Shown: piece by piece, positions 1 to 64,000 of the stretch | How positions within the stretch are numbered: the first letter of the stretch is position 1 | Layout: each line of letters starts with the position of its first letter | From: an uncultured Candidatus Saccharibacteria bacterium | GTDB lineage: Bacteria > Patescibacteriota > Saccharimonadia > CAILAD01 > JADZBC01 | Direction of reading: 5' to 3' | Assembly (NCBI GenBank): GCA_964436255.1 | Contig: CAYTBW010000005.1 | Coordinates: forward strand, 6,374 to 70,373 | Length of the DNA: 64,000 nucleotides | The notes under the pieces: model-generated | Database searches by the model: none | The model's input: only the letters and a program-made list of their open reading frames with translations | What the model was told of the DNA's origin: nothing | Program-made: the position numbers and the translations under genes

Positions 1-41
1 TTATTCTTACATCAAACGTTTTAAGATGTAAGGAGTAAGCA

Positions 42-1130
42 GTGAGTACAGCAACAGTAGAAAAATCAGTAACGAAGAACGTAAAGGCGGAGAATACAAA
101 AGCAGTGAAAGACGATAAGACAGAATCAAAAGCACCAGGCGGGGAAAAGGCAGCACGATTGCGGGCAGTTGATCTCGCAGTAGAGCAAATCGAGCGTCAG
201 TTTGGTAAAGGCTCAATCATGAAGCTTGGTGAAGGCGCCAAGGTGCATGTAAAGACCTTCTCGACTGGGAGTTTGTCACTCGATATCGCGCTGGGTGGAG
301 GCATCCCCGAAGGCCGCATCGTAGAGATCTATGGCCCAGAATCAAGTGGTAAAACTACGCTGGCATTACACGCTGTAGCAGAGATTCAAAAGAAGGGCGG
401 CACAGCTGCATTCATAGACGCCGAGCATGCCTTGGACCCAGAGTATGCTGGCAAGATCGGAGTAAACCTAGACAATCTCCTAATCTCGCAGCCAGATAAC
501 GGCGAGCAAGCATTGGAGATATGTGAGACACTAGTACGCTCTAGTGCGGTTGATTTGGTGATCGTAGACTCTGTAGCAGCGTTGGTACCTCGTGCCGAGA
601 TCGAAGGCGACATGGGTGACGCGCAGATGGGCTTACAAGCTCGATTAATGAGCCAGGCCATGCGTAAGCTCACCGGTGTGATTAGTAAGTCCAATACTAC
701 GGTCATCTTTATTAATCAGCTACGCATGAAGATTGGTGTCATGTTTGGCAACCCAGAAGTCACTGCCGGCGGAAATGCTCTGAAGTACTACGCATCGGTA
801 CGACTCGACATCCGACGTAGCGAGCAGCTCAAAGACGGCGATACTCCGATTGGAAACCATGTAAAGGTGAAGGTTGTGAAGAACAAGATTGCCGCGCCGT
901 TCAAGGTCGCTGAGTTCGACATCATGTATAACGAAGGGATCTCTAAGGCAGGGGATATGATTGATCTAGCTGTTAAGCACAACATGGTGGTTAAATCAGG
1001 AGCTTGGTATTCGTACAAGGACGAGAAGATTGGCCAGGGTCGTGAAGCGGCAAAGACCTTCCTAAAGGAAAACCCTAAGGCCATGGAAGAGATCGAAAAG
1101 GCCATTCGTGCAGAACTAGACATTAAGTAG
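42..1130 (+). CDS. recA: Recombinase RecA
   Basis: 362 aa; Walker [13 protein letters not shown], conserved RecA core ([37 protein letters not shown]); recX immediately downstream. Confidence 0.97.
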
Positions 1131-1144
1131 CCTCCACTTGGCTT

Positions 1145-1795
1145 ATGCCGCAAATTACCAATATATCGTCACAAAGAAGAAACGCCGATATTTATAACAT
1201 AGAGGTTGATGGTAAGTTTATATGTGGCTTGGGTGCCCTCGAAGTAAGCAGCAGAGGCCTGCGAGTAGGGCAGAATCTAGAGAAAGCAGAGATTGAACAG
1301 CTTATTTTGTCCTCTCTGGGAGCCAAGGCCTATAACGCGGCGTTGAGATATCTGAGCTATCGGCCGCGTAGCGAATTTGAGGTCAAAGACTACCTGGCTC
1401 GTAAGGATTATAGTCCCGAGATGATCACTCTAACTTTAGACAGGCTTACAGGGGCACGGTTTGTCAACGACGAAGACTTCGCTCGGTCTTGGGTTCGTAG
1501 CAGACAATCTGCTAAGCCAAAATCAAAACGTGCCCTAAGTGCTGAGCTTGCTAAAAAGCGAGTACCACGCGACATCGTAGACATGGTGTTAGCCGACGTG
1601 GAGGACGAGGACGAATTATCTTCTCTAAAAGAAGTCGCCCTTAAGAAGACCAAGCTAGCCAGGTACTCTAGCGACAAACAAAAACTGACCCAGTATCTTC
1701 TAGGTCAGGGCTACAAATATAGTGATGTACGGGCTGTGCTCGAGGAGTTAGCGACTCATGACGACAAAACGGATTACAGTTCCAATAACAGCTAG
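1145..1795 (+). CDS. recX: Regulatory protein RecX-like
   Basis: 216 aa directly after recA; RecX-like helical repeat region (ALRYLSYRPRSEFEVKDYLARK...); synteny with recA. Confidence 0.65.
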   Translation: MPQITNISSQRRNADIYNIEVDGKFICGLGALEVSSRGLRVGQNLEKAEIEQLILSSLGAKAYNAALRYLSYRPRSEFEVKDYLARKDYSPEMITLTLDRLTGARFVNDEDFARSWVRSRQSAKPKSKRALSAELAKKRVPRDIVDMVLADVEDEDELSSLKEVALKKTKLARYSSDKQKLTQYLLGQGYKYSDVRAVLEELATHDDKTDYSSNNS

Positions 1796-1850
1796 CCACA
1801 TAAGAGCTACAATCAAATCACCCTCCTCACTTAGATGTAATTAGTATAGG

Positions 1851-2408
1851 CTAGGCTATGTTCTTGGGCAAGGGGATCGTAAGCGGTTTGCGTACGCGGT
1901 TGCGTAGGTCTCGTACTGTGATCTTTTTACTTTCGGCGCTAACAACATCTACAAGGTCAATGATCTGCTCTTGCTGCAGGGGGTTTCCGAAGAGCCCCGC
2001 AGTTACATATAGCTTGGCTATTTGCCAACTTGTGTCGTCAATTGCATAGTTTGTGACCTTGCCAAGTTTTTTACGACTTTCTGTTACAACGCTGCATCCG
2101 ATGGGATCGAAGTTCTGTGCTATGAGTTCCTGGTGTCGCAGCAGGTCGTCTTTGTCAGATAGCTTTTCTTCGGCATCGATGATCACGCGCTGTCCACTCA
2201 CGAAGCGAATGTCGCCCGGCATTAGGTATGACCGGCCTTGAAGTTCATCTATCGCCAGTAAGCTAATGGTGAGCTTACTGGGGTCGACTACAAAGCTGGC
2301 GATTCTGCCACATGGCATGCCAGACTGTACACTGGCTACGGTGGAGCCGATAAACTGTTCGCGAAATATAAGCATGAGCTTATTATAGCGCGCCGACAGG
2401 TTGACCAA
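1851..2408 (-). CDS. Hypothetical protein (possible PRC-barrel-like fold)
   Basis: 185-aa ORF, clean intergenic spacing; no confident family match from sequence alone. Confidence 0.4.
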   Translation of the reverse strand: MVNLSARYNKLMLIFREQFIGSTVASVQSGMPCGRIASFVVDPSKLTISLLAIDELQGRSYLMPGDIRFVSGQRVIIDAEEKLSDKDDLLRHQELIAQNFDPIGCSVVTESRKKLGKVTNYAIDDTSWQIAKLYVTAGLFGNPLQQEQIIDLVDVVSAESKKITVRDLRNRVRKPLTIPLPKNIA

Positions 2409-2528
2409 AAGCCCTTTATAAGGTAAAATAACTCGGTATTAACTAACCTTTTTGTTGTAGCGCACCTAGAGCAAAGACTACAGCAAAGGTCGACAAAGTC
2501 GGCCAAGCCAAAGAAAGGATTACAGCAT

Positions 2529-2909
2529 ATGCGTAATTATGAGATTGCTATCGTACTGCACCCAGATCTCGAAATCGATATCGAAAGTGCAACAAGCAAA
2601 GTAGAGAAGATCATTGAACTTGCCAAAGGCAAGATTGTCAAAAAAGATAACTGGGGTAAGCGCAAACTTGCCTATAAGATCAAGAAGCAAGATTGGGGTA
2701 TCTACGTGTTCTACAACGTACAGCTAGATCCGTCAGCCGTAGCCCAGATCGAAGGAACACTTCGCATTACTGAAGAAGTCATGCGCTATCTCATCGTTTC
2801 GTTAGAAAACACACGACTTGTGAGCAAAACTACTCAGCAGAACACAGAGCCAGAGCAAAAAGACGGCGAAAAAGAGAGTAAAGTAGAAAGTACTAAGGAG
2901 GACAAGTAA
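2529..2909 (+). CDS. rpsF: 30S ribosomal protein S6
   Basis: 126 aa; MRNYEIAIVLHPDLE N-terminus typical of S6; rpsF-ssb-rpsR synteny. Confidence 0.9.
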   Translation: MRNYEIAIVLHPDLEIDIESATSKVEKIIELAKGKIVKKDNWGKRKLAYKIKKQDWGIYVFYNVQLDPSAVAQIEGTLRITEEVMRYLIVSLENTRLVSKTTQQNTEPEQKDGEKESKVESTKEDK

Positions 2910-3376
2910 TGGCACAGGGATTCAACCAGGCAATCGTAATGGGCAACCTAACTCGTGACCCAGAGCTCCGAACAACGCCGAGCGGACAGTCAGTAGCAGG
3001 CTTTGCAGTGGCTACTAACCGTAACTGGACCGATCCATCGGGTGAGAAGAAAGAAGCAGTGGAGTACCACGATATTGTAGCTTGGGGAAAGCTCGGCGAG
3101 CTCGCCAGTAACTACCTTTCTAAAGGCCGCAAAGTACTCGTAACTGGTCGTTTGCAGACACGCTCTTGGGAAACTGATGGTGTAAAGCGCCAAAAGACCG
3201 AGATCGTAGCAACCGACATCAACTTCCTAGACCGAGCTGGCGACGGTGGTGGTGAATATACCCCTGCAGCGAACCAGGGCCCAACTGAAACTAAAAAGCC
3301 TGCCAAGAAAAGCGATGACGTGATCATCGAAGACATGGGCGAAGGCGAAATTAACCTAGACGACATACCATTCTAA
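2909..3376 (+). CDS. ssb: Single-stranded DNA-binding protein
   Basis: 155 aa; OB-fold SSB motifs ([21 protein letters not shown]...[11 protein letters not shown]), acidic C-terminal tail ending DDIPF. Confidence 0.95.
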
Positions 3377-3383
3377 GGAGAAT

Positions 3384-3599
3384 ATGATGGCAGAATACCG
3401 AAAGCAAAACCGATTCTACTCTGAAAAGATTAGTTTCATTGATTACAAAGACGTTAAGCTCTTGCAGAGATACCTAGGCCCAACCGGCAAGATCGAATCT
3501 CGCAAACGCACCGGAGCATCTATGAAGCACCAACGCATGTTGGCCACCGCACTCAAGCGCGCACGCCACATTGGCTTGCTTCCATACGTAGTACGCTAG
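3384..3599 (+). CDS. rpsR: 30S ribosomal protein S18
   Basis: 71 aa; basic protein with S18-like core ([22 protein letters not shown]...[10 protein letters not shown]). Confidence 0.9.
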
Positions 3600-3608
3600 G
3601 CTTAGCGC

Positions 3609-4169
3609 ATGTACGGAATCACCGATCTACGTAAAGACACGCTAATAGATATTGACGGTACGCCATACCGCGTAACGGAGTATTCACATACCCAGATGGG
3701 TCGTGGCGGAGCAACCGTGAAGGTAAAGATTAAGAACTTACTGGACGGTAGTGTACTAGAAAAGGCCTTCAAAACTAACGAGAAGATATCTCCAGCTAGC
3801 ATTGATCGTAGCCAACTCCAGTTCCTGTACGCCAATGGCAAGGACCTGGCATTTATGGACATGGCGAGCTTTGACCAGTACGAAGTACCAGCTAGTGTGG
3901 ACGATGCAGTGCTCAAATATTTCCCGGAAGGGGCAGAAATCACTGGTCTCATTTATAACGGCCAAGTTATTGGCTTTGATTTGCCCAAGAACACAGTAAT
4001 AAAAGTTACCGAAACACCAGGTGGGGCTAAGGGCAACACCAGTAGTGGCGGCACTAAGCCCGCTACGCTCGAAACAGGCATCGAGGTGCAAGTGCCAATG
4101 TTCATTAAGGTTGGTGATGGAGTGAAAGTTGATACTCGCACTGGGCAATATCTAGAACGCGCAAAGTAA
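3609..4169 (+). CDS. efp: Elongation factor P
   Basis: 186 aa; EF-P KOW/OB domains (GRGGATVKVKIKNLLDGSVLEKAFK); followed by a hairpin+T6 terminator. Confidence 0.9.
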   Translation: MYGITDLRKDTLIDIDGTPYRVTEYSHTQMGRGGATVKVKIKNLLDGSVLEKAFKTNEKISPASIDRSQLQFLYANGKDLAFMDMASFDQYEVPASVDDAVLKYFPEGAEITGLIYNGQVIGFDLPKNTVIKVTETPGGAKGNTSSGGTKPATLETGIEVQVPMFIKVGDGVKVDTRTGQYLERAK

Positions 4170-4177
4170 TACATCTT

Positions 4178-4203
4178 AAAAGGGACGAACACGTTCCTTT
4201 TTT
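4178..4203 (+). terminator. Rho-independent terminator after efp
   Basis: aaaaGGGACGaacaCGTTCCtttttt: 6-bp stem (one G-U), 4-nt loop, T6 tract. Confidence 0.6.
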
Positions 4204-4217
4204 GCTATGCTATAAGT

Positions 4218-4682
4218 ATGTATCGATCGCCCGCACACTTTTCTAGGAGTCAAGCCGAGCGTAATAATCAAATGTTGTCATGGGCTCGTGATGATAAATC
4301 CTTCTTTGCTTCAGGCGCCTGTCATATTCTGGCTTACACGTTTTTCTCGCTGCATCCAGATAAAGAACTTGAGATCGTTTTTCTGAGGCCAGCTGGTACG
4401 GCGAGTGGTGGCACTATTGGCTGCCATGCCTACGTTCGCCAAGGATCTTGGGCGTTTGATTTCCAGGGCTGGACTTTAGAATCGGAATTATTATCAGTTA
4501 CGAGACAGGATTGGCAGGATAGAGTTCCGGGTTGGGATTACACTACAGAGGTAGTAACTGATGACCTTGAGACTTTCTGTAGTAAGACAAACCATAGGCC
4601 GCCGGCCTACTTTGCCTTTTTACCATGGGCGAGAACTTACAATTATATTGCCCAGTTTGAAGACGGGCCGCCTAGCTACTGA
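4218..4682 (+). CDS. Hypothetical protein
   Basis: 154-aa ORF convergent with ychF; no recognisable domain. Confidence 0.4.
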   Translation: MYRSPAHFSRSQAERNNQMLSWARDDKSFFASGACHILAYTFFSLHPDKELEIVFLRPAGTASGGTIGCHAYVRQGSWAFDFQGWTLESELLSVTRQDWQDRVPGWDYTTEVVTDDLETFCSKTNHRPPAYFAFLPWARTYNYIAQFEDGPPSY

Positions 4683-5745
4683 ATCGAAACACGACAACGT
4701 CGCCGTCATGCATTACGTAGTCTTTGCCCTCTAGGCGAGTCTTGCCGACAGCCTTAGCTTCGGCAAATCCGCCTGCAGCAATGAGGTCATCGTAGCCAGT
4801 TACCTCGGCTTTAATAAATCCTTTTTCAAAATCAGTATGGATTACTCCAGCGGCTTGCGGGGCAGTGGCACCAACCGGAATAGTCCAGGCACGCGTTTCC
4901 TTGGGCCCGGTAGTAAGGTAGGTTTGCAAGTCGAGGATACGGAAGCTAATTTGCACCAGGCTATCAAGGCCACTTTGTTCTTGGCCAAGGCTTTGGAGTA
5001 GCTCGCTAGCTTCCTCGTCGGGTAGGTCTTGAAGCTCTGCTTCGATCTTGGCGCACAGGAACACAACGGGGGAGTTGCCAGCTAGTTTGGCTAGCTCGGC
5101 CTGTTTAGCCTTGTCGGCCAGCCCCGCTTCATCGAGGTTAAACACATAAATGAATGGCTTGGCAGTTAGGAGCTGCAGGTCGGCGATCGATTCTGGCAGC
5201 TCGCTATACGTGTGGCTAATCAACTCTCCATTATCGAGACTCGCGTTGATTTCTTGCAATTCGGCGACTATCGCACCAGCCTTAGGGTTGGTCTTTGCTT
5301 CGCGCTGTGTGGCTTCAATGCGCTTTTGCACCGTGGTAATGTCGGCTAAACACAACTCAGTTTTAATAGCATCAATGTCGTCCTGCGGATCAACTTTACC
5401 TTCTACGTGAATTACGTTGTCGTCATCAAATGCCCGCACGACTTGTATAATCGCATTTGTTTCACGAATGTTCGCGAGGAACTTGTTACCAAGTCCTGCT
5501 CCTTCAGACGCCCCACGCACAATGCCGGCGATATCCACGAATGTTACAGTTGCGGGTAGGGTGTCGATGGAGCCGGATATGCCAGCGAGCTTTGCCAGGC
5601 GCTTGTCAGGCACTGCTACAATACCAACGTTTGGTTCGATTGTGGCGAACGGATAGTTGGCTGCTAAAATGTTGTTTTTGGTTAGGGCATTAAATAGCGT
5701 GGACTTACCGACGTTTGGTAGACCCACGATGCCGAGGGATAGCAT
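4672..5745 (-). CDS. ychF: Ribosome-binding ATPase YchF (Obg-family GTPase)
   Basis: 357 aa; N-terminal P-loop GIVGLPNVGKSTLFNALT, G-domain + C-terminal TGS-like region. Confidence 0.9.
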   Translation of the reverse strand: MLSLGIVGLPNVGKSTLFNALTKNNILAANYPFATIEPNVGIVAVPDKRLAKLAGISGSIDTLPATVTFVDIAGIVRGASEGAGLGNKFLANIRETNAIIQVVRAFDDDNVIHVEGKVDPQDDIDAIKTELCLADITTVQKRIEATQREAKTNPKAGAIVAELQEINASLDNGELISHTYSELPESIADLQLLTAKPFIYVFNLDEAGLADKAKQAELAKLAGNSPVVFLCAKIEAELQDLPDEEASELLQSLGQEQSGLDSLVQISFRILDLQTYLTTGPKETRAWTIPVGATAPQAAGVIHTDFEKGFIKAEVTGYDDLIAAGGFAEAKAVGKTRLEGKDYVMHDGDVVVFRFSS

Positions 5746-7300
5746 CTAAACCCACCTTTTCACTAATAGGTACTTTGATTGATCCATAAATTCTTACTTC
5801 CATCTTGTTAATTATGACCTTGTCGATGAGATTCCTCACTATTGGCAGTTTATCCGCTCCATCAAGCTGTGATATATGCTTGATTGCCGCCTCAGATAGC
5901 TCATCACAGTTTATATCAGATTGGTGCAGCTCATCAACTCTAGTCTCATTTTTTTTGCCGAGTTCTAATCGCAAACTCTTTATCTCATTTAGCTGTGAGA
6001 TGAGTTCGTGGTCTGTTATTCGGCCGGATCTATGGCGCTCATAACAATCAAGTTCCCTAGAGTCCAATTCGGCTCTAGCCCTACTATTATTCGCATTAGG
6101 CTTGGGCGCTCTGACCGTTGGCCTATTCTTGAGCCACTCCGATGCTAGTCCTGCGACGTATTCGTGATTAAAAAGCTTCTGAATCTCTCTCCACACTAGC
6201 TCGTCAATCATGGAGACTTTTTGCCCTCGCTCGGCACAAGTGGCGGGGCGAGGGAAGGAGTGCATCTTTTCATTGCACCTGTAATAAGAGAATCCATTTC
6301 CGGCAGTATCGCCCCTTCTAGTGTGTCCGCATGAGCAGTAGGTGAGTCCGCGCAATAAGTACTCGCGCTTAGTGTTCTTACGGCTGAACTTCTTGTTCTC
6401 TTCAAGGATGTCTTGAACCCTGTAAAAAATTTCATCGTCTAATATCTTTGGAATCTCGATTGAAATCCATTCGGACTCAGGTCTCGTTCGCCGGCTATTC
6501 TTCTTAATCCTTTTGTACGTCGTGTCTGCCCCATATTTAACGTCACCCACAACAGACTCCCTTTTATTGTATGCGTGCTGGCCAATATAGCTCTTGTTTC
6601 GAACTAGCCTCCTGATTGTGCTTTGCGCCCACGTCTCACTCATTCGCTTAGGAGGAGCGATTTTTTCTTGATCGAGTTTTCGTACTACGTCGTTGAGTGA
6701 GAGGTGATCTCTGACTATCCATGAAAAGATGTCACGTACAATTTTAGCCTCCCCCTCGTTAACCTGGAAGAACCCATTTTCTTTATTGCCTGATGTCCTT
6801 GAAATAGGGATATAGTCGTACCCGTACGGGGCATTGTATCCAAGTAGCTCCCCCCGCTTTACTTTTGATAGTTTCCCAAGTCTGAATCTCTCAGTAATCT
6901 TAGTGCGTTCATACTCTTGGAATAGCCCTAGAAAACTTTGTGTCATCTTCTCCTCGGGGGAGTTGCTTGTGCCATCTTTTAGGCTCGTAAACTCTATTCC
7001 TAGCTCTCCAAGTTCGCTGATAATGATTTCTTGGTGCACGAAGATTCTGGACAACCTACCTCTGTCATAGACATATACGGAATCAAATTTTTTAGATCTT
7101 GCATCCTGTCTGAGTCTATCGAGGCCGGGCCGTTCTAGTAGGGTACCGGTCCAGCCATCATCGCAGTAAATATTATCCTCGAGTAAAGCGAGGCCATCAC
7201 TTGAAATTCGCTTCATTATCTCTTCAAGTTGGACCTGGATGGTCTCGTCCTGCTCTTGCTTGGCAGTACTGACCCGGGCGTATAGGGCAGCTCTATTCAT
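5705..7300 (-). CDS. Large serine recombinase (phage-type integrase)
   Basis: 531 aa; resolvase catalytic N-domain (ALYARVSTAKQ active-site Ser), recombinase domain, Cys-rich zinc ribbon (CSCGH...YYRC), C-terminal coiled coil; 3' end overlaps ychF start by 41 nt. Confidence 0.9.
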   Translation of the reverse strand: MNRAALYARVSTAKQEQDETIQVQLEEIMKRISSDGLALLEDNIYCDDGWTGTLLERPGLDRLRQDARSKKFDSVYVYDRGRLSRIFVHQEIIISELGELGIEFTSLKDGTSNSPEEKMTQSFLGLFQEYERTKITERFRLGKLSKVKRGELLGYNAPYGYDYIPISRTSGNKENGFFQVNEGEAKIVRDIFSWIVRDHLSLNDVVRKLDQEKIAPPKRMSETWAQSTIRRLVRNKSYIGQHAYNKRESVVGDVKYGADTTYKRIKKNSRRTRPESEWISIEIPKILDDEIFYRVQDILEENKKFSRKNTKREYLLRGLTYCSCGHTRRGDTAGNGFSYYRCNEKMHSFPRPATCAERGQKVSMIDELVWREIQKLFNHEYVAGLASEWLKNRPTVRAPKPNANNSRARAELDSRELDCYERHRSGRITDHELISQLNEIKSLRLELGKKNETRVDELHQSDINCDELSEAAIKHISQLDGADKLPIVRNLIDKVIINKMEVRIYGSIKVPISEKVGLDAIPRHRGSTKRR

Positions 7301-7502
7301 TTTCTATCGGTTGAACCTTAATCGTCGAGTTTTCGCCCAGGTATGTCTGGAGATCATCGTGGCTGATTCTATAATTTCTACCGACTTTGAGGGCCTTAAG
7401 TCGCTTAGCTTTAATTAAATCAAGTACGGTCTGCCAGTGCACTTTCATGAGCCCGGCGACTTCTGCAGTAGTGTAATATTGTGGGATGCGAGTTCGTCTC
7501 AT
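7293..7502 (-). CDS. Excisionase-family HTH DNA-binding protein
   Basis: 69 aa; helix-turn-helix of excisionase/MerR type (YYTTAEVAGLMKVHWQTVLDLIKAKRLKALKVGRNYRI); overlaps recombinase start. Confidence 0.75.
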   Translation of the reverse strand: MRRTRIPQYYTTAEVAGLMKVHWQTVLDLIKAKRLKALKVGRNYRISHDDLQTYLGENSTIKVQPIENE

Positions 7503-7658
7503 AATTTAGAACTAAGTAAAACCTAGTATTACCTCCTAATAATATGGTTATGCTACTTTGAAGTCAAGTTCATATATATCTTGCAGAATATCTTATTTAG
7601 TTCCGCATCGAGCAGAGCTTTTGATGGCTCTGCTTCGACGGAAACGATAGGCGTCTTG

Positions 7659-7826
7659 CTAGTCATTCTGGTTTGAGGTGAAGACATAGCCATGTACTCT
7701 CATATACTCATTCATTACCATTGTGACTAGCTCGCGCATAGAAATGTCTAGATCTATAGCCATATGCTTTATAGCTCTGTGCTCTTGTTCGGACACTCTT
7801 ATTGGCTTGCTTTTGATGTTATACAT
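7659..7826 (-). CDS. Ribbon-helix-helix (CopG/MetJ-like) protein
   Basis: 55-aa ORF not in supplied track; strong RBS GGAGTAAGGGAGA-ATG; RHH signature KPIRVSEQEHRAIKHMAIDLDISMRELV; hairpin terminator downstream (7600-7640). Confidence 0.5.
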   Translation of the reverse strand: MYNIKSKPIRVSEQEHRAIKHMAIDLDISMRELVTMVMNEYMRVHGYVFTSNQND

Positions 7827-8203
7827 TCTCCCTTACTCCTTGTTAATTTGTTTACAGTAATAACGCCAGGGGGATAGCCCTCCCTCGTACTCTGGTTCTG
7901 AAGTGGTGGGGCCATCTCCAGGAATGCTGTCCTGGTCATTTGTCCCACTTCGTCACCGTCATAGTCGGTCGGCCAGCAAATCCTAGATTTCTCTACCTCT
8001 TGCTGGTAAGGCCCTAAGTGCCTTTGCACTCATTAAGGAGTTTGTATATATACAGTCTGTTTCGTTGGTATTAAATTCACACAATATTTTTAGGACTAAA
8101 TAAAAACTAGTGAAACGAGCGAAGAACTGTCACTATATATACAAATTTTTATGACGCAAGGTGGTTGATTTTAAAAACTTATGACTTAGAGTAATATGTA
8201 TTA

Positions 8204-9433
8204 ATGAGTGAAGTAGTAAAGAAGGATCGACATATCAATAAATGGGGCACTAAGCGTATAGTAATTCTCGCCGCCATTTCAGGCATTGTAATTACTCTTC
8301 TGGGTTATCTCCTGACTGCGTATTACCAAAAATGGCCACCATTCAAACCCGAAATAGCACGCTATGTTGTCGTGAAGTCAGCAGGGCTAGAATCCAACAA
8401 TATTAAGTCCTTATATCGGGACTATGGTGGGGCAGTTCTATACGCTATAGCGGATACGTCATTGTATAAGAGTAGCGATGAGGGCCTTACATGGAGGAAC
8501 ATCTCATCGAAAATTGAGTCTCCTGAGGAACAATATGCAAGTAAATTAGTAGTTACCCCAGATGCTATATTCGTGCTCAATGGCACCAGAGTTTATTACA
8601 GTAAAGATAAGGGGGAAAGCTGGAAGCCAGCCTCCCCAAATAACATTTATGTAAAGAATTTTGCCGCCAGTCCTGCTCACCTAGCTCTTCAATACTCCGA
8701 GAGCGTAATCCGTGTGATAAGCACAGTTGATGTGATTGATTATTCGACAGATTCGGATATGGCGTCCGTCTGGCAGGATTATTCAAAGGTGATAAGTACA
8801 CCAGAATCAGTATATACGTGTGAGCCTTTTGATGATCCAGTTAACTGCCCATCTGACAATCTAGTCTCGTCCAATCAAAGCGTCCTGTATTTAACAGATG
8901 ACAATTCACTATACAGGCTGTCGCAAGGCCTAGACAAGAGCTCTGAGGAGCTTAAGCTCAAAGACCAGATAACTTGGGAGCAGATCAAAGGCTTTTATGA
9001 ATCGGGCAAGAGCGTAGGGGCGACTGGCCGACTACTAAAGGACCCTTTTGTCTTTACTGCACGAAAGATTACCTCATCCGATCTAAGCAAATATCAACCC
9101 GAAGAGCTAATGATGCTCCAAGGCGGCTCGGCATGGAAGTCCCTGGGCTTTTACCCAGAAGGATGTGATGATAAGGCAGTGAGAATCGCTTACCGAGCCT
9201 ATTGTTTTGAAACTTTAACAGATGAGATACTCATTAGGACTTTGTCTGCAAGCACTAAGGGTGGCAAGGCCAACCCTGTCGCCAGGGTAGAAAAAGGGAG
9301 TCTCTCTAACGACCCTGTAGCGGTTATGGCGCTCGGCACAGGAGAACCAGTCAGCGCCTTACCCAAAATGGTCTGGGCAAGCAAAGACCAGGGTCTATTT
9401 GTTTTGAGCCCTGTAGAACAGGCGTCAAAGTAG
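8204..9433 (+). CDS. Membrane-anchored BNR/Asp-box repeat protein
   Basis: 409 aa; N-terminal TM (IVILAAISGIVITLLGYLL); Asp-box motifs SSDEGLTWRNI, SKDKGESWKP. Confidence 0.6.
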   Translation: MSEVVKKDRHINKWGTKRIVILAAISGIVITLLGYLLTAYYQKWPPFKPEIARYVVVKSAGLESNNIKSLYRDYGGAVLYAIADTSLYKSSDEGLTWRNISSKIESPEEQYASKLVVTPDAIFVLNGTRVYYSKDKGESWKPASPNNIYVKNFAASPAHLALQYSESVIRVISTVDVIDYSTDSDMASVWQDYSKVISTPESVYTCEPFDDPVNCPSDNLVSSNQSVLYLTDDNSLYRLSQGLDKSSEELKLKDQITWEQIKGFYESGKSVGATGRLLKDPFVFTARKITSSDLSKYQPEELMMLQGGSAWKSLGFYPEGCDDKAVRIAYRAYCFETLTDEILIRTLSASTKGGKANPVARVEKGSLSNDPVAVMALGTGEPVSALPKMVWASKDQGLFVLSPVEQASK

Positions 9434-9651
9434 GCAGACTACTTTGAGCGTACCCCCATCAATAAATTCTATAAGCTGTAAAGTGTCATCTAATTTCGTT
9501 TTTTCGTCCGTCTGGGGTGTTTGTACCTTTTCGGAATTCAAACGATTTTAAAGGCCTTGTTCTACCTGTAAAGAATTCTTAGAATCGATTTCTATTAGTT
9601 CTTGTATGCCTTCATAGATATTGCTAATTCTGTGATAGTATATGCCTAACT

Positions 9652-10566
9652 ATGAAGACTAGACCAGCAAGCAGAAGATGGTACTCTTACGTTGGTAGGA
9701 TTCTGCTTGGAGTTGTTCTATCACTACTGCTTGTTTTTGTCTGCGCACGAGCGACTGAACTCATTGGAGGATTTAGCTCCGTTGGCGGAGAAGTGATGTC
9801 AAAAGAGCAAGAGTCCCAGTATTTATTCATTTTGGTCACCTTATATGGCCTTATCACTGCAGCATTTCTATTAGTTGCATTCATAAAAAGGCATTTTCGC
9901 TTAACCTCCGTAGTTGTCGCCATGACTTGGCTGGGTGGGCTAATTCTTACTGGCATCGTCATGGTGTTCCAGACTTCTGAGCCATACCGATATAGCGCAA
10001 TAACTCAAGCAAAACAGTGCACAGCAATAGTACTAACGGACCAAGGGCACGGCAGCGGTTTCTCAGTTAAGCCGGGGTACTTGTTGACCAACTACCATGT
10101 CGTACAGGGTTCTACAAACTTAAAAGTTTATGCCAATCAAGAATTACCAGCGTCAGTAGTCGCATATTCTGAGGCCGAAGACTTAGCGCTACTCAAGATG
10201 TCTGAGGAAATACCGACATGCGCATTGGCTGATTCTAGTACTTTTAAATTGGCTGAAGAGCTATATATTGTTGGGTGGCCGAACAGCCCCTATGGGGAAT
10301 CTACGGTAACTAAAGGGATTTACTCTCGTATGATTGACGAACAGCAGGCTAGTAATGAGCTTGGATTCGGGTATGTAAAGCTAATTCAGACAGACGCAAG
10401 CATTAACTCAGGAAACTCTGGAGGTCCCCTAGTCAACTCCAGGGGCGTAGTGGGGATGAATACAGGAAAGCTCGTAAGCCAAGATGAAAGTGATTCTGTC
10501 GAAGGTATTGGTTATGCTATAAGCGCTGAAAACATCCGAGCCTTCATCGGGAAAAATATGCCCTAG
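9652..10566 (+). CDS. Membrane-anchored trypsin-like serine protease (S1C/HtrA-like catalytic domain)
   Basis: 304 aa; three N-terminal TM helices then GSGFSV...TNYHVV (His), DLALLK (Asp), GNSGGPLVN (Ser) triad. Confidence 0.8.
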   Translation: MKTRPASRRWYSYVGRILLGVVLSLLLVFVCARATELIGGFSSVGGEVMSKEQESQYLFILVTLYGLITAAFLLVAFIKRHFRLTSVVVAMTWLGGLILTGIVMVFQTSEPYRYSAITQAKQCTAIVLTDQGHGSGFSVKPGYLLTNYHVVQGSTNLKVYANQELPASVVAYSEAEDLALLKMSEEIPTCALADSSTFKLAEELYIVGWPNSPYGESTVTKGIYSRMIDEQQASNELGFGYVKLIQTDASINSGNSGGPLVNSRGVVGMNTGKLVSQDESDSVEGIGYAISAENIRAFIGKNMP

Positions 10567-10730
10567 AGGGCTAAATAGTTAGCTCCTCGAAACTTGTAGC
10601 CAAATTCTTTGCGGTATGCCTGCTCTAGGTCCGATGGATCTGCTATTTGGGTAAATCTTCCACACATACGATGATTATTCCACCAAGATAAACCATCGTT
10701 TAGCCATCAGCGATCTGATAATATACCAAC

Positions 10731-11444
10731 ATGAAGCCCCATAAGAATATAGGCCTACACCCAGATAATGCAATCAAGATAGCACTAAAGCTATTCGACA
10801 ATAAGCAAACGGTTGAAGAAAAAATTAAGCTTCTATTAGATACCCGCCCAATTAGTAACTTGGCCTTTGTTGATACACCAAAAGACTTTGCAAGCGGTAA
10901 GACCATTGACATCGATACTGGCGAACTGCTTGGCATCGGTTGTGTCGCAACTTATTACAACTGGATGAGTAGAGAAGCTAACAGTGACAATTCGTATCAA
11001 GCAGTAGTTGGCATAGAGGATGTTGGGAAGAATCAAATCGAAAGCCAGCTTTCTGATGGAGCAATATACCACGACCAAACTAATCAGAAGATACTGGCTC
11101 AGCAGGTGATGACGCAAGGTTATCATCCCGACAAATGGATAACCAGCCAAGATGTAATCGACGCAGTGAAAAAGAAAACAATCATACGCAATAATTATCA
11201 TGAAAACTGCATATTGATTGTTAATGTATTCGGCGACAAAGTTAATGTAGATCGCAAGGAAATCTACGATGTGATAAGTAAGTTGCCTGAAAAGTATACT
11301 GACACTTATATGGTAGTTTATGGCTTGCCATCACTAAGCATGGCTCATGTAAGTTTCATTAGTGAAGCTGATGCCCGTGGCCTAGTTATCAAATTAGAAA
11401 GACACGAGTACGAAGATATTTGGCGTTTTAACAAAGTGAACTAA
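10731..11444 (+). CDS. Hypothetical protein
   Basis: 237-aa ORF, no recognisable domain. Confidence 0.45.
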   Translation: MKPHKNIGLHPDNAIKIALKLFDNKQTVEEKIKLLLDTRPISNLAFVDTPKDFASGKTIDIDTGELLGIGCVATYYNWMSREANSDNSYQAVVGIEDVGKNQIESQLSDGAIYHDQTNQKILAQQVMTQGYHPDKWITSQDVIDAVKKKTIIRNNYHENCILIVNVFGDKVNVDRKEIYDVISKLPEKYTDTYMVVYGLPSLSMAHVSFISEADARGLVIKLERHEYEDIWRFNKVN

Positions 11445-11459
11445 ATTCAGTTATGTGTA

Positions 11460-11718
11460 CCGCTGAATGCTTTGTTAACTCGCTCCGTGGGTGTAGATAC
11501 TACCTGGGTCAAGAAGGGTGAAAGCCCCTTTGTATGATGGGCGGATTGATAATAAAACCACCGGGTACCCTACGGCTTTAATGACACACTAAAGCTAAAA
11601 GGTATGTTTAATGTCCTCCCATGCCGAGGGATAGACTCATGCCTATAATTATACCAGGTTTAGCTTGAGATTGACGCCTGGCTGGACTATAGTAGTACCA
11701 TAAGCTTTTTATCTATAG
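11460..11718 (+). promoter_or_regulatory. Long structured 5' leader upstream of 1002-aa gene (possible cis-regulatory RNA)
   Basis: ~260-bp non-coding stretch with GC-rich helical segments (CCGTGGGTG...ACCCTACGG; GGGTGAAAGCCCC) unlike surrounding AT-rich intergenic DNA. Confidence 0.25.
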
Positions 11719-14700
11719 ATGAATGATATAACTCCACCAAAAAAGACTTTGAGTGAGGTAGTTGCTCAGGCCGACCAGGCCCCTGTTGCTTCTGCCAGCA
11801 ATGTTATGTCAAAACGCCGCCGGTGGCCGAGAGTTTTATTTGGTATAATTGGCCTAGCATTGGTCGTTGGTGGCTATATGGGGTGGCAGACTTGGAATAA
11901 TAGAAACTATCCACCAAAAGGTACGTACGCCATAGTTGCTTCGCAGTCAGAGAGTCAAAAGAATTTCGATGAGATTATGGCTGCATATATAAAGTTCGAC
12001 CAACAAAGTGCTGCTGGGAAAGACATTGACGCCAAGAAGGTTGAGCGCAGGGCCGCAGACGAGGTCGTGTTAAGGCTTGGCCTACAGGAAGAAGCGAGTA
12101 AAAGAAGTAAGCTTAACTGCACTCAGCAAAAAGTCGACGAGATTATGAAGGATCGCTATGTTGCCGCAGGCAGTAGAAGTGATTTTTACAGCCAACTGAA
12201 TGAGCAGTATGGCTGGACGGAGCAGGTAACAATGCACCAAGAATGCCTCGAGTATTACAAAGAACAGTTGAGTGACGAGTTAATATCGGGCCACGAATTA
12301 TTTGGGATATATGTACGCTGGGACATTGCTCTAGGTCAGCCAGATGATGTTAAGGCATCCGTGGAGCGCAAGGCTGTCGCTAAATTGACCAATGATTTCT
12401 TGCCGATGTTTGAGGCAGATAAGTCGGATCAAGATATCTCTGCCAAAGCAGATGTGAACGAGACAACAACTGATGAAGAATTTAATGCCAAGGTAGTGTC
12501 CATTGATGAGCCGCCAACAAGGATCATTAAGCTCGCGCGCTTCAATAGCGAAGTATATAAGACGTTCCAGCAGTACTCAGAAGGGGAGGACGAAACAGGC
12601 TACGTAGACGGTTTGGCGGAAGGCTCTCATACAAAGGTTTTCAAATCCAAAACAGGCTACTATGTGATCTATCGATCTACTAAGAAGTTCACTGGAATCT
12701 ATGAGTCGTATGACCAAATGTTAGGCAAGGTTGTGGAGTCTGCGAAGGTAAGTAAGTCTTACAGCCAGCTCCCACCAGCTGAAAAAACCGAACCAAAGCC
12801 GCAGGAGACAAGCCAAGGTCTATCCTGGGTCTCGAAGCTACTTGGAGGCGCCCTGCGTGCGATTACCCCTAGAGCTGAAGCGGCCACACCAAATAGCATT
12901 ACTTGCTATGGCGATTCGCACAAGCTACCGTTTAGTATAGAATATCGTGATGCAGCCACAAAAAGCATCATCCAGAGTAATACCGGGCAGATTAAGGTTA
13001 CAAGCACTGGTGATATTAGGACCCCGTGTAAGGATGAGCCAGCTGCTGGTACAAATGCCTTTGGAGTCAATATCGCGTACAGCGGCATCAACAACGGTCA
13101 GATCTCTTATACTACAGGGCTACACCCTAACCCTTGGAGCTTTGGCTTAACATGCTATACATCATGGCGTTTTAACTTTGGCGCACCGACTGGCTACGAA
13201 GAGCTTTCGAGTGCTGACTACACGAACAAGAATCGTTTCTACCTTAAGACCGAGTATGCTTCGAGCAACTACGCGGGCTATACCGCATCGAGCATTGCAG
13301 GGCAGTACCAGATTCCACAACAATATTATGCAAACATAGCCAATGGAGCCAAGGGCTTTACGATACGGGTTTACTTTACAAAAAAACCGCCACAGGAAGG
13401 ACCTAAGGGGGAAATAAAGTCATCTTCAAAATATAAAAAGACCAATGGAGAGTATACTACTGGTGACGCGTTTCCTAACGACTCTTTAACGGAAGATCAA
13501 AAGAAGAAGTTCTTTTGTCTGAAGGGACTAAAAGAGTTTACCCCCTCGGTAGATTATTCAACGAGATGCTCTGCAAATATAGTCGGTGGCCTAGCCCAGC
13601 CTAATAAGCTCTGGGGGGGGTCTCAGGCTGCAGATAAACTTGACGTAGGGGTTTATAGCGCAGGCATATACGGCGGCCTTACGGACTATTCGATCGCCAA
13701 GATAGAGGTCACATACCCAGCCCAGTGTCAGTCACATGCCGCCGGCAAGGAGACGTTTAGTTCCGTCGGTGCAGTTAAGGTTCGCGTATGTGAAGGCCAG
13801 ACTCCTACGGTAGTCTTTTACTTTGATCCACCGAGCGCTGCAGCCCGGTTTGGCCCATGGCTTAAGGCTCAAAGGGGCAATGTAATGTCACTTGGCAGCA
13901 TCGTAGGGCAAAGCAAAACCATTAATGGCGGAGCTGGGTCCGGCAATCAAGAGGCCGAATACTTAGTGATGGCTGTTAGCTCTACGAACTTCTGCAGTCC
14001 ATACAATCTTGGCAAAGTAACAGACACAGCTAGCTGTCGATATGATCTCGGCTATGAGTCGAATACTGATTTCGATGCGAATACCGATAAAGTTATTGCC
14101 GGCGTTGAAAAGATCTTTGAAGGAGGTGGGTATACGGGCTCGTGTTCTTCCGCAAGACCATACAAGGTCTTCATGGATATGAAGAGCACATTCCAGGCAA
14201 CTCAATCAAGTACTAATAGTGGCTTCGGGGGTACGCCCGACTGCCCTGTGATAGGCAAGGTAGACGCCACCTCATTTGCGGCCCAGCACTTCTTTACTCA
14301 GGACAGGGCAACTATTTATGTCGATCAGGACTTGACGATTACTGCGAATAATATAGTGCAGTTTAGTGGCGGGGGCTACGCTTCGGTTAATAAGATTCCG
14401 AATGTAGGATTGATCGTGAAGGGGAATGTGACGATAGCACCAGGTGTAACTCAATTGGATATGTCCATCTATGCAAGCGGGAAGATTAAGACATGCTCGA
14501 CTTATCCTTCTAGTGAGTGCAGGAATCAACTTAAAGTAAGGGGAATGCTGGCTGCAGGGAAGGGGTTTGAGTTCGGACGTAATGCGTATGGCTCATCAAC
14601 GCCCGCGGAACTAATAATCGGATCTGGGCTCGTCGAAGCTTTTCCGCCTCCTGGATTCCTTGATCTGTATGGCCAGAACGTGAAAGGGGTCAAGTACCTC

Positions 14701-14727
14701 ACCACCAAAGGGAGCCCACGTTTCTAG
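11719..14727 (+). CDS. Large membrane-anchored extracellular protein, function unknown
   Basis: 1002 aa; single TM near residue 40-58 (VLFGIIGLALVVGGYMGW); Gly/Ser/Thr-rich, beta-rich C-terminal region. Confidence 0.6.
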   Translation: MNDITPPKKTLSEVVAQADQAPVASASNVMSKRRRWPRVLFGIIGLALVVGGYMGWQTWNNRNYPPKGTYAIVASQSESQKNFDEIMAAYIKFDQQSAAGKDIDAKKVERRAADEVVLRLGLQEEASKRSKLNCTQQKVDEIMKDRYVAAGSRSDFYSQLNEQYGWTEQVTMHQECLEYYKEQLSDELISGHELFGIYVRWDIALGQPDDVKASVERKAVAKLTNDFLPMFEADKSDQDISAKADVNETTTDEEFNAKVVSIDEPPTRIIKLARFNSEVYKTFQQYSEGEDETGYVDGLAEGSHTKVFKSKTGYYVIYRSTKKFTGIYESYDQMLGKVVESAKVSKSYSQLPPAEKTEPKPQETSQGLSWVSKLLGGALRAITPRAEAATPNSITCYGDSHKLPFSIEYRDAATKSIIQSNTGQIKVTSTGDIRTPCKDEPAAGTNAFGVNIAYSGINNGQISYTTGLHPNPWSFGLTCYTSWRFNFGAPTGYEELSSADYTNKNRFYLKTEYASSNYAGYTASSIAGQYQIPQQYYANIANGAKGFTIRVYFTKKPPQEGPKGEIKSSSKYKKTNGEYTTGDAFPNDSLTEDQKKKFFCLKGLKEFTPSVDYSTRCSANIVGGLAQPNKLWGGSQAADKLDVGVYSAGIYGGLTDYSIAKIEVTYPAQCQSHAAGKETFSSVGAVKVRVCEGQTPTVVFYFDPPSAAARFGPWLKAQRGNVMSLGSIVGQSKTINGGAGSGNQEAEYLVMAVSSTNFCSPYNLGKVTDTASCRYDLGYESNTDFDANTDKVIAGVEKIFEGGGYTGSCSSARPYKVFMDMKSTFQATQSSTNSGFGGTPDCPVIGKVDATSFAAQHFFTQDRATIYVDQDLTITANNIVQFSGGGYASVNKIPNVGLIVKGNVTIAPGVTQLDMSIYASGKIKTCSTYPSSECRNQLKVRGMLAAGKGFEFGRNAYGSSTPAELIIGSGLVEAFPPPGFLDLYGQNVKGVKYLTTKGSPRF

Positions 14728-14796
14728 CCCAGGCAGTTGTAGGATTATCTAAAAACCACCTGTTGAGTTCATAGTACTTATGCTAATATAAGGTAT

Positions 14797-15837
14797 ATGA
14801 GTTTATTCACTGAAGAAGAGAATTTTTTTGGGCTAGACCTAGGAGCTAGCAGTATTAAGCTGGTTCAGCTCAAGCAGATGCATGGCAAGCCAAGCCTGCT
14901 TACCTATGGCGATATGGAATTATCACCAAACCTGTTGGCTAGCGATTCCCCTGTGGATCAGGATAAGCTGGCTGGTATGATCAAACAGCTAGTGGAAGAC
15001 GCGCGAGTTTCTACCAAGAACGTAGTCGCGGCCCTGCCGTCAAACTTCTCGTATGCCGCGGTAATAACTATGCCTAAACTTGGTCATGATGAGCTGGCGA
15101 ATGCCGTTCGATTCCAGGCAGACAAATACATTCCGATGGCAATTGACCAGGTTAAGCTTGATTGGGCAGTGCTTGGCCCTAAACCAGACAGCGAAGACGA
15201 GCTAGAGGTTTTATTGGTAGCGGCTCCGATTTCATTAGCCAACAAGTACCTGAATGTTATGCAGAAAGCTGGGCTAGAGCTTCTGGCCCTTGAGATCAAC
15301 CCGATCGCGCAGACGCGCTCTCTGCTTCCAACCGAACACGACCCACTAATGATTATTGATTTTGGCTCTGTAGCAACTGACATGGCAATTGTAACGGGTC
15401 AGGCACCACGCCTGATTCGTTCTGCAAATGTTGGTTCGCGAACCATGGTGCGGGTCTTGGCCCAGAACCTTAGTCTGGATGAGGAGCAAGCTGAGCAGTT
15501 CATGCGTAAATTCGGGCTTGTACACACCAAGCTGGACGGCCAGGTGTTTAACGCTCTAAAGCCTGCCGTGGACGGTGTGGTACAAGAGATTACCAAGTCG
15601 ATCAATTACTTTCATGAATCAAACCCAGACTTAAAAGTGTCAAAGCTCATCATTACTGGTGGAACGGCAGCACTTCCGGGCCTGCCCGCATACCTAGCTA
15701 ACACTACTGGGATCACAGTGGAAATCGGCAATCCCTGGAACAATATTAGTTATCCTGCCAACTTAGAATCTAAGCTGACGCCATTGTCGCTTACGTATGG
15801 TAGCGCCATTGGCCTGGCTATGAGGGGGATGGTATAG
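14797..15837 (+). CDS. pilM: Type IV pilus assembly protein PilM
   Basis: 346 aa; actin-like ATPase fold start (FFGLDLGASSIKLVQL); first gene of pilMNO-pilBTC cluster. Confidence 0.85.
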   Translation: MSLFTEEENFFGLDLGASSIKLVQLKQMHGKPSLLTYGDMELSPNLLASDSPVDQDKLAGMIKQLVEDARVSTKNVVAALPSNFSYAAVITMPKLGHDELANAVRFQADKYIPMAIDQVKLDWAVLGPKPDSEDELEVLLVAAPISLANKYLNVMQKAGLELLALEINPIAQTRSLLPTEHDPLMIIDFGSVATDMAIVTGQAPRLIRSANVGSRTMVRVLAQNLSLDEEQAEQFMRKFGLVHTKLDGQVFNALKPAVDGVVQEITKSINYFHESNPDLKVSKLIITGGTAALPGLPAYLANTTGITVEIGNPWNNISYPANLESKLTPLSLTYGSAIGLAMRGMV

Positions 15838-15838
15838 C

Positions 15839-16447
15839 ATGGCTGTGCTAATCAACTTATTGCCAGAGGCCAGACTGGCTAAGCTACGCGATATTAAGCG
15901 CAAGCGATTAGCTACTACCGTTATGATTGTGGTGTGCGTAATTATCCTGACAGTCATTGGCACGCTTTTAGTTCTCATGGCGTACAACGCAACCGTTTCT
16001 GCTGCCAATAAGGGGGAGATTAATACTCTAAATGAAGAGATTGCTAAGTCCAAGGATATGGAGCAGCAGACCGCAACCATCCAGGAGCACTTAGCTTCGT
16101 TCTATTCGCTCAACAGTAGCCGCCTGTACGCTAGCGAGATCTTCAGCAACTTTGGTAATACCATTCCTGCAGAGGTTACAGTGTCGAGCTTTGCATTGGC
16201 GGACGACTATACGGCAACGATTAGCGGTAGCACCTCGAGTATTAAACAAGTTAGTATATTCTCTAACGCCCTTGAGGAATATAACAAGAACTTTAAGATA
16301 CAGGAGAACCTGGATCGCAAGCAGCTCTTTAGTGACGTCAAAATAACTTCGGTTAGCAAGGACAACACAACTTCTAAAGTAACCTTTAGTATGACATTCA
16401 AGGTGGACCCTAGCTTATTCAAAACGAAAGGAGGCAAGAGCTCATGA
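15839..16447 (+). CDS. pilN: Type IV pilus assembly protein PilN
   Basis: 202 aa; INLLPEARLAKLRD + TM, typical PilN N-terminus; coupled to pilM. Confidence 0.7.
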   Translation: MAVLINLLPEARLAKLRDIKRKRLATTVMIVVCVIILTVIGTLLVLMAYNATVSAANKGEINTLNEEIAKSKDMEQQTATIQEHLASFYSLNSSRLYASEIFSNFGNTIPAEVTVSSFALADDYTATISGSTSSIKQVSIFSNALEEYNKNFKIQENLDRKQLFSDVKITSVSKDNTTSKVTFSMTFKVDPSLFKTKGGKSS

Positions 16448-17112
16448 GTCCGCAGCAACAAAGTCCGGCACAAACGCCCAAGCAAGTTGAGCATCCTAAG
16501 ACGCCCGTTTCAATGAATGATAAGCTGGCAGCCAAAAACTTCCTGACTATCATGGGGGTAGTCACGGTCGCCGTGGTTGTAATTGGCGGTTATTTCATCT
16601 ATCAACTTGGCCAAACTTACGTACGTACCGCCAATGAAGTAAAGGCCCAAGACAGGCAGGTCGCCGCGCTTAAGAAGAAACAGACAGATCTGGAGGCACT
16701 GAAGCCGGCTTACAACAGTATTATTCAAAAGCCAGCCGGTGGTATTAGTGATGCCGAGCTTGTATTGCGAGCGGTGCCTGTCAGCGAAGACTACAAGAGC
16801 TTAATCGCATCACTTGAAAAGATCGGGCAAGAGAGTGGCGTTAAAGTTACATCCGTGAGCCAAACTGCTAGCGTTGCGACCACCACAAGCGCCGCTGGCC
16901 AGCCCCAGTCATTCGGCTTCACGGTCAACTTAGAGGGCCCTTACGACAAAATATTCACCTTCCTGCAGAACACCGAGCGATCTGCCAGGGTGATGAACTT
17001 TTCAAACATGACACTATCGGGCAATTCAGGCACAGTAACTGCAAGCTTGAGCATGAAGACGTACTGGCAGTTGCCGGCAGACATTAGTGATAAAACGGAG
17101 CCACTACGATGA
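16444..17112 (+). CDS. pilO: Type IV pilus assembly protein PilO-like
   Basis: 222 aa; N-terminal TM + coiled coil; position after pilN; ATGA overlap. Confidence 0.55.
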   Translation: MSPQQQSPAQTPKQVEHPKTPVSMNDKLAAKNFLTIMGVVTVAVVVIGGYFIYQLGQTYVRTANEVKAQDRQVAALKKKQTDLEALKPAYNSIIQKPAGGISDAELVLRAVPVSEDYKSLIASLEKIGQESGVKVTSVSQTASVATTTSAAGQPQSFGFTVNLEGPYDKIFTFLQNTERSARVMNFSNMTLSGNSGTVTASLSMKTYWQLPADISDKTEPLR

Positions 17113-17348
17113 AAAAACGTGACATCATTACCCTCATTGTTTCGGTTGTAATACTGCTTATTGCTGGTGCGCTGATTTACCGTTACTTTGTCCCGCCTTC
17201 ACAAAACAACGGGGTTCAGGTGGTTGTGCCGCGGCCGGTTCAGACTACATTTGACCAGCAGCAGCTCGATACCCTGAAGAACGACGTAACCGATTTTACC
17301 CCCGACATTACACCAACTGATTCAGCAGCCAAGCCAATAATTCAGTAA
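17109..17348 (+). CDS. Small membrane protein (PilP-like position)
   Basis: 79 aa; TM helix (IITLIVSVVILLIAGALIY); translationally coupled to pilO. Confidence 0.4.
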   Translation: MKKRDIITLIVSVVILLIAGALIYRYFVPPSQNNGVQVVVPRPVQTTFDQQQLDTLKNDVTDFTPDITPTDSAAKPIIQ

Positions 17349-17360
17349 AGGGGCGTAACA

Positions 17361-19157
17361 GTGCTTTCCAGCGACACAGCACAAAAGATAGAGCAGATCA
17401 TCATCGACAATAAGCTTGTCGATGATGGGGTTCTGCGTGTAGCGAAAGAGCAGGCGAACAGTATGGGCAAGACTCTTATTGAAGTACTAGTTGAGCGCAA
17501 GGCAATTACCGATGAGGATAGTACTAAACTTATTGCCCTGACGAGCGGTACGCCGTATGTTGATCTCAAGAGTCGCGAGATTGACCAGAAGGTATTAAAA
17601 CTTTTACCTAGGGACGTTGCTTCAACATATATGGCGGTACCATTTGCCATGAATGGTGCGAAGCTTCAGGTCGCCATGGTCGATCCTTCCAACCTCCAGG
17701 CGGTTGACTTCATAGCACGTAAGACTGGGTACGGCCTAGAAACGTTCATGGCAACCAAGCAGCAAGTAGATGCCGTGCTAGGCAACTACACTGAGGGTCT
17801 AGGCGCAGAGGTTGCCCAGGTGTTGGACAGGGCCGCTACTACTCAGCAAGCTGCTACTGATGCGCAGGCCGAGAAGAAATCGTTTAAAGACTCGGCCAAA
17901 GAAGTTGAGAATCTGGTACAGGATGCGCCGATTACTCGAGCCCTTAACGCGATACTTGAATATGCGATTAACTCCAAGGCATCTGACATTCATATAGAAC
18001 CGCGCGAACAGGACCTAAAGATTCGCTTTAGGATTGACGGCATATTGCAAGACGCTATGACATTACCCAAGACCACTGAGCCCCCTCTAATCTCTCGCAT
18101 CAAGATCTTGTCTAACCTCAAGATTGATGAGCACCGCATTCCACAGGATGGCCAGGCTCAGTACAAGGTTGCTGATCGCGAGGTGGATTTGCGTATCGCT
18201 ATAGCACCTATTACTTACGGCGAGCAGGTGGTGATGCGTATCTTAGACAAGAGTGAATCACTCATGACCCTGGATAGTTTAGGCTTCAGGGGTAGATCCT
18301 TGCGCTTGATCGAGCAGGGGATGAAAAAGCCCCACGGCATGATCCTCTCAACTGGGCCAACGGGCTCGGGTAAGTCCACCACACTGTATGCCGTTATCCA
18401 GGAAATTAAGGACGTATCGATAAACATCGTTACGCTAGAGGACCCGGTAGAGTACAAGATGGATGGAATAAACCAAATCCAGGTAAATAGCGCAGTCGGG
18501 CTGACGTTCGCTTCGGGCTTACGCTCGATCCTACGTCAGGATCCGAACGTAATTATGGTTGGCGAGATTCGTGACCACGAGACTGCAGATTTGGCCGTGC
18601 AGGCCTCCCTGACGGGTCACGTGGTATTATCTACGCTTCACACGAACTCTGCTTCTGGCGTGCTCCCCAGAATGTTGGACATGGATATAGAGCCCTTCTT
18701 GATCGCGTCTACGATCAATACGGTGATTGGACAGCGCTTGGTACGTAAGGTATGCGAGAACTGTAAAAAGCCGGTCGAATCGACCGAAGCGGCCACCCAG
18801 ATGATCAATCGGGCACTAAGCGCAGTGTTGCCGAAGAGCGAGTCTGAGGCGGCTGCTAAGGCTGAAGAATTGGGTTACGACAATTTGCCAATCTATAACG
18901 AAAAAGCTTATACTTTGTATAAGGGGGAGGGCTGCTCTCAGTGTGCCGATGGCTACAAGGGCAGAACTGGTATTTACGAAGTGTTTGAAATGAACACGGC
19001 CATGGAGAAGCTTCTGTTGAGCCATGCGACTACCGCAGACATTCAAAAGCAAGCGCAGGCAGATGGCATGCTGACTATGCAGCAAGACGGTATACTTAAG
19101 GTCCTCATGGGCGTGACAACGATCGAAGAAGTATCGAGGGTAGCAAGTGATTATTAA
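17361..19157 (+). CDS. pilB: Type IV pilus assembly ATPase PilB (GspE family)
   Basis: 598 aa; N-terminal T2SE_N domain, Walker A GPTGSGKSTT, tetracysteine CENCKK...CSQCADGYKGRTG. Confidence 0.92.
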   Translation: MLSSDTAQKIEQIIIDNKLVDDGVLRVAKEQANSMGKTLIEVLVERKAITDEDSTKLIALTSGTPYVDLKSREIDQKVLKLLPRDVASTYMAVPFAMNGAKLQVAMVDPSNLQAVDFIARKTGYGLETFMATKQQVDAVLGNYTEGLGAEVAQVLDRAATTQQAATDAQAEKKSFKDSAKEVENLVQDAPITRALNAILEYAINSKASDIHIEPREQDLKIRFRIDGILQDAMTLPKTTEPPLISRIKILSNLKIDEHRIPQDGQAQYKVADREVDLRIAIAPITYGEQVVMRILDKSESLMTLDSLGFRGRSLRLIEQGMKKPHGMILSTGPTGSGKSTTLYAVIQEIKDVSINIVTLEDPVEYKMDGINQIQVNSAVGLTFASGLRSILRQDPNVIMVGEIRDHETADLAVQASLTGHVVLSTLHTNSASGVLPRMLDMDIEPFLIASTINTVIGQRLVRKVCENCKKPVESTEAATQMINRALSAVLPKSESEAAAKAEELGYDNLPIYNEKAYTLYKGEGCSQCADGYKGRTGIYEVFEMNTAMEKLLLSHATTADIQKQAQADGMLTMQQDGILKVLMGVTTIEEVSRVASDY

Positions 19158-19166
19158 GGAGGGCGG

Positions 19167-20237
19167 ATGGAGTCGACTCAGCTGAGAATCGAACCATTTT
19201 TAGAAGAAGTACTGCGGCGCGATGCGTCTGACTTGCATTTGCAAGTTGGCTTGGCGCCTATGCTTCGTGTTGATGGCGCACTCCAGCCAGTTTCTGGAGG
19301 CAAAGCCCTTAACAGATCAGATGTTGAACTGCTCGCATACTCTTTACTGGACGAAGATCAGAAGAAGATCCTTGTTAAGGATCGCGAATTAGACTTTTCA
19401 TTCGCGTTTGGCAATAAAGCTCGATTTCGTGTAAATGCCTTCCACGAAAAGGGCAATGTAGCCGTTGCCTTGCGTCTTATCCCCACCAAGATTCGCACTC
19501 TAGAAGAGCTGGGCATGCCTCAGATCGTTAGCAAGTTTACCGACTTCCCACGTGGCCTTATGCTTGTTACCGGTCCTACAGGATCTGGAAAGTCTACTAC
19601 GCTGGCGGCTATGGTGGATCAAATTAATACCAACAAGTCTCTTCATATCGTGACGATCGAAGACCCTATAGAGTACGAGCATCATCACAAAAAGTCTATT
19701 GTAGTCCAGCGTGAAGTTCACTTCGACACCAACGGGTTTGCTCCGGCTCTAAGGTCAGCCCTTCGTGAAGACCCGGATGTAGTGCTTATTGGTGAAATGC
19801 GCGACCTCGAAACCATCGCCGCAGCTATTACAATTGCTGAAACCGGTCACCTGGTATTGGCTACGCTACATACCAATAGCGCCGCGCAAACCATTGATCG
19901 CATCATAGACGTATTCCCGCCATACCAGCAGCAGCAGGTGCGCGTACAATTGGCCGGTATATTGCAGGCAATCGTGGCCCAGCGTTTAATCCCAATGGTT
20001 GGTGGCGGCCGAATTGCTGCCGCCGAGATTATGGTGGCGACCTCTGCGGTCCGCAACATTATTCGAGACGCCAAGACACACCAGCTAGACGCGGCTATCC
20101 AGACTGGCGCAGAGTACGGTATGCAGACTATGGACCGTACACTTATTTCGCTCGTACGCTCAGGCAAGATATCGTACGACGAGGCTCGTAACTACGCAGT
20201 CGATCCAGTTGAGCTAGAACGGCTCATGAGGGGCTAG
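19167..20237 (+). CDS. pilT: Twitching motility ATPase PilT
   Basis: 356 aa; Walker A GPTGSGKSTT, PilT-type retraction ATPase length and motifs (no N-terminal extension, no Zn motif). Confidence 0.9.
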   Translation: MESTQLRIEPFLEEVLRRDASDLHLQVGLAPMLRVDGALQPVSGGKALNRSDVELLAYSLLDEDQKKILVKDRELDFSFAFGNKARFRVNAFHEKGNVAVALRLIPTKIRTLEELGMPQIVSKFTDFPRGLMLVTGPTGSGKSTTLAAMVDQINTNKSLHIVTIEDPIEYEHHHKKSIVVQREVHFDTNGFAPALRSALREDPDVVLIGEMRDLETIAAAITIAETGHLVLATLHTNSAAQTIDRIIDVFPPYQQQQVRVQLAGILQAIVAQRLIPMVGGGRIAAAEIMVATSAVRNIIRDAKTHQLDAAIQTGAEYGMQTMDRTLISLVRSGKISYDEARNYAVDPVELERLMRG

Positions 20238-20239
20238 CT

Positions 20240-21487
20240 ATGATAGATTACCTATATACAGCTCGTGATCAGTCGAGCGGCTCCATTATCAAAGGCAACA
20301 TTCAGGCCGACAATGAATCAGCTGCTGCTGATTTGCTCATGCAAAAGGATTTAGTCCCCGTTAAAATAGTGCCTGCTAAAAATGGCAAGGTGCTTGGCAT
20401 AGATTTTTCTGGGGTGGAGAAGGTCAAGGCAAGGGATAGAGTAATATTTACTCGTCAGCTGTCCACATTGATTAAAGCAGGGCTGCCGATTACGCAGGCA
20501 CTCGCTACTGCAGTGGACCAGGTAAGTAGCGATAAGTTTAAATCGATTCTGCAAAAGGTCGTGGCTTCGGTTGAAGGCGGCACAAGCTTGGCTGAATCTT
20601 TCGGGCGCTTCCCGGACGTATTTAATCACACCTATGTTAGCCTTGTTAAGGCCGGAGAGACGTCTGGTACCCTTGACGTTGCTCTAGAGCGCTTGGCGGG
20701 TCAGCAGGAGAAGGAACTGGCCATTGCCTCAAAGATACGCGGGGCTCTCATCTACCCACTTCTGGTGCTCGGTGTCATAATCTTGGTGCTCGGTTATATG
20801 CTGGTTTCTGTGCTCCCACAGATTACAGGGCTCTATAGTGACTTAGGAAAGACGCTCCCGATTTACACGAGCATTCTTCTGGGTATTTCACAGTTCACTA
20901 TCAACTACTGGTGGCTGACAATTCTGATTATTGTCGCAATGGTGTTCGGGGTTAGGGCGTATGTGCAGTCCAGGGGCGGTCGGCGCATGCTGGACAAGGT
21001 TAAGTTAACTGCTCCAGTATTTGGTAAGTTGTTTCAAAAAGTCTATATGGCGCGCTTTACACGTACGCTAGGTTCGTTGGTCGCTAGTGGCGTGCCTATG
21101 CTCGAAGCACTCGACATCACAGCCGAATCGGTAAACAACGTGATTATCAAAGACATCATTGATGGTGCTGCCCAGCAAGTTAAGGGCGGTAAGGCCCTTT
21201 CTATGACGTTAAGCAATCATAAATACATTCTGCCGCTTGTACCACAAATGATTCGCATTGGTGAAGACTCTGGTACGCTTGGCGACATGCTGGATAAGGT
21301 CGCTAGCTTTTATGAGGACGAAGTAGACCAGACGGTCAAGAACCTCTCGACCATCATAGAGCCCGTTATGATGATTGTGCTTGGTGGGCTAGTGTTCTTT
21401 ATGATCGCGGCCATTTTGCTACCGGTTTATAGCTTGGTTGGCGGTGGGATCGATACGAACCCTGCTGATACGGTACAGACCAAGTAG
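20240..21487 (+). CDS. pilC: Type IV pilus inner-membrane platform protein PilC (GspF family)
   Basis: 415 aa; duplicated GspF domains with 3 TM segments. Confidence 0.9.
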   Translation: MIDYLYTARDQSSGSIIKGNIQADNESAAADLLMQKDLVPVKIVPAKNGKVLGIDFSGVEKVKARDRVIFTRQLSTLIKAGLPITQALATAVDQVSSDKFKSILQKVVASVEGGTSLAESFGRFPDVFNHTYVSLVKAGETSGTLDVALERLAGQQEKELAIASKIRGALIYPLLVLGVIILVLGYMLVSVLPQITGLYSDLGKTLPIYTSILLGISQFTINYWWLTILIIVAMVFGVRAYVQSRGGRRMLDKVKLTAPVFGKLFQKVYMARFTRTLGSLVASGVPMLEALDITAESVNNVIIKDIIDGAAQQVKGGKALSMTLSNHKYILPLVPQMIRIGEDSGTLGDMLDKVASFYEDEVDQTVKNLSTIIEPVMMIVLGGLVFFMIAAILLPVYSLVGGGIDTNPADTVQTK

Positions 21488-21562
21488 CTATTGACTGGCA
21501 TGGTTAAATCAACTAATCTAAACATAAGAACTTTAAAGAATATTACAAAGGAGAATTTATAA

Positions 21563-21991
21563 ATGTTAGCTCTTAAGAAAAAAGGTTTCACATTAATCGA
21601 GATAGTGATCGTTTTGGCAATAGCCGCTTTGATCTTGGTAATTGTATTCTTGGCAGTTGGTGGCGCCCAGCGTAGCCAACGTGATAACGCCAGCAAGGAC
21701 GCCGCATCTAGGGTGATCGCGGCATACACTACGTACTTGGGTGATAACTCAAACAAAGCCCCTACTACAGACGCACAGATGAGTACATATTTGACTGATG
21801 TTAAAGATGCGCGCGGTAATGTGCCAACAATTAGTGCCACCGCCTTTTCTGCTGCCGCTAAGACGGATTTTAGATACACGCCTAAGGGGACATGTGCATC
21901 TGGTGCTACCGTTGTTGGGACCTCAGATACAGCAATCGCTGTAGTTTACTACTCTGAGTCAAAAGGCGGTTCGGTCTGCATGAGCAATTAG
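21563..21991 (+). CDS. pilA: Type IV pilin (major pilin candidate)
   Basis: 142 aa; class III signal KKGFTLIEIVIVLAIAALI (cleavage after G, Glu+5); followed by a perfect 21-bp-stem terminator. Confidence 0.85.
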   Translation: MLALKKKGFTLIEIVIVLAIAALILVIVFLAVGGAQRSQRDNASKDAASRVIAAYTTYLGDNSNKAPTTDAQMSTYLTDVKDARGNVPTISATAFSAAAKTDFRYTPKGTCASGATVVGTSDTAIAVVYYSESKGGSVCMSN

Positions 21992-22004
21992 GGCTAAGGT
22001 CTTA

Positions 22005-22050
22005 TTCTGCAATCTAAAAGCGCCCCTGTGGGCGCTTTTAGATTGCAGAA
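22005..22050 (+). terminator. Strong hairpin terminator after pilin gene
   Basis: TTCTGCAATCTAAAAGCGCCC-ctgt-GGGCGCTTTTAGATTGCAGAA, perfect 21-bp inverted repeat; the stem itself contains the 5' A4 and 3' T4 tracts, so it is symmetric/bidirectional. Confidence 0.7.
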
Positions 22051-22077
22051 ACATAAGAACTATACTAGAGTAGACAT

Positions 22078-22506
22078 ATGAAACGTTTCCAAAAAGGCTT
22101 TACTCTGGTTGAGATCATTATGGTGTTAGGGATTGCTTCTCTTATTACTGCAGCAGTCTTCATTGCAGTTAGTGGCGCACAACGTAGCGCCCGAGACACC
22201 ACTCGCCGAGCAGATACTCAGAAGCTGGCGACTGCAATTGAGCAGTATGCAGCTAACCATAACGGGTCTTTGCCGCAAACAGAGGCAGAGCTACGGGGTC
22301 TGACCGAACCTGGTAACGGTTATATTGACCCAGCTAAGTTTAAAGACCCTAAGGATGGCATGACATACAGGCTTTTTATGCGCCCTACAGACAGTTTTAG
22401 CTTCTTCTGGACTGGTAACATGTTCTACATATATGATCCGGCCAACCCTAGCGAATACCGTATTATGTCCAAACTTGAGGGCGGCCAATATACATATACG
22501 CCGTAA
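22078..22506 (+). CDS. Type IV pilin, second paralog
   Basis: 142 aa; QKGFTLVEIIMVLGIASLI prepilin leader. Confidence 0.85.
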   Translation: MKRFQKGFTLVEIIMVLGIASLITAAVFIAVSGAQRSARDTTRRADTQKLATAIEQYAANHNGSLPQTEAELRGLTEPGNGYIDPAKFKDPKDGMTYRLFMRPTDSFSFFWTGNMFYIYDPANPSEYRIMSKLEGGQYTYTP

Positions 22507-23273
22507 TGATTGTTCTATTCGGTATTCTAGGTCTGTTGGTGGGCAGCTTCCTCAATGTCCTTATACTCCGCACAAAGAGCGGTAAAAGCTTCGTAGCGGG
22601 TCGCTCTGAGTGCCCTAAGTGTCACAAAGCCCTCGCATGGTACGAACTCGTGCCCGTGTTGAGCTACGTGCTGCAGAAGGGCAGGTGTAGGGGCTGTCGA
22701 GCAAAGATTAGCCCGCAGTACCCATTGGTCGAATTACTCACGGGGGCTGTCTATGCTGCGCTGTATATGGCAATTGGAGTAGAGTCTTCACAAGCTGTAT
22801 TTAGCTTATGCATATGGCTTGCCGCCGCAAGCTTGCTAATCGCCGCAGCGGTGTACGATTCGCGGTGGATGATTTTGCCGGACCGGTTCATGATTCCGCT
22901 TATAGTTCTAGGAATCATAAACGTTATCGTATTGAATACAGTTTTTGATCAAAGCGTGCTAATTCCTCGGCTGATAGCAGCGTCTGCATTTGCATTATTC
23001 TTTACAACACTTTGGCTCGTCTCATCTGGAAAATGGTTAGGCGATGGCGACATTCGGCTGGCTTTTGCCATGGGCTTGCTACTCAGTTTTGAGCAACTTT
23101 TGGTAGGGATATTCTTTGCCTTTAACATCGCTGCCGTAGTAGCAATTGGGCTGTTACTGAACAAAAAGAAGACGCGGCATGATGCGGTACCGCTCGGCCC
23201 GTTCTTAATAATTGGTACATTTATCGGCTTGTTCTTTGGCCAAGCAATTATGAATTTTTACCTTGGTTTGTAG
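22506..23273 (+). CDS. pilD: Prepilin peptidase PilD
   Basis: 255 aa; Zn-binding CPKC...CRGC tetracysteine, multi-TM A24 peptidase layout. Confidence 0.9.
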   Translation: MIVLFGILGLLVGSFLNVLILRTKSGKSFVAGRSECPKCHKALAWYELVPVLSYVLQKGRCRGCRAKISPQYPLVELLTGAVYAALYMAIGVESSQAVFSLCIWLAAASLLIAAAVYDSRWMILPDRFMIPLIVLGIINVIVLNTVFDQSVLIPRLIAASAFALFFTTLWLVSSGKWLGDGDIRLAFAMGLLLSFEQLLVGIFFAFNIAAVVAIGLLLNKKKTRHDAVPLGPFLIIGTFIGLFFGQAIMNFYLGL

Positions 23274-23323
23274 CGAATTCTCGGTAGCATAAGTGGTATA
23301 ATATATCCAATTGGAAAGCATTT

Positions 23324-24040
23324 ATGTACAGGCTAAAAAAACATATTTTTAATCGTCAGCCCCAGGGCATTGGATTGGTAGAAGTGATACTCGTTATCGC
23401 CATTGCCGGCTTTATGATTACCTTGGCTATCAGCGGCATATCTAGTGGTGGTCGCTCTAGCTTCGACGACGGCATGAAGCAAGTACTCAATGACCTCCGT
23501 CAGGTTCAAAACGAAGCAGCCAGTGGACAGGCTATCGGTACCGTGCCTGGTGGGAGCGAATTATTTGGTAAGGGTGTTGGATTCGCTACTAAGGCCGACG
23601 AGGTGCCTGCTGGGTCCTTTGTCTTTCGGGGCTCGGGGCTAGATTCTGTAGGAATTGACTCTCGAAAATACTTTGCGCTGCGTACGACCGGCACTGACAC
23701 ACTTACTGAGCACAGCCCCGCTGCTAGCGCTTACCCAGGCTCTGTGGCCCTCAAGAGCATAGAGGTCGTGCCCAATGCTGGCGGTAACGCCGTAGCTTAT
23801 TCTAAGGGCACCCTGGTCTTTACCGGTGGGGGCGCGAATTCAGGCAACGTATTACCTTATTTCTTTCCCAATTATGGCGTGGCAGATCCGTCACCAGCTT
23901 CAGGAGTAGGCACTGTAGCGCCATATGCGCAGTCACAGGATAACAAAGTTACGTTAACTTATGTGGGCAGGAGTAACACTGGCTATACTGCAAAAATTGA
24001 GGTCAATACTGCAACGGGCACAATGGAGCTGAAGCAGTGA
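23324..24040 (+). CDS. Minor pilin / pseudopilin
   Basis: 238 aa; N-terminal QGIGLVEVILVIAIAGFMITL prepilin-like hydrophobic segment. Confidence 0.6.
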   Translation: MYRLKKHIFNRQPQGIGLVEVILVIAIAGFMITLAISGISSGGRSSFDDGMKQVLNDLRQVQNEAASGQAIGTVPGGSELFGKGVGFATKADEVPAGSFVFRGSGLDSVGIDSRKYFALRTTGTDTLTEHSPAASAYPGSVALKSIEVVPNAGGNAVAYSKGTLVFTGGGANSGNVLPYFFPNYGVADPSPASGVGTVAPYAQSQDNKVTLTYVGRSNTGYTAKIEVNTATGTMELKQ

Positions 24041-24528
24041 AGCTGAAGAATAGGCGGGGGGACACCTTGATCGAGGTTATATTTGCTTTGGCTATCTTGG
24101 CCACCATACTTACTGTGGTAACAAGCGGTGCAATTACAGCCTGGCGAACTTCGCGTGCTGCCGGTGAACGGGCGCAGGCTGCCGCTATGGCCACTGAGCA
24201 GGTGGAGGCACTAAGGTCTTATAAGCAAGCCTTGGAGTGGGGGGATTTTAGGGATACCATTCTTGGCCTCACCTCGCCTTATCATGCGGAAATTTCTGGC
24301 CTGAACGCCCTTCCCGATATGCCGTATTGGGACTTGAAGCCAGGTACTATAAACGGAGAGTTGCTCGATGCCCCACTCCCTGGTGCGATTGTAGGGCTAT
24401 CCCCAAAGAATCCGGTTACGAGCACGAGCACTTCGATCGATTTAGAAGTTACCGTTACCTGGAAGACGCTAGGTTCAAGCGTGACCAATAAGACAACGCA
24501 GCTTGTAACACTCTCGGAGAACAAGTAG
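24037..24528 (+). CDS. Minor pilin / pseudopilin
   Basis: 163 aa; RRGDTLIEVIFALAILATILTVV prepilin-like N-terminus; coupled. Confidence 0.6.
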   Translation: MKLKNRRGDTLIEVIFALAILATILTVVTSGAITAWRTSRAAGERAQAAAMATEQVEALRSYKQALEWGDFRDTILGLTSPYHAEISGLNALPDMPYWDLKPGTINGELLDAPLPGAIVGLSPKNPVTSTSTSIDLEVTVTWKTLGSSVTNKTTQLVTLSENK

Positions 24529-25091
24529 TGAAGATGCGCTGTAACGACAGAAAAGGCTTCACACTCATTGAGCTAATATTCGCCATGGCAGGCTTTAGTA
24601 TTATGCTAATTGTAGCCGTGTCTGGCTTTCTAAACGCGGTCGGGATTTATAATCAGGCTAATGTAAGTAGGGACAATCAACAGCAGGTCCGAAGGGCTAT
24701 GGAGCAGTTGGCGGGAGACATTCGTGTGGCCAAGGGCGCCACAACGAGCACTGCTGGATCCGGGACTTGGCTATGCTTAGAGGGCCTACCTAGCGGCAAC
24801 ACAGCTTACTATAGACTCAGCGGTAGCTCTGAACTGAAGCAACAAGATCTAGCACCGGGTGTTGATTGTGCCACGTTCGCTGCTGCGCCTACGGCAATCG
24901 CTGGCGATTCAGGAGTACTCCTAAACGTGAGCGCGTTTGAGCCTACCAAGCTACAACAATCCGATGCCGATGCCGGCTCCGTAAGGGTACTCATTGGGGT
25001 TCAGAGGGGGAGCGAGTCTTCGCCTCGTGCTAGGCAATTTAGCAATGCTTATGAGTTGCAGTCTACATACTTCCTGAGGGGAGGGCTGTAG
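24528..25091 (+). CDS. Minor pilin / pseudopilin
   Basis: 187 aa; RKGFTLIELIFAMAGFSIML prepilin leader; coupled. Confidence 0.65.
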   Translation: MKMRCNDRKGFTLIELIFAMAGFSIMLIVAVSGFLNAVGIYNQANVSRDNQQQVRRAMEQLAGDIRVAKGATTSTAGSGTWLCLEGLPSGNTAYYRLSGSSELKQQDLAPGVDCATFAAAPTAIAGDSGVLLNVSAFEPTKLQQSDADAGSVRVLIGVQRGSESSPRARQFSNAYELQSTYFLRGGL

Positions 25092-25092
25092 C

Positions 25093-26175
25093 ATGGCGTT
25101 AACAGCTCAGCGATTATCTGCTAGCATAAGGAGTATGAAAAACCGACTAAATACTCAAGCTGGCGGAGCTTCACTTTTAGTTACCGTAGTTCTAGCCCTT
25201 TTACTATTAGGCGTAGTTGGTGGACTTACTACGCTGTCCGTGCGTGAATTGCGCCAAGCAAGTAACACAGAGCAGTCTAATCGTGCGTTGAGCGCGGCGG
25301 AGTCATTTGTGGAACAGAAGGCAAACGAAATCGTGGTCGCTGGTAGCACAGCCTTTAACGATACGTGCAAAAACCAGAGCATCGGCGGTGCTGCGGACAA
25401 CCTCGCCATTACTTGCTACACAGTTACAAAAGGAAGGGGCGATAGCGCAGAGGCGGTACTAGATAGGGATAAGACATTCCGACTCCAGCTTGATGACGTC
25501 TCACCAGCACCCGCCAGTATGTCCATAGAGTGGCATGTAGAGTCCGACGGGAGTCTACCTGATAATTGGGCTGACTATTATGCAGGGGCCGGTTGGCCAA
25601 CCACTTTTGAAGGCGAGGGGGATGTCCCTGCTGCAATCGAGACTACCTTCGTAGCTTGGCAAAAGAGCAGCGGCAACATTGTCCCTAATGCTACTGATGG
25701 GGACTTTGGTCTGCCACTAAAGAAGTACTTAACGAAACCTGGTGGCAGCAATGGTACTACAATCCAGACTATTTGTGGTGAACCAGAAGAGGGTTATTAT
25801 TGTAGGACTTCCAGCCGCATTAATCTAGCCACTGCTACGGGCCAGCCTATTGGTAGCAATCTGGTCTTCAAAATCACTCCACGCTACAGTGGCGCCAAAG
25901 TACGGATCAAGTTTTTTGACAGTACTGGTAAGGTTATTACGATTCCGCTACCATACGCGACTATTGATGTTACTGCCCGGGCTAACAACCTATATAGACG
26001 GGTCGTAGCTACTAAAGCGCTTGATCCGACATTGGCCTATAGTCATTTAGATGGAAATGTCTTGTTCTCGGGCAAGAACATCTGCAAGACACTCATGGTT
26101 GGGAGTGACTACAATGGGGTGAATGGTGGTAATGGTACGAATGATGTAAATTGCGAGAACCCACCACCCGAATAA
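25093..26175 (+). CDS. PilX-like minor pilin / pilus tip-associated protein
   Basis: 360 aa; PilX-type N-terminal hydrophobic domain (GGASLLVTVVLALLLLGVVGGLTTLSVREL). Confidence 0.5.
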   Translation: MALTAQRLSASIRSMKNRLNTQAGGASLLVTVVLALLLLGVVGGLTTLSVRELRQASNTEQSNRALSAAESFVEQKANEIVVAGSTAFNDTCKNQSIGGAADNLAITCYTVTKGRGDSAEAVLDRDKTFRLQLDDVSPAPASMSIEWHVESDGSLPDNWADYYAGAGWPTTFEGEGDVPAAIETTFVAWQKSSGNIVPNATDGDFGLPLKKYLTKPGGSNGTTIQTICGEPEEGYYCRTSSRINLATATGQPIGSNLVFKITPRYSGAKVRIKFFDSTGKVITIPLPYATIDVTARANNLYRRVVATKALDPTLAYSHLDGNVLFSGKNICKTLMVGSDYNGVNGGNGTNDVNCENPPPE

Positions 26176-26178
26176 TAT

Positions 26179-27090
26179 TTAGCTATTATCCGAATGGAAC
26201 TTTTTATGCACGTCCTTCAGGTGCGGGTCGGTAATGTGGGTGTAAACTTGTGTTGTCGAGATGTTGGAATGTCCCAGCAGACCCTGCACGCTACGGATGT
26301 CAGCACCGTTCATAAGTAGGTCCGTGGCAAAGCTATGCCGCAGCGTGTGTGGCGTAACGTGCTTGGTTATGCCAGCTAGCTTGCTGTACTTTTCAACAAT
26401 ACGCTGAATGCTGCGAGTGGTAAGTCGGGTGTATTCGCCGCCTTCGAGCTCGCTTTTGCTACCACTAAAGTGGATAAAGAGAGGGTCGAAGTCGTCTTTT
26501 CGACCCTGCAGGTAATCTGCCAAGATTTGTGTTGCCGAATCGCTCAGGTACACCGGCCGATCTTTTTGGCCTTTACCACGCACACTGAACTCACCACGTT
26601 CTAAGTTAATGCTGTCGCGATTGAGCGCCACCAACTCGGATACACGCAGCCCGGTAGAGAACAGGAGGGCCAGGATGGCACGATCGCGCTTACCAGTTTG
26701 CGTATCAGGCTTCACGGCCTCCATGAGCCTGTGAACTTCGTCTTTGTCCAGGAAGCTTACTTGTGGCCGTTTCGCCACCGCAAGCTCTATCTTGTCAGGG
26801 CTGAGGCTGGTTATGTCACGCTTAACCAAGTAGCGTAGGAAGCTACGCATAGCAATTAGGTGGTAGTTTTGCGTAGTGCGGCTAATACTGCGCCCATCGT
26901 CGGTGACGTAGCGGTTTAGCCATTGGCGCCATTTGCTGATGGTGTCGAGGGTGATTTTATCTACCTTAATCTCACCTGTGAACTCGTCGAAGCGGTTTAG
27001 GTAATGCGAATAGTTCTCGATCGTCTTGAGGCTGCGCCCACGCTCGACCTCTAAGTATTCTAAAAAGTCACCCATGTAGTCGCTAAACAT
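26179..27090 (-). CDS. Tyrosine recombinase XerC/XerD family
   Basis: 303 aa; Xer-type motifs (R...HTLRHSFATDLLMNGADIRSVQGLLGHSNISTTQVYTH). Confidence 0.85.
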   Translation of the reverse strand: MFSDYMGDFLEYLEVERGRSLKTIENYSHYLNRFDEFTGEIKVDKITLDTISKWRQWLNRYVTDDGRSISRTTQNYHLIAMRSFLRYLVKRDITSLSPDKIELAVAKRPQVSFLDKDEVHRLMEAVKPDTQTGKRDRAILALLFSTGLRVSELVALNRDSINLERGEFSVRGKGQKDRPVYLSDSATQILADYLQGRKDDFDPLFIHFSGSKSELEGGEYTRLTTRSIQRIVEKYSKLAGITKHVTPHTLRHSFATDLLMNGADIRSVQGLLGHSNISTTQVYTHITDPHLKDVHKKFHSDNS

Positions 27091-27169
27091 ACTCTTAGCT
27101 TAAGCTGTTTTGGGTGCAACCGCAAGCTGACAAAGTGACAGTTTTCAGGTATAATTAGCCTCGATTTGT

Positions 27170-29059
27170 ATGACTGCCAAAGCTAAAAACACAACTGAAT
27201 ATGACGTGATTGTGGTAGGAGCTGGGCACGCTGGCTGCGAAGCAGCTGTAGCGGCAGCAAAGCTTGGTGCTCGCACCGCGCTGATCACGACTACACTAAC
27301 TAAAGTAGCGACTCTGCCGTGCAACCCTTCCGTAGGTGGACCAGGCAAGGGCCACTTAGTCCGCGAAATCGGCGCCCTGGGCGGCATTATGGCCGATGTG
27401 GTGGACGCGAGCGCCATACAGCTAAAGGAGCTTAATACCTCCAAAGGACCTGCCGTACGGGCTTACAGAGCGCAGATAGACAAGCCAGGCTATAACGACA
27501 ACATGCTAGCGGTTTTGCGAGCCACAAAGGGCTTAGAGCTTATTGAAGACGAGGTGAGCGGGGTAGACGCTGAGCGCGGCAAGATTACGGCCGTACAGAC
27601 CAAGCATCGAGGCGCACTTGCTACTAAATCAGTCATTATCTGTGCTGGTACGTTCCTAAACGGCGAAATTGTGGTGGGGGACAGAGTGGTGCGCAAGGGT
27701 GGGCGGATCGACGAAGACTCCGTTGGTGGGCTCACAGAGTCATTGGTTAAGCTGGGGCTTAAGCACGGTAGGCTCAAGACCGGAACTCCTCCGCGCATAG
27801 CGCGCGACAGCATTGACTACAGTAAGATGGAGCTGGCTCCAGGTACGGCGGGTCCCGTTAGCTTCAGCTATCCAGATAGGGAGGTCTTGCCGCTAGAGAG
27901 CCAAGAGCCTTGCTACCTAACCTACACCACTCCACAGACGCACAAGATTATCATGGATAACCTTAAAAAGTCACCTGTGTTCTCAGGCATGATTAATGAG
28001 CGAGCCCCTAGGAGCTGCCCATCGCTTGATCTGAAGGTGGCGAACTTTCCAGATAAGGAGCGCCACCCGCTATTCATAGAGCCGGAGGGTCGAGTAGGTG
28101 GACCTGACGGTAACCGCATGTACATACAGGGAGGATCCTTGGCCTTCCCCGAGGAAGTGCAGGAAGAAATTATCCACAGCGTGCCCGGTCTAGAACGTGC
28201 ACAGTTTTTAGCCCATGGCTATGCGGTTGTATACGATTATTTTTTGCCCCATCAGCTCAAGCTCACATTGGAAACAAAAGTTGTTCAAGGTTTGTATTTT
28301 GCCGGTCAAATGAATGGAACCACGGGCTACGAAGAAGCAGCCGCTCAGGGGCTAATATCAGGAGTGAATGCCGCTCATAAGGCTCTCGGCAGGCCAGAAT
28401 TTACGTTGGATAGAACGCAGGCTTACATCGGTGTTTTGATTGAGGATTTAACGACCAAAACACACGTGGAGCCGTATAGAATGTTCACCAGCCGCGCCGA
28501 ATATCGCTTGCTGTTGCGCAACGACAATGCCGATGTGCGCCTGACCAGGCTCGGTTACGAGCTAGGCCTTGTCAGCGAAGCGTCGTACATGAGCGTAGAG
28601 GAAAAGCAGGCGGGCATACAAAAAGCCCTAAAGGAGTTGCAACAGGTTAGGGTTCGCCAGGACCATGGCAGGATGCCGCTCTATGAGCTCCTTGCTAGGC
28701 CAGAGGTGAAACTGGCCGACCTAGTAAAGGATCATAATCTAGATATTCCAGATGACTTGATTGACGCCGTAGAGCTCGAGGCCAAATACCATGGTTACTT
28801 TGAGCGTCAGCAGCGTGAGGCGGACAGGTTGCGCGACAAGGCCGGCCAACCAATACCAGATGACTTTGATTACGAAAAGGTTAGGGGACTGCGTAATGAA
28901 GCGCGTAAGCGGCTCGAGGAGATTCAACCAACCACCCTGGCGCAGGCCGGTAAAGTGCAGGGGATTACGCCAGCTGATTTGAGTATTCTGATGATAGCGC
29001 TACATGGTTATCGGCACCGTGGCCAGAGTGCGCGCAAAGCTGCTACAATAACAACTTGA
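27170..29059 (+). CDS. mnmG: tRNA uridine 5-carboxymethylaminomethyl modification enzyme MnmG (GidA)
   Basis: 629 aa; FAD-binding YDVIVVGAGHAGCEAA, full-length GidA. Confidence 0.95.
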   Translation: MTAKAKNTTEYDVIVVGAGHAGCEAAVAAAKLGARTALITTTLTKVATLPCNPSVGGPGKGHLVREIGALGGIMADVVDASAIQLKELNTSKGPAVRAYRAQIDKPGYNDNMLAVLRATKGLELIEDEVSGVDAERGKITAVQTKHRGALATKSVIICAGTFLNGEIVVGDRVVRKGGRIDEDSVGGLTESLVKLGLKHGRLKTGTPPRIARDSIDYSKMELAPGTAGPVSFSYPDREVLPLESQEPCYLTYTTPQTHKIIMDNLKKSPVFSGMINERAPRSCPSLDLKVANFPDKERHPLFIEPEGRVGGPDGNRMYIQGGSLAFPEEVQEEIIHSVPGLERAQFLAHGYAVVYDYFLPHQLKLTLETKVVQGLYFAGQMNGTTGYEEAAAQGLISGVNAAHKALGRPEFTLDRTQAYIGVLIEDLTTKTHVEPYRMFTSRAEYRLLLRNDNADVRLTRLGYELGLVSEASYMSVEEKQAGIQKALKELQQVRVRQDHGRMPLYELLARPEVKLADLVKDHNLDIPDDLIDAVELEAKYHGYFERQQREADRLRDKAGQPIPDDFDYEKVRGLRNEARKRLEEIQPTTLAQAGKVQGITPADLSILMIALHGYRHRGQSARKAATITT

Positions 29060-29077
29060 TACAGAAGGAGAACTAGG

Positions 29078-29569
29078 ATGGAAAGAACGTTAGTTATTGT
29101 TAAGCCTGACGGCGTGGCGCGAGGACTTATTGGCAGGATTATTCAGCGATTTGAAGACGCCGGCATGAAGGTGATCGGCATGAAGCTTATGAATGTGAAC
29201 AAAGAGCACGCCGATGCACATTACGATGGCCTGGCAGAACGCGTGAGCCAGAAGGTCTTTGATGAAGCAACTGCTTACATGTCAGAAGGGCCGGTATTGG
29301 CATTTGTACTTGAAGGCGTTGGCGTGATTGCCGCTGTGCGTAAGATCGCAGGAACTACCGAACCACTCGGCGCAGCACCAGGAACAATTCGCGGTGACTT
29401 TGCGCATGAGAACTACAACTGGGGGGATAGTAACAACAAATCCTTGCGTAACTTGGTACATGCTTCAGGTAATGCCGAGGAAGCTGCTCACGAGATCAAG
29501 CTCTGGTTCGCTGACGAAGATATTCACGACTATAAGACCGTTCATCAGATCCATACCTTTGGTCACTAG
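29078..29569 (+). CDS. ndk: Nucleoside diphosphate kinase
   Basis: 163 aa; NDK motifs (ERTLVIVKPDGV, NLVHASG active His). Confidence 0.95.
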   Translation: MERTLVIVKPDGVARGLIGRIIQRFEDAGMKVIGMKLMNVNKEHADAHYDGLAERVSQKVFDEATAYMSEGPVLAFVLEGVGVIAAVRKIAGTTEPLGAAPGTIRGDFAHENYNWGDSNNKSLRNLVHASGNAEEAAHEIKLWFADEDIHDYKTVHQIHTFGH

Positions 29570-29589
29570 TGATAAGTTCTAATAATACT

Positions 29590-29619
29590 GAAGCCCCGAG
29601 TAATCTCGGGGCTTTTGGT
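29590..29619. terminator. Bidirectional hairpin terminator between ndk and GC-rich island
   Basis: GAAGCCCCGAG-taatc-TCGGGGCTTTTGG; serves ndk (+) and the convergent minus-strand small-gene operon. Confidence 0.65.
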
Positions 29620-29653
29620 TTGCGGGACCGGTCCAGTGCCGTAATCCCGCGCT

Positions 29654-29749
29654 TCAGGTGTCGATGGATCGAAGCAGGGCTCCGATGATCAGGCCGATGA
29701 ATCGACCAATCCGGTAGGCCAGGCGCTGTGAGCATGTCTCAGGCTTCAT
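29654..29749 (-). CDS. 31-aa hydrophobic peptide, 4th gene of coupled operon
   Basis: Not in ORF track; ATG overlaps 3' end of upstream gene, AGGAAG 9 nt upstream; MKPETCSQRLAYRIGRFIGLIIGALLRSIDT single TM. Confidence 0.4.
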   Translation of the reverse strand: MKPETCSQRLAYRIGRFIGLIIGALLRSIDT

Positions 29750-30002
29750 CACGCCAGCTTCCTGGCTCACCTAGCGGTGTTCTGCCCTCAGCCTGATCGC
29801 GTTTGGCCTTGTACTCCGCGGCACCATCGAGCCCTGCCTTGGTCAGGGCATCACCGAAGTCGTATCGGCTTGGTGGTACGCGTCCTTCACGAACGGCCCT
29901 GGTCTTTGCTCTGGCTCGCTCGATCTTGCCGGGAGCCGAGCAGATCAGATCCCACCACGCTTGCGTAAAGTTCGGGTCTTTGCCTGGGTATGGCTGTGTC
30001 AT
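29739..30002 (-). CDS. 87-aa basic soluble protein, 3rd gene of coupled operon
   Basis: ATGA stop/start overlap with upstream gene; MTQPYPGKDPNF...; true start inside longer track ORF 29739..30119. Confidence 0.5.
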   Translation of the reverse strand: MTQPYPGKDPNFTQAWWDLICSAPGKIERARAKTRAVREGRVPPSRYDFGDALTKAGLDGAAEYKAKRDQAEGRTPLGEPGSWRDEA

Positions 30003-30139
30003 CGGTGCCTCGTTGCACTTGGGTTCATGACCGCATCCCATCCGTGGACCAGGGCCCACCCGGCTGCCTTGACCGAGGTGATGCCGATGGCAGCACCCAG
30101 GCCAATTGCTCCGACGCACTTCAGTCCGTTGCGGATCAT
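29999..30139 (-). CDS. 46-aa single-TM peptide with GxxxG motifs, 2nd gene of coupled operon
   Basis: GAGGAGG RBS 5 nt upstream of ATG, ATGA overlap with upstream stop; MIRNGLKCVGAIGLGAAIGITSVKAAGWALV. Confidence 0.55.
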   Translation of the reverse strand: MIRNGLKCVGAIGLGAAIGITSVKAAGWALVHGWDAVMNPSATRHR

Positions 30140-30399
30140 CGGTTCCTCCTCAGCGGACGAGTGATGAGCCACGTCAGGCCGACCGGGGTGAGCACGAAGG
30201 CAGCCCCGAGCACCTGGTCCAGGAAGTGAGGCCCTCCCTGGTACTTGACCTCCTTTGGCCGTGCCGCTTCGGCGTGCTTGCGCTTGCTCGCCAGCGCCAA
30301 GCTGACTGCGCCCGCTGCGGCCGTGAGACCGAGCGAGACTGCCGTTCCAACTGCTTTCAACGTTCCCCCTAGTGGTTCTTGCTCGTGCGCGGATCGCAC
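30136..30399 (-). CDS. 87-aa two-TM membrane protein, 1st gene of coupled operon
   Basis: GTG start; two hydrophobic helices; preceded by AT-rich promoter-like region (TTGAGA-17-AATAAT) and upstream terminator. Confidence 0.5.
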   Translation of the reverse strand: MRSAHEQEPLGGTLKAVGTAVSLGLTAAAGAVSLALASKRKHAEAARPKEVKYQGGPHFLDQVLGAAFVLTPVGLTWLITRPLRRNR

Positions 30400-30530
30400 T
30401 ATGCATGGAGGGTATTATTAAATGAACACGCAAATATCTCAAGCTTAAGTATAAAGTAAACGAAAAAACGACCTAGATATTTCTAAGTCGTTCTGGGGTG
30501 GGCCCTGCGCCACACCCCGCCGCCTGCCGG

Positions 30531-30758
30531 CTAGTGGCCGCAAGCGATGACGCCGTTGGCGTACTGGATGCAGGTCACGACCGTGTCGTGGTGTTGGCTT
30601 CGCTTTACGGCCTCTTTGATGAGGGCCACCACGAGTGTGCCAAGCCAGATGCCGATGATCATGCCGCCGATGCGAGCGAGGCTGATCTCGCCAGACTCTC
30701 CAGCTCGGGTACGACTAGCAGGTGACTTCGCGCCTTGATAGTGCGAAAAAGCTTTCAT
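30531..30758 (-). CDS. 75-aa single-TM protein with Cys-containing C-terminal tail
   Basis: Strong RBS AAGGAGAGG 8 nt before ATG (MKAFSHYQGAK...); terminator hairpin AACGACCTAGA-tat-TTCTAAGTCGTT + T-run downstream (30462-30495). Confidence 0.6.
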   Translation of the reverse strand: MKAFSHYQGAKSPASRTRAGESGEISLARIGGMIIGIWLGTLVVALIKEAVKRSQHHDTVVTCIQYANGVIACGH

Positions 30759-30787
30759 CTCATACCTCTCCTTAGTGAGCGGGCGAA

Positions 30788-30973
30788 TTATCCGTTGATG
30801 AAGTTGATGACGCCGATCGTCACGAACACGGCGAAGGCCAGGAAGAAGATCGCCGTGTAGATGTTGCTGACCTCTACTTCTTCCGGGTGGCCCTTTTTGC
30901 TCTTTCTCCGGAACTCGTACATCCAACCGAACCGGGCCGGGTACTTATAGGTACCCCATTTTGCTTTGGCCAT
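30788..30973 (-). CDS. 61-aa membrane peptide (C-terminal TM)
   Basis: RBS GAGGAGG 5 nt before ATG; MAKAKWGTYKYPARFGWMYEF...IFFLAFAVFVTIGVINFING. Confidence 0.6.
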   Translation of the reverse strand: MAKAKWGTYKYPARFGWMYEFRRKSKKGHPEEVEVSNIYTAIFFLAFAVFVTIGVINFING

Positions 30974-31088
30974 TCAGGCCTCCTCAGTGTTTGGGGCGCC
31001 ATAGGCACCATGTGCAGGAACTTGTGTATTTATAGCATGAAATTAAGATGATTACAAGGGCTAGTATGTTATCTCTACGAGACTTTAA

Positions 31089-31136
31089 TTATCACCTAAA
31101 CTCACAATGCTGGATTATGAACTTGGGTAATGCCAG
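31089..31136. repeat. Junction repeat R3, copy 1 (TTATCACCTAAACTCACAATGCTGGATTATGAACTTGGGTAATGCCAG)
   Basis: ~90% identical to 33365..33413. Confidence 0.8.
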
Positions 31137-31181
31137 GTCTCGACTGGCAACGCTGCACATTGATGCGTGCAGGACATGGGT

Positions 31182-31619
31182 TCAGCTATCAGCCGAAGTC
31201 GATTCCTCGTCAGAGGTCTTTCCTCCGGTCTTCTTCATCTCCAGTAGGGTCCTAAAGATCATGTAGCCGACGAAGAGAATCGCGATGAAGATCATGCGGA
31301 GCAGTACGACTGCTTCGTGCATGTCCTTTACCTCGACCGGTGGTGGTGCCGGTGTCACCGGCTGCAGCCAAGAGGAGCTGCTCGCAGGCGGGCAGGGCTT
31401 CCACTGTTCGGTGCCGGGCACCGGCCCTCGTGGGTCACCTGGTAGCTCGGTCGGGACTAGGGCCTTGGGCACGCATTCTGACTTGGTTGGCGGCGCGGTC
31501 GTCGTGAAGGCCTGTGTCGTTGTTGTCGACGGGGAGCCTTCGCTTGACGCCGCAGAAGCGGGTGAGCCGATCGATGCTCCGAAGAGAATGATCAGCATTA
31601 GAATCAAGATACGCCTCAC
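31182..31619 (-). CDS. Secreted Pro/Thr-rich protein with C-terminal membrane anchor
   Basis: 145 aa; GTG start 9 nt after AAGGAGG RBS; signal peptide MRRILILMLIILFGASIGSPASA, TTTT/PPP-rich linker, C-terminal TM + charged tail. Confidence 0.65.
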   Translation of the reverse strand: MRRILILMLIILFGASIGSPASAASSEGSPSTTTTQAFTTTAPPTKSECVPKALVPTELPGDPRGPVPGTEQWKPCPPASSSSWLQPVTPAPPPVEVKDMHEAVVLLRMIFIAILFVGYMIFRTLLEMKKTGGKTSDEESTSADS

Positions 31620-31623
31620 GGCG

Positions 31624-31716
31624 CCTCCTTAGGGTAGGGATGGGACAAGCTTGAAGAAGCTAGCACCCGAACGTTAGAACTAGACTATAATAGCATAAGT
31701 GTAATAAAAAGTCAAT
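31624..31716 (-). promoter_or_regulatory. Promoter/RBS cassette P1, copy 1 (TTGACT-17-TATTAT ... CCTAAGGAGG)
   Basis: Minus-strand -35 at 31710-31715, -10 at 31687-31692, RBS 31624-31631; near-identical copy at 40899..40975. Confidence 0.65.
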
Positions 31717-31746
31717 GGTACATCACGTGATTGAGATTTGGAAATC
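31717..31746. repeat. Junction repeat R4, copy 1 (GGTACATCACGTGATTGAGATTTGGAAATC)
   Basis: Matches 33336..33365, where it directly abuts R3. Confidence 0.75.
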
Positions 31747-31861
31747 TTACGAGCTCAGTTCGGCTCGTTATACGAAATGAGCCCCACGTTGCCGTGGGGC
31801 TCGAGATCAGCTTGCCCTGCTTGGTGTATCGAGGATCTCATTCACGATACGCAGTTGTTGC

Positions 31862-32482
31862 TCAGGCCTGAGCCTGCTCCTTGTCCTCGACCTGCACCAC
31901 CACGAGGGGCGGGCAGGCCTTGTTCCACCAGGCACTGAAGCGGAACTGCCGCTTCTTGTAGAGGACCCCGATGATCCAGCAGGCTCCGATGATCACCGCT
32001 ATCCCGAGGAAGTACGGCCAGGCGGCCTGCAAGAAGTTGCCGATCGCAAGGAAGGCTTCCCACAGCATGCCGTTGGAAAGCCCGGCCACGATGACGCCAA
32101 CGCCGACGAAGGGGAGTACGTAGTACCAGGGGTTGTGCTTCCGGTACTCGCCCGTGCGCGGGCTGTAGCCCTTCGGAAGGAGCATCTTGTCCGTCGGGAT
32201 GTGTGACGGCAGCTTGTCTTTCTTCTTCGTTGTCTCGGGGGTAGGTGTGTAGCCGAGGAACCATGCGATTGGCACGACCAGGATCCAGAAGAGGAGCATG
32301 ATGATGCCAAGGATCACTGACCCGATGGCCGAAGCCGGAATCATGATCCAGTAGAACTTGCAGGCCTTCGCTCCTTCGATCTTCTCGGGATCCTCCCAGA
32401 AGAAGTTGACGAACCGGTAGCGCCTGCTGTCGGTGGGGATGGTCGAGAGCCGCGTCTTGAGCTTGCTGATGGGGTGGGGCAC
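31862..32482 (-). CDS. Four-TM membrane protein
   Basis: 206 aa; GTG start with GAAAGGCGG RBS; transcribed from minus arm of bidirectional promoter P2a; stem-loop GAGCCCCACGTTGCCGTGGGGCTC downstream. Confidence 0.6.
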   Translation of the reverse strand: MPHPISKLKTRLSTIPTDSRRYRFVNFFWEDPEKIEGAKACKFYWIMIPASAIGSVILGIIMLLFWILVVPIAWFLGYTPTPETTKKKDKLPSHIPTDKMLLPKGYSPRTGEYRKHNPWYYVLPFVGVGVIVAGLSNGMLWEAFLAIGNFLQAAWPYFLGIAVIIGACWIIGVLYKKRQFRFSAWWNKACPPLVVVQVEDKEQAQA

Positions 32483-32536
32483 GATGCCGCCTTTCTTGGG
32501 TGCGTAGCTACCACGGGTTGTGGCGGCATGAACAAC

Positions 32537-32585
32537 GCATATAATACCACGAAACCTTTACAAAAGCAATAGATTATGGTAATAT
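32537..32585. promoter_or_regulatory. Bidirectional promoter cassette P2, copy a
   Basis: Plus TTTACA(32557)-17-TAATAT(32580); minus TTGCTT (comp. 32564-69)-17-TATTAT (comp. 32541-46); drives 31862..32482(-) and 32636..33067(+). Confidence 0.65.
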
Positions 32586-32635
32586 GTACCCCTGCTCTCA
32601 ACCGAAGCAGTTGAACATCACAGGAAGGGGCTACA

Positions 32636-33067
32636 ATGCCCGACGTGGAAGTGGATTATCCCGAAGGCATGCTCGACGACATCACCAACCGTCTCCGCTT
32701 CAAGCGGGACGTCAAGGGGGTGGTCGCGCGTGGCATGGACTGCATCAAGCCGCCCGAGGAAGGTGAGCCGGAGGTCATGACGCGGTACGCCGCCGATCCC
32801 GACGGCAACGTCGGCCTGCTGCTCCGTCCGTACAAGCCCGAGGACGGCAGCGACATCTGGACCCCCATCCAGGTCCGGATCAGCACCTACGCATGGCCCG
32901 ATCGCATGGCCAACCTCGATGACCGCATCTGGGACATCACCCAGGACGTGCGGCGCCTCCTCAACGTCGAGGTCGAGGAGTTCCTGGAGCGCATGTTCCC
33001 CGGCAAGACCAAGCTGGTGGCCGTTCGCTTCGACCCCAAGTTCCCCGGAGCCTGGGCCGAGGCCTGA
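32636..33067 (+). CDS. Acidic soluble protein, unknown function
   Basis: 143 aa; RBS AGGAAGGGG; high-GC codon usage; followed by hairpin + intrinsic terminator module. Confidence 0.6.
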   Translation: MPDVEVDYPEGMLDDITNRLRFKRDVKGVVARGMDCIKPPEEGEPEVMTRYAADPDGNVGLLLRPYKPEDGSDIWTPIQVRISTYAWPDRMANLDDRIWDITQDVRRLLNVEVEEFLERMFPGKTKLVAVRFDPKFPGAWAEA

Positions 33068-33089
33068 TGCTTCAAGGCCAACAAGAGGC

Positions 33090-33166
33090 GGGGTGTCTCT
33101 GGAGCCAAGAGGCTCACACCCCAAGCGCGGTTTGCACAGAAATGTGCGAGCCGCATTTTCATTTGT
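33090..33166 (+). terminator. Terminator module T1, copy a (bulged hairpin + 12-bp stem/GAAA loop/U-tract)
   Basis: GGGGTGT..GAGCC-aaga-GGCTC..ACACCCC then GCGGTTTGCACA-gaaa-TGTGCGAGCCGC-ATTTTCATTTGT. Confidence 0.7.
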
Positions 33167-33298
33167 ACCCATTAATCCCAGGAGGGTAGGTTGCTAGCGC
33201 AACCTCCGTGGCGTGCTTGGTCAAAGCGCAAGCGAACTTGCTTTTGACGCTGCGCGCGCCACTCCACCGAACCTGCGGTTCTCATCCGCCCTAAATAC

Positions 33299-33341
33299 AA
33301 AAGCCTGCTGACTACTAATGTAATCATCAGACTTTTGGTAC
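33299..33341. terminator. Bidirectional hairpin T2, copy a, plus 7-nt copy of tRNA-Arg 3' end
   Basis: AAAAGCCTGCTGA-ctactaatgtaa-TCATCAGACTTTTGG-TACA; duplicate of tRNA-Arg 3' flank at 34426..34469. Confidence 0.65.
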
Positions 33342-33413
33342 ACCACGTAATTGAGATTTGGAACTTATCACCTAAACTCACAATACTTTGATTATGAACT
33401 TAGGTAATGCCAG
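33336..33413. repeat. Junction repeats R4+R3, copy 2 (contiguous)
   Basis: GGTACACCACGTAATTGAGATTTGGAAC|TTATCACCTAAACTCACAATACTTTGATTATGAACTTAGGTAATGCCAG. Confidence 0.8.
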
Positions 33414-33438
33414 TTTTGTGGGTCTGGCAACCATTTGC

Positions 33439-33750
33439 TCAGGCGTGCGAGCGCCTGGTTGGCTTTACTTTGTCAGCGACGCCGTCTGGTCCGTAGAAGA
33501 CCAGCTTACGAAGCCGGGGATGGAAGGTGAAGTTCTCGGCCTCCAGGAACTGCTCGAGAAGTTCGCGGGACATGCCCCGGACGACCAGCTCCTCCGTTCC
33601 TCCGTACATCAGCGCCCACGTCACCTGCATGAACTCAGGTGGCCTGAAGTCGACCACGAGCTTCCAGGGGTAGGTGTCGTCATCGGGCTCGTTGAACTGC
33701 CCGGTGAGGCTGATGAGCTTGATGCCTTCAATTGCTGGGTACTCGGGCAT
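33439..33750 (-). CDS. 103-aa soluble protein, unknown function
   Basis: Strong RBS AGGAGGG 6 nt before ATG; transcribed from minus arm of P2b; preferred over overlapping plus ORF 33388..33843. Confidence 0.6.
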   Translation of the reverse strand: MPEYPAIEGIKLISLTGQFNEPDDDTYPWKLVVDFRPPEFMQVTWALMYGGTEELVVRGMSRELLEQFLEAENFTFHPRLRKLVFYGPDGVADKVKPTRRSHA

Positions 33751-33803
33751 GGCAGCCCTCCTTGTTCAGGACGGGCTAGCCGTCATTACCAACATGAGAA
33801 CCC

Positions 33804-33852
33804 GCATATAATACCACTAAACCTTTACAAATGCAATACTTAGTGGTATGAT
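33804..33852. promoter_or_regulatory. Bidirectional promoter cassette P2, copy b
   Basis: Plus TTTACA(33824)-17-TATGAT(33847); minus TTGCAT-17-TATTAT; ~90% identical to copy a. Confidence 0.65.
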
Positions 33853-33876
33853 GTGGCATCACCCAGTGGTGAAAGA

Positions 33877-34302
33877 ATGACTTCCAGAAGCGATGAAAGG
33901 GTTCTTGAGATGGTTTCAGAAGCAGCTACCTTCCTTACCTCCTCGACGGAGGTGGGCCGGATCTACGGGCAGGGGATGGACGACGAGTGCATGTTCGACA
34001 CCCTCCCTCTGTTCGGGGGTGATCACGTGATCAACGTCCGGACGCGTGGGGCTGAGGCCCAGAGCATCATGATGCCGAGGCGTACCACGCTCCTGGTGCA
34101 GCTCTTCGAGAGGCCGGACACTCTCTGGCTGGCCTCAGTAGTGCGGATCAATGGCGAATGGATGATCATGTACTCGCCGGTCTCGCTCCCAGAAGTCCTG
34201 GACGGAAGGTCTGAGGCACCCGAACTTGCCGTCGTCACAGAGCGACAGCAGGCCGAGGGGGTCACGGACGAGATGGAGCATCGACTCCGACGAGATACGT
34301 GA
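33877..34302 (+). CDS. Acidic soluble protein, unknown function
   Basis: 141 aa from ATG 33877 (track GTG start 33853 lies inside the -10 element); followed by T1 copy b. Confidence 0.55.
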   Translation: MTSRSDERVLEMVSEAATFLTSSTEVGRIYGQGMDDECMFDTLPLFGGDHVINVRTRGAEAQSIMMPRRTTLLVQLFERPDTLWLASVVRINGEWMIMYSPVSLPEVLDGRSEAPELAVVTERQQAEGVTDEMEHRLRRDT

Positions 34303-34309
34303 GTGCGGC

Positions 34310-34386
34310 GGGGTGTCTCTGGAGCCACGAGGCTCACACCCCAATCGCGGTTTGCATAGAAATGTGCAGGCCGCATTTTCATTTGT
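34310..34386 (+). terminator. Terminator module T1, copy b
   Basis: Same structure as copy a; stem substitutions remain paired via G-U/compensatory changes (GCGGTTTGCATA-gaaa-TGTGCAGGCCGC). Confidence 0.7.
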
Positions 34387-34425
34387 GCTCAAAATATACC
34401 TACGGCTCTCATCCGCCCTAAATAC

Positions 34426-34465
34426 AAAAGCCTGCTGACTACTAATGTAATCATCAGGCTTTTGG
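34426..34465. terminator. Bidirectional hairpin T2, copy b (native tRNA-Arg terminator)
   Basis: AAAAGCCTGCTGA..TCATCAGGCTTTTGG immediately 3' of tRNA-Arg on minus strand. Confidence 0.7.
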
Positions 34466-34538
34466 TACCCTGGGAGGGAATCGAACCCCCGACGCTCTCC
34501 TTAGGACGGAGACGCTCTATCCACTGAGCTACCAGGGC
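34463..34538 (-). tRNA. tRNA-Arg (anticodon CCT)
   Basis: 76-nt cloverleaf read by hand: acceptor GCCCTGG/CCAGGGT, D-arm GCTC/GAGC, anticodon stem TCTCC/GGAGA with loop GTCCTAA, T-arm GGGGG-TTCGATT-CCCTC, encoded CCA. Confidence 0.8.
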
Positions 34539-34630
34539 GTATGCTTAACTCTGCTCACTCTACAACGCCAAGGCCCTCAGTGTAAGGGCGTTCGACGCTT
34601 GTTTTCAATCCTCGGCCTACGGCCTGGGCA

Positions 34631-34653
34631 CTGAGCTACCAGGTCGTGTGATG
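34631..34653. repeat. Partial duplicate of tRNA-Arg 5' half (CACTGAGCTACCAGGTCGTGTGATGC)
   Basis: 22/24-nt match to 34522..34544, ~110 bp outside the tRNA; att/pseudo-tRNA remnant. Confidence 0.6.
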
Positions 34654-34733
34654 CTCAGTTATAAAACTAGCAGTTTCGTGACTAATCTAACAGCGTGCAG
34701 AAGTTATTATACACTAGTTATTGTCATGGGGGA

Positions 34734-34762
34734 TTGACAGAAAAGCATAAGTGTTGTATTTT
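34734..34762 (+). promoter_or_regulatory. Sigma70-type promoter (TTGACA-17-TATTTT) for Zn-ribbon gene
   Basis: Consensus -35, 17-bp spacer containing the recurring AGCATAAGTGT motif, TAGGAGG RBS downstream. Confidence 0.55.
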
Positions 34763-34794
34763 TAGGGCGTCCGCAACCTACTTAGGAGGTAGAT

Positions 34795-35484
34795 ATGGAC
34801 TGCACTAATTGCGGTGCCGCGATCCCTCCTAAGGAGGAGGAATTTGCTGGTACCTGTTATGGCTGTGGGGAATCTCTTGGCTTCCAGCCGTTCGTGAGCG
34901 AGACAGATGAAGCCCTCGATCGCCTAGAACAGCGGGTGAGGGAGGCCCGATTCCACGAGTTGGCTGGAGCCGCAGAGGTGGCCGACGACATCGAGCTTGG
35001 TGATCCTGAAGAGGGCATCGACTTCGAGGCGAATCGTCGTTCGCTGGCTGAGACTCACGAGTTTTTCGCCCCCGTACTCCCGATCTTTGGGACCGAGGAA
35101 GATGCTCGTGCCTCTGCCAGCAGGCACCCAACAGCTCGAGACGGCCAAACGCCGACAAGGGCTGTCGCCTACGAATATTATCGGGTTACCGGTAATATAA
35201 GGGGCGCGCCGACGTCGTTCTGGGTCGAGGTCTCGAGTAACGCTAAGGGTGACACCTCGGCTCGTAGCAAGTACTGCCAGTACGTCTCCGAGCAAGGGTG
35301 GAAGCTGTTCGACCGCGAAGGCCGCTTTGAGTGGCCTGAGGACCCCGCGAAGCGACACCCGGCTAAGAGGAGGTCCCTGGATGTATCAGCTTCAACCCAC
35401 GATGAACCAGACGAGTACCTGTATCGGTTGACGAGTAATTCGCCCTTGGTGTTGGGCCGTCGGGAACGGACACAAGGCACATGA
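34795..35484 (+). CDS. Zn-ribbon (CxxC...CxxC) acidic protein, unknown function
   Basis: 229 aa; RBS TAGGAGG 6 nt upstream; N-terminal CTNCG...CYGCG; GC-rich codons; hairpin terminator 35494..35532. Confidence 0.65.
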   Translation: MDCTNCGAAIPPKEEEFAGTCYGCGESLGFQPFVSETDEALDRLEQRVREARFHELAGAAEVADDIELGDPEEGIDFEANRRSLAETHEFFAPVLPIFGTEEDARASASRHPTARDGQTPTRAVAYEYYRVTGNIRGAPTSFWVEVSSNAKGDTSARSKYCQYVSEQGWKLFDREGRFEWPEDPAKRHPAKRRSLDVSASTHDEPDEYLYRLTSNSPLVLGRRERTQGT

Positions 35485-35493
35485 AGGTGCCTG

Positions 35494-35532
35494 CCCGGTT
35501 TTCTCAAAGACGAGAAGACCGGGTTCCCTTTT
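35494..35532 (+). terminator. Rho-independent terminator
   Basis: CCCGGTTTTCT-caaagacg-AGAAGACCGGG-TTCCCTTTT. Confidence 0.6.
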
Positions 35533-35580
35533 ACACCGAGTATTTATATCTGGCAGAATTGCAGCATAAGCTGTTACAAT

Positions 35581-36153
35581 ATGCGCATGAGTGAACATAA
35601 TCATCGCGACAAAAGAGAGCTCGCCCGTAAGCGTAAATGCAGTGTGGCGCCGGGCCACGAGGGAGAAGTAGTCATTGCCGTTGTGCGCCAATTCGTCGTT
35701 GCCTTGCGCCGCCCGATCCTCTTTATTGGCACAGTTACCGTAATAGCGATGCTGCCCTGGGCGCTGGCGAGTAATTATGCGTCTGACTTTGTCGGCATGA
35801 CCGCGGGGCTTATGTGGATCACGTTTGGCATCCTTGCCCTGTACGGCTTCTGGCGCTGGGTAGGCTGGTATTACAGCGTGTATGTATTAACCAATAAGAG
35901 CCTCACGATTATCACGCAAAAGGGCTTCTTTAACCGCAAAGTATCAGACATGGAGCTTCATAATATCCAGAGCGTTAACTACCACATCGATGGTTTTAAT
36001 GCTGCGGTTTTTGGTTATGGCAACGTGCTAGTCCAGACCCTATCTGGTTCGGGGGACATGGAGTTGAAGTTCGTCCATAAGCCGGCAGTTTTGGCCAAGC
36101 AGATTACTGATGCCGTCCACCAATACGGTTCGACACCACCTGCTGCTTCGTGA
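35581..36153 (+). CDS. Membrane protein with bacterial PH (bPH_2/YdbT-like) domain
   Basis: 190 aa; two TM helices followed by bPH-like region; moderate GC like core genes. Confidence 0.5.
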   Translation: MRMSEHNHRDKRELARKRKCSVAPGHEGEVVIAVVRQFVVALRRPILFIGTVTVIAMLPWALASNYASDFVGMTAGLMWITFGILALYGFWRWVGWYYSVYVLTNKSLTIITQKGFFNRKVSDMELHNIQSVNYHIDGFNAAVFGYGNVLVQTLSGSGDMELKFVHKPAVLAKQITDAVHQYGSTPPAAS

Positions 36154-36181
36154 TACTATACGGGGTAAGTATTAGTAATTT

Positions 36182-37306
36182 ATGAGGGTGAAATCACGTT
36201 ATATGGCACAAGATCCAGACATTAAGCAGAACAAGAAGCCGGCTAAGCCTGCGGCCTCATCAACTAAAAAGTCAGCTCCGAAGAAGTCTGCGGGCAAAGC
36301 AGAGGTAAAGCCTGCAGCTAAGCCAGCAGAAGAGGCCAAAAAGCCTACCGGTGCCAAGCAGCAGAGCTTCCAGGAACGACTCAATAAGCTCGGAGTCAAG
36401 AACGGACCAAGCAAGAAGACCATTGGTTTGATTGTAGGTGCTGTTGTGGCTGCGATTGTAGTTATGATGATTGTGTTTGGCGTACTGATTTACAAATACA
36501 AGCAGACGAACCGTGCTGTGCGCATCTTTGCCAGCGTGGTGCCATATCCAGTGTCGAGCGTGAATGGCAACGTAGTATGGAACACTACTAGCTACAAGGA
36601 TTATTTGTTCGAACTTGCAAGTGTAGAGAAGTTCTATAAGTCACAAGGTCAGGACTTAACTTCTGCAGATGGCAAAAAGAAGTTCGCACAACTTAAGCAA
36701 GACTTAATTAAGCAGCAGGAAGACAACATCCTCGTAGAGCAGTCTGCTAAGAAGTATAAGATTGTCGTGACCAAAAAGGACGTAGACACTGAATTCAACG
36801 AGCTGGTTAAGAATGCCGGCGGTATCGAAAAGGTCAAGACGACCCTAGACAAGCTCTATGGCTGGACGGTCGATGACTTCCGTGAAAAGGTGCGTCAGAG
36901 CATCGTGCAAAAGAAGCTCGGCGAGAAGATCGCGAGTGATCCAGCATTGAACGGCGGAGCAGAGAAGCAGGCCGAGGACATCCTCAAGCAGGTTCGCGAA
37001 GGCGGTGACTTTGCAGAGCTGGCCAAGAAGTATTCTCAGGACGGTAGTGCATCGAACGGCGGAGACCTCGGGTTCTTCGGCAAAGGTCAAATGGTGCCAG
37101 AATTCGAACAGGCAGCCTTTGCGCTCGAAAAGGATGCAGTAAGTGGTATCGTAAAGACCCAGTACGGCTACCATATCATCAAGGTCACGGATAAGAAGGA
37201 TGACCAGGTGAAGGCATCACACATCCTCATTAAGGGAACTGATGTGGAGACTTGGCTCAAGGCTCAGCGAACCAAGGCGAAGATTAAGCAGTACTTCCGA
37301 CCGTAG
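36182..37306 (+). CDS. Membrane-anchored parvulin-type peptidyl-prolyl isomerase (PrsA/SurA-like)
   Basis: 374 aa (start may be ATG 36205); Lys/Ala-rich N-terminus, TM, PpiC rotamase signature (DFAELAKKYSQDGSASNGGDLGFFGKGQMVPEFE...YGYHIIKV). Confidence 0.75.
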   Translation: MRVKSRYMAQDPDIKQNKKPAKPAASSTKKSAPKKSAGKAEVKPAAKPAEEAKKPTGAKQQSFQERLNKLGVKNGPSKKTIGLIVGAVVAAIVVMMIVFGVLIYKYKQTNRAVRIFASVVPYPVSSVNGNVVWNTTSYKDYLFELASVEKFYKSQGQDLTSADGKKKFAQLKQDLIKQQEDNILVEQSAKKYKIVVTKKDVDTEFNELVKNAGGIEKVKTTLDKLYGWTVDDFREKVRQSIVQKKLGEKIASDPALNGGAEKQAEDILKQVREGGDFAELAKKYSQDGSASNGGDLGFFGKGQMVPEFEQAAFALEKDAVSGIVKTQYGYHIIKVTDKKDDQVKASHILIKGTDVETWLKAQRTKAKIKQYFRP

Positions 37307-37323
37307 GTTTTAATCTAGCTCAT

Positions 37324-37354
37324 AAAACTCCTGGGCACACCCAGGAGTTTTTAG
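37324..37354 (+). terminator. Rho-independent terminator after PPIase gene
   Basis: AAAACTCCTGGG-tgcaca-CCCAGGAGTTTTT perfect 9-bp stem + U-tract. Confidence 0.75.
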
Positions 37355-37452
37355 TTATACGAAAATGATTACAAAAGGGTGCGCCGCTTCACCCGAGGGG
37401 AGTTTGTAACTCCTTCCTATGAGTGAAACGGCGGTGTGGTGGAGTAGCTGGG

Positions 37453-37707
37453 CTACTCGTTGCGCTTGTGCTGCCCGTGGGCCCGTGCGCGCTGGATGCA
37501 GTAACGCATCTCCCACTGGATCGGCCACAGCCAGTCACGACGCTTGCGCGGCTTCTGGATGTAGGGCTGATCCCAAGGTCCCAGGAGCCAGTAGATCACC
37601 CACATGACAGCAATCGCCGCCAAGATGAGGACCAACAGGCTTGTGGTGAGCGAGAGGTCCGCGTACCAATTTCCGATACCCTCGAGGGTATCTGTGAAAA
37701 CGCTCAA
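37453..37707 (-). CDS. 84-aa membrane protein
   Basis: TTG start, one TM helix (LLVLILAAIAVMWVIYWLL), basic C-terminus; weak RBS. Confidence 0.4.
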   Translation of the reverse strand: MSVFTDTLEGIGNWYADLSLTTSLLVLILAAIAVMWVIYWLLGPWDQPYIQKPRKRRDWLWPIQWEMRYCIQRARAHGQHKRNE

Positions 37708-37786
37708 TCTTTTCCCCTGATTCTGTTAGTGCGAGCGAGGAGAGAATCATAACAGATTCATGGCTGGTTCGCAATAGGATAAGCGT

Positions 37787-38179
37787 TCAGCCCGCGTCCC
37801 AGTAGCGAACGAAGGCTCCGCAGCTACCACAGTGAATATCGGCTTCGTGCCACATCATGCTGTAATTACGCATTTGGTGCGGTCCGGGGAAGCCACAGGC
37901 TTTGCAGCTGTTCGCAATCCTATGAGCTTCTTGGACTGGTCCAAGGTGCTCGGCGCAGTGGAGCGCACTCCCAACACCCGTGCCTTTGTTGTCACCGACT
38001 ATCTCCGCGTAGCAGTCGTGGCAGTAGCCGTAGACGGTCTTCCGGGGATCCTCCGTTGCATACATGAACGGGTAGTTCCCGTAGCCTCGGTGTACATGGG
38101 GGTCAGAATGGCCCTTCTCGCGTTCACATGTGAATTGAGCATTGTCGCCGATCGCAAAGTCACAGGTTTCTAGCTGCAT
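37787..38179 (-). CDS. Cys/His-rich putative metal-binding protein
   Basis: 130 aa; RBS TAGGAGAAT; multiple CxxC pairs (CHDC, CKAC, CGSC). Confidence 0.6.
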   Translation of the reverse strand: MQLETCDFAIGDNAQFTCEREKGHSDPHVHRGYGNYPFMYATEDPRKTVYGYCHDCYAEIVGDNKGTGVGSALHCAEHLGPVQEAHRIANSCKACGFPGPHQMRNYSMMWHEADIHCGSCGAFVRYWDAG

Positions 38180-38240
38180 CTGATTCTCCTAAGTTGTTAA
38201 GGTGCGTTTTCATTCTGCTCTTGTGACCACACGAGACATA

Positions 38241-38252
38241 GCAAAACGTTTT
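38241..38252. promoter_or_regulatory. 12-bp perfect palindrome CAAAACGTTTTG in divergent promoter region
   Basis: Centered between divergent genes 37787..38179(-) and 38285..38947(+); candidate operator for the adjacent wHTH protein. Confidence 0.35.
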
Positions 38253-38284
38253 GTACTGCTTGGCCTTGGGGTATACTTGGGCTT

Positions 38285-38947
38285 ATGCACTGGATTGAAC
38301 GCCACATACTCAAGCAACTCGCCTTTAACGACACAATGCGCTATAGCGAGCTCAAGCCCGATGCGGTAGAAGGTAATTTGTTTCAATACCACGCGCGGGT
38401 GCTAGAGAAGCAGAGTTTAATAAGTCGATCTGACGAGGGCTATAGCCTTACCGCCAAGGGTAAAGTATTCGTTGCCGATCTGAGCCAGATGAAGCAAATG
38501 GGCGTTCGTAAGTTGCCCCGTGCGGTCGTGATGATTGCGTGCAAGAATGACGCTGGGGAGTATTTGTTATTCAAGTGGCGCCGTCAACCGTACAGGGGGA
38601 TGGTGAGTCTACCGTTTGGCCGCCAGTTCTACGGTGAACCGCTCGACTGGGTGGTTAGCGAGCAGCTACGCTTAAAGACTGGTTATCAAGCTCAACTAGA
38701 GTTTATTGGCCAAGTGGACAGCATCACTTTGGATAAAGAGAGCGAGGCGGTTGATCATCTCGCGATTAGCGTATTCGAGGCTTCGGGGCTGACACGTGTC
38801 GAAACCCCCGACGGCTTAACAGGTGAAGCATTCTGGGCGCATCCGGGTATGCTGGACTCAGGCAACTGCCTGACCGGGTTTAGGGAGATTATTACGTGGC
38901 TAGGGGACCCCGGGCGAGCGCCGCTATTGAAGGTTTCGGGCTTGTAG
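38285..38947 (+). CDS. wHTH + Nudix-like domain protein (possible regulator)
   Basis: 220 aa; N-terminal winged-helix, C-terminal Nudix-fold-like segment with degenerate Nudix box (GRQFYGEPLDWVVSEQLRLKTGY). Confidence 0.45.
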   Translation: MHWIERHILKQLAFNDTMRYSELKPDAVEGNLFQYHARVLEKQSLISRSDEGYSLTAKGKVFVADLSQMKQMGVRKLPRAVVMIACKNDAGEYLLFKWRRQPYRGMVSLPFGRQFYGEPLDWVVSEQLRLKTGYQAQLEFIGQVDSITLDKESEAVDHLAISVFEASGLTRVETPDGLTGEAFWAHPGMLDSGNCLTGFREIITWLGDPGRAPLLKVSGL

Positions 38948-39075
38948 ATGAGCAGTGCTTCTAAATGGAGCTAGGTCAAGGGCAATGATCTGGGTTGACT
39001 ATTTTAAAGACAAACTGAAGGGGCCCGCCAAATCCTTTACACTTGTCGTGCTTAAGATATGGCGGGCCCCGGTGG

Positions 39076-39411
39076 TCACTTCGGAGGCCCGAACCTCCAC
39101 TCGCAGTGCAACCAGGCGGCTGTCTTGACCTCGAGTGAGAGGAGGGCTGCTCTGGCGACTTGGTATCCGGCAGGGGAGAGGTCGTACCTAGTAGCGCTCT
39201 CGCCCTTGAACTCGGTGACGATGCCGGCAGATACGCGTTTCTCGAGCAGTGGGTAAAGGGTTCCGTCTGCGACACCCGTTCGAGCCATGATCTCACGGGC
39301 GGTGATGGGCCTAACTGCTTCGATCAACGCTGCGTAGGTCTGGAGCGATTGCAGGCTCTCGTTGATGCGACGCGGCTTGCTTGGCAGCGCATCTGGTTCT
39401 TCTACGTCCAT
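39076..39411 (-). CDS. PadR-family transcriptional regulator
   Basis: 111 aa; RBS AAGGAAA; PadR winged-helix signature (ITAREIMARTGVADGTLYPLLEKRVSAGIVTEF...YDLSPAG). Confidence 0.6.
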   Translation of the reverse strand: MDVEEPDALPSKPRRINESLQSLQTYAALIEAVRPITAREIMARTGVADGTLYPLLEKRVSAGIVTEFKGESATRYDLSPAGYQVARAALLSLEVKTAAWLHCEWRFGPPK

Positions 39412-39472
39412 GCGGTTTCCTTATCCTCGATATACTTGGGTGGAGTCTCTTCTTCAAATTGCTGACGATTGG

Positions 39473-40027
39473 TCAAGCTGGCATAATCCCCGGGATACTC
39501 GTGTATGACACGTATTCGAACAGCTCGTTCCTGGTAAGGGAACTTGGGAATTGATCGAATCCAAGGATGGTGACCTTGATGTCCGATAGGGCAAGGATCT
39601 CCAGGATGGCATTGAATCGCTTGCCGTCGTTCGACGCCAAAACAATCTCGGCAACTCGATCTTGTCTGACGAAGTAGTCGATACATTCGACGATGTCTTC
39701 ATCGACATCGCTGTCTTCGGTGGTGCGCACTTTTGAATACACCCGATAGCCGAGCTTTTTCATAGTCATGACCCACCCGAGCTGCTTGAGGCTCGCATCT
39801 GGGTCGATTGGGCGGTTGACGAAGATCTTGGCGTAAAGCGTGCAGCCTTGCGCGGATGACTTCTCGCGTAGCCACTTCATCAGCATGTCCAGGCGCATGC
39901 GTTCGTTCGCTCTTGGGGCTCTTTCTCCCAGAGTCAAGCCGAAGCTTGCATCGACGTTTGGAGCATCCATTACGAATACAACGAGCTTTTTGCGTGTTGG
40001 CTTGCGGCGTTTCCTTGGTTCAGGCAA
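39473..40027 (-). CDS. NYN/LabA-like (PIN-fold) putative RNase
   Basis: 184 aa; TTG start; NYN motifs VVFVMDAPNV ... IVLASNDGKRF (lvSgDgDF-like). Confidence 0.55.
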   Translation of the reverse strand: MPEPRKRRKPTRKKLVVFVMDAPNVDASFGLTLGERAPRANERMRLDMLMKWLREKSSAQGCTLYAKIFVNRPIDPDASLKQLGWVMTMKKLGYRVYSKVRTTEDSDVDEDIVECIDYFVRQDRVAEIVLASNDGKRFNAILEILALSDIKVTILGFDQFPSSLTRNELFEYVSYTSIPGIMPA

Positions 40028-40136
40028 GGGCCGAACCTTTCATTTCAAGGAGCATATACTGCTCATGGATAGGAACAGCAAAATTATGACACTAAACACA
40101 GGAAACTACAACCACATTGTCTAGTAAATGAAGGGC

Positions 40137-40185
40137 CCCCGGCAGAGCTCCTTCTGGGTAGAAGGGTTGCCCTGCCGGGGGCGTA
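40137..40185 (-). terminator. Hairpin terminator after 40190..40756 gene
   Basis: CCCCCGGCAG-[loop with inner CCTTCT/AGAAGG hairpin]-CTGCCGGGGG. Confidence 0.5.
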
Positions 40186-40189
40186 GTTG

Positions 40190-40756
40190 TCATCGCTCGT
40201 CGAGCGGGTAGTTCCTCTCGTCGAGCGGGTCGTAGCGGCTCTCATCGAAGTCGTACCGGTCGAGGTCGGCCCGGTAGGCCGTCTCCGACCGGTAGGCATC
40301 GAAGGTGTCTTCGATGATCCCACGGATGGCCGCGATGGCCTCGTCCTCGCTGTCACACTTGATGACTTCGCGGTGGTTGCAGTACTGGTTGACCGTCCCC
40401 TTGACGCCGACGAGCAGCGCCTCGTTGTGGCCCAGCACATGCTTGTCGACACCGATGCCGCGGTCCCAGACGTCCATGAAGAGGCGGACGTTGATGGACG
40501 CTGGGTCGAGCGAGTAGCTCGACCTGAAGCGATCGGTGCAGCCACTTGGGCGCCAGTAGGCCTCACGGATGGCGTCAACCTTGCCCCAGGGGATGCGGTC
40601 GAACTCATCCGGCCACAGTTCCTGGGTGTAGATGAAGGTCGACCCGTTCGCTCGAGTGCCCTCCTGGTCGGCCCGGACGGAGGTTGCCGTCTCGAGCTTC
40701 TCGCGGATGACTCGCTCGAAGAGTGCGTAGGTGTTCGGGTCGATGTTGGTCTGCAT
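40190..40756 (-). CDS. 188-aa protein with acidic C-terminal repeats, unknown function
   Basis: ATG at 40756 with AAGGAGCAACACC RBS; overlapping track ORFs 40084..40950(-) and 40187..40972(+) judged spurious GC-rich frames. Confidence 0.6.
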   Translation of the reverse strand: MQTNIDPNTYALFERVIREKLETATSVRADQEGTRANGSTFIYTQELWPDEFDRIPWGKVDAIREAYWRPSGCTDRFRSSYSLDPASINVRLFMDVWDRGIGVDKHVLGHNEALLVGVKGTVNQYCNHREVIKCDSEDEAIAAIRGIIEDTFDAYRSETAYRADLDRYDFDESRYDPLDERNYPLDER

Positions 40757-40853
40757 GGTGTTGCTCCTTGCGAAGTAGGTACGGTTGCCCGTACCAGTTC
40801 GAAGGAACACACCCTGGTGTTCAGGTACGGGAGAGAAGGGTGGGGCCGTAGCC
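40757..40853 (-). promoter_or_regulatory. Leader with mutually exclusive hairpins (possible attenuator)
   Basis: CCCGTACC (1) / GGTACGGG (2) / CCGTACC (3): 1:2 and 2:3 pairings are alternative; between 14-aa leader ORF and main gene. Confidence 0.3.
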
Positions 40854-40898
40854 CTACGCTTGTCGCTCCTGTTCCCGAATGGTGTAACGGTACTTCAT
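40854..40898 (-). CDS. 14-aa leader peptide MKYRYTIREQERQA
   Basis: AAGGAGG RBS 7 nt upstream of ATG, directly after P1 promoter copy 2; not in ORF track. Confidence 0.35.
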   Translation of the reverse strand: MKYRYTIREQERQA

Positions 40899-40975
40899 GC
40901 CCCACCTCCTTAGGTAGACTTGAGGGACGTGATGAGGTGTATAATAGCATAAGTATAATAAAAAGTCAATAGCCC
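40899..40975 (-). promoter_or_regulatory. Promoter/RBS cassette P1, copy 2 (TTGACT-17-TATTAT ... CCTAAGGAGG)
   Basis: Minus -35 at comp. 40954-40959, -10 at comp. 40931-40936; near-identical to 31624..31716. Confidence 0.65.
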
Positions 40976-41034
40976 GGCATTCATACAAAGTAAAAACCCC
41001 ACTTATTGAGTGAGGCTCTTACTTTGGCGGGCCC

Positions 41035-41056
41035 GACCGTGGATTACTATAGGTAT
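41035..41056. repeat. Partial direct repeat of tRNA-Asp 3' end (TTGGCGGGCCCGACCG-T-GGATT)
   Basis: 16-nt exact match to comp. of tRNA-Asp 3' end at 41185..41200, ~130 bp away; att-site-like remnant. Confidence 0.65.
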
Positions 41057-41184
41057 AATTTCCTCACATGCTCGAAGCTAGGAGGTAGCTTCTGCGCGTG
41101 CTCGTCATTATCGAACCGCGGTAACGAATAGCGAGCTGGCGCTCACCCAAGAAAAAACACCGAGGCAAGCTCAGTGTCTTTTCT

Positions 41185-41261
41185 TGGCGGGCCCGACCGG
41201 ATTCGAACCGGCGATCTCCTCCGTGACAGGGAGGCATGTTAGGCCTCTACACCACGGGCCC
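41185..41261 (-). tRNA. tRNA-Asp (anticodon GTC)
   Basis: 77 nt; acceptor GGGCCCG/CGGGCCC, anticodon stem CCTCC/GGAGG with loop CTGTCAC, T-loop GGTTCGAATCC, encoded CCA. Confidence 0.8.
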
Positions 41262-41356
41262 GTAGCGTTCTTGGCAGCACATAACTAAGATATAGTACCA
41301 AAAACAGGCTAGGGGAGCAAGGTTGGCATGCATAGACCCAAACATAAGAAATATAC

Positions 41357-41385
41357 TTGAAAAGTATTGACAATCGGCGTATAAT
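41357..41385 (+). promoter_or_regulatory. Sigma70-type promoter TTGAAA-17-TATAAT
   Basis: Consensus elements upstream of 41497..41724. Confidence 0.5.
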
Positions 41386-41496
41386 ATTCAGCTGTTAGTG
41401 TTTTTGAACACATTAGTGGAGGTGGAATGAATACATAAAATAAAATGCTTTATTGAGTAACAAAAACGAACACAAAATTAGAACAAGGATTAAGCA

Positions 41497-41724
41497 ATGT
41501 TTTACAACTATGAACCAAGCAAAGAGCGAGCCATTAAGGTGCGCAAAGTTAAGCCTCAGGCCCAGGTCCCATACCTGCATGGCGAAAATGTGGTCAACAC
41601 ACGCAGTGAAGCAGTAAAGAAGTTTGGTGCTACATTCTTGCTAAAGCTGCCTAATGCCCCACAGGCCGAGCAGGCTCAGTGGGAAACCCTGGAATCCAAG
41701 TTGCAAAAGCGCCTTCCCAGATAG
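41497..41724 (+). CDS. Small hypothetical protein
   Basis: 75 aa; AAGGA RBS; hairpin+T-tract downstream (41765-41795). Confidence 0.45.
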   Translation: MFYNYEPSKERAIKVRKVKPQAQVPYLHGENVVNTRSEAVKKFGATFLLKLPNAPQAEQAQWETLESKLQKRLPR

Positions 41725-41843
41725 GGAGTCTACCAGTTCGCCACAACATTGTGTTAAAATAACTCGCGTAACCCACGTGAGTTATTTTAGTTTCACGCAG
41801 GATTAATTTTAGGGTAAAATTTGGTACAATTGGGCTATATTAG

Positions 41844-41916
41844 CGGGTATGGTTTAGTGGTAGAATGCGACCTTCCCAAGGTTGAGATACGGGTTCGATT
41901 CCCGTTACCCGCTCCA
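41844..41916 (+). tRNA. tRNA-Gly (anticodon CCC)
   Basis: 73 nt; acceptor GCGGGTA/TACCCGC, anticodon loop TTCCCAA, T-loop GGTTCGATTCC, CCA encoded. Confidence 0.8.
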
Positions 41917-42140
41917 TGACTGAACGACTGGCTGTAGCCAGGTGCACAGTCATATATGTACCAACCTTGGTAACTTAACAGGTTTGAGTTCCGTCAAAAT
42001 CAGACATCTTGCCTTGACATCGTGATAACGCGCGGTAAACCGAAGTGCGTAGCACTGTTTGTCAAGCGAAGAGGAGAATTTATGCCAAGGAGTGGAGCTC
42101 ATTGTCTGTTATGAGCGACTAAAAGGCATAAAATCGACGA

Positions 42141-42216
42141 GCCACCTTAGCTCAGTTGGTAGAGCGACGCTTTCGTAAAGCGTAGGTCGCCGGTTCAATC
42201 CCGGCAGGTGGCTCCA
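42141..42216 (+). tRNA. tRNA-Thr (anticodon CGT)
   Basis: 76 nt; GCCACCT acceptor, D-loop AGCTCAGTTGGTAGAGC, anticodon loop TTCGTAA, T-loop GGTTCAATCC, discriminator U, CCA. Confidence 0.8.
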
Positions 42217-42263
42217 GGAATTATCTCCCCCTAGCAGGCTCAAAATGCTATACTACTATCAAG

Positions 42264-42653
42264 ATGAAAAAGAAGCTTAAAGGCCAGCTTGGCCAGGTTA
42301 AAAGGCACCAGCTTTTTAGCGACACTCCTTTGTTAATAGTAGTCTTGTTCAACGTGGCAATTCTGCTGGGCCTGCTGTTTTGGAGTTTTAATAACATAAA
42401 GCCAACGGAACTATCTGTACCGATTCGGTTCACGAGCTTCGCTAACTTCGATATCCTTGGGAAATGGTATCAGCTCTATGAATTATTCCTGATTGCCCTA
42501 ACTGTGTTCGCCTGCAACCTTGTTTTGGCCTTAGTCGCACATTCTAAGCACCGCTTCCTGAGTGTTGTGCTGTTGGGGGTGAGCGTAGTGGTTTCAATTT
42601 TGTGCTTTGCTATGCTGGTTGGCTTTACGGCAATTAACTTCGGCGGGGTATAG
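42264..42653 (+). CDS. Small multi-TM membrane protein
   Basis: 129 aa; 3-4 predicted TM helices; upstream of GT2 gene. Confidence 0.5.
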   Translation: MKKKLKGQLGQVKRHQLFSDTPLLIVVLFNVAILLGLLFWSFNNIKPTELSVPIRFTSFANFDILGKWYQLYELFLIALTVFACNLVLALVAHSKHRFLSVVLLGVSVVVSILCFAMLVGFTAINFGGV

Positions 42654-42656
42654 GTT

Positions 42657-44342
42657 ATGGCTCGTCGTACCATCCCGCGCATTTCACTAGGCTTTGCAGA
42701 CACTCATTGGTTTTATCGCTTACTCGAGATCGCCCCAGGCCTGCTCACCTGGACGATAATCCTCTTACCATTTTACCTAAGCTTCAGTGCACCAGTAGTG
42801 TTGGCATACTTCATTATCGCCTTTGATATCTACTGGCTGCTCAAATCGGTGCGCATGAGCACAAATCTGATCATAGCCTACAGAAGGTACAAGAATAACA
42901 AAACGGTCAAATGGGAGCAGCGATCAAAGGATCTAAACAACCTCGCTGCAGCATTAAAACAAAAGCAAGAAGAGTTTCTGGAAATGCCGCGCCCGACCAT
43001 TTGGCAGCGCATCATGCCGAACGCCGAAACCCGTCAGCGCAAAGAGCTGAAGCGCTACATTGCCGAGCTCCAGGTGCTCGCAAGTCACGAGGATTTACTC
43101 ATGAAGCCAAAAGACCTGTACCACATGGTAATTATGCCGTGCTATAAGGTGATGCCAGAGGTGGTTGAGCCGTCGATTGAGGCTGTACTTAAATCCAGCA
43201 ATGATGCCAAGAAGATTATATTTATTCTGGCCTACGAAGAGCGCGGGGGTGAGGAATCCGAGCGTAATGCAGAGCAAATGGCAGTGAAGTATAAGAACTC
43301 CTTTAAGACCTTCCGGATCGTTAAGCACCCAGATGGTATTAAAGGTGAGCTGCGCGGCAAAGGTGCCAACATTACTTTTGCCGGTAGGGCCTCCCTTGCA
43401 ATCGTAGAAGAACTTGAAATACCTGTAGGTAATGTAATTGTTACAACGTTAGACGAAGATAACATTGTAGACCCGAACTACTTTTCCTACCTGGCAGCCT
43501 CATACGCCTCGGAGCCGAACCGTCGCCGTAGGTCGTTCCAGCCGATCGCTATGTATTTGACCAATATATGGGACGTGCCGGCTCCTATGAGGGTGATTGC
43601 TAGCGGTAATTCATTCTGGAACATGATTGAGATGACTAGGCCACACCGCTTGCGTAACTTTGCATCCCACGGACAGGGCTTACAGACCCTGATTGATACC
43701 GACTTTTGGTCAGTCACAACCGTAGTAGAAGACGGCCATCAGTACTGGCGCACGTACTTTACTTACGATGGGGACCACAAGGTCATTCCAATGTATGTAC
43801 CGATCTACCAGGACGCCATAGAGGGTCGGAGTTACCGCCACGCGTTCAAGAATCAGTTTGTACAGCTGCGACGGTGGGCATGGGGGGTGAGTGATTTTGC
43901 CTATGCAGTGCGCGAAGCAGTCAAAAACCCGCGGGCTCCGTTTGGCGACAAGTTTGTACAAATAGCTCGCTTGCTCGAAGGCCACGTAAGCTGGGCTACG
44001 GCCCCCTTGGTGCTTGCGTACTACGCATGGCTGCCATTATTGCTCAACCCGTCCTTTAAAGACCAAGTATTAGCGCACCAGCTGCCAGTAATAGCGTCCA
44101 ACGTCCTTACTTTTGCCTCAGTCGGTATCGTAGCCACCATATGGGTCAGTCTATTACTCCTGCCACCTCGCCCGGCGCACCACAAAAAGACTCGATTCAT
44201 ATCAATGCTCCTACAGTGGCTGTTGTTACCTATTACGACCGTAGCATTCGGTGCGTTCGCAGCTCTAAACGCGCAAACACGGCTCATGTTTGGCAAGTAT
44301 CTGGAGGAGTTCGATGTAACCGAAAAGGGCATTAAGAAGTGA
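42657..44342 (+). CDS. Processive family-2 glycosyltransferase (cellulose/chitin-synthase-like)
   Basis: 561 aa; N-terminal TMs, DxD (TLDEDN), QxxRW motif (FVQLRRWAWG), C-terminal TMs. Confidence 0.7.
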   Translation: MARRTIPRISLGFADTHWFYRLLEIAPGLLTWTIILLPFYLSFSAPVVLAYFIIAFDIYWLLKSVRMSTNLIIAYRRYKNNKTVKWEQRSKDLNNLAAALKQKQEEFLEMPRPTIWQRIMPNAETRQRKELKRYIAELQVLASHEDLLMKPKDLYHMVIMPCYKVMPEVVEPSIEAVLKSSNDAKKIIFILAYEERGGEESERNAEQMAVKYKNSFKTFRIVKHPDGIKGELRGKGANITFAGRASLAIVEELEIPVGNVIVTTLDEDNIVDPNYFSYLAASYASEPNRRRRSFQPIAMYLTNIWDVPAPMRVIASGNSFWNMIEMTRPHRLRNFASHGQGLQTLIDTDFWSVTTVVEDGHQYWRTYFTYDGDHKVIPMYVPIYQDAIEGRSYRHAFKNQFVQLRRWAWGVSDFAYAVREAVKNPRAPFGDKFVQIARLLEGHVSWATAPLVLAYYAWLPLLLNPSFKDQVLAHQLPVIASNVLTFASVGIVATIWVSLLLLPPRPAHHKKTRFISMLLQWLLLPITTVAFGAFAALNAQTRLMFGKYLEEFDVTEKGIKK

Positions 44343-45397
44343 TCTACTTGCTTGGCCTGGTAGCCGGCGCGCTCGTTGCGTTATTGCTCGTGCCATCTGT
44401 GCGGCGCTTTGCCTTCCAGGTTGGCGCGGTTGATGAGGTCTCCAAAGAAAAGCGCAAACTTCACACCAAACCAATAGCTCGTGCAGGTGGGCTGGCTATA
44501 TTCATTAGCTTTGTGAGCGTTAGCTTGGCGCTCATTAGCCAGGTCAGCACACCCTATATTGGCCTGCTTGTAGCTGGCACCATAGTCCTATTGGTCGGGC
44601 TAGCCGATGATATATGGGGTGTTAATCCTTGGGTAAAGCTACTCGGCCACACTGGCGCAGCACTCGTCGCAGCTATTGGCTTTGGCATCAGTATTGACGC
44701 CGTGAGCAATCCATTTGGTGAGACTTTTGTATTTTCTACAACACAATGGACGCTTGCCCTTGGTTCGTGGAGCGTTACGGTCAACGTCGTAGCCGTTGCG
44801 CTTACCGTCGTGTGGCTGGTGGGCATGACCAATACTATGAATCTACTCGATGGCCTTGATGGCTTATCGAGCGGGGTAGCGGCTATCGCGGCGGTCATTA
44901 TGTTCTTCGTGGCAGCAGGGCCGAACGTTAACCAACCAGATACAGCACTTATTTCGCTTATTCTAGCAGGAGCTTGTTTGGGCTATCTGGTTTACAACTT
45001 TTACCCTGCCAAGATCTTTAATGGTGATAGCGGGGCGTACTTTTTGGGTATGACCATCGGAATATTAGCCATTTTCTCGGGTGCTAAGCTCGCAACCGCC
45101 ATGCTGGTCCTCGGTTTACCGATTGTGGACACGTTCTGGGCCGTGGTGCGCAGAGTTGCGGCCGGGCGGTCGCCATTTAGCGCCGACAGGGGGCATATCC
45201 ATCATTTATTGCTTGATGTAGGCCTGAGCCAGCCTCAAGCCGTTTTGGTTATCTATGCATTCTCAATTGTTTTTGGCTCTATCGCACTGTTTGCCTCAAG
45301 TGCGCAGAAGATTCTAGCCTTTGCCTGTCTGGTAGTTATTCTGGCGGTATTAATCCTGTCCCTAACGCTCCTACGACGCAAAAAACAAGCCGCCTAG
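44339..45397 (+). CDS. Polyprenyl-phosphate sugar-1-phosphate transferase (GT4, WecA/MraY family)
   Basis: 352 aa; MraY/WecA signatures (MNLLDGLDGL, IFNGDSGAYFLG), ~10 TM. Confidence 0.85.
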   Translation: MIYLLGLVAGALVALLLVPSVRRFAFQVGAVDEVSKEKRKLHTKPIARAGGLAIFISFVSVSLALISQVSTPYIGLLVAGTIVLLVGLADDIWGVNPWVKLLGHTGAALVAAIGFGISIDAVSNPFGETFVFSTTQWTLALGSWSVTVNVVAVALTVVWLVGMTNTMNLLDGLDGLSSGVAAIAAVIMFFVAAGPNVNQPDTALISLILAGACLGYLVYNFYPAKIFNGDSGAYFLGMTIGILAIFSGAKLATAMLVLGLPIVDTFWAVVRRVAAGRSPFSADRGHIHHLLLDVGLSQPQAVLVIYAFSIVFGSIALFASSAQKILAFACLVVILAVLILSLTLLRRKKQAA

Positions 45398-45423
45398 TAT
45401 CAGATTGACTCCTGGAGGCGAAA

Positions 45424-45852
45424 ATGCTATGCTTTATGGCAAGAGGGAGTACGCATTTGACAAGCAAAAATCTGCAAGAGCTGATTAAGAACCTCCAGGT
45501 TTTCTACAAGTGTCCTTCCTGTGACGGCGGCTATCGACTCAATGACATTACATTCTTGGGCAAGGTGGACAACCACTGCTTCATGCAGCTGAACTGCCAC
45601 CACTGTTCATTGCCGGTACTCGCTACCGTGTTCTTGACTGAGGACAACCAGGTTGACCCTAAATCGATACCAAATCGACCTACGAAGCGCCGCAAAGCCG
45701 CCAAGACGGACTTAAAGGCAGGCGAGAAGGCTCGGTTTGCTCGCATGGAGCCCATAACTTCGGCCGAGATTGCAGATTTTCACTTGCAGATTAGTGCTTA
45801 CAAAGGAAACTTTGTGGACAAAGCGTCACCCGCACGCAAACGTAATAAGTAA
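45424..45852 (+). CDS. Zinc-ribbon hypothetical protein
   Basis: 142 aa; CPSCDG...CHHC motif; basic C-terminus. Confidence 0.45.
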   Translation: MLCFMARGSTHLTSKNLQELIKNLQVFYKCPSCDGGYRLNDITFLGKVDNHCFMQLNCHHCSLPVLATVFLTEDNQVDPKSIPNRPTKRRKAAKTDLKAGEKARFARMEPITSAEIADFHLQISAYKGNFVDKASPARKRNK

Positions 45853-45863
45853 AAGGATTCAAC

Positions 45864-46544
45864 ATGACAGATTCGACTGCCTTAAAGGCGCAAAAACGTG
45901 ATATTAAAGGAAAAGCAATCGCTGGATTGCGCGCAGAAGGCAAAATGCCAGCTGTAATGTATGGTCAGGGCAAGGAAGCTAAGCTTTTGAGCTTCGACGC
46001 TGTTGAGTTTGGCAAAATGTACGCTCATGCCGGTCACAATACGATCTTGCAGATCGAAGTCGAGGGCGAAGGAACTGAAAACGTACTAATCCAGGACGTC
46101 CAGAACCACCTACACAGCATTACTCCAATTCATGCTGATCTTTATACGGTTAAGATGGACGAGACCGTACGCACATCTGTGCCACTACACTTTGTAGGTG
46201 AATCAACTGCAGTATTCCAAGATGGTGGTAGCTTGCTTACAGCTATTGATGAGCTCGAAATCGAATGTCTGCCAGGTAAGTTGCCTGCGAGTATCGAAGT
46301 AGACATTGCCGTGCTTGATGACTTCGAAAAGACCATTACTGTGGCTGATTTGAAGATTCCTGCTGGTGTAGAAGTTCACACTGAGCTCGAAGAGCTTGTT
46401 GCTAAGGTAGATGCTCCACGTAGCGAAGAGGAAATGGAAGACCTCGATTCAGAAGTTGGACCAGCTGCTCCTGCCGAAGAAGGCGAAGAGGGTGAAGCTG
46501 CCGCTGAGGGCGATAAAGCCGAAGGCGAAGCTACTAAGGAGTAA
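45864..46544 (+). CDS. rplY: 50S ribosomal protein L25 / general stress protein Ctc
   Basis: 226 aa; L25 N-domain + Ctc-type extended acidic C-terminus. Confidence 0.85.
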   Translation: MTDSTALKAQKRDIKGKAIAGLRAEGKMPAVMYGQGKEAKLLSFDAVEFGKMYAHAGHNTILQIEVEGEGTENVLIQDVQNHLHSITPIHADLYTVKMDETVRTSVPLHFVGESTAVFQDGGSLLTAIDELEIECLPGKLPASIEVDIAVLDDFEKTITVADLKIPAGVEVHTELEELVAKVDAPRSEEEMEDLDSEVGPAAPAEEGEEGEAAAEGDKAEGEATKE

Positions 46545-46564
46545 TCCTACCCTTTACCACTTAG

Positions 46565-46594
46565 AAAAAGGCCCCAACCGGGGTCTTTTTCTTT
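46565..46594 (+). terminator. Rho-independent terminator after rplY
   Basis: AAAAAGGCCCC-aacc-GGGGTCTTTTTCTTT. Confidence 0.7.
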
Positions 46595-46595
46595 C

Positions 46596-47086
46596 CCTGC
46601 AGCTCACACCCCGACCTTGGAGCCCCTGCCGCTAACCGCGACATTCGAAGATCCTGGACGTGGTTCGAAGTATTCAGAACAGAACGCTCGAGGATTGTCT
46701 GAGTCTGGCCTCCAGGCGAGTCCCGCAGAGCACTTCTGTTTGAGTACGAAGAAGCACCACCAAGAGATGAGCCCCATGTCGCAAGGGCTTTAGGTTCTTT
46801 TGGCCCATTCAAAAGAACGAATGACTTAGTGAAATATGGTTTTATGCTTATAATGCCCTTTTGAAAGACCCAAAAGGGCGAAAAGGTCTTCCGACCACGG
46901 GTTCGCATCTAGGTGCGTTCGTTCACTCATGAGACTAGAATGCCCAAGCCCACTGCGAGTTTGAGGACTCTCGTGGTTCACTCTTTCTGGTTCATGAGCT
47001 CCTCACTACCTGATGCTCCAAGGTCGGGCCTAGTGGCAAGAAGCTGGTACATATAATCAATGTGAAAGCATCAAAGTTAAGTTACA
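46596..47086. ncRNA. Possible small RNA in long convergent intergenic region (unclassified)
   Basis: ~490 bp with no credible ORF in a compact genome; two perfect 9-bp hairpins (GTTCTTTTG..CAAAAGAAC; GCCCTTTTG..CAAAAGGGC) and further paired segments; tmRNA/RNase P/SRP signatures not recognised. Confidence 0.2.
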
Positions 47087-47521
47087 TTAAACGAGGCGGG
47101 AGGGGTCTTTGCTATCTGTTGGCGGGTGGTCAGCTAGGTAGCGCATAGTGGCAGTAATACTTAGTGGGCGAATGCTTTTAACCACGATATCAATAATCTC
47201 ATCCCGGTGGAGGAGGGGTTTTTGCATAGCCTGCAGCTTGTGCTCGATGGTGGCTGTGATGTTGTCGATATTCTGATCATCACCCAGCTTGCTTCCTACG
47301 AATGCCATATACACGCTGCTGAACAAGCGGGCTCGGCTATAGGGGAGTACGGCGTCGCTGCGTTGTTTAACGTCCAAAAAGCCTAAGTCATACGCCTCAT
47401 ACGTGGTAAAGGCGTTCAGGCAACTCTTGCAGCGTCTGCGGCGCCATACTTGGGTGCTGTGGGCGGTACCGCGGCTATTGAACACCTCTGTTTTATTATG
47501 TTGGCAAAATGGGCATAACAT
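47087..47521 (-). CDS. nrdR: Transcriptional repressor NrdR
   Basis: 144 aa; N-terminal zinc ribbon MLCPFCQHNKTEVFNSR...CKSC and ATP-cone. Confidence 0.9.
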   Translation of the reverse strand: MLCPFCQHNKTEVFNSRGTAHSTQVWRRRRCKSCLNAFTTYEAYDLGFLDVKQRSDAVLPYSRARLFSSVYMAFVGSKLGDDQNIDNITATIEHKLQAMQKPLLHRDEIIDIVVKSIRPLSITATMRYLADHPPTDSKDPSRLV

Positions 47522-47634
47522 GACTATATGTTGTCATATGACTATAAAAATAACAAGTGGAAAAGTCTTTTTGGGTGGGGAAAAGTGAATAAATATTGTG
47601 TTTTAAGGTGTTGTAGAAAGTGTGCAGAAAGGGT

Positions 47635-47664
47635 TTGCATACTTAAGACGCTTAAGGTTATAAT
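47635..47664 (+). promoter_or_regulatory. Promoter TTGCAT-17-(T)TATAAT for first giant surface-protein gene
   Basis: Near-consensus; places transcription start downstream of track ORF start 47528, supporting ATG 47720. Confidence 0.5.
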
Positions 47665-47719
47665 GAGCCTATATATAACGCTTAAGGTAAGTGCCAGGAA
47701 AAAGACTCCGCACAAAGAG

Positions 47720-50700
47720 ATGGTGAAACCAAAATCAAATCAAACTAGTTTCAAGCGTGTTATTACCTTCTTGCCCAAGAAGGCTCTTCGCGTTGTGCGC
47801 AAAGCCCACCACCACGCCATCACGAAACCTCACACCCACCTGATGAACAAGGGAAAGGTCTACGCTACCTGGCATACAAAAAAGCACCACCACAAAGTTC
47901 ACCTAGGTATAGCTAGTGTATGGGCCATGATTGCCATCGTAGGCGCCCTAGGGCTTACTAACATTGCCAAAGCCTATGACACCTTCACTCAATCTGATTG
48001 GAGCGGTGGGGTTGGAAGCTCAACCACTGACCAGTACTTATATAAGGATAATATTGTTGTTTCTAACGCTGGCGAACTGTCACTTGACTCCACGGTTATA
48101 TCTAATTGGTGCAGTACGGCGAATTGCGATAACAACTGGACTAAGCGCAAAAAGATAGAAATAAGCAATCAGGGCGTGGAAAGAACTGACTATCAGGTTG
48201 AGTTCACAGTATTCGACACTGGTGCCGACATGGATCCGTATTTCCACACCCTACGCTTTACAAACGAAGCTGGCGACACAGATCTCCCATTTACATTCCG
48301 TAATGTTAATGAGGATGTTTCAGCTAAAGTAATGGTAAAGCTGCCGATCTTGTACGGGGCGACTACAACTAGTGTGTATGTGTACTACGGTAACTTGACC
48401 GCAGGCAGCGCGGAAAACTCAAATGCAGTTTATGACTGGTACGACACCTTTAATGGCTCGGCTGGCCAGCTTGACCCTGCCAAATGGCAGGACGTGGCTA
48501 CTGCTGAGGCCAATGGGGTCACGCTGGATGGAAGTGACAACCTAACCGCTGACGGGAGCACTGCCTCAGGCATTAACCTTATGCCAGTTAATAGCGCGAT
48601 TGACCGAAGCGACCCTGCTGTGTATGAAATAAAGCACCTAGGTGTGCAGGCTATTGGTAACAACGCCACCTGCAATGTCGACAATCAATCTTGGTTTGGC
48701 CCAAAGGTGGTTGGGTCGGATGGGCCCGACCAAGATGATTATGGAATCACGTTAGGTTGCAACGAGGGGCAAAATACCTACACTATTAGTGCCTACAGCG
48801 CCGCCGGCGGCAATAGTTGGGCTGGGTCTTATCCTGTGCCTCTTTCTGATAGAAACTTCGGTTCGGGTGGTTTCGGATACAAAGTAGGCTTAAGTGGCGG
48901 GGCGCCCGTGTTGCAGTACTCTACAAGTGGTGGCTCCAGCGGGGCTGACTGGACAGATTTCGAATCAAGCGTGTATCAAATTGGGTCAGTTCCATCTCTA
49001 AACTTCTTTATCACAGCGAGTCCGGGGTCACAGTTCACGATAGATAGTATGTATCGATATAAGGCAGGCGCTAACTACGGTGCCAATGTTGGCTTAGAAG
49101 AATCAATTGGGGGGAGTGTCGGTACTATATCCTCCGCTGCTTTTGACTTAGGCGGCGTTGATTTGGAATCGTGGGCGATAGGTGCTGTTCATTTAACAAC
49201 GTCTGGTAGTGGGGGTAGAGCAGCCCTCAAGGTATATCGCAGCTACGGTGCGGCTGGGCCGTCTGACTTCCTGTATTGTCCAATCGCTCTTGACGGCGAA
49301 ACGCCATCAACCGGTACGGCAGACTGTTTGCTGAATGGGCACGGTGATGGCGCTACATACTTATACTATCAGGTAGTCATGAGCGGGGATGCGGGGAATG
49401 ATTTCAAGGTAGAGGAGGTTAGTCTCGACTACCTTCTGGACGTGACTCCGCCAACTAATCCAACCACTCTTACGATGGCCGAGGGCCCAGGTGGGCAGGC
49501 CATTAGCAATGGCGGTTTTACGAATTTGCGCACAATACCCACTGAGCTAGGTGGGCAGGTCGGTAAGCCTTACTTCGAGTGGAGCGGGGCAGCAGACAAC
49601 GTTGGTGGAGCTGGGGTACTCGGCTACTGCATATACTTTGGTACCGATAATAGCGCCGACCCGCTAACGAGCAAGGGCGCAATTACAGATAATAGCCCGC
49701 TCGATACAAACGGGACTTGCCCCTACGCTATAACTGGCACCAGTTTGGACTTTGCGAATGTCACAACGTCAATTGACCTGACTCAGTTTGCGATTAACGA
49801 TGCTAACTACTACTTACGTATTCGTACACTCGATGCCGTATACAACCCAAGCGTTGCTACAGAGCAGTTTGAGTTCAAGCTAGACTCCACGTACCCCGGG
49901 ATGTTCAGCCCCGTGATATCCGCTGCAACCAGGCAAGGCCCTGAGGTAGAGATCACTTGGCCTACTACGCTTGGGGGTATGTTGCCATTACCGACAGACA
50001 ATGCTTCGGAATTATTTGGCGGGGGCCCTGGCAACCCAAGTGGCGTAGCGGGGATCGCTTGGTGCTCCTCCGACACAGCAGGAGCATTTGCTGGCCACTG
50101 CATGTCTGATCCTAATGCCCCGGTTTGGCACGGAGCGAACGGGTCTGCTGCTGGTAGCTTCCTAGATATGATTAACGGTAACTTTACTTTTGCAGATGCT
50201 TCTGCTGGACAGCTCATTGCAGACCTGAGCGAGGAGCCCACTACTGACTTTAACGGCCCGAACACTATGTATATCGCTGTATTCGACAACGCTGGGAACT
50301 TTACTAACATGCCGGCCAGTGGCTTTAATGTAGGCAATAACAAGTTCGTCGTCTTCAACAACACCCCGCCATCTGCCCCACAGAACTTGGCTGCTACGCC
50401 AACCACTAACACTGCCAACAGCTTTGCCTTCAGCTGGGATGCTCCGAGCGACCTCGTAGGCCTGACCCAGAACGCTAACTACTGCTGGAGTGTAAACGTT
50501 CTGCCAAACGCCAACAATTGTACCTATGCCGGAGTAGGGGTAGAGAACCTAAGCGCTGACGCTTACGCTACTCAGCCAGGTCTCAACACGATGTATGTGG
50601 TAGCCAAAGACGAAGCTGGCAACATAGACTACGCTAACTATGCATCTACTACCTTTACCGCTAACACCTCAGCTCCTGGCGCTCCGCGCAACCTCGAAGT

Positions 50701-52189
50701 CATTGACGCCTCTAACAAGGCCACCAGCACTTGGAAGCTGGCTCTAAGCTGGGATATCCCACTCTTAGCTGGTTCGGGCATAGATAAGTACAAGATCTTC
50801 CGTAGCCAAGACGACATTACCTACACCGAGATTGGTTCTACTACTGCCACTAGCTTCGTAGATGCTGGCCTCAGCCAAGTAGAGTACTTCTACAAGATTA
50901 AAGCCTGTGACAATGCCAATAACTGTGGTCTCTACAGCGACATGGATTCACTCCTACCAACTGGCCGCTACACTGACCCTGCCAACTTAGTGTCTGGACC
51001 TCAAGTTGTGAACATTAAGACGAGGAGTGCTGGCATCCAGTGGAGTACTGACCGCGTAAGTGACACCAAGGTAGCGTATGGTACCAGCAGCAACAACTAC
51101 CAAGCTGCTCAAGCCTACCAAGCTGCTCAAGTGACCAGCCACAGCATAGAGCTCAGCAACCTCCAGCCCGGAACTACCTATTACTACCGAGCCCGCTGGA
51201 CCGACGATGACGGTAATACTGGCCAGTCTGCTGAACTCCAGTTCAAGACCCAACCAGCTCCAGTAGTGAGTGACGCTACCATTAGTAACATTAACCTCAG
51301 CAGTGCTACCCTTGGCTTTACCACCCAAGCAGCCGTCAAAGCCAAGATCTACTACGGTACCTCTACCGCCTTTGGCTCACTCGTAACCGTAAACACTTCA
51401 ACTGACCTATCTACCTACACCACACAGCTTAGTGACTTAGCTGATGGTACCAAGTACTACTACCGCATTAACACGGTAGACAGCTCCGGGTATGAATATG
51501 ATGGTAGTGTAGCAAGTTTTACAACGATAGCTCGCCCGCGCATTAGCAATTTACGCTTCCAGACAGTCGAAGGCGAACCATCCTCGACGCAAAAGATTAC
51601 CTGGACCACCAATGTGCCGGCCAGTAGTGAAGTCGTATTCGGCCCAGTAGGTTTGCCACAGGCCAGTGTGAGCGAAGGTGGCGACTTGCGCACAGAGCAC
51701 GAAGTAACGGTGCGCGAGTTGCTGGATGACACTACATATAGCTTGATCGCCCGCTCCCGCGACGCCCTGGGTAACGTAGCCACCAGTGACCCTCAAGAGT
51801 TCCGTACTGCTCTAGACACCCGTGCCCCTAAAGCCTTCGACATTAACACCGAATCTAGTATTCGTGGTACGGGTGCTGAAGCTCGTGGACAAATCATCGT
51901 AACGTGGAAGACGGACGAACCATCTACCAGCCAAGTAAGCTATGGCGTAGGTGCAGGGTCCTCTGCTAGCACCAAGACGGCCGAAGACGCTCGACTAACC
52001 ACTGACCACATTGTGATCATCTCTGACCTATCTACCTCGAGCGTATACAACGTGCAAGCTATCTCTGCTGACAAGGCTGGCAACAAGGTAGTTTCTACCG
52101 ACCAGTCTGTAGTAGTAGGTAGGGGAACAGACAACATCTTTAGCATCATCTTCGGCGCCTTACAGAAGATATTCGGGTTGGAGTTGTAG
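47720..52189 (+). CDS. Giant FN3-repeat cell-surface protein (paralog 1)
   Basis: ~1489 aa from ATG 47720 (track start 47528 lies upstream of promoter); His-rich N-terminus + TM (IASVWAMIAIVGALGL), multiple fibronectin-III-like repeats, conserved C-terminal anchor-like tail (IFSIIFGALQKIFGLEL). Confidence 0.8.
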   Translation: MVKPKSNQTSFKRVITFLPKKALRVVRKAHHHAITKPHTHLMNKGKVYATWHTKKHHHKVHLGIASVWAMIAIVGALGLTNIAKAYDTFTQSDWSGGVGSSTTDQYLYKDNIVVSNAGELSLDSTVISNWCSTANCDNNWTKRKKIEISNQGVERTDYQVEFTVFDTGADMDPYFHTLRFTNEAGDTDLPFTFRNVNEDVSAKVMVKLPILYGATTTSVYVYYGNLTAGSAENSNAVYDWYDTFNGSAGQLDPAKWQDVATAEANGVTLDGSDNLTADGSTASGINLMPVNSAIDRSDPAVYEIKHLGVQAIGNNATCNVDNQSWFGPKVVGSDGPDQDDYGITLGCNEGQNTYTISAYSAAGGNSWAGSYPVPLSDRNFGSGGFGYKVGLSGGAPVLQYSTSGGSSGADWTDFESSVYQIGSVPSLNFFITASPGSQFTIDSMYRYKAGANYGANVGLEESIGGSVGTISSAAFDLGGVDLESWAIGAVHLTTSGSGGRAALKVYRSYGAAGPSDFLYCPIALDGETPSTGTADCLLNGHGDGATYLYYQVVMSGDAGNDFKVEEVSLDYLLDVTPPTNPTTLTMAEGPGGQAISNGGFTNLRTIPTELGGQVGKPYFEWSGAADNVGGAGVLGYCIYFGTDNSADPLTSKGAITDNSPLDTNGTCPYAITGTSLDFANVTTSIDLTQFAINDANYYLRIRTLDAVYNPSVATEQFEFKLDSTYPGMFSPVISAATRQGPEVEITWPTTLGGMLPLPTDNASELFGGGPGNPSGVAGIAWCSSDTAGAFAGHCMSDPNAPVWHGANGSAAGSFLDMINGNFTFADASAGQLIADLSEEPTTDFNGPNTMYIAVFDNAGNFTNMPASGFNVGNNKFVVFNNTPPSAPQNLAATPTTNTANSFAFSWDAPSDLVGLTQNANYCWSVNVLPNANNCTYAGVGVENLSADAYATQPGLNTMYVVAKDEAGNIDYANYASTTFTANTSAPGAPRNLEVIDASNKATSTWKLALSWDIPLLAGSGIDKYKIFRSQDDITYTEIGSTTATSFVDAGLSQVEYFYKIKACDNANNCGLYSDMDSLLPTGRYTDPANLVSGPQVVNIKTRSAGIQWSTDRVSDTKVAYGTSSNNYQAAQAYQAAQVTSHSIELSNLQPGTTYYYRARWTDDDGNTGQSAELQFKTQPAPVVSDATISNINLSSATLGFTTQAAVKAKIYYGTSTAFGSLVTVNTSTDLSTYTTQLSDLADGTKYYYRINTVDSSGYEYDGSVASFTTIARPRISNLRFQTVEGEPSSTQKITWTTNVPASSEVVFGPVGLPQASVSEGGDLRTEHEVTVRELLDDTTYSLIARSRDALGNVATSDPQEFRTALDTRAPKAFDINTESSIRGTGAEARGQIIVTWKTDEPSTSQVSYGVGAGSSASTKTAEDARLTTDHIVIISDLSTSSVYNVQAISADKAGNKVVSTDQSVVVGRGTDNIFSIIFGALQKIFGLEL

Positions 52190-52284
52190 GGGATGAGGGT
52201 AAAAACACACATGACTACATTATTTGCTCACTACCAACTGGTTGCTGATTTAGCCTCGAATCCGTACAATGGTAGGAACCGCTT

Positions 52285-55200
52285 ATGCTAAAACACATAA
52301 CAACAACAGCCAAGAAAGTTCATCACCACACGGTCGGTAAACCCCATGCCCACCTGATGGCCAAGGGTAAGGCGTACGCTACGTGGCATACCAAAAAGCA
52401 TCACCATAAGGTCCACCTAGGCATAGCTAGTGTCTGGGCTATGATAGCCATTGTAGGTGCACTTGGGCTTAGCAACGTAGCTAAAGCAATCGATACCTTT
52501 ACTCAGTCCGACTGGAGTGGCGGGGTAGGCACCTCGACTGTCGATGAGTATTTCAACCAAAGTGGAAATATAGATGCTTCTGTATCGGGAGAACTCAGCT
52601 TGGACGCACTGGCACCTACAATCTCAGATTGGTGTAGCACCGCGAATTGTGACAACAACTGGACCAAACGAAAGCAGATATTCTTCCAGAACAACGGCGG
52701 AGCTCGGACTGATTATCAGGTGTATCTTGCTATACCATATGACGCCGCAATGCGGGCGGATTTTGGCGACTTGAGGTTTACAAACGCAGCCGGTGATACA
52801 GACTTGCCATACTATATCGACCATGTTTCAAATGGCGTATCCGCGCGCGTGTACGTTAAGACCGATATAGGTGCCGGCGGCAACTTCATTAGAATGTATT
52901 ATGGTAATGGCGCAGCCTCTGGCCAAAGTGACGGGGAAGCTACCATGGACTTCTTCGATGAATTTGATGGTACAGGTACTCTTGACCCAACGAAGTGGGA
53001 CAATGTAAACGACCTTGCAACTGCAGGCGTTGGCTTGAGCGGCGATGGGGCAATGGTAGTAAATAGCACGACTACAAACGGCATCAACATCATCCCAAGT
53101 AGTGGTAGAGCTTCAGTTCTTCGCAATGACCCGGCAGTTTTTGACTTTGGCCTTCAGGTGAACTCCATGGGGAATAACGGCGACTGTAACGGGAGTGATA
53201 TTAGCCCCAATATGTGGACTAACAGTAACGGCATTGATAATTACACAGTCGGCTTTAGTTGCCAAAACAATGGGGGCTCCTATAGTGTCTACTCCCATGC
53301 CAGCACAGCCGACAGTGGTGATGGGGGGTACCCCGGTGCTGGGATGGATAACCAGCCGCTTGGTCAATTTCCCGTAAAATACCGGGTTGGGCTTGATGGC
53401 GCTAATGGTATAGCCGCTTATAATAACAACTATCACCTTGGGGACTGGGTAGACTTACTGGGTGCTAATAATAAGGCTGGCTCGCAATCGCCACTTAACT
53501 TTAGTTTTTACTTTAATGGTATCGGGACGGGCTTCAGGGTCGATAAGGTTGCCCGCCACAAGTCGGGCGCAGATCTGAGCACGCCATTGTTTGGTATCAC
53601 GGAGTTCGTGGGCGGCCGCTCTGGCTGGCTTACCTCTGCAACATTTGACACCGGCACTACGGAGTATAAGCTGTTCAATAACGTGCATATCGTCAGTAGC
53701 GGCTCTGGCGGCGAGGCTATGGTCCAGCCAAGGTTTGTTTCGAGTGCCAGTGATAACTCAAGCTATGATAACGCGTGCTCGTTCCTATACGATGGCACAG
53801 CCCCGAGTGTTTGTAATAACGGGGCTGAGCAGTACCTTAAGTATGCTGTGTTCATCTCCGCCGAGGATGGCAGCAACTTCAAGGTTGAAGACATTAGTAT
53901 TGACTATACGGTAGACGGAACTGCCCCTACAAACCCAACAATCACTATGGCAGAAGGCTCGGGTGGCCAGGCAATCCCTAACGGCGGCTGGACGAACCTG
54001 CTAGCGATGCCGAGTACCCCAGGTGGCACCTTCGGCCAGACTACGTACAGTAAGCCTTACTTCGAGTGGAGTGGGGCGGCAGATAACGTCGGCGGATCTG
54101 GTGTATTGGGCTATTGTATATACTTTGGCAGGGATGACAGCGCCGACCCACTTGTGACGAAGGGGAGTATAACTACTTCAAGCCCGCTTGATACGAATGG
54201 GGCTTGCCCATATGCGATTGCCGGAACGAGCCTAGACCTGACCGGGCTTGGCACTGTAATGGACAACATCCAATACAATGGTGCAAGCGACGCCAATTAC
54301 TACCTGCGCATCCGAACGATCGACGCCGTATATAACCCAAGTGTGGATACCGAGCAGTTCGAGTTTAAGCTGGATACGGTGTCGCCGCTGGGCTTCACAG
54401 CGGTCGTTCCCGGGGCGACGGTTAGCGGGACGGCAATGAGGATAACCTGGCCTACGAGTGTTGATGTTCTTGGTAACGTATTGACGATTCCTGCCGATAA
54501 CTTGCAGAGTCTATTTGGGGGCCCGCCAGGCAACCCAAGTGACATCGCCGGCATAGCTTATTGTGTTGCAGATATCCCGCATACTTTTGCTGGACATTGC
54601 GTAGGTGGTTCGCAGGACGCGAGCTGGTATAAGGCCAACGGCGAAGCCCCGGTAACACTTCAGCAACTCCTTACTTCGACGCAGACAGGCCTGATACCGG
54701 CCACCTCAGGAGAGTACTTTGCTGATCTGAGCACCAACCCCGCCGTAGACTTTAATGGGCTGAACATTATCCAAATCATGCTCTTCGACAACGCTGGAAA
54801 CATAACCAACACGTTCGCTTCTGGCTATGACCCTTCTTCGGCAACGTTCGTCGTCTTCAACAACACCCCGCCATCTGCCCCACAGAACCTGGTAGCCACA
54901 CCAACTACCAACAACGCCAATAGCTTTGCCTTCAGCTGGGATGCTCCAAGTGACCTCGTAGGCCTCACCCAGAACGCCAACTACTGCTGGAGTGCTAATG
55001 TACTGCCAGATGCTAACAACTGTACCTTCGCCGGGGTAGGGGTGGAGAGCTTGAGCGCTGACGCCTACGCCACTCAGCCAGGCTTAAACACCATGTACGT
55101 TGTAGCTAAAGATGAAGCCGGCAACATAGACTACGCTAACTACGCCAGTGCTACCTTCACTGCCAACACCTCAGCTCCTGGCGCCCCACGTAACCTCGAA

Positions 55201-56688
55201 GTCATTGACGCCTCCAACAAGGCCACCAGCACCTGGAAGCTGGCTCTAAGCTGGGATGTACCACTCCTAGCTGGTTCCGGCGTAGACAAGTACAAGATCT
55301 TCCGCTCCGTGGACGACATTACCTACACCGAGATTGGTTCTACTACTGCAACCAGCTTCGTAGATGCTGGCCTCAGCCAAGTAGAGTACTACTACAAAAT
55401 TAAAGCCTGTGACAACGCCAACAACTGTGGACTCTACAGTGACATGGACTCACTCCTACCGACTGGTCGCTACACTGATCCTGCTAACTTGGTCTCTGGC
55501 CCTCAGGTCGTAGACATTAAAACCCGCAGTGCCCGCATCCAGTGGAGTACAGATAGAGTAAGTGACACTAAGGTAGCCTACGGCACCAGTAGTAATAACT
55601 ACCAAGCGGCTCAAGCCTACCAAGCTGCTCAAGTCACCAGCCACAGCATAGAGCTGAGCAACCTCCAGCCCGGTACTACCTACTACTACCGAGCTCGTTG
55701 GACTGATGATGATGGTAACACCGGCCAGTCCGCTGAACTTCAGTTCAAGACCCAACCAGCTCCAGTAGTAAGTGATGCATCCATTAGCAACATTAACCTT
55801 AGTAGTGCCACCCTTGGCTTCACAACCCAAGCAGCAACAAGAGCTAAGATCTACTACGGTACCAGTACTGCCTTCGGTTCACTCGTAACCGTAAACACCT
55901 CAACCGACCTATCTAGCTACACCACGCAGCTTAGCAACTTAGCTGACGGTACCAAGTACTTCTACCGCATTAACACCGTAGACAGCTCAGGTTATGAATA
56001 CGATGGAAGTGTTGCGAGCTTTACAACACTTCCAAGACCAAGGATTGAAAATCTGGTGCGTGCACAAATTGAAGGCGAACCGAGTAGCACACAGAAGATT
56101 ACGTGGACCACCAACGTTCCGGCTAGTAGTGAGGTAGCTTACAGCCCGACCGGAACTCCACAAGAAGTAGCGGTTACGAGTGAACTTAAAACTCAGCACG
56201 AGATGATCATCCGTGGCTTGAGTGACGATACCCAGTACACGTGGATCGCCCGCTCCCGCGACGCCCTGGGCAACGTAGCGGTCAGTGATCCTCAAGAGTT
56301 CCGTACTGCCCTAGACACCCGCCCACCAAAGGCCTTCGACATTAACACCGAATCCAGCATTCGTGGTACTGGTGCTGAAGCCCGTGGACAAATCATCGTT
56401 ACGTGGAAGACCGACGAACCATCTACCTCCCAAGTAAGCTATGGCGTAGGTGCAGGATCCTCTGCCACCACCAAGACAGCTGAAGACGCCAGACTGACCA
56501 CTGACCACATTGTGATCATCTCTGACCTATCTACGTCGAGTGTATACAATGTGCAGGCAATTTCAGCTGACAAGGCCGGTAACAAAGTAGTCTCTACTGA
56601 CCAGTCTGTGGTAGTAGGTAGGGGGACAGACAACATCTTTAGCATCATCTTCGGCGCCTTACAGAAGATATTCGGGGTGGAGTTGTAG
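52285..56688 (+). CDS. Giant FN3-repeat cell-surface protein (paralog 2)
   Basis: 1467 aa; same N-terminal His-rich/TM module; C-terminal ~615 aa nearly identical in protein to paralog 1 with many synonymous nucleotide differences. Confidence 0.85.
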   Translation: MLKHITTTAKKVHHHTVGKPHAHLMAKGKAYATWHTKKHHHKVHLGIASVWAMIAIVGALGLSNVAKAIDTFTQSDWSGGVGTSTVDEYFNQSGNIDASVSGELSLDALAPTISDWCSTANCDNNWTKRKQIFFQNNGGARTDYQVYLAIPYDAAMRADFGDLRFTNAAGDTDLPYYIDHVSNGVSARVYVKTDIGAGGNFIRMYYGNGAASGQSDGEATMDFFDEFDGTGTLDPTKWDNVNDLATAGVGLSGDGAMVVNSTTTNGINIIPSSGRASVLRNDPAVFDFGLQVNSMGNNGDCNGSDISPNMWTNSNGIDNYTVGFSCQNNGGSYSVYSHASTADSGDGGYPGAGMDNQPLGQFPVKYRVGLDGANGIAAYNNNYHLGDWVDLLGANNKAGSQSPLNFSFYFNGIGTGFRVDKVARHKSGADLSTPLFGITEFVGGRSGWLTSATFDTGTTEYKLFNNVHIVSSGSGGEAMVQPRFVSSASDNSSYDNACSFLYDGTAPSVCNNGAEQYLKYAVFISAEDGSNFKVEDISIDYTVDGTAPTNPTITMAEGSGGQAIPNGGWTNLLAMPSTPGGTFGQTTYSKPYFEWSGAADNVGGSGVLGYCIYFGRDDSADPLVTKGSITTSSPLDTNGACPYAIAGTSLDLTGLGTVMDNIQYNGASDANYYLRIRTIDAVYNPSVDTEQFEFKLDTVSPLGFTAVVPGATVSGTAMRITWPTSVDVLGNVLTIPADNLQSLFGGPPGNPSDIAGIAYCVADIPHTFAGHCVGGSQDASWYKANGEAPVTLQQLLTSTQTGLIPATSGEYFADLSTNPAVDFNGLNIIQIMLFDNAGNITNTFASGYDPSSATFVVFNNTPPSAPQNLVATPTTNNANSFAFSWDAPSDLVGLTQNANYCWSANVLPDANNCTFAGVGVESLSADAYATQPGLNTMYVVAKDEAGNIDYANYASATFTANTSAPGAPRNLEVIDASNKATSTWKLALSWDVPLLAGSGVDKYKIFRSVDDITYTEIGSTTATSFVDAGLSQVEYYYKIKACDNANNCGLYSDMDSLLPTGRYTDPANLVSGPQVVDIKTRSARIQWSTDRVSDTKVAYGTSSNNYQAAQAYQAAQVTSHSIELSNLQPGTTYYYRARWTDDDGNTGQSAELQFKTQPAPVVSDASISNINLSSATLGFTTQAATRAKIYYGTSTAFGSLVTVNTSTDLSSYTTQLSNLADGTKYFYRINTVDSSGYEYDGSVASFTTLPRPRIENLVRAQIEGEPSSTQKITWTTNVPASSEVAYSPTGTPQEVAVTSELKTQHEMIIRGLSDDTQYTWIARSRDALGNVAVSDPQEFRTALDTRPPKAFDINTESSIRGTGAEARGQIIVTWKTDEPSTSQVSYGVGAGSSATTKTAEDARLTTDHIVIISDLSTSSVYNVQAISADKAGNKVVSTDQSVVVGRGTDNIFSIIFGALQKIFGVEL

Positions 56689-56749
56689 GGGATGATTAAG
56701 TTGGTCCCAACAAAGTGCTTATGCTACAATAGGGGAAAGAATTGAGGCT

Positions 56750-57553
56750 ATGAACGACGACGTATTAGTAAAATTTGAGAATGTTTCCAAGCAGTTCCAG
56801 CTAGACGATGGGCCGGTTGAGGTATTGCATAACGTGAACTTCACCGTTAAGCGCGGGAGCTTCACAATCATTTATGGACCGTCTGGATCTGGTAAGTCGA
56901 CCTTACTCAACGTATTAACGGGACTGGAGCCGCCTACAACTGGATCGGTCGTGGTCGATGGTCAGCACCTATACACTATGGACGCTGATGAGCGAGCTGG
57001 TTTTCGTGCTCGCCGTATGGGCATGGTGTACCAGACCAATTACTGGGTGAACAGCCTTACCGCAATCGAGAACGTGGCACTGCCACTCTTCCTGACCGGC
57101 CGCACCTACCAGGAAGCAATGGGGGAGGCTAAGGCGAGTATTAGCCGTGTTGGACTGGATAAATATGCCGAGTATCGTCCTAATCTGCTCTCTGGTGGTC
57201 AGCAGCAGCGCATATCTATGGCGCGAGCATCGATCATCAGTCCCATGCTCCTGATCGCAGATGAGCCAACCGGTAACCTGGACTCCAAGAACGGCGATAT
57301 GATCATGGAGTTGGTGCAATCGTTCAAGAGCGACTTCGGTAGCACAATCATCCTGGTTACTCACAACTTAGACTACTTGCCACTTAGTGATTACCGCCTG
57401 TACATCAAAGATGGTGTTGTAACCGAGGAAAAGGGTTCATACAAGGGCCCAAACAAGCCAAAGGACGATGACGTAATGAAGGAATCGAAGCACCCGGCAC
57501 CAGTTTTGGACTTTAACCCCGTAATACCAAATAAGAAGGGCAATACACTATGA
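56750..57553 (+). CDS. ABC transporter ATP-binding protein (FtsE/MacB/LolD-like)
   Basis: 267 aa; Walker A GPSGSGKST, signature LSGGQQQRISMARA, Walker B LLIADEPTGNLD. Confidence 0.9.
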   Translation: MNDDVLVKFENVSKQFQLDDGPVEVLHNVNFTVKRGSFTIIYGPSGSGKSTLLNVLTGLEPPTTGSVVVDGQHLYTMDADERAGFRARRMGMVYQTNYWVNSLTAIENVALPLFLTGRTYQEAMGEAKASISRVGLDKYAEYRPNLLSGGQQQRISMARASIISPMLLIADEPTGNLDSKNGDMIMELVQSFKSDFGSTIILVTHNLDYLPLSDYRLYIKDGVVTEEKGSYKGPNKPKDDDVMKESKHPAPVLDFNPVIPNKKGNTL

Positions 57554-58770
57554 GCAAGCAAGCCCCACAGCCAGTGATCAAGCCAAATGTATTGGCCCGC
57601 ATTGCAGTTAAGAACTTATTCTTCAAACGCCTACGCACAACCCTAACGATATTGGGCGTTGTAATCGGTATTGGCTCGATCGTGTTCTTGCTTTCACTTG
57701 GTTTTGGCCTGCAGAAGCTGGTTGCCAGTCAAGTGGTGGGCTCAAAGTCGATTAAAACGATAGATGTAAGTACGCCAAAGTCGAAAAGCGTGAAGATTGA
57801 CCGCGAGCGCGTGGCTGGATTTAAGGACTTGGCAGGCGTTGAGCAGGTTGCTCGAGTGTATTATTCATCTGGTAAGGCTAGCTTGGGCGAGTCCGAAACT
57901 GACGTAGTTGTTTATGGCGCCGATCAAGCTTATGTAGATTTAAGCTCACTCAAGAGTATTGCTGGTTCGACCGGCACCATGGAGAGCACTGACAGCGTGA
58001 TCGTGAACACATCTCTTCTAAAGGCGATTGGTTCTAAGGAGAACACCAAGGCAGTTGGCAAGGAAATTACTCTAAACGTCACGATCCCGGGTCAGAAGGA
58101 TGGCGAAGAGGATAGAGTGGTGAAGCGCACGCTCAAAGTGGGCGCGGTAGTTGAGACCGGCGCTGGTTCAGAGGTGTTCACACCAATTAACGTATTCGAG
58201 GAAGAGGGCCTTACGAGTGCTACTCAGGCAAAGATCCTCGTCGCTGACCGCGATCAGGTAAGCGTAGTTCGTAAGCAGGTCGAGAACCAAGGCTTCATAA
58301 CCGCTTCACCAATCGATACGATCGATCAGATTAACCAGATCTTTAACCTCCTTAACGTCGTGCTCGTTGGCTTTGGTGGTATCGGTATGGTAATCGCGAT
58401 CCTGGGCATGTTTAATACCCTAACTATTTCACTCCTGGAGCGCACCAAGGAGTTCGGCCTTATGATCTCGCTCGGTGCTCGTGCCAGGGATGTTAAGCGC
58501 TTGTTCGTAGCTGAAGCGCTAACCCTATCTATGCTTGGTGGCATCTTCGGCATCGTGGCTGCCGTAATCCTTGGCGCAGTTACGAATGCGGTCGTAAACG
58601 GCTTTGCTCGCGGACGGGGAGTGACCGATACCGTTAGCCTATTCGCAATCTCACCAACCCTTATGTTTGCCACTTTGCTGTTCGTGGCTGGCCTTGGCTT
58701 CTTGGTTGTACTGTACCCAGCACACAAGGCTGCCAACACTAACCCCGTTGATTCTATGCGCCGCGAATAG
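57550..58770 (+). CDS. ABC transporter permease, FtsX/MacB-like
   Basis: 406 aa; N-terminal TM, large extracytoplasmic domain, three C-terminal TMs; coupled to ATPase. Confidence 0.8.
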   Translation: MSKQAPQPVIKPNVLARIAVKNLFFKRLRTTLTILGVVIGIGSIVFLLSLGFGLQKLVASQVVGSKSIKTIDVSTPKSKSVKIDRERVAGFKDLAGVEQVARVYYSSGKASLGESETDVVVYGADQAYVDLSSLKSIAGSTGTMESTDSVIVNTSLLKAIGSKENTKAVGKEITLNVTIPGQKDGEEDRVVKRTLKVGAVVETGAGSEVFTPINVFEEEGLTSATQAKILVADRDQVSVVRKQVENQGFITASPIDTIDQINQIFNLLNVVLVGFGGIGMVIAILGMFNTLTISLLERTKEFGLMISLGARARDVKRLFVAEALTLSMLGGIFGIVAAVILGAVTNAVVNGFARGRGVTDTVSLFAISPTLMFATLLFVAGLGFLVVLYPAHKAANTNPVDSMRRE

Positions 58771-58831
58771 CGTGTAAATTTATTCGTATTTTGTTTGGTA
58801 TATAGCCCCAAAGTGGGCTATAATCTTTTGT

Positions 58832-60070
58832 ATGTTTGAAGATATGCTATCTGCTCAGAAGCCCCAGGAATATGCTGCAATGTACATCGACATGGATGCA
58901 TTCTTTGCCTCTGTGGCGCAACAGGAGCACCCTAGACTGCGTGGAAAGCCTGTAGGTGTTGTTCCTTGTCTCGGGAGTAATTGCTCGATTATAGCGGCCT
59001 CGTATGAGGCCAGGGCGTATGGTGTGGGGGTAGGGACTCGGATCCGCCGGGCGCAGGAGCTTTGCCCGACTATAGAGGTCGTGCGCGACGACCCCGCTGT
59101 CTATCGGCGCTACCACGAGCAGATTTTAGCAATTTTAGAAGCCACTATATGTCGTATCGGCGTGCGGGGGATAGACGAAGCTTACATGCTCGTACCCTCG
59201 TATGCGCGAAGGTATTATAACGTTTATGCTTTAGCAAAAGAAATTAAGAAGAGCATAAAAACCCAGGTTGGTGAACACATTTCGTGTTCAATTGGTATTG
59301 CGCCCAATATTTGGTTGGCCAAGATGGCAGCACAGAGTAATAAGCCGAATGGGGTTACGATTTTGACGCTTGAGAGCCTAGCCGAGTTCTATCGTGGCCT
59401 GCCCCTCGTAGCGTGTACGGGGATTGGCAGGCGAATGGCCAGGCGGCTTTATGATGTGGGCGTGTCGGATACGGCCGATTTGGCAGGTCGTTCACTTCCA
59501 TTCATGCGTGGCCACCTTGGTGTCATGGGGGAGAAGTGGTATTTGCGCTTGCGTGGTTTCGAAGTAGACGAAACACGGCGGAGCCGCGAGCGTAAGAACA
59601 TCAGCCACCAGGTAACCGTGCTGGGGGACCGTAAGTTGACTACAGCTCAGCGCCAGAAGTATGTGATTGCACTAGCGGCTCGTTTGTCGGCACGCTTGCG
59701 GCGCTATGGGCTTAAGGCACGTGGTATCGGCCTGTACGTTTCTTATGCCGATGGTGCAAGTGGGCACAGGGAATTCCCGCACACGAGGTGTTTGCAGGGC
59801 GAAGCGGAGATTGTTGCCTTATCACTCGAATTGCTAGAATCCATCGCTGCAGAGGGTCGAGAGGTGCGGCTGCTTGCGCTTTGGTTGAGTGGCTTAACGG
59901 CGGTGGAGCAGCAAAGCTTACAGCTTGAGGACGCGGAGAGTCTGCAGGATGCGGCCTTGAGCCGTGCGATTGACAAGCTTAACGCCAAGTTCGGCCCACA
60001 CACCGTTCAGCGGGCAGTAATAGCCAGTAAGGATTATGTACCGGACCGGATTGGCTTCGGGAATTCATGA
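58832..60070 (+). CDS. dinB: Y-family DNA polymerase (DinB/Pol IV-like)
   Basis: 412 aa; MYIDMDAFFASV catalytic motif, UmuC/DinB palm/fingers; GC visibly elevated. Confidence 0.8.
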   Translation: MFEDMLSAQKPQEYAAMYIDMDAFFASVAQQEHPRLRGKPVGVVPCLGSNCSIIAASYEARAYGVGVGTRIRRAQELCPTIEVVRDDPAVYRRYHEQILAILEATICRIGVRGIDEAYMLVPSYARRYYNVYALAKEIKKSIKTQVGEHISCSIGIAPNIWLAKMAAQSNKPNGVTILTLESLAEFYRGLPLVACTGIGRRMARRLYDVGVSDTADLAGRSLPFMRGHLGVMGEKWYLRLRGFEVDETRRSRERKNISHQVTVLGDRKLTTAQRQKYVIALAARLSARLRRYGLKARGIGLYVSYADGASGHREFPHTRCLQGEAEIVALSLELLESIAAEGREVRLLALWLSGLTAVEQQSLQLEDAESLQDAALSRAIDKLNAKFGPHTVQRAVIASKDYVPDRIGFGNS

Positions 60071-60141
60071 GTCTTTCATGACACTCATGCTTGCCGTGCG
60101 ATTTTCGTATCTGGTAATCTAGCCTAGAAGTAGGAGCACGC

Positions 60142-61707
60142 ATGACAGTACAGCTCGATCTTAGTAAAAAGATTACCCCAGCAAGTATGGGGCCTGTATT
60201 GTCGCCAAAAATAATCAAAAACGTTACGAATAAGTTCCAGGTGAAACACCAAAGTCCTGGACAGGGGCGTTTGGCCCTCTCGTTGTTCATTCAGGGCTTG
60301 GCGCCTTCGAAGGACGCGCTAAAGCAGGCTCTAAAGGGAGTCAGTTTCCCGCTCAATGTAGTCGCAGCCGAGTTGAGCACCGGTAGCACGATGCAGGATG
60401 AGGCACTGGCAGGGATCACGGAGCAGTGTCTGGGCACACTCGCGGAAGTTGGTCACGCAAAAGTAACTAGTCTACATATCGGTTTAGGCAAGATGTGCGT
60501 GTTGGCTCCCGACGGAATCCCGGTAGATAAGTTATGCGCCGAGGTGAAGAAGGTTGTTCGGTCGTTTGGTGCAGAAGTGAATATCGGCATCTGCGAAGAA
60601 GTAGCAAACGCGCGAGATCTACCGGTGGCGTATGGTCAATCATGCGAGGTGGCTCGGGTCGGTGAGCGCTTGTGGGGCAAACCTTACGCGTACCGTAAGG
60701 CTGACCTTGGCATCATCGGTGCGGTGGTAGACGAATGCGGTATGAAGGATCGTGCCGCGGCAGAGTCAGAAGCCATTTTAGCTTCACTGGCCAAGCCGAA
60801 AAACTTGTTACCCACACTAAAGCTGTTCTTTACTCACAACATGAGCCCTACGGAAGTTGCAAGGGCAGGTAGAATTCATCGCAATACGGTTATTTATAGG
60901 CTGGAGAAGATTAAGAATCAAACCGGGTTGGACCCTTTGGATTTCAATGATGCCTCTCAGTTATATCTGGCAATCGGCTTGACCGAGATCAATGAGCTAG
61001 GCGCGGTCTCATGCTGCTTGAGCACAAACGCATCGATAACCGAAAAAGTAGTGGCGGGCTTGTTCTGTAGTAGGGCCGACGTAAGCGACGATAAGATCCG
61101 AGAAGTTATGAGTAGCCTGGGCGTAACGTTGCCACAAGACTTTGCAATGTTCCTGCAGCGTAACGGCGGAGGTACCGCTATCGAGCCACAGGACTCAGTA
61201 ATCTTCTCGATGCCACTTGGTGATGATCTGGAATTCTCGATTCGGCCTATGCAAGGAAAGCGAGTTATTCAGGCTGCAGAAACGCTTGGCCAGCAGGGCA
61301 CGGTAGCGTATTTGAATAGCAGACGGGCCAAGGGGCACTTGAGCAAGGCTCTTCTGGTGCTCGTGCACGACCTGCGCCTAGGCGAGTCCAAATGGCCTAG
61401 TAGGCGCGTGATTGCCGAGGGGGCTGTGGGTGGCTTGCTCGCGCTGACAAACAGCAACAGGCTAAGAAGTTATGCTCGTGTTCGAGCTGGGGCTATCGTT
61501 GCCGAGATTCAGGCTAACAGGCAGCTAGAGAGAACTGCTACCGCGCTGCTTGATTCGTCTTTAAATCTCACGCTGGCGGCAAGCCGGCTCAAGGTGCACC
61601 GCAACACCCTGATTTACAGAGTCGGACGAATAAGGCAGGCAACGGGCTACGATCTTACGAGATTCGAAGATGCTCTGCAGATTCGCCTCGCACTCCTTAT
61701 GGCCTAA
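60142..61707 (+). CDS. PucR/CdaR-family regulator with internally duplicated C-terminal HTH
   Basis: 521 aa; two PucR-type HTH segments (GRIHRNTVIYRLEKIKNQTG and LKVHRNTLIYRVGRIRQATG). Confidence 0.6.
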   Translation: MTVQLDLSKKITPASMGPVLSPKIIKNVTNKFQVKHQSPGQGRLALSLFIQGLAPSKDALKQALKGVSFPLNVVAAELSTGSTMQDEALAGITEQCLGTLAEVGHAKVTSLHIGLGKMCVLAPDGIPVDKLCAEVKKVVRSFGAEVNIGICEEVANARDLPVAYGQSCEVARVGERLWGKPYAYRKADLGIIGAVVDECGMKDRAAAESEAILASLAKPKNLLPTLKLFFTHNMSPTEVARAGRIHRNTVIYRLEKIKNQTGLDPLDFNDASQLYLAIGLTEINELGAVSCCLSTNASITEKVVAGLFCSRADVSDDKIREVMSSLGVTLPQDFAMFLQRNGGGTAIEPQDSVIFSMPLGDDLEFSIRPMQGKRVIQAAETLGQQGTVAYLNSRRAKGHLSKALLVLVHDLRLGESKWPSRRVIAEGAVGGLLALTNSNRLRSYARVRAGAIVAEIQANRQLERTATALLDSSLNLTLAASRLKVHRNTLIYRVGRIRQATGYDLTRFEDALQIRLALLMA

Positions 61708-61772
61708 AGTTGACGGTAGGCGGGTTTTTAGCATAAAGTAGGGCATGGCTGCACCTCGGATGTAGCTTTTGT

Positions 61773-61849
61773 GGGCCCTTAGCTCAGTTGGCTAGAGCGC
61801 TTCCTTGACGTGGAAGAGGTCAGTGGTTCGAATCCTCTAGGGCCCACCA
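61773..61849 (+). tRNA. tRNA-Val (anticodon GAC)
   Basis: 77 nt; acceptor GGGCCCT/AGGGCCC, anticodon loop TTGACGT, T-loop GGTTCGAATCC, CCA. Confidence 0.8.
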
Positions 61850-61867
61850 GAAAAATGCAATTATTAT

Positions 61868-62494
61868 TTGGAGGTGAGGGTGTCAAAATTATCACAAACA
61901 GAAGCTCGCGCGTACCTCAAGGAGCATAACGTATTGAGGGAGAGTGGGCATTATGTTTACACCTCGGGCAAACATGGCGATACGTACCTGAACAAAGATG
62001 CCTTGCTACCGCACGTGGAGCTGGTAAGTGAGATATGCGAGCAAATAGCCAGCGAGTTTGTTGGGCAGGGCATTGATGCCGTTTTGGGCCCAGTGGCTGG
62101 CGGGGTGGTGTTGAGTCAGTGGGTGGCGCATCATTTGGGTAAGCTCGAAGGCCGCGAGGTGTTGGCCGTTTATGCCGATAAGCGCAAAACCGAAGGAGAG
62201 TTTATTATCCGGCGTGGTTACGATGAGATGATTCGCGGTAAGCGCATTCTGCTCGTTGACGATATTATCAACCAAGGCTCTTCCCTCAAGGGGCTGCAAC
62301 GTGAGGTTGCGCGGATAGGGTGCGAAATAGCTGGAGTGGGGTGTTTGTGTAATCGCTATGAATCAACTGCCGAGGACTTCGGAGTGCCAAAGCTGTACAG
62401 CTACATCGAATTCAAACTAAACATTTATGGGCCAGAGGACTGTCCCCTTTGCAAGGCCGGCATGCCTATGAGCAAAGGTCTGGGCCACGCTTGA
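61868..62494 (+). CDS. Type I phosphoribosyltransferase, PyrE-like
   Basis: 208 aa; PRPP-binding motif ILLVDDIINQGSSL; C-terminal CxxC pair. Confidence 0.6.
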   Translation: MEVRVSKLSQTEARAYLKEHNVLRESGHYVYTSGKHGDTYLNKDALLPHVELVSEICEQIASEFVGQGIDAVLGPVAGGVVLSQWVAHHLGKLEGREVLAVYADKRKTEGEFIIRRGYDEMIRGKRILLVDDIINQGSSLKGLQREVARIGCEIAGVGCLCNRYESTAEDFGVPKLYSYIEFKLNIYGPEDCPLCKAGMPMSKGLGHA

Positions 62495-62706
62495 ATTGTG
62501 CTAGGCTTTCGGCTATGCTTGGGCTAGATAAAGAGAGTGTTTGAGCTTAGTTACCACCTAGGCAAGCTCCGCGGCTGACGACGCGTTACAGGTCAGGGAA
62601 GAGTGATCCACCAAGGATAAGCCCGGTGGAACCCCCCAAGATCTTGGGGCCGGGCAGCATCATTTTGGTGGTTTTTGTATAATATTACAAAGTTAGGAGC
62701 ACATAT
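62491..62706 (+). promoter_or_regulatory. Promoter + T-box-like leader upstream of thrS
   Basis: TTGAAT-17-TATGCT promoter; AGAGAG motif; candidate Thr specifier ACC-A at 62553; GGTGGAACC (62625) matching T-box UGGN; long terminator helix CCACCAA...TTGGTGG + T5 (62605-62676). Confidence 0.45.
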
Positions 62707-64000
62707 ATGGCAGATCAGGCAAATATCGAAGCAATGAGGCATTCACTCGCGCACATCATGGCTGCGGCGGTGTTCAAATTGCAACCTGTCGCGCAGTTTG
62801 GCGTGTGGCCAGTGGTGGTGAATGGCTTTTATTACGACATTAAGCTAGCCGAAACACTCAGTAGCGATGATTTGGCCGGTATTGAGACTGAGATGGCAAA
62901 GATTATTGATGCCAAGCTCGACTTTGTGCGCGAAGAATGGCCAATTGACGAAGCGATTAGCTTTTTTAAGGACCACAACCAGCCTTTTAAGGTCGAGCTG
63001 CTGACAGATCTCAAGACGAAAGGCACAACTGCTGTAAAGGATTCTGGTGACGAAAACCTAGTCGGGGATAACGTTGCGTCAGTTACAACAGTTACGGTGT
63101 ATCGCACGGGTGACTTTGTGGACCTATGTCGAGGGCCACACGTAGAAAATACGTCTGAGGTCGGAGCGTTTAAGCTCACTAAGCTGGCCGGTGCATACTG
63201 GCGCGGCGATGAAAAGAATCCTCAAATGCAGCGTGTTTACGGAGTGGCGTTTGCTACTCAGGATGAGCTTGATCGCTACCTGGCTATGCTTGAAGAGGCC
63301 GAGAAGCGCGACCACCGCAAGATCGGTAAAGAGCTTAATCTGTTTGTGTTCTCAGATAAGGTCGGCTCTGGTTTGCCGCTCTTTACCCCCAAGGGAACAA
63401 TATTGCGCGAGCTTCTGAACGAATACTCACAAGCTCTGCGACTCGCACTTGGGTTCGAAAAGGTCTGGATTCCTCATGTAACCAAAAAGGAGCTTTACGA
63501 AACTTCAGGACATTGGGACAAGTTTGGCGATGAGCTATTTCTAGTAAAGAGTCAGGAAACGAGCGACGAGTTGGTACTAAAACCAATGAACTGTCCTCAC
63601 CACCAGCAAATTTACGCTTCACAGCCCCATAGTTATCGAGACTTACCTATTCGATACCTGGAAACAACTACGGTATACCGCGACGAAAAGAGTGGTGAGC
63701 TAGGTGGCCTGTCTAGAGTGCGCTCCATTACCCAGGACGATAGCCATATATTCTGTACGCCCGAGCAGATCGAAGGCGTGCTAAGTGAACTAACGACCAT
63801 TACCAAGGAGTTCTATGGTGCGTTGGGAATGAAGTTACGGGCCCGGCTGTCTAAACGGGATGAGTCTGATGCGTATCTGGGGGACAAGGCAACTTGGACG
63901 CAGGCTGAGTCGACGTTACGTAAAGTTTTAGAAGAAAGCGAACTGGAGTTTTATGAAGCAGAGGGTGAAGCGGCTTTTTATGGTCCCAAAATCGACTTTA
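62707..64000 (+). CDS. thrS: Threonine--tRNA ligase (N-terminal part, runs off window)
   Basis: Open to window end; ThrRS N-terminal TGS/editing-domain motifs (MRHSLAHIMAAAV..., RDHRKIGKELNLF, HQQIY). Confidence 0.9.
   Translation, partial: MADQANIEAMRHSLAHIMAAAVFKLQPVAQFGVWPVVVNGFYYDIKLAETLSSDDLAGIETEMAKIIDAKLDFVREEWPIDEAISFFKDHNQPFKVELLTDLKTKGTTAVKDSGDENLVGDNVASVTTVTVYRTGDFVDLCRGPHVENTSEVGAFKLTKLAGAYWRGDEKNPQMQRVYGVAFATQDELDRYLAMLEEAEKRDHRKIGKELNLFVFSDKVGSGLPLFTPKGTILRELLNEYSQALRLALGFEKVWIPHVTKKELYETSGHWDKFGDELFLVKSQETSDELVLKPMNCPHHQQIYASQPHSYRDLPIRYLETTTVYRDEKSGELGGLSRVRSITQDDSHIFCTPEQIEGVLSELTTITKEFYGALGMKLRARLSKRDESDAYLGDKATWTQAESTLRKVLEESELEFYEAEGEAAFYGPKIDF

Follow-up and report, generated by a model that had tools for sequence, protein, structure and literature searches.

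How does the gene of a large serine recombinase (LSR) come to overlap the start of ychF, and what is the DNA behind it? In the window, a 64,000-nucleotide stretch of DNA from an uncultured Candidatus Saccharibacteria bacterium, a recombinase gene (5705..7300, minus strand; 531 aa) and ychF (4672..5745, minus strand) overlap: reading on from the ychF ATG (5745-5743), which itself sits within the recombinase gene 3' end, one meets the recombinase stop (5707-5705) after 41 nt. A preliminary description of this DNA had reported the 41-nt overlap, with which these coordinates agree, and had proposed a serine-recombinase island at 5705-11450, inserted in the 5' end of ychF. We find that the island is real but that its limits are corrected by an exact 14-nt direct repeat (family D14) to 5729-5742 and 11621-11634. 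We consider it very probable that 5729-11634 is a 5.9-kb integrative mobile element inserted by its own LSR into the first codons of ychF.

The 14-nt core has two matches in the window, as against 0.01 expected by chance. The ychF-proximal junction (5729..5742, minus strand) reads CTATCCCTCGGCAT on the ychF strand and lies over ychF codons 2-6, and the distal junction (11621..11634, minus strand) holds the second copy, with its GG at 11625-11624. Between the junctions are 5,878 bp of element-specific DNA (5743..11620), or 5,892 bp counting one core copy. The G+C content of the element is 43.5% versus 50.9% in the remaining window, and no other 5.9-kb stretch of the window falls under 47.8%; the preliminary description had called the cargo AT-richer.

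The uninterrupted site is found in a near-identical strain (L170). The attB reconstructed from the window (100 + 14 + 100 nt) is identical to this empty site at 214 of 214 positions, which confirms insertion in the 5' end of ychF. L170 has one single copy of the core and no match to the element DNA despite matching flanks (99.93% identity over window positions 1-5728 and 94.4% over 11635-22000). Because the flanks are 99.93% identical to the empty-site strain, the insertion event is recent. Two further strains lack the element, L169 and, at a greater distance, L007; in both, the site again adjoins a gene like the 1002-aa gene of the window and pilMNO. The 1002-aa gene, previously raised as possible cargo, is host DNA outside the element; it adjoins ychF in both L170 and L169.

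The integrated ychF, a conserved GTPase gene, is complete. Its 357-aa product starts MLSLGI and has a canonical N-terminus (MLSLGIVGLPNVGKS) and the Pfam domains MMR_HSR1 and YchF-GTPase_C; the native form starts MSLSLGI and, at 358 aa, is longer by one residue. In an 8-member cluster at ≥90% identity (its 142-aa member unread), the MLSLGI start is confined to the window, and the six other full-length members have the native MSLSLGI, three at the start and three after an upstream-called start. The native promoter and ATG are stranded 5.9 kb from the gene body, at the far junction (11635..11653, minus strand): TATAAT (11653-11648), a 7-nt spacer, the ATG (11640-11638) and codon 2, identical to the L170 empty site. 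The earlier claim was that element DNA supplies the N-terminus and promoter of ychF; the element does provide its ATG and upstream sequence, and the native -10 box and ATG are at the far junction. The displaced start reads into element DNA and would yield a 10-codon ORF. Most other delimited elements likewise have a TAnAAT-N6-7-ATG arrangement at their far junction, as do the empty sites L005 and L018.

After integration, ychF would be translated from the element-supplied start, which is preceded by a purine-rich, Shine-Dalgarno-like AAAAGGTGGG at 5760-5751. This motif is an imperfect Shine-Dalgarno sequence and may be conserved mainly as a recombinase binding site. A promoter-like TTGACT-17-TATTAT is found at 7567-7539, near a small gene of the HTH_17 family. 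Because the promoter scan overall was not above chance, we only infer that transcription of ychF in the integrated state starts in the element, with HTH_17, recombinase and ychF probably forming one operon.

The recombinase has the Pfam domains Resolvase, Recombinase and Zn_ribbon_recom and a PHROG integrase match (E = 5e-83). Its ORF is intact, and the columns of catalytic S11 and of R9, D79, R82 and R85 are invariant. The last 7 codons and stop of this ORF (5728-5705) come from host ychF, read in the -1 frame. The severed recombinase 3' end is found across the element, at its distal end (11570..11620, minus strand). It comprises 16 codons (GRTLNIPFSFSVSLKP) plus a stop and doubles as the attP right arm; its motif IPFSFSVSLKP matches the family motif LPFELKL.MPP. 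In our reconstruction, the severed codons are in frame with the recombinase body only in the circular (attP) form. Integration changes the C-terminus of the enzyme because attP lies inside the recombinase ORF, and what is swapped is a conserved C-terminal extension for out-of-frame ychF codons. That the recombinase 3' codons are host DNA and its true C-terminus is at the other element end had escaped the preliminary description.

The recombinase frame continues across the reconstructed attP in all nine elements that we could delimit. In two subfamilies, extension differences at codon positions 1/2/3 number 184/131/327 and 68/43/103, a distribution that shows protein-level (purifying) selection on the extension of the relatives. 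Selection on the severed extension across the family implies that the joined form is in use. An AlphaFold model of an attP-form protein predicts that the extension is folded, with a strand and a helix (pLDDT 66-80) following a disordered linker. We propose that the exchange of C-termini between the free and integrated states would modulate activity or directionality. The window extension has 16 residues, ending at TAG, versus 30-55 residues in relatives. Because its extension is short and a replication module is absent, the window element may be a reduced derivative, and it may no longer move, since no replication, transfer or packaging gene is recognizable in it and only 16 residues of extension are left.

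Around the core, the two ends of the element are imperfect inverted repeats of each other, which is what an LSR attP should look like. The attP left arm (5743..5774, minus strand) lies inside the recombinase 3' end and carries the new ychF ATG; compared with the reverse complement of the right arm (11620-11589), it matches at 18 of 32 positions, where by our own estimate about 8 would be expected by chance. The dyad is centered on GG, the putative crossover dinucleotide (5733-5732). Across the nine elements, reconstructed attP sites have 15-25 dyad matches of 32 centered on GG and reconstructed attB sites have 5-12. The element's own LSR very probably inserted it by attP x attB site-specific recombination, with a putative crossover at GG and with attB centered on the GG of the first glycine codon of the ychF P-loop motif GIVGLPNVGKS. 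The reaction is insertion or excision and not inversion because the repeats are direct. Exact-pattern scans of metagenome and viral collections returned no circular or attP form of the window element. Junctions of attP type are present in relatives (L164-L167, L145 and L146), but they are no direct proof of excision for any member because tandem arrays, such as that in L088, also produce them.

The search for relatives places the recombinase in a large Patescibacteria clade that shares this insertion arrangement, which the preliminary description had also missed. Downstream sequence was long enough to be informative at 75 loci, and at 72 of these the gene that follows or overlaps the recombinase is ychF. 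Of the 120 best recombinase homologs, at least 105 end in the frame-shifted P-loop tail. In all 66 loci measured, the recombinase ORF runs 20-134 nt beyond the first P-loop glycine codon, and the frame is the same each time. The nine delimited elements, including that of the window, span 5.9-10.9 kb (the eight relatives, 8.5-10.9 kb). Collectively, they encode AAA_25 helicase, CHC2 primase, OLD nuclease, reverse transcriptase, methylases, and ImmA with an HTH repressor, and virion genes were detected in none of the nine. The relatives are small, and alongside replication modules they carry cargo that varies and often consists of defense genes. One (L167) carries Rep_O and an FtsK/TrwB-like ATPase. 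The clade also has decayed members: the upstream recombinase of the L088 tandem array has an in-frame stop, and L132 has a truncated recombinase.

The remaining genes of the window element are small regulators and cargo. The gene that had been called an excisionase-type HTH (7293..7502, minus strand; 69 aa) is supported as such by Pfam HTH_17 (E = 7e-12) and by PHROG excisionase/DNA-binding families. The last 8 nt of the gene are shared with the start of the recombinase gene, and a homolog occupies the same position in six of the nine delimited elements and in L002 and L003. Its product is a candidate excision (directionality) factor or regulator. The 55-aa ORF (7659..7826, minus strand), earlier described as a ribbon-helix-helix (RHH) gene, plausibly is one, but the assignment is weak (a sub-threshold NikA/RHH-like match at E = 0.15 and weak PHROG matches). 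A 76-aa ORF (7799..8029, minus strand) matched no family in searches that included Pfam and PHROGs, and is called as a gene on an independent contig (L168). On the plus strand, the first cargo gene (8204..9433) encodes a 409-aa protein with an N-terminal hydrophobic segment; the BNR repeats described earlier reduce to a weak beta-propeller-like (Sortilin/BNR) signal, sub-threshold in Pfam at 25.6 bits versus a cut-off of 33. This protein has only two weak relatives among 5.8 billion proteins, and L168 carries an identical copy. The third cargo gene (10731..11444, plus strand) encodes a 237-aa protein of a rare uncharacterized family (30 relatives among 1.84 billion representatives), whose AlphaFold model (pLDDT 91) has no significant fold match in PDB or BFVD. 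Between these two lies the gene noted earlier for a membrane-anchored trypsin-like protease (9652..10566, plus strand; 304 aa), and we do find a Trypsin_2 domain (Pfam, E = 2e-24) along with N-terminal hydrophobic segments read from the sequence. The domain resembles the protease effector domains of defense proteins such as RT-protease, LmuA and Avs1b, and a JGI contig carries a near-identical copy of the protein. The proposal that the cargo encodes envelope proteins draws on such hydrophobic segments only.

What kind of element is this? The expectation of an integrative island and not a prophage, free of phage structural genes, agrees with its 5.9-kb length, with the 8.5-10.9 kb of its relatives, and with a PHROGs scan of seven element ORFs that detected no virion, packaging or lysis family. 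We judge it unlikely that the DNA is what is left of a prophage, or an immobile island that came by another route and became fixed, with the recombinase-ychF overlap as a fossil. Such decay would fit the lack of the AAA_25 helicase and primase module present in some relatives, an extension of 16 codons versus 31-55, the attP form not found in the collection scans, and the damaged recombinases of L088 and L132. It fits poorly with two perfect junction cores, an intact recombinase ORF with its catalytic residues, the recent date given by the flanks, and the use of the joined form implied by selection on the extension; moreover, no virion genes were found in the window element and its relatives are small as well, whereas 40-kb prophages decaying here and there would look different. 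A possible, if doubtful, alternative is a PICI-like phage satellite or mobilized element that depends on a helper phage or conjugative system for transfer, a lifestyle that small size and defense cargo would reflect. Sizes of 6-11 kb, the layout of integrase, small DNA-binding proteins, primase/helicase and accessory or defense genes, the weak NikA-like match of the 55-aa protein, and the Rep_O and FtsK/TrwB-like ATPase of L167 would all suit it. However, capsid, terminase, relaxase and packaging-redirection genes were not detected (Pfam and PHROGs; window ORFs and selected relatives' proteins), no recombinase relatives were found in IMG/VR viral contigs, and the helper is not known. This alternative is compatible with an integrative element inserted by its own LSR and differs from it only over the transfer step.

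We think it very improbable that the recombinase is a domesticated host switch regulating ychF, for example by reversible promoter replacement, and not a selfish element's integrase. The link with ychF is kept throughout a broad clade, integration does replace the promoter and start of the gene, and a pneumococcal defective prophage upstream of ychF is reported to control its expression (PMC8637289), but near-identical strains differ in having or lacking the element, its G+C content is foreign, its repeats are direct, tandem arrays exist, and the patchily distributed relatives turn over variable, unrelated cargo that often includes defense genes. The probability that the window is misleading, through a chance repeat or a chimeric assembly, is close to nil: assembly quality is uncertain and short repeats can occur by chance, but an exact repeat of this length has the low expected count given above, it sits exactly at the duplicated ychF 5' end and the attP dyad center, the same architecture is present on dozens of independent contigs, and genes of the element turn up again in other samples, on contigs assembled independently.

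The integrative element inserted by its own LSR can be compared with several known systems. LSRs of phages and other elements (phiC31, Bxb1, A118/LI, TP901-1 and Wolbachia phage WO) have the same Resolvase, Recombinase and zinc ribbon domains with a long helical insert, attP sites of ~50-60 bp whose dyad arms are imperfect, attB and attP sequences that agree only briefly on either side of a central dinucleotide, protein-coding genes as integration targets, and a small accessory gene adjoining int. The window recombinase differs in being only 24-35% identical to phage-collection recombinases (best, phage WO at 32-35%) and <30% identical to plasmid-borne ones, in a 6-11 kb carrier without virion genes, in an attP inside its own ORF, and in an accessory gene of the HTH_17 family; to our knowledge, characterized LSR directionality factors belong to other families. 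An attP inside a coding sequence would also be analogous to the integration-dependent immunity of mycobacteriophages, in which, as Broussard and colleagues reportedly described in 2013, attP lies inside the repressor gene and integration alters the C-terminus of that regulatory protein. By this analogy a protein variant may report the integration state in both, with the difference that a tyrosine integrase there cuts the repressor, whereas here the serine integrase itself would be cut.

Two systems share the ychF target. PMC11551731 describes defense-rich, non-viral Actinomycetota pipolins with LSRs that integrate at ychF; where it infers this site it does so from gene context, giving no junction sequences there. 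Going by that description, target, recombinase type and defense-rich, non-viral integrative character are alike, but the hosts here are Patescibacteria. Saccharibacteria ychF is 60-65% identical to actinobacterial ychF, and none of ~76 actinobacterial ychF loci examined has a related recombinase upstream. Pfam found no primer-independent PolB in the window element; only ten selected relatives' proteins were scanned, which does not establish its absence there. The pneumococcal prophage remnant lies just upstream of ychF with int adjoining, its attB falls in the intergenic space that separates a DUF951 gene from ychF, and it is reported to control ychF expression (PMC8637289 and references therein). 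A mobile element with int beside ychF takes over its expression there and would do so here, but the ychF coding sequence is not rebuilt in the pneumococcal case.

The closest parallel to the split recombinase is the SSV-type 'suicidal' tyrosine integrases of archaeal viruses and plasmids, in which the recombination site lies within the integrase gene and splits it on integration (PMC8371274). In both systems the integrase gene is partitioned, so that the free and the integrated element encode different forms of the enzyme. There, the recombinases are archaeal tyrosine recombinases and the split parts are large; here, the recombinase is bacterial and of the serine type, it exchanges no more than a C-terminal extension of 16-55 residues for a short out-of-frame ychF tail, and its catalytic and DNA-binding domains stay intact. 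A 2021 review states that self-disrupting integrases/recombinases are known from Archaea only (PMC8371274), and against this statement a bacterial serine integrase cut by its own integration is unexpected.

A 531-aa ORF (5705-7300, minus strand) carries the Pfam domains Resolvase, Recombinase and Zn_ribbon_recom and is therefore a large serine recombinase (LSR). Its 3' end runs into ychF (4672-5745, minus strand; 357 aa, Pfam MMR_HSR1 and YchF-GTPase_C). As the preliminary description had it, the overlap covers 41 nt, between the ychF ATG (5745-5743) and the LSR stop codon (5707-5705) downstream of it. Given that ychF begins MLSLGIVGLPNVGKS, no downstream shift of its start is possible. Behind the LSR on the same strand are a 69-aa ORF (7293-7502) assigned to Pfam HTH_17, in agreement with the excisionase-type HTH gene proposed earlier, and a 55-aa ORF (7659-7826) with a sub-threshold NikA-like match (E = 0.15). 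Three cargo ORFs of 409, 304 and 237 aa (the last at 10731-11444) follow on the plus strand, and past them lie a 1002-aa ORF and then pilM.

A repeat search identified positions 5729-5742 and 11621-11634 as exact copies of a 14-nt direct repeat whose plus-strand sequence is ATGCCGAGGGATAG (two copies in the whole window versus 0.01 expected). On the ychF strand it reads CTATCCCTCGGCAT and corresponds to ychF codons 2-6. In the sequence upstream of the distal core, ggTATAATtataggcATGAGT, a -10 box is followed, after a spacer of 7 nt, by an ATG and a serine codon; here ychF has a second 5' end, orphaned and with coding potential for MSLSLGI, and past the distal core there is no relation to ychF sequence. 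To compare these ends with an uninterrupted ychF upstream region, the check put forward in the preliminary description, we used an exact look-up of the window's proteins, which turned up relatives of ychF and of the 1002-aa protein (at least 90% identity) on shared contigs. One such contig, L170 (JGI; 132,961 bp), has the order recA, recX, S6, SSB, S18, EF-P, a 154-aa gene, ychF (358 aa), and then a divergent 1002-aa gene, pilM, pilN and pilO, with no gene between ychF and the 1002-aa gene. We rebuilt the empty site (attB) by joining host-left to host-right and the joined element ends (attP) by joining element-left to element-right. The rebuilt attB region is identical to L170 at 214 of 214 nt, the flanks are 99.93% (window 1-5728) and 94.4% (11635-22000) identical to it, and window 5743-11620 has no match there. 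Another empty site was found in L169. In L007, a more distant empty site in a Saccharimonadia genome whose ychF is 67% identical, ychF is divergent from a 781-aa gene followed by pilMNO, and the 781-aa protein is the positional homologue of the 1002-aa protein. Among the seven full-length proteins of the ychF cluster (its eighth member has 142 aa), a start of MLSLGI is found only in the window's; the other six carry MSLSLGI, in three cases behind a start called further upstream. Based on the empty-site match, the flanks and the ychF starts, we conclude that the element is a precise, strain-specific insertion of 5,892 bp.

These data retain the serine-recombinase island at the ychF 5' end and move its limits from 5705-11450 to 5729-11634, as marked by the direct repeat. 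They also return the 1002-aa surface protein, earlier considered as possible cargo, to the host, as it adjoins ychF in L170. The island is indeed AT-richer, with a G+C content of 43.5% versus 50.9% in the rest of the window. Separately, the lower identity to L170 of the flank with the 1002-aa and type IV pilus genes, relative to the ychF-side flank, suggests that this surface/pilus region may have diverged faster or undergone recombination.

The LSR has the sequence features of a serine integrase: a catalytic domain, Recombinase and zinc-ribbon domains, and an attP dyad with a short core. The catalytic domain (PF00239, E = 2e-27, residues 4-151) matches those of TP901-1 and phiC31 in the PDB, and alignments A1 and A3 show no variation at S11, R9, D79, R82 or R85. 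The C-terminal part contains PF07508 (E = 5e-21) and PF13408 (E = 1e-5) with conserved cysteines C322, C324, C342 and C355, and in the AlphaFold model of the LSR homologue P0002 long helices (361-492) lie between the zinc-ribbon strands. The rebuilt attP (junction …GGTGGGTTTAGATGCTATCCCTCGGCATGGGAGGACATTAAAC…) forms an imperfect dyad centered on GG within the core, with 18/32 matches in the window and 15-25/32, likewise GG-centered, in the eight relatives described below; attB dyads have 5-12 matches. Core lengths range from 2 to 17 nt across the delimited elements, and we infer that GG is the crossover point. The HTH_17 protein is only a positional candidate for the directionality factor. The nearest phage LSR is that of Wolbachia phage WO (32-35% identity), and plasmid LSRs are below 30% identity. 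Our homology search returned no self-match of the window's LSR because its 90% identity database cluster is represented by an unrelated 51-aa low-complexity peptide, a database artefact.

We find that this LSR belongs to a family in Patescibacteria that is found at ychF. The closest homologues, 36-50% identical, come from Patescibacteria that include Microgenomates and the Roizman-, Shapiro- and Daviesbacteria groups. The LSR overlaps ychF in all three of the first contexts examined. In a set of 79 metagenome loci and 4 earlier ones, 75 have enough downstream sequence, and ychF follows the LSR in 72 of them. The LSR ORF extends 20-134 nt past the first P-loop glycine codon in a constant frame (66/66 measured loci), and this overrun gives a basic tail, RHRRPTKRRQ…, which is P-loop DNA in the -1 frame. 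The frame-shifted tail recurs in at least 105 of the 120 best homologues. The sole three loci with ample downstream sequence but no ychF after the LSR are L145, L146 and L149; in the first two the extensions are of attP type and lie inside long contigs, and L149, which has a different LSR tail, may use another target. In a ychF scan of genome contigs the closest species representatives were only 62-67% identical and most of the matches were Actinomycetota; the scan yielded the empty site L007, and no related recombinase lies upstream of ychF in the actinobacterial loci examined. We also scanned metagenome and viral contig collections by exact pattern, using a single degenerate pattern for attB, attP and both junctions; there were 0 matches in either collection, including none to the window's attP, and the metagenome collection apparently does not contain the metagenome of L170.

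The preliminary description had also pointed to the att sites of the recombinase's relatives, and these could be rebuilt, with the window's, in nine elements. An exact-repeat search for the far junctions was mostly uninformative; cores may be only 2-5 nt. We therefore scored far junctions by core identity together with the complementarity of the LSR-proximal arm to the candidate distal arm. This score gave convincing far junctions in eight relatives, with elements of 8.5-10.9 kb. We attributed weaker candidates (L101, L107, L131, L142, L152, L153 and others) to chance and left them out.

Comparison of these elements indicates that attP lies within the LSR gene. Fifteen homologues have no ychF-derived tail under our search pattern, several of them being variant ychF tails or truncated proteins. 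Five of the fifteen end in a common motif, LPFEL…MPP.D..GRGYS, and their loci are attP-type junctions. When the attP-form ORF is rebuilt, the distal arm prolongs the LSR frame by 16-55 codons in 9/9 delimited elements. The extensions form two subfamilies, A (LPFELKL.MPP.D.GGRGYS.EY) and B (IP.FEF.F..IPK..KERLIIER..LG.I.HSK), in which pairwise differences at codon positions 1/2/3 number 184/131/327 and 68/43/103. That the differences are mostly at third positions is the signature of protein-level selection, a pattern that a conserved DNA binding site would not produce. In an AlphaFold model of an attP-form homologue, a disordered linker (512-533) is followed by a strand (535-542) and a helix (555-566) with pLDDT 66-80. 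Because the ORF continues across attP, integration cuts the LSR gene. Accordingly, the distal ends of all nine elements (window 11570-11620, minus strand; L003, L114, L118, L135, L138, L141, L148, L097) contain a severed in-frame LSR 3' end, and the integrated LSR has out-of-frame ychF codons in place of the extension. In the window, the one element checked for this, no in-frame start codon precedes the severed extension, which is thus untranslated. The window's extension has 16 residues, GRTLNIPFSFSVSLKP, before a TAG stop (11572-11570), and as it stops so early this copy may be partly decayed; L003 and L118 are examples of relatives whose extension is full. We found no report of an LSR gene split by integration in the literature searched.

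Based on these data, we tentatively propose, as a possible though not the probable reading, that the clade parallels, with a bacterial serine recombinase, the "suicidal" integrases of Archaea, that an isoform switch serves as a built-in directionality or commitment device, and that ychF falls under the element's transcriptional control. The free element, with attP inside the LSR gene, would make an enzyme of full length that ends in a conserved, folded extension, and the integrated element would make a shortened enzyme whose basic tail is wrong-frame ychF. For example, the full-length enzyme could be integration-competent and the truncated enzyme inert, or excision-competent only together with the HTH_17 protein. 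Simultaneously, the element's transcriptional control would extend to the host ychF. As in SSV-type integrases, attP is inside the integrase gene and the gene is partitioned on integration; in contrast, those enzymes have a tyrosine recombinase fold, and the present family separates only the C-terminal 16-55 residues. If the C-terminus swap is functional, it would give a serine integrase a novel means of sensing and controlling its integration state, and would contradict the statement (PMC8371274) that integrases which disrupt their own gene occur only in Archaea.

Aspects of this system have precedents. LSRs are well known to integrate elements into protein-coding genes, one report names ychF as a target of LSR-bearing pipolins of Actinomycetota (PMC11551731), and a pneumococcal defective prophage upstream of ychF was reported to control ychF expression (PMC8637289). 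Four things appear to be new: that Patescibacteria harbour this clade of small elements, that the site lies exactly at the first P-loop glycine codon, that the element rebuilds the ychF start, and that a serine recombinase gene is partitioned on integration. We found no description of this clade in the literature searched, and mobile elements of CPR bacteria appear little described. The window's element is itself an ordinary site-specific integrative island, and the family to which it belongs is apparently undescribed and of unusual design. The clade is large, spans several CPR lineages, shares one conserved landing site and has defence systems on board, which makes it a candidate for a major route of gene flow in reduced CPR genomes. 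Saccharibacteria and other CPR bacteria have few genetic tools. Sequence alone gives the recombinase-attP-attB triplets, with a near-universal P-loop coding sequence as attB, and these triplets could become integration tools for such organisms.

Integration also changes the start of ychF. With its native -10 box and ATG now 5.9 kb away, the ychF body is preceded by element DNA, aaaaggtgggtttagATG, within the LSR 3' end, so the earlier view that the element supplies the ychF start and upstream sequence stands. Native ychF (window 11638-11653, minus strand; empty sites L005, L018 and L170) has TAnAAT 6-7 nt before the ATG and no Shine-Dalgarno sequence. The TAnAAT-N6-7-ATG layout is also present at the far junctions of most other delimited elements as well as at L005 and L018, and its recurrence suggests that the native ychF mRNA is leaderless in these Saccharibacteria-like genomes. 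In the integrated state, only the LSR gene interior would offer room for a ychF promoter, and HTH_17-LSR-ychF co-transcription would be the simplest reading. A promoter-like TTGACT-17-TATTAT is located at 7567-7539, in a promoter and terminator scan that as a whole was not above chance. The swap of start codon and promoter in a conserved translation-associated GTPase illustrates how elements of this kind avoid or exploit damage to a host gene.

The nine delimited elements have the LSR in common, HTH_17 in 6/9, and an AAA_25 RepA-like helicase in 4/9, once with a CHC2 primase finger. Their cargo varies, and in the relatives includes an OLD-family nuclease, an Eco57I-like methylase, a reverse transcriptase, DNA methylases with ImmA and an HTH repressor, a KAP NTPase with a cytosine methylase, and Fic, Mrr and an S24 repressor. 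None of the nine is smaller than the window's element, which is without a replication module. Its precise insertion relative to a close empty-site relative and its duplicated core are those of a site-specific integrative element, and we weighed more specific classes against its gene content. A tailed temperate prophage is at odds with the size (5.9 kb, and 8.5-10.9 kb in relatives) and with the lack of capsid, terminase, portal, tail and lysis genes; a scan of element ORFs with PHROGs and Pfam found no virion families and no LSR relatives were present in IMG/VR, consistent with the preliminary description of an integrative island devoid of phage structural genes. An ICE or IME does not fit, since, beyond the sub-threshold NikA-like match, no relaxase, type IV secretion, coupling protein or oriT was found in the window's element. 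A pipolin requires piPolB, and neither the ORFs of the window's element nor the scanned large unknown proteins of relatives match the DNA polymerase B family. A PICI-like satellite is a less probable reading, with no small terminase, capsid-remodelling or interference genes detected, an absence that is not proof given the many ORFs of unknown family. Loci L164-L167 are not supported as circular elements, since they have no terminal overlaps, and attP-type junctions do not prove excised circles because a tandem array (in L088) gives one too.

By protein database searches, the three cargo proteins of the window's element are near-orphans. Genes of the element also occur in SRR12712864 and in JGI samples. 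The trypsin-like protease of the preliminary description is borne out by Trypsin_2 in the 304-aa protein, whose protease domain is akin to the proteases that serve as effector domains in defence proteins; its BNR-repeat protein is weaker, the 409-aa ORF having only sub-threshold Sortilin/BNR-like Pfam matches. The 237-aa protein belongs to a rare family (30 representatives among 1.84 billion) with invariant E65, D97, E104, D109, Q124, Q129 and K149. Its AlphaFold model is confident (pLDDT 91), and a fold search against PDB and BFVD gave no significant match; that it is a nuclease is only a guess.

Several additional observations concern the window and the wider family. A TATATA-rich 21-nt inverted repeat (8041-8061/8125-8145; 81% complementary) lies within the intergenic region from which the small regulatory ORFs and the cargo genes diverge and could be an operator or origin. 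An Rfam search of 4000-15000 found nothing. On the other side, a 154-aa ORF of no known family (4218-4682, plus strand) converges on ychF with an 11-nt overlap of 3' ends, and its position is kept in L170. L167 (1650-4669) is a distant, GC-rich LSR relative in attP-type configuration, and its element, which encodes an FtsK/TrwB-like ATPase and a Rep_O-like initiator, recalls the integrative conjugative elements of actinomycetes. Lastly, two tandem LSR genes precede one ychF in L088 (1-900, 10001-11722) and L089 (2546-3385). The upstream LSR of L088 has an in-frame stop, and its ORF runs on into the next element's right arm; elements thus accumulate at this site and can decay there.

Follow-up and report, generated by a model that had tools for sequence, protein, structure and literature searches.

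The CIMEs of streptococcal ICEs carry att-like repeats at their ends and no recombination genes; site-specific accretion explains their tandem placement at a tRNA or gene 3′ end. In the minimal mobile elements of Neisseria, unrelated genes fill the same slot between conserved flanks through natural transformation and homologous recombination, without dedicated mobility genes. Integron cassette arrays consist of tandem small ORFs, mostly unknown, that turn over at a high rate, with a structured element after each ORF. The tycheposons of Prochlorococcus also form arrays, in which elements have a partial tRNA as the attachment motif at their flanks and the remnants lack integrases (bioRxiv 10.1101/2020.12.28.424599).

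Here we describe a locus at positions 29625-35540 of a 64,000-nucleotide stretch of DNA (hereafter the window) from the metagenome-assembled genome of an uncultured Candidatus Saccharibacteria bacterium. On balance, this is probably a flexible genomic island at tRNA-Arg(CCT), in which tRNA-proximal modules accreted in tandem and ORFs were swapped. As with Prochlorococcus islands and tycheposons, the position next to a tRNA is conserved in a streamlined genome, a single site would have undergone repeated integration with older elements displaced inward, and small sets of cargo genes vary among close relatives (bioRxiv 10.1101/2020.12.28.424599). However, tycheposons span several kb and include tyrosine recombinases as well as replication modules, whereas no recombinase is present here in any state seen, the units are merely 1.1-1.6 kb, the tRNA-derived repeat is merely 6 nt, and each unit combines exchangeable ORFs with a promoter/terminator chassis that is conserved.

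The modules share with CIMEs the flanking repeats, the lack of recombination genes and the tandem placement at a tRNA 3′ end, but CIMEs are defined by a known ICE with an acting integrase, and the modules have no identified partner. Like Neisseria minimal mobile elements and replacement-type flexible islands, the slots hold unrelated genes between conserved flanks; the Neisseria flanks are conserved core genes, whereas here they are short noncoding promoter/terminator modules within a repeated unit. The likeness to integron arrays extends to the structured element after each ORF (D1, with two hairpins). Unlike integrons, the locus has no IntI, attI or Pc, its ORFs are divergent with strong promoters of their own, and D1 shows sequence conservation and looks like a terminator, whereas in attC only the structure is conserved.

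Composition and products of the island

The original prediction held that coding DNA in this region is richer in GC than the core genes while the intergenic promoters stay AT-rich, and that at least 12 small ORFs are present. Composition confirms this description: GC is 0.570 inside the interval and 0.495 across the remaining window, and the intergenic DNA of the island (1,856 bp) has a GC of 0.48. A 5.9-kb scan of the window (mean 0.503, sd 0.030) gives its top value, 0.5696, at a start of 29601, and the interval is essentially the GC maximum among same-sized stretches of the window. The surplus is placed at synonymous sites, at third codon positions. Core genes have a GC3 of 0.537 ± 0.046 with a maximum of 0.62 (n=31), and island genes range over 0.59-0.90, with 0.90 for g9, 0.88 for g8, 0.81 for g10, 0.80 for g5, 0.70-0.74 for g1, g2, g4, g6, g7 and g11, 0.63 for g12 and 0.59 for g3. 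Values near the core level also occur inside the island, in g3 (0.54-0.59) and a 105-aa gene (0.55-0.61).

All 12 ORFs display frame-specific GC3 periodicity, and most island ORFs were also predicted by independent gene callers in relatives. The genes are considered real because their dN/dS values are 0.18-0.53 and because RBS, promoters and terminators are present. Sigma-70-like sites number 12 in the island versus 2.9 ± 1.9 expected, and are located upstream of the g1-g4 operon, g7, g8, g9, g11 and g12. An assembly artefact is excluded because overlapping contigs from at least five other samples are 100% identical.

As predicted, no integrase was found, nor was any Pfam, PHROGs, NCBIfam or PADLOC family (g2 and g4 were included in some scans only); the best PHROGs, Pfam and PADLOC matches have E values of 0.002-0.05 over short or low-complexity stretches. 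The expectation that most products are TM or secreted holds for 7 of the 12, which carry a TM-like segment (g1, g2, g4, g5, g6, g7 and g8), and fails for g3 and g9-g12, which are soluble. The label of envelope proteins was therefore half right, given that g9 has a predicted cytoplasmic-type tautomerase fold and that TM segments are absent from g3 and g10-g12.

Organisation of the locus and its counterparts in relatives

The island would be limited by ndk on one side and by bPH-domain and PpiC genes on the other. Its ndk side carries the following features.

29654-30399, minus strand: four-gene operon g1-g4 with RBS (g1, 87 aa, 2 TM; g2, 46 aa, TM; g3, 87 aa, soluble; g4, 31 aa, TM-like)
30414-30442, minus strand: operon promoter (TTGAGA, 17 nt spacer, AATAAT)
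30531-30973, minus strand: g5 (61 aa, C-terminal TM, GC3 0.80) and g6 (75 aa, TM, GC3 0.71), then a terminator at 30465-30494
31089-31136: repeat D7/D6, downstream of g7, 96% identical to a second copy
33365-33413: second D7/D6 copy, downstream of g10
31182-31619, minus strand: g7, 145 aa, with its promoter at 31687-31715

ATGA overlaps, which had been proposed to couple all four operon genes, join g1/g2 and g2/g3; g3 and g4 instead overlap by 11 nt (stop at 29739-29741, ATG at 29747-29749). The sister species L015 has homologues of g1 (70% aa identity) and g3 (63%), with dN/dS of 0.18-0.36, and a g4-like ORF is found in the relative L094. The operon is the older, shared portion of the island. 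Both g5 and g6 are missing from L015, and L094 has a g5-like gene (58% aa). The g7 product, with an N-terminal signal-like segment, a Pro/Thr/Ser-rich region and a C-terminal TM, is 41% identical to its L015 homologue, and the g7 promoter region is 79% identical in nucleotides to L015 up to 31716.

Two tandem modules make up a 2,747-bp insertion between this promoter region and the tRNA. The features from there to the right-hand end of the island are as follows.

31716-31743: distal boundary of module 1, TGGTAC (31716-31721) and D5 with palindrome ATCACGTGAT
31744-31861, minus strand: element X, conserved g8 3′ UTR and terminator (hairpin 31779-31802)
31862-32482, minus strand: g8, 206-aa multi-pass membrane protein
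32536-32587: D3, bidirectional promoter block driving g8 (minus) and g9 (plus)
32636-33067, plus strand: g9, 143 aa, predicted tautomerase-superfamily fold, conserved N-terminal Met-Pro
33087-33171, plus strand: D1, a conserved 3′ element of g9 with two hairpins (96% identity to L094 and L100)
33271-33341: D2, copy of the hairpin after tRNA-Arg, 96% identical to 34398-34468
33336-33413: D5′ then D7′/D6′, distal end of module 2
33439-33750, minus strand: g10, 103-aa soluble ORFan
33803-33854: D3′, second bidirectional promoter, 85% identical to D3, driving g10 and g11
33877-34302, plus strand: g11, 141-aa soluble ORFan, GC3 0.73-0.74
34307-34468, plus strand: D1′ (34307-34391) and D2′ (34398-34468), terminators of g11 and the tRNA, abutting the tRNA 3′ end
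34463-34538, minus strand: intact tRNA-Arg(CCT), Rfam 60 bits, 100% identical in L015 and L094
34541-34705: 165-bp segment missing from L015, which holds at 34629-34650 a degenerate copy of tRNA nucleotides 1-17
34795-35484, plus strand: g12, 229 aa, N-terminal CxxC...CxxC motif, promoter at 34734-34762

Each module consists of two divergent ORFs, one conserved bidirectional promoter and conserved terminators, and D1, D2, D3 and D5 are each present in two copies in identical order. Each module is bounded by TGGTAC, which corresponds to the final 6 nt of the tRNA (3′ terminal GTACCA) and lies at 31716, 33336 and 34463; D2 ends in this sequence at 33336-33341, the junction of modules 1 and 2. 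The weight of this direct repeat lies in its position alone, because it is just 6 bp and the plus strand of the window contains 31 copies of it. The intrinsic terminator in D1 is formed by the second hairpin and ATTTTCATTT, and D1 has no match in Rfam. Family scans matched g8 to no known family; its dN/dS is 0.31-0.43 against L094 and L100. No recombinase was found in or adjoining the modules, and no excised or circular module form was seen. The tRNA had been placed at the edge of the region, and in fact lies within it, with g12 on its 5′ side. The g12 product is 82% identical to that of L094 and just 28% to that of L015, despite L015/L094 flanks that are 92.6% identical; g12 is the variable gene at the right end of the island.

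Synteny of the locus is kept in all relatives found, and the content differs. In L015 and L094 the flanks are 91-93% identical, and the island content (2.5 kb and 4.7 kb) is mostly unrelated. We therefore regard the locus as a flexible genomic island with tRNA-Arg(CCT) at its centre, because relatives with ~92% identical flanks carry unrelated DNA; the predicted foreign or flexible DNA at a tRNA, equipped with its own AT-rich promoters, is in this respect supported.

The relatives form a series of zero, one or two modules at the tRNA end. The L015 site is empty: the g7 promoter runs straight into TGGTAC and then CCTGGG, at the tRNA 3′ end, and homology to this site stops exactly at the 31716-31743 boundary. 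The window differs in that 2,747 bp separate the TGGTAC after this promoter from the tRNA. L094-L099 have one module, in which the tRNA and D1 are followed by a 260-aa gene and g8 diverging from D3, then X and D5 with TGGTAC. In L100-L102 the tRNA and D1 are followed by a g9 pseudogene and g8 diverging from D3, then X and D5, and in L107 D1 adjoins yet another gene. L013 has the order g7, D5, D7D6, then g10 and g9 diverging from D3, then D1; this is a single short metagenomic contig, and a chimera formed at the 28-bp and 52-bp repeats could explain it.

Between species the chassis elements are 96% (D1), 95% (X, in L094 and L100), 96% (D5) and 97% (D3, over 31-36 nt in L094 and L100) identical, whereas the ORFs within them are 74-85% identical in nucleotides (g8) or swapped for unrelated ones, and core synonymous sites are near saturation. 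Regulatory constraint, instead of a role as recombination anchor, could also account for chassis conservation. The g10 slot holds an unrelated 115/124-aa ORF in L004/L005 and a third sequence in L006, with flanks 95-99% identical among strains, and g11 is 97-98% identical in protein in L004 and L006. The g10 slot is replaceable. When the window is compared with L094, g8 and g12 reach ~40% of the synonymous difference expected at saturation, and the neighbouring bPH and PpiC genes reach 71-81%. Island genes thus have lower synonymous divergence than adjacent core genes, reflecting recent exchange.

A predicted tautomerase-fold protein

The product of g9 is predicted to be a new tautomerase-fold protein. 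Like fused 4-OT, cis-CaaD, MSAD, CHMI and MIF, it would place two beta-alpha-beta units in a single chain of ~130-145 aa, and, as in the tautomerase superfamily, at least 90% of g9-family members have Pro as the residue after the initiator Met. Unlike known tautomerases, g9 has no sequence-level match to Pfam tautomerase families or PDB chains, and structural alignments give merely 6-17% identity. The family is also tiny: a full HMMER scan of 1.84 billion representatives with a g9 profile returned 25 proteins, none of them named. Readable contexts of g9 relatives (L103, L105, L108, L109 and L110) are all contigs of 0.51-0.54 GC, and the neighbours in L105 are PpiC and bPH-domain genes, as in the window.

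Origin of the modules and their cargo

One alternative, which we consider unlikely, is that vertically inherited, fast-evolving, lineage-specific genes arose in situ in tandem-duplicated modules, with GC3 raised by GC-biased gene conversion or mRNA selection. The conserved synteny and the frequent recombination evident at the locus fit such an origin, as does the native-like amino-acid composition of the most GC3-rich island proteins (GARP 0.26-0.31 and FYMINK 0.23-0.44; core 0.26 and 0.26). Moreover, distant g9 relatives (27-41% aa identity) have GC3 values of 0.81-0.87 in four other moderate-GC contigs, and high GC3 thus seems to be maintained and not ameliorating. However, g3 and the 105-aa gene have native GC3, and therefore a regional effect misfits, while the ordinary GC3 of ribosomal-protein genes in the window (0.41-0.58) speaks against expression-linked codon bias. 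Divergence alone would not produce unrelated ORFs in one slot or the presence or absence of whole modules, which require gain and loss, and the two modules are too different for recent duplication (D3 85%, D1 92%).

A GC3 of 0.8-0.9 is typical of genomes with ~65-70% GC, and the original prediction named an actinobacterial host as a possible donor, with the proviso, which the Saccharibacteria lineage bears out, that this is an episymbiont genome. GC3-rich ORFs would then have come from a high-GC host, its phages or its plasmids, and acquired local promoters. Cultivated Saccharibacteria grow on Actinobacteria and import DNA (PMC10633639), the ORFs are set between AT-rich resident promoter and terminator modules, and g1-g3 are GARP-rich (0.40-0.44). 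We nevertheless judge this origin improbable, and no island protein searched had a homologue in Actinomycetota or phages. Searches of 5.8 billion proteins with g8 and g9 yielded no actinobacterial homologue and merely 3-6 close relatives, all on Saccharibacteria-type contigs; the g9 profile likewise found none among the 1.84 billion representatives. A tblastn search of 50,697 phage records with five island proteins gave no match, the g9 fold had none in BFVD, and in comparisons of island DNA with phages and plasmids the tRNA was the sole matching part. In addition, g5, g8, g9 and g10 have GC1, GC2 and amino-acid composition that resemble the resident core, unlike proteins of high-GC genomes, and the g9 relatives sit on moderate-GC contigs.

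It is also very doubtful that the island is a decayed prophage or ICE whose mobility genes were deleted and whose small membrane proteins come from genes of the moron, holin or superinfection-exclusion type: the tRNA 3′ site with its short repeat at junctions, the partial tRNA copy (34629-34650), the abundance of small TM proteins under promoters of their own and the deviating composition would suit it, but PHROGs, Pfam and PADLOC gave no significant phage, conjugation or defence match, four species-level relatives show neither a larger element nor an integrase remnant at this position, and the units are small, complete and alike in organisation, unlike random deletion debris.

The original prediction is thus partly supported, and we favour a flexible island built by accretion, in which two related modules would have been added at the extreme tRNA 3′ end to give the proximal 2.7 kb. 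Tandem duplication followed by ORF replacement would yield the same picture. Each module would be a fixed noncoding chassis (boundary D5, bidirectional promoter D3, and terminator elements to either side, namely X or D7/D6 and, opposite them, D1/D2) with two divergent ORF slots. Entry may have relied on site-specific recombination supplied in trans or, alternatively, on homology-facilitated recombination after natural transformation; natural competence is known in Saccharibacteria (PMC10633639). Homologous recombination acting across the conserved chassis could then exchange the ORFs. The GC3-rich ORFs appear to derive from a pool of genes whose composition differs from that of the core genome; this pool is not detectably actinobacterial. 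The island would thereby hold a shifting collection of small genes that are restricted to the lineage and transcribed separately. Strong local promoters would drive them, and they probably serve envelope, interaction or defence-type accessory roles, alongside one putative tautomerase-like enzyme.

Composition and gene content of the island

The original prediction described a GC-rich block set among lower-GC core genes and fitted with AT-rich intergenic promoters, and this description is borne out by the composition of the DNA. The GC content is 0.570 in 29625-35540 versus 0.495 in the remaining window, and the richest 5.9-kb stretch is essentially the island itself (maximum 0.5696 from position 29601; mean 0.503 and standard deviation 0.030 for all such windows). 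This excess is concentrated in the third codon positions of the island genes (GC3). The 31 core genes of the window have a GC3 of 0.537 ± 0.046 with a maximum of 0.62, and the island thus deviates from the core in both GC and GC3, as is typical of genomic islands. Intergenic DNA within the island (1,856 bp) has a GC content of 0.48 and contains 12 sigma-70-like promoter matches, against an expectation of 2.9 ± 1.9. These matches are sited ahead of genes, a consensus promoter serving each ORF or pair of ORFs, and hairpins resembling intrinsic terminators sit behind the genes. The block is not an assembly artefact, since overlapping contigs assembled from several other samples match the island at 100% identity wherever they cover it.

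Island genes, with GC3 and predicted product
g1, g2, g4 and g6: GC3 0.70-0.74; small single- or double-pass membrane proteins
g3: GC3 0.59; soluble ORFan
g5: GC3 0.80; small single- or double-pass membrane protein
g7: GC3 0.70-0.74; signal peptide, Pro-Thr-rich region and TM anchor
g8: GC3 0.88; multi-pass membrane protein
g9: GC3 0.90; candidate tautomerase-fold protein
g10: GC3 0.81; soluble ORFan
g11: GC3 0.70-0.74; soluble ORFan
g12: GC3 0.63; CxxC-motif protein

Twelve ORFs are present, where at least 12 had been predicted. Their products had been described as mostly membrane-spanning or secreted, which is true of the seven with a TM-like hydrophobic segment (g1, g2, g4, g5, g6, g7 and g8); the other five are soluble. 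The proposed four-gene operon requires correction at g3/g4, where the overlap is 11 nt instead of ATGA. Likewise, the tRNA-Arg that was thought to form one edge does exist, but it sits inside the interval. The dN/dS ratios of island genes (0.18-0.53 versus 0.02-0.08 in the core) indicate that the ORFs are real genes under purifying selection, albeit weaker than that acting on the core.

The scanned products yielded nothing above noise in Pfam, PHROGs, NCBIfam or PADLOC, and no integrase was found among them, as predicted. Matches of g7 to New_glue, PD-T4-6 and Sie-like families were discarded because they fall on signal-like or Pro/Thr-rich stretches. These proteins may plausibly act in the envelope, in contact with the host or in defence.

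A more specific proposal can be made for g9. Its modelled structure comprises two fused beta-alpha-beta units, the arrangement of the tautomerase superfamily. All 18 aligned family members share M1, and at least 90% of them have P2; one distant member begins with MA and one with ML in place of MP. After removal of Met, the proline would become Pro1, the position of the tautomerase catalytic base. Neither Pfam (searched with all 18 members) nor PDB sequences provided a match to the family. An initial model built from five sequences (pLDDT 65) gave meaningless Foldseek matches and was replaced by one built from 18 sequences.

Tandem modules at the tRNA-Arg end

An empty site is found in L015, a Candidatus Saccharibacteria MAG, in which the g7 promoter directly joins TGGTAC/CCTGGG, the 3′ end of tRNA-Arg. 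The sequence TGGTAC is the reverse complement of GTACCA, which comprises the final bases of the acceptor stem together with the discriminator and CCA. The g7 promoter of the window likewise leads into TGGTAC, at 31716, but the tRNA end at 34463 is reached only after another 2,747 bp. This insertion consists of two tandem units, the second of which adjoins the tRNA, and the island therefore has the location at the 3′ end of a tRNA that is expected of genomic islands.

Features of the tRNA-proximal region, in order (primes mark module 2 copies of noncoding elements)
31716-33335, unit 1: D5; X (g8 3′ UTR and terminator); g8 (minus strand); bidirectional promoter D3; g9 (plus strand); D1; a 99-nt middle segment; D2
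33336-34462, unit 2: D5′; D7′/D6′; g10 (minus strand); D3′; g11 (plus strand); D1′; D2′
34463-34538, minus strand: tRNA-Arg(CCT)
34541-34705: 165-bp segment upstream of tRNA-Arg

All three junctions in the window bear TGGTAC, as does the distal junction of L094; L100 has a degenerate version, TGGAC. Since the repeat is only 6 nt long and occurs 31 times on the plus strand of the window, its significance as a putative att-type repeat rests solely on its exact position at independently defined junctions. D5 was considered as a possible decayed tRNA 3′ half; its similarity beyond TGGTAC is only scattered. The 165-bp segment is missing from L015, and at 34629-34650 it repeats the initial 17 nt of the tRNA in degenerate form (CCTGGTAGCTCAGTG); the segment may be left over from an earlier rearrangement here.

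Two hairpins make up D1, the second being an intrinsic terminator, and D2 is a copy of the hairpin situated after the tRNA. Rfam searches, at the gathering threshold and at E ≤ 1, returned only the tRNA, and D1 does not correspond to any known RNA family. Six near-identical copies exhibit no two-sided covariation and four one-sided changes that preserve pairing. Accordingly, we describe D1 as a predicted terminator with an upstream hairpin and make no wider structured-RNA claim. The D1 hairpin pattern has no occurrence in viral contigs and a single occurrence in a JGI metagenome scan (contig L107, where D1 lies beside yet another gene), and neither scan revealed a plasmid-like or circular copy.

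The order ndk, tRNA-Arg, g12, bPH-domain gene and PpiC gene is syntenic in every relative recovered, and the contents between them differ. This variable region spans approximately 29.75-35.5 kb of the window, close to the predicted boundaries. Relatives differ in the content of the block: there are no modules in L015, one in L094-L102 and two in the window and L004-L006, and unrelated ORFs occupy the same slot (the ORF position between noncoding parts). L015 and L094 exemplify this presence/absence polymorphism. Their flanks are 91-93% identical in nucleotide sequence and their PpiC proteins 98% identical, yet the intervening 2.5 kb and 4.7 kb, respectively, are mostly unalignable. In L015 the distance from ndk to the tRNA is just 2.3 kb, which accommodates a NUDIX gene, homologues of g1-g3, a 105-aa gene and a g7 homologue. 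The NUDIX-like gene (140 aa, L015 10496-10918) directly follows ndk, has a native GC3 of 0.52 and is missing from the window. Even the near-identical strains L004, L005 and L006, with flanks 95-99% identical and the same layout as the window, differ from it in the g10 slot, where a 115/124-aa ORF with no relation to g10, or else a third sequence, is found.

More distant lineages reveal a conserved noncoding chassis (boundary, promoter and terminators) around exchanged ORFs. Comparison of the window with the lineages of L094 and L100 gives an identity of 96% for D1, 95% for X, 96% for D5 and 97% for D3, versus a nucleotide identity of 85% (L094) and 74% (L100) for g8 itself. The g8 homologues of L094-L099 (75% amino acid identity) and L100-L102 (68%) have differing neighbours, and the g8 partner is a 143-aa tautomerase-like gene, an unrelated 260-aa gene or a pseudogene. 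This pseudogene (L100 1634-2060) is a tRNA-adjacent g9 homologue split into ORFs of 43 and 94 aa, with a GC3 still at 0.68-0.85. On contig L013 the order is g7-D5-D7D6-g10 <- D3 -> g9-D1, and this contig, to judge from its arrangement, recombines the two units of the window, the breakpoints lying in D5 and D3.

Synonymous divergence points to exchange between lineages as well. Flanking core genes are near saturation in these comparisons (pS 0.72-0.78). Because GC3 bias lowers the saturation level (0.59 versus 1.0), pS was compared with a level corrected for this bias. For window versus L094, the g8 pS is 0.25 against a saturated expectation of 0.585 ± 0.054 (~40%; z = -6.2), and the g12 synonymous difference is 0.38 against 0.96 (again ~40%). 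The adjacent bPH and PpiC genes reach 71-81% of their expectation. The low value for g8 is not a mere artefact of GC3 bias, as evident by its position far under even the lowered saturation level. Exchange of the island between lineages is therefore more recent than that of the core around it.

Origin of the GC3-rich ORFs

Half of the original interpretation stands: the locus is a flexible integrative island, devoid of an integrase, in an episymbiont. The episymbiont assignment agrees with the nearest matches of Ndk, a Patescibacteria MAG (99%) and L015 (92%). The other half, transfer of envelope genes from host to symbiont, is not supported: homology searches and amino acid composition both speak against it. 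When g8 and g9 were compared with 5.8 billion proteins, only 3-6 close relatives were recovered, all on Saccharibacteria-type contigs. Among all 1.84 billion cluster representatives, a g9 profile picked out 25 proteins, every one an unnamed metagenomic singleton, and a profile search in the larger protein set produced no actinobacterial additions. No closest homologue belongs to Actinomycetota or to their phages or plasmids.

A phage source fares no better. Island DNA matches phages and plasmids at the tRNA only, tblastn of five island proteins in 50,697 phage records gave no match, and a viral fold search (BFVD) gave no match for g9. Phage structural, lysis, replication or regulatory genes were not recognised; PHROGs gave nothing below E 0.002, and that match covers a 34-residue stretch. 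Thus, neither an actinobacterial nor a phage source is detectable for the GC3-rich ORFs.

Composition provides a second line of evidence. For g5, g8, g9 and g10, the genes of highest GC3, GC2 (0.38-0.42) and the amino acid fractions GARP (0.26-0.31) and FYMINK (0.23-0.44) are near core values, and GC1 is core-like too; a GARP-rich make-up is confined to g1-g3. The signature of a high-GC donor is therefore lacking in these four proteins, whose core-like make-up is not what long residence in a 65-70% GC genome would give. Moreover, distant g9 relatives (27-41% identity) reside on five other contigs of moderate GC (0.51-0.54), and in four of the five their GC3 is 0.81-0.87 versus 0.45-0.78 for neighbouring genes. 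High GC3 is hence persistent in the family, rather than the mark of a fresh import undergoing amelioration.

Other causes were weighed. A purely regional process, for example GC-biased conversion at a hotspot of recombination, is hard to reconcile with the native GC3 of g3 and the 105-aa gene within the island. Expression-linked codon bias also fits poorly, given the ordinary GC3 of ribosomal-protein genes. Two of the contigs carrying distant g9 relatives (L110 1-10402 and L105 1-8428) are themselves GC3 mosaics, in which genes at 0.45-0.55 lie beside genes at 0.74-0.87, and accessory genes of uneven GC3 may be a more general feature of these genomes. Within the window, GC3-rich ORFans are also found outside the island, and the phenomenon seems to recur at a second tRNA, tRNA-Asp, where the larger ORFan lies on the 3′ side.

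GC3-rich ORFans outside the island
37453-37707, minus strand: 84-aa TM protein, GC3 0.81
40190-40810, minus strand: 206-aa ORFan, GC3 0.86, local GC peak 0.64
41185-41261, minus strand: tRNA-Asp

Proposed assembly of the locus and its significance

The analysis shows a flexible island at tRNA-Arg: modules lacking a recombinase lie in tandem at the tRNA end, their chassis is conserved, ORFs have been replaced and there has been exchange between lineages. We propose that modules join the tRNA end through a recombinase acting in trans or, alternatively, through homology-facilitated recombination after DNA uptake. Homologous recombination across D3, D1, X and D5 would next exchange the ORFs. Natural competence, with recombination of the DNA taken up, is known for Saccharibacteria (PMC10633639). 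The two units could instead derive from tandem duplication followed by ORF replacement; however, at 85% identity for D3 and 92% for D1 they have diverged too far for recent duplication to be likely.

Only two candidates for a trans-acting recombinase exist in the window, and neither is tied to the island by evidence.

Recombinase and pilus genes
5705-7502, minus strand: 531-aa large serine recombinase (gene 5705-7300; N-terminus MNRAALYARVSTAKQE), then a 69-aa HTH-like ORF
14797-26175: type IV pilus cluster (pilM-like, ATPases, platform protein, several pilin-like genes, prepilin peptidase)
26179-27090: XerC/D-like tyrosine recombinase gene

The XerC/D-like gene is the recombinase nearest to the island, is located outside it and is conserved in all relatives; together with the pilus cluster it lies directly upstream of mnmG-ndk and the island. 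The serine recombinase is at the edge of a low-GC stretch (7000-12000, GC 0.43-0.45 versus 0.50 for the window), and its region may be a separate integrated element. Xer-exploiting (dif/IMEX) integration was considered since D5 is 28 nt long and an Xer-like gene is nearby, and was rejected because GC skew is positive throughout the locus, which is therefore not the terminus. In addition, D5 shows no resemblance to the dif consensus. Another small insertion beside a tRNA is apparent at 41916-42141, where tRNA-Gly(CCC) and tRNA-Thr(CGT) are 224 bp apart (about the same in L004/L005) versus only 1 nt in L015 (18869-18871).

CIME-type accretion and the minimal mobile elements of Neisseria resemble the present modules. 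Likeness to integrons is superficial: there is no IntI integrase, attI, Pc or promoterless attC-ended cassette, promoters belong to each ORF or pair, and D1 is conserved in sequence and terminator-like. The nearest analogue is the tRNA-anchored additive island of the Prochlorococcus tycheposon arrays, in which each new integration displaces the earlier ones inward, and repeats of part of the tRNA as well as degenerate remnants stay behind (10.1101/2020.12.28.424599). Unlike these arrays, the modules described here lack a recombinase in every state observed, have a repeat of 6 nt, are very small and share a repeated promoter/terminator chassis.

A bolder view, which we consider improbable, is that the locus would be a Saccharibacteria-specific platform for gene capture and expression. 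Two-gene modules without a recombinase would dock in tandem at the CCA end of tRNA-Arg(CCT), and transformation-competent cells would use the chassis as homology arms to swap in ORFs from an unsampled, compositionally distinct high-GC3 pool, possibly the unsampled mobile elements of the host community. If so, a GC3 of ~0.85 maintained across ~30% identity in the tautomerase-like family, on several contigs of moderate GC, would mark a real GC-keeping process, either continual re-import or a gene-specific GC-biasing mechanism.

The modular chassis-plus-slot layout and the persistent GC3 anomaly are noteworthy, although they do not demonstrate a new principle. A GC3 excess in an episymbiont of high-GC hosts is, by itself, no proof of host-to-symbiont transfer. 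A minor but genuine puzzle in the maintenance of accessory-gene composition is that a new and small tautomerase-fold family retains very high GC3 in several genomes of moderate GC. Saccharibacteria and other Patescibacteria have tiny genomes whose gene gain and loss are little understood, and this locus offers an example at base-pair resolution: a tRNA-anchored hotspot that gains whole two-gene modules in tandem and swaps individual ORFs lying between conserved joints of noncoding DNA. That such exchange proceeds without a resident mobility gene fits a lifestyle of DNA uptake.

Follow-up and report, generated by a model that had tools for sequence, protein, structure and literature searches.

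The segment at 31089-31746 probably covers two unit boundaries that lie side by side in an additive, strain-variable island; the island is anchored at a tRNA gene, is made up of moron-like cassettes and belongs to a member of the Patescibacteria. It belongs to a 64-kb stretch of DNA, here called the window, and lies in an island (A) between ndk and tRNA-Arg(CCT). Island A reads as a stack of small self-contained units, each of which would comprise a promoter, one or two genes of unknown function and a hairpin or terminator module. We consider this explanation moderately likely, and the judgement covers it as a whole, mechanism included.

Two repeats dominate the segment. R3 (31089-31137) recurs at 33365-33413 with 45 of 49 positions identical (91.8%), R4 (31716-31743) at 33336-33363 with 26 of 28. 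These are the only two copies of each in the window, and all are direct. The sequence-only reading, an earlier interpretation of this DNA, had described R4 and R3 as contiguous at 33336-33413 and about 580 bp apart at 31089-31746. Both statements are correct: a single C lies between the repeats at the former site, and 578 bp at the latter. The intervening DNA also holds, as had been claimed, a gene (31182-31619, here g145) and a promoter, P1, the gene being on the minus strand. The conclusion that P1 and gene had been inserted at an R4-R3 junction did not survive. On the plus strand R4 precedes R3 at the contiguous site, but the segment has R3 on the left and R4 on the right; an insertion would give R4-insert-R3. 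The recommended search for a target-site duplication in the flanks of 31089-31746 yielded none, nor was a terminal inverted repeat seen there (7-nt seed).

Relatives carry the parts separately. A patescibacterial MAG contig is 97% identical over 29000-33410, and the same layout is present in the independent assemblies L001/L013, L012, L003, L004 and L002. In L006/L008, P1-g146-R3 directly adjoins tRNA-Arg(CCT); R4 is missing, and the tRNA occupies its place. The junction reads ...AAAAAGTCAA TGGTAC CCTGGGAGGG. Compared with L006/L008, the window has 2,747 bp extra (31716-34462), which correspond to two units and are bounded by TGGTAC at 31716 and 34463. TGGTAC is the CCA end of the tRNA; the extra DNA starts exactly there, and the polymorphic segment sits between P1 and the tRNA. 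The "empty" L006 is a different strain of about 93% identity. Species B (L027-29) has R4 and a 206-aa gene (g206) and lacks P1 and g145; the entire P1-g145-R3 arrangement is missing from the two more distant species, B and C. Because L006/L008 and species B carry R3 and R4 separately, the two repeats at 31089-31746 are assigned to two neighbouring units, R3 as the 3' hairpin module of g145 and R4 as the end of the unit that follows.

The units can be described module by module. U1 (31716-33335) starts with R4 and continues with the Y hairpin and predicted intrinsic terminator of g206 (31745-31802, minus strand; Y 31749-31768, terminator 31802-31779), g206 itself (31862-32482, minus), the promoter module D13 (32536-32587), g143 (32636-33067, plus), the terminator D5 (33087-33171), a degenerate remnant of a tRNA together with the E150 core (33172-33270) and the terminator D7 (33271-33335). 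U2 (33336-34462) consists of R4 (33336-33363), R3 (33365-33413), the hairpin hp1, g103 (33439-33750, minus), D13 (33803-33854), g141 (33877-34302, plus), D5 (34307-34391) and D7 (34398-34462). The anchor of the island, tRNA-Arg(CCT), follows at 34463-34538 on the minus strand; it is recognised by ARAGORN and Rfam, and its CCA end forms the junction. U1 and U2 have D13, D5, D7 and R4 in common; their genes are unrelated. Units measure 0.65-2 kb and contain one or two genes each. The contiguous R4-R3 site appears to be the normal end of U2, and the order R3, gene, P1, R4 appears to be the body of an older g145 unit plus the start of U1.

R3 has the features of an RNA element. Its first copy (31089-31137, minus strand) lies in the 3' region of g145 and appears to form a conserved, strand-specific hairpin of 17 bp (hp2), preceded by a covarying short GC hairpin, hp1 (31132-31150, minus; TGCCAG/CTGGCA), which is situated between the g145 stop codon and R3. 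The consensus fold of seven copies has 17 pairs, four of them G.U, which are valid only on minus-strand RNA, and one compensatory change from AU to GC. With a covariance model of R3 the minus strand gave 81-101 bits and the plus strand 13-20 bits; neither the window nor nine loci yielded any extra copy. The stem of hp1 varies among copies with pairing retained (TGCCAG/CTGGCA, TGCTGG/CCAGCA and GGCGGGAGC/GCTCCCGCC). g145 ends in hp1 and hp2, neither of which has a U tract. R3 plus hp1 is found after five different genes and looks like an RNA module at the 3' end of cassette genes on the minus strand. In U1 the Y hairpin and its terminator would correspond structurally to hp2 and hp1.

R4, in its first copy (31716-31743, minus strand) the terminal module of U1, ends with GTACCA, which is identical to the last six bases of tRNA-Arg. 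It is best described, as judged from its context, as a putative distal end module of the g206 unit. R4 accompanies Y-terminator-g206 in species B as well as in the window clade, its identity being 96% versus 85% for the gene. The g206 unit ending in R4 has two downstream contexts: in the window clade it is followed by P1, in species B by E150 together with a tRNA remnant. The neighbours of R4' are P1 in the window, D7 at the U2/U1 junction and E150 in species B, and precisely these three also adjoin the tRNA end: P1 in L006, D7 in the window and E150 in species C. It is because of these shared partners that R4 is read as an end module. Other views of R4 were discarded. As a displaced tRNA 3' fragment it matches tRNA-Arg in its last 6-8 nt only and lacks T-arm geometry, and ARAGORN finds no tRNA there. 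The adjoining R4-R3 DNA does not fold into a cruciform or palindrome above shuffles (z about -1.3), and no convincing 11-6-11 site of the dif/Xer type was seen by eye. An IS200/IS605-like element, with hairpin ends and insertion 3' of a short target, was likewise rejected: copies occur nowhere but at the tRNA locus, and neither tnpA nor tnpB is present. A stretch left of R3 (X, 31061-31088) was considered as a decayed R4; at 13 of 28 positions (p about 0.1) the similarity is not significant. Because L006 keeps GTTCCAAA after R3, the idea that the g145 unit may once have carried its own R4 at 31061-31088 is retained as a suggestion only.

The gene g145 (31182-31619, minus strand) encodes 145 aa, has a GTG start and AAGGAGG 4 nt upstream. 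According to translation and hydropathy, its product has a signal peptide (RR...ASA/A), a middle part rich in Pro, Thr and Ser, a C-terminal membrane helix and a charged tail. Among 5.8 billion proteins its homologues make up a single cluster (99% identity). No significant Pfam, PHROG or PADLOC family was assigned to it, and tblastn against plasmids gave nothing. P1 copy 1 (31620-31715, minus) is a sigma-70-like promoter, TTGACT-17-TATTAT with TG (31715-31687), that matches 10 of 12 consensus positions plus the TG; it is followed by a 66-nt leader with an RBS at 31624-31633. Promoters and terminators are assigned here at the level of sequence, and the activity of both is predicted.

A second P1 cassette had been noticed near 40899-40975, with near-identity over 60-77 nt including the RBS. 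The resemblance is real and shorter. The core at 31686-31716 matches 40940-40970 in 30 of 31 positions; no equal match was found in 100 shuffles. Beyond this 31-nt core the two copies share CCTAAGGAGG only, their leaders differing in length and sequence. CCTAAGGAGG is largely consensus Shine-Dalgarno, and TAAGGAGG occurs six times in the window. A scan of a genome collection for P1 returned the patescibacterial MAG contig as its only match.

P1 copy 2 (40855-40970, minus strand; promoter core 40969-40940, RBS 40914-40905) resides in a second island, B, near tRNA-Asp. It had been said to head a different gene 9 kb away. This gene, g188, is indeed in the cassette, yet the ATG after the RBS opens a leader ORF of just 14 codons (40899-40855), and the 188-aa gene (40190-40756) has an RBS of its own. 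Gene and a conserved GC-rich terminator module (40125-40756, minus; terminator 40125-40198) close the cassette, which ends in a strong GC hairpin and a T-rich tail. The 3' end of tRNA-Asp (41185-41261) recurs as an exact 14-nt copy at 41025-41038, about 146 bp downstream (41025-41261 in all, minus), and P1 copy 2 starts 55 nt past this copy. In L012/L013/L022 an unrelated 157-aa ORF takes the place of g188. The breakpoints of this swap are the start codon and the shared terminator, which follows g157 too in L013 and L022. The cassette is missing from L014/L015 and from species B. In species C the P1 cassette is found elsewhere, as an insertion of roughly 800 bp placed cleanly between a terminator and the next promoter. 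Moron-like presence or absence between the same neighbours in collinear genomes is seen in island B for L022 versus L027, and for the window versus L014/L015. Of the proposed recombining promoter-gene unit there remains that P1 cassettes vary in presence, position and ORF; insertion into R4-R3 has to be given up. The claim that islands A and B form one family comes down to the 31-nt P1 core, no other module being common to them.

ORF-precise swaps also occur in island A. The ORF between R3/hp1 and D13, g103 in the window, is replaced by unrelated sequences in L001/L013 and in L003, and g75 is replaced in L006. Identity within the island far exceeds that of the core: island A is 99.8-100% identical to L012/L013, xer and mnmG only 81-90%. 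Similarly, g103 is 90% identical to species C, ndk and g229 80-82%. Six different sequences adjoin the CCA end of tRNA-Arg among close relatives. In species B and C, copies of the tRNA-Arg 3' end (15/16 nt) are present at the far side of the inserted DNA. The repeat at the U1+U2 indel is TGGTAC only (6 nt; 7/8 with G.GTACCA).

The ORFs of either island contain no recombinase domains, and those searched against Pfam, PHROGs, PADLOC and NCBIfam gave no significant families. The nearest recombinases lie outside the islands: a Xer-like gene (26179-27090), which is kept in all relatives, and a serine recombinase (5705-7300). The flanks are chromosomal core genes, and the islands gave no phage or PHROG matches. 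Rfam detected only the tRNA over 30900-34700. Six scans of viral contigs, with R3, P1, R4, D7, D5 and D13, retrieved nothing related; neither these collections nor plasmids searched with g145 yielded a circular form or an extrachromosomal carrier. Two matches were set aside as chance: a viral contig (L009) matching R4 has unrelated flanks, and a metagenome sequence (L010) matching an R3 20-mer is unrelated and AT-rich. The window also encodes type IV pilus genes.

In the favoured explanation, site-specific recombination at the CCA end of the tRNA would add or remove units. The recombination core would be short, either G.GTACCA or the 16-nt tRNA 3' end. Each new unit would displace the older ones inward and leave R4 beside the former neighbour of the tRNA. 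Since the island itself encodes no recombinase, the enzyme would have to act in trans. Later, homologous recombination between conserved promoter and terminator modules could swap ORFs and transfer whole blocks between lineages. Inferred here are the recombinase step, the activity of promoters and terminators, and whether a given event was a gain or a loss. Against a site-specific step counts the R4/tRNA repeat: its 6 nt are few for a classical tRNA att site and would fit a microhomology-mediated deletion.

The most serious competitor dispenses with the site-specific step. Imported DNA would be exchanged by homologous recombination via flanking core genes and regulatory modules, the L006 difference would be a deletion at the TGGTAC microhomology, and the sharp tRNA junctions would mark the limit set by purifying selection. 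The ORF-precise swaps between conserved modules, the 100% identical island block in diverged backgrounds, the lack of a recombinase in the islands and the mere 6 nt of the repeat all fit, and type IV pilus genes could serve DNA uptake. Yet inserts in species B and C are flanked by 15/16-nt duplicates of the tRNA-Arg 3' end, and tRNA-Asp has its exact 14-nt copy. Moreover, the GTACCA end of R4 and the tRNA end exchange the partners P1, D7 and E150, and the R4-terminated g206 unit occurs in two downstream contexts. We rate this alternative as somewhat unlikely.

The remaining ones are easier to judge. A circular permutation is very unlikely. It would take R3-g145-P1-R4 as a mini integrative element with R4-R3 as its attP-like circle junction, integrated at X-Y, and 33336-33413 as a resident attP-like site. 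X-R3...R4-Y versus R4-R3 is the geometry of attP x attB, and X and Y share the hexamer TACGAG near the junctions, yet the copies of the latter are offset by 8 nt and 5 nt, and chance would produce them at an estimated level of a few percent. R4 and the g145 cassette, however, occur independently (L006, species B), R4 is always followed by Y-terminator-g206 (100% identity in close strains, 89% in species B), and X is joined to Y in no genome. Highly unlikely, too, is an integron-like array with R3 hairpins as attC-type sites in a cluster without integrase (CALIN). In its favour, cassette genes have an imperfect hairpin, R3, at their 3' end, the arms of R3 (ACCYAAG ... TTTAGGT) bear a vague likeness to the attC motifs RYYYAAC (R'') and GTTRRRY (R'), and island A has several small genes on the same strand; however, the AAC/GTT triplets are absent from the arms, and the hairpin of about 42 nt is below attC size, attC sites being longer than that. 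The G.U pairs favour an RNA over a folded-DNA element, only two R3 copies exist in 64 kb, and the cassettes have promoter-like sites of their own and divergent gene pairs. Nor is there an integron integrase, the Xer-like protein scoring 145 bits versus a cut-off of 265 for that subfamily. Extremely unlikely is the original proposal that a mobile P1-RBS-gene cassette split a pre-existing R4-R3 site. R3 and R4 do flank the gene, a contiguous copy lies 1.6 kb away, and P1-g145-R3 is lineage-specific; as far as sequences can decide, repeat order and L006 have already refuted it, and the R4-Y-g206 of species B, which comes without the cassette, also speaks against it. A transposon, insertion sequence or MITE was rejected on the missing terminal inverted repeats and target-site duplication around R3...R4 and on the two repeat copies in 64 kb.

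The favoured stack of tRNA-anchored units has known relatives. The additive flexible genomic islands of Alteromonas (PMC4898812, PMC3698932) are found at tRNA genes, with partial tRNA repeats and cassettes that are near-identical across species (PMC4898812). Like these, the present island has a fixed spot by a tRNA, cassettes of strain-variable number and nature, partial tRNA direct repeats, and cassettes more alike than the core. Unlike these, its units are tiny, have conserved promoter and terminator modules and show ORF-precise swaps; the host belongs to the Patescibacteria (CPR), and no integrase was seen in or beside the island. In the tycheposon islands of Prochlorococcus, each newcomer drives the elements already present deeper into the island (10.1101/2020.12.28.424599). 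Integration at a tRNA 3' end, inward displacement of older elements and scattered degenerate remnants and partial tRNAs would be common to both; tycheposons, however, encode a tyrosine recombinase and replication modules and measure kilobases to tens of kilobases, whereas the units here have neither.

Phage morons, as Juhala et al. reportedly described them in 2000, are promoter-gene-terminator units inserted between genes. Our cassettes resemble them in having, at the sequence level, their own promoter and terminator around an ORF, in sitting between a terminator and the next promoter, and in lacking a target duplication. They differ in that they are not in a prophage, have no phage genes or match in viral collections, and cluster at tRNA 3' ends. 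With integrons they share single-gene cassettes that end in a hairpin-forming site and are added at one anchor, the newest nearest to it; IntI and an attC signature are absent, the cassettes have promoters of their own, and the anchor is a tRNA 3' end instead of attI. CIMEs, known from the ICESt1 family of Streptococcus, are integrase-less elements flanked by att sites. Integrase-less DNA, att-like repeats, tandem accretion at a gene's 3' end, whether of a tRNA gene or another, and presumed mobilisation in trans are common features; here, however, neither a cognate ICE nor an integrase was identified, the shared core is 6-16 nt, and the units are much smaller.

A tRNA-anchored additive island is thus a known phenomenon, well documented here in a new host group and in an unusually small, modular form. 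The genomes of Patescibacteria are very small, and few mobile elements have been recognised in them. The locus provides a concrete route by which their strains exchange surface and accessory genes: the tRNA 3' end gathers very small, presumably self-expressing cassettes, conserved modules permit precise ORF swaps, and whole island blocks move between lineages with neighbouring core genes that are 81-90% identical. If recombination in trans holds true, the locus would represent a compact natural system for delivering cassettes and, in these uncultivated bacteria, a marker of strain-level variation. One may go further and regard the units (1-2 kb, with an R4...GTACCA end and a D7/E150 start) as integrase-less miniature integrative elements for the CCA end of tRNA-Arg(CCT), mobilised in trans and each delivering a promoter-ORF-terminator module in Patescibacteria. 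We consider this unlikely. If true, it would amount to an integron-like, tRNA-anchored cassette system, in which the tRNA 3' end corresponds to attI and the hairpin-bearing 3' module to the cassette-borne site, and by which small surface and membrane proteins would continually be re-stocked in host-dependent bacteria.

The window is a piece of bacterial chromosome with mnmG, ndk, type IV pilus genes, a PrsA-like PPIase and dinB; over 29000-33410 a Patescibacteria MAG contig matches it with 97% identity. The finding lies in a 5-kb stretch, island A, which extends from ndk (29078-29569) to a minus-strand tRNA-Arg(CCT) gene (34463-34538), is richer in G+C than its flanks and is crowded with small genes for which no known families were found. 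Self-comparison of the window revealed three two-copy modules: D13 (32536-32587 and 33803-33854), both strands of which carry promoter-like sites, and the terminators D5 (33087-33171 and 34307-34391) and D7 (33271-33341 and 34398-34468). Together with the repeat R4 they delimit two tandem units that share a scaffold and contain unrelated genes, named here by protein length. U1 (31716-33335) consists of R4, a hairpin Y with a terminator, g206, D13, g143, D5 and D7, U2 (33336-34462) of R4, the repeat R3, g103, D13, g141, D5 and D7. The D7 of U2 joins tRNA-Arg, the D7 of U1 joins the R4 of U2, and the R4 of U1 joins the promoter P1. The g206 protein (31862-32482), whose gene accompanies R4, does have homologues; HMMER against the full library yielded 70 cluster representatives of ~180-210 aa and 26-45% identity, a family of uncharacterised multi-pass membrane proteins.

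The sequence-only reading had seen at 31089-31746 a promoter-plus-gene cassette inserted into a contiguous R4|R3 site. The repeats are as described: the R3 copies (31089-31137 and 33365-33413) are 91.8% identical over 49 nt and the R4 copies (31716-31743 and 33336-33363) agree in 26 of 28 positions. All copies are direct; their order, however, is R4-R3 at the contiguous site and R3 ... R4 at the finding, and therefore the gene does not sit inside a split R4|R3. At the ends of 31089-31746 a target-site duplication, as suggested for checking, and a terminal inverted repeat were both sought, and neither was found. What was observed is real, but the topology had been misread. What lies between R3 and R4 is g145 (31182-31619, minus strand), which has a GTG start and an AAGGAGG RBS, and the first P1 copy (31715-31687, minus), a consensus-like promoter (TTGACT-17-TATTAT with TG). 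The g145 protein is predicted to carry a signal peptide and a C-terminal membrane helix, with a Pro/Thr/Ser-rich part between them; a search of 5.8 billion proteins yielded a single cluster of homologues, at 99% identity.

The locus was taken from independent assemblies of relatives, and all modules were mapped on each. Four sets of close strains (L001/L013, L012, L003 and L004) share the layout of the window, which is thus not an assembly artefact. In L006/L008 (~93% identical), P1 abuts the tRNA directly (...AAAAAGTCAA TGGTAC CCTGGGAGGG); P1-g146-R3 is kept, and U1, U2 and R4 are all missing. The difference from the window amounts to 2,747 bp and has TGGTAC at its bounds, which is the start of R4 and also the CCA end of tRNA-Arg. 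In species B (L027-29, ~82% identical) R4-Y-terminator-g206-D13 adjoins the tRNA, without P1 and g145. Species C (L022-24, ~80% identical) has R3-g103-D13 without a recognisable R4, and its island A also lacks P1 and g145. Since R3 and R4 occur separately, each belongs to a unit of its own, R4 to that of g206 and the R3 at 31089 to that of g145. The supposed split site is where one unit ends and the next one starts, and the repeat order refutes an insertion into R4|R3, as do L006 (no R4) and species B (R4 with neither P1 nor g145).

Every R3 comes after the stop codon of a gene on the minus strand (five different genes: g145, g103, one alternative ORF each in L013 and L003, and a g61-like gene of species B). 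On minus-strand RNA it forms a conserved 17-bp hairpin with one compensatory change and four G.U pairs, which would be impossible on the opposite strand. The short GC hairpin hp1 between stop codon and R3 keeps its pairing while its sequence varies (TGCCAG/CTGGCA, TGCTGG/CCAGCA, GGCGGGAGC/GCTCCCGCC). R3 matches no Rfam family, and a covariance model found no further copies in the window and the relatives' loci. Presumably, R3 is a module of the transcript's 3' end, a terminator or stabiliser. Its structural counterpart in U1, like that of hp1, is the succession of terminator hairpin, Y hairpin and R4. R4 is better conserved than its neighbours (96% against 85% for g206 in species B) and ends in GTACCA in every case. 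What follows this GTACCA is P1 (window), D7 (U2/U1 junction) or the 150-nt element E150 (species B). These three also come after the GTACCA of tRNA-Arg itself: P1 in L006, D7 in the window and E150 in species C.

The P1 cores (31686-31716 and 40940-40970) agree in 30 of 31 positions, and none of 100 shuffles gave an equally good match. The near-identity claimed for the whole cassette holds for this core and for the RBS CCTAAGGAGG, largely a consensus Shine-Dalgarno sequence, but not for the leaders. The second copy, in island B, lies 55 nt past the 3' repeat of tRNA-Asp, behind a terminator, and is followed by a conserved leader that contains a 14-codon ORF and the RBS. A 188-aa gene lies downstream; the RBS-proximal ATG opens only the 14-codon ORF. 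L001 conserves this ORF (MKYRYTIREQERQA, 40855-40899, minus) except for a synonymous change, and species C has a variant of it; it lies directly behind the RBS, before the 188-aa gene, and might encode a leader peptide that controls the variable gene downstream. After the leader, the window and L001/L013 are homologous as far as the next start codon. The gene that opens there is g188 (40190-40756) in the window, and L012, L013 and L022 have a 157-aa ORF unrelated to it; homology is regained at a common GC-rich terminator (40125-40198). The whole unit is missing from L014/L015 and species B. Species C has it after two other genes, as a clean insertion of ~800 bp between terminator and next promoter relative to species B. 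Such promoter-ORF-terminator units behave like phage "morons", although here nothing phage-related accompanies them. This behaviour among relatives supports the looser idea of a recombining promoter-gene unit, if not its insertion at R4|R3. The proposed link between islands A and B shrinks to the 31-nt promoter, their sole common element.

Single ORFs are also swapped within island A. The U2 ORF between R3/hp1 and D13 (g103, 33439-33750) is mutually unrelated in the window, L001/L013 and L003, with breakpoints at the conserved modules, and g75 (30531-30758) is replaced by a different ORF in L006. In all three swaps (g103, g75 and g188) a single ORF gives way to an unrelated one, and the breakpoints coincide with start or stop codons and with the conserved modules on either side. 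Island A (29800-33000) and the tRNA-Arg/g229 segment (34600-35400) of the window are 99.8-100% identical to those of L012/L013, whereas the adjacent xer and mnmG reach 81-90%; this contrast indicates that the block was exchanged horizontally in recent time. In species C, g103 is 90% identical to that of the window, against 80-82% for ndk and g229. The ORF swaps and an island identity above that of the core show that the island is exchanged horizontally, both as whole blocks and one ORF at a time. Another small spot of variable content, the xer-like/mnmG gap, adjoins the tyrosine recombinase gene; it measures 80 bp in the window (27090-27170) and holds genes for 215, 109 or 206 aa in relatives (L013 1583-2230, L006 7446-7775, L022 1800-2420). 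Two genes that are separate in the window (39076-40027), one for an NYN-domain protein (184 aa) and one for a TrmB-like winged-helix protein (111 aa), appear in L001 (1617-2480) as a single fused gene of 287 aa.

At the CCA end of tRNA-Arg, strains with an identical or close neighbouring 229-aa protein show six different abutting sequences. A 15/16-nt copy of the tRNA-Arg 3' end is found 2.06 kb downstream in species B, beyond the g206 unit and E150, and beyond E150 alone in species C. Similarly, tRNA-Asp(GTC) (41185-41261) has an exact 14-nt 3'-end copy, GGTCGGGCCCGCCA, ~146 bp downstream (feature span 41025-41261). In species C, tRNA-Asp is directly followed by the sequence that comes after this copy in the window, which is why the 146 bp look like a miniature insertion or integration scar. 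Varied neighbours and 3'-end copies are what site-specific integration into tRNA genes classically leaves behind, and the pattern of newer units nearest the tRNA agrees with that described for additive flexible islands (PMC4898812) and tycheposon islands (10.1101/2020.12.28.424599). Islands A and B encode no recombinase, and for this reason the enzymatic step of integration is one that we can only infer. Outside the islands, the window contains a Xer-like gene (26179-27090), conserved in all relatives, and a large serine recombinase (5705-7300).

The missing integrase and the mere 6 nt shared by R4 and the tRNA would suit homologous recombination with microhomology alone. We consider this explanation unlikely; it accounts neither for the long tRNA 3' duplicates nor for the interchangeable partners of the GTACCA ends. 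A circular permutation of the attP type does not fit, as R4 is found without the g145 cassette and the cassette without R4, and an integron fails on the attC signature, the absent integrase and the cassettes' own promoters. The 28 nt left of R3 (31061-31088), considered as a decayed R4, lacked statistical support.

E150 itself (window 33172-33335; L022 9660-9826; L027 2049-2217) comprises ~150 strongly structured nt (RNA fold z = -4.3 and -3.5), and has no Rfam match. One of its neighbours is always a GTACCA end, that of either R4 or tRNA-Arg, and the other a remnant of the tRNA-Arg 3' end; the species C copy has the tRNA end as a 16-nt direct repeat on both sides. E150 may represent either a miniature element or two att arms fused together. 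Still other sequences abut the tRNA-Arg CCA end in L014/L015 (L014 1-122) and L019 (1-32), and L003 (15368-15491) has a third D7 copy followed by TGGTAG and unrelated sequence. Many contigs break within D7 or at the tRNA, which would fit heterogeneity among strains at the junction.

Elsewhere in the window, ychF is next to the serine recombinase gene (Resolvase, Recombinase and zinc ribbon), on which a stretch of lower G+C borders (7300-12000, 41-45%) with a 21-nt inverted repeat pair at 8041-8145; this may be another integrated element. Two giant genes in tandem (47528-52189 and 52285-56688; 1553 and 1467 aa) are paralogous, and long stretches of them are 74-86% identical in nucleotide sequence (repeat families D1-D4, spaced ~4.5 kb apart).

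The locus, then, is an additive island of tiny, modular, moron-like cassettes, anchored at tRNA-Arg in a Patescibacteria genome. Islands of this kind are already known; new are the host group and the compact modular form. The interest of the finding is moderate and would rise if trans-acting recombination of the R4/D7-ended units were demonstrated.
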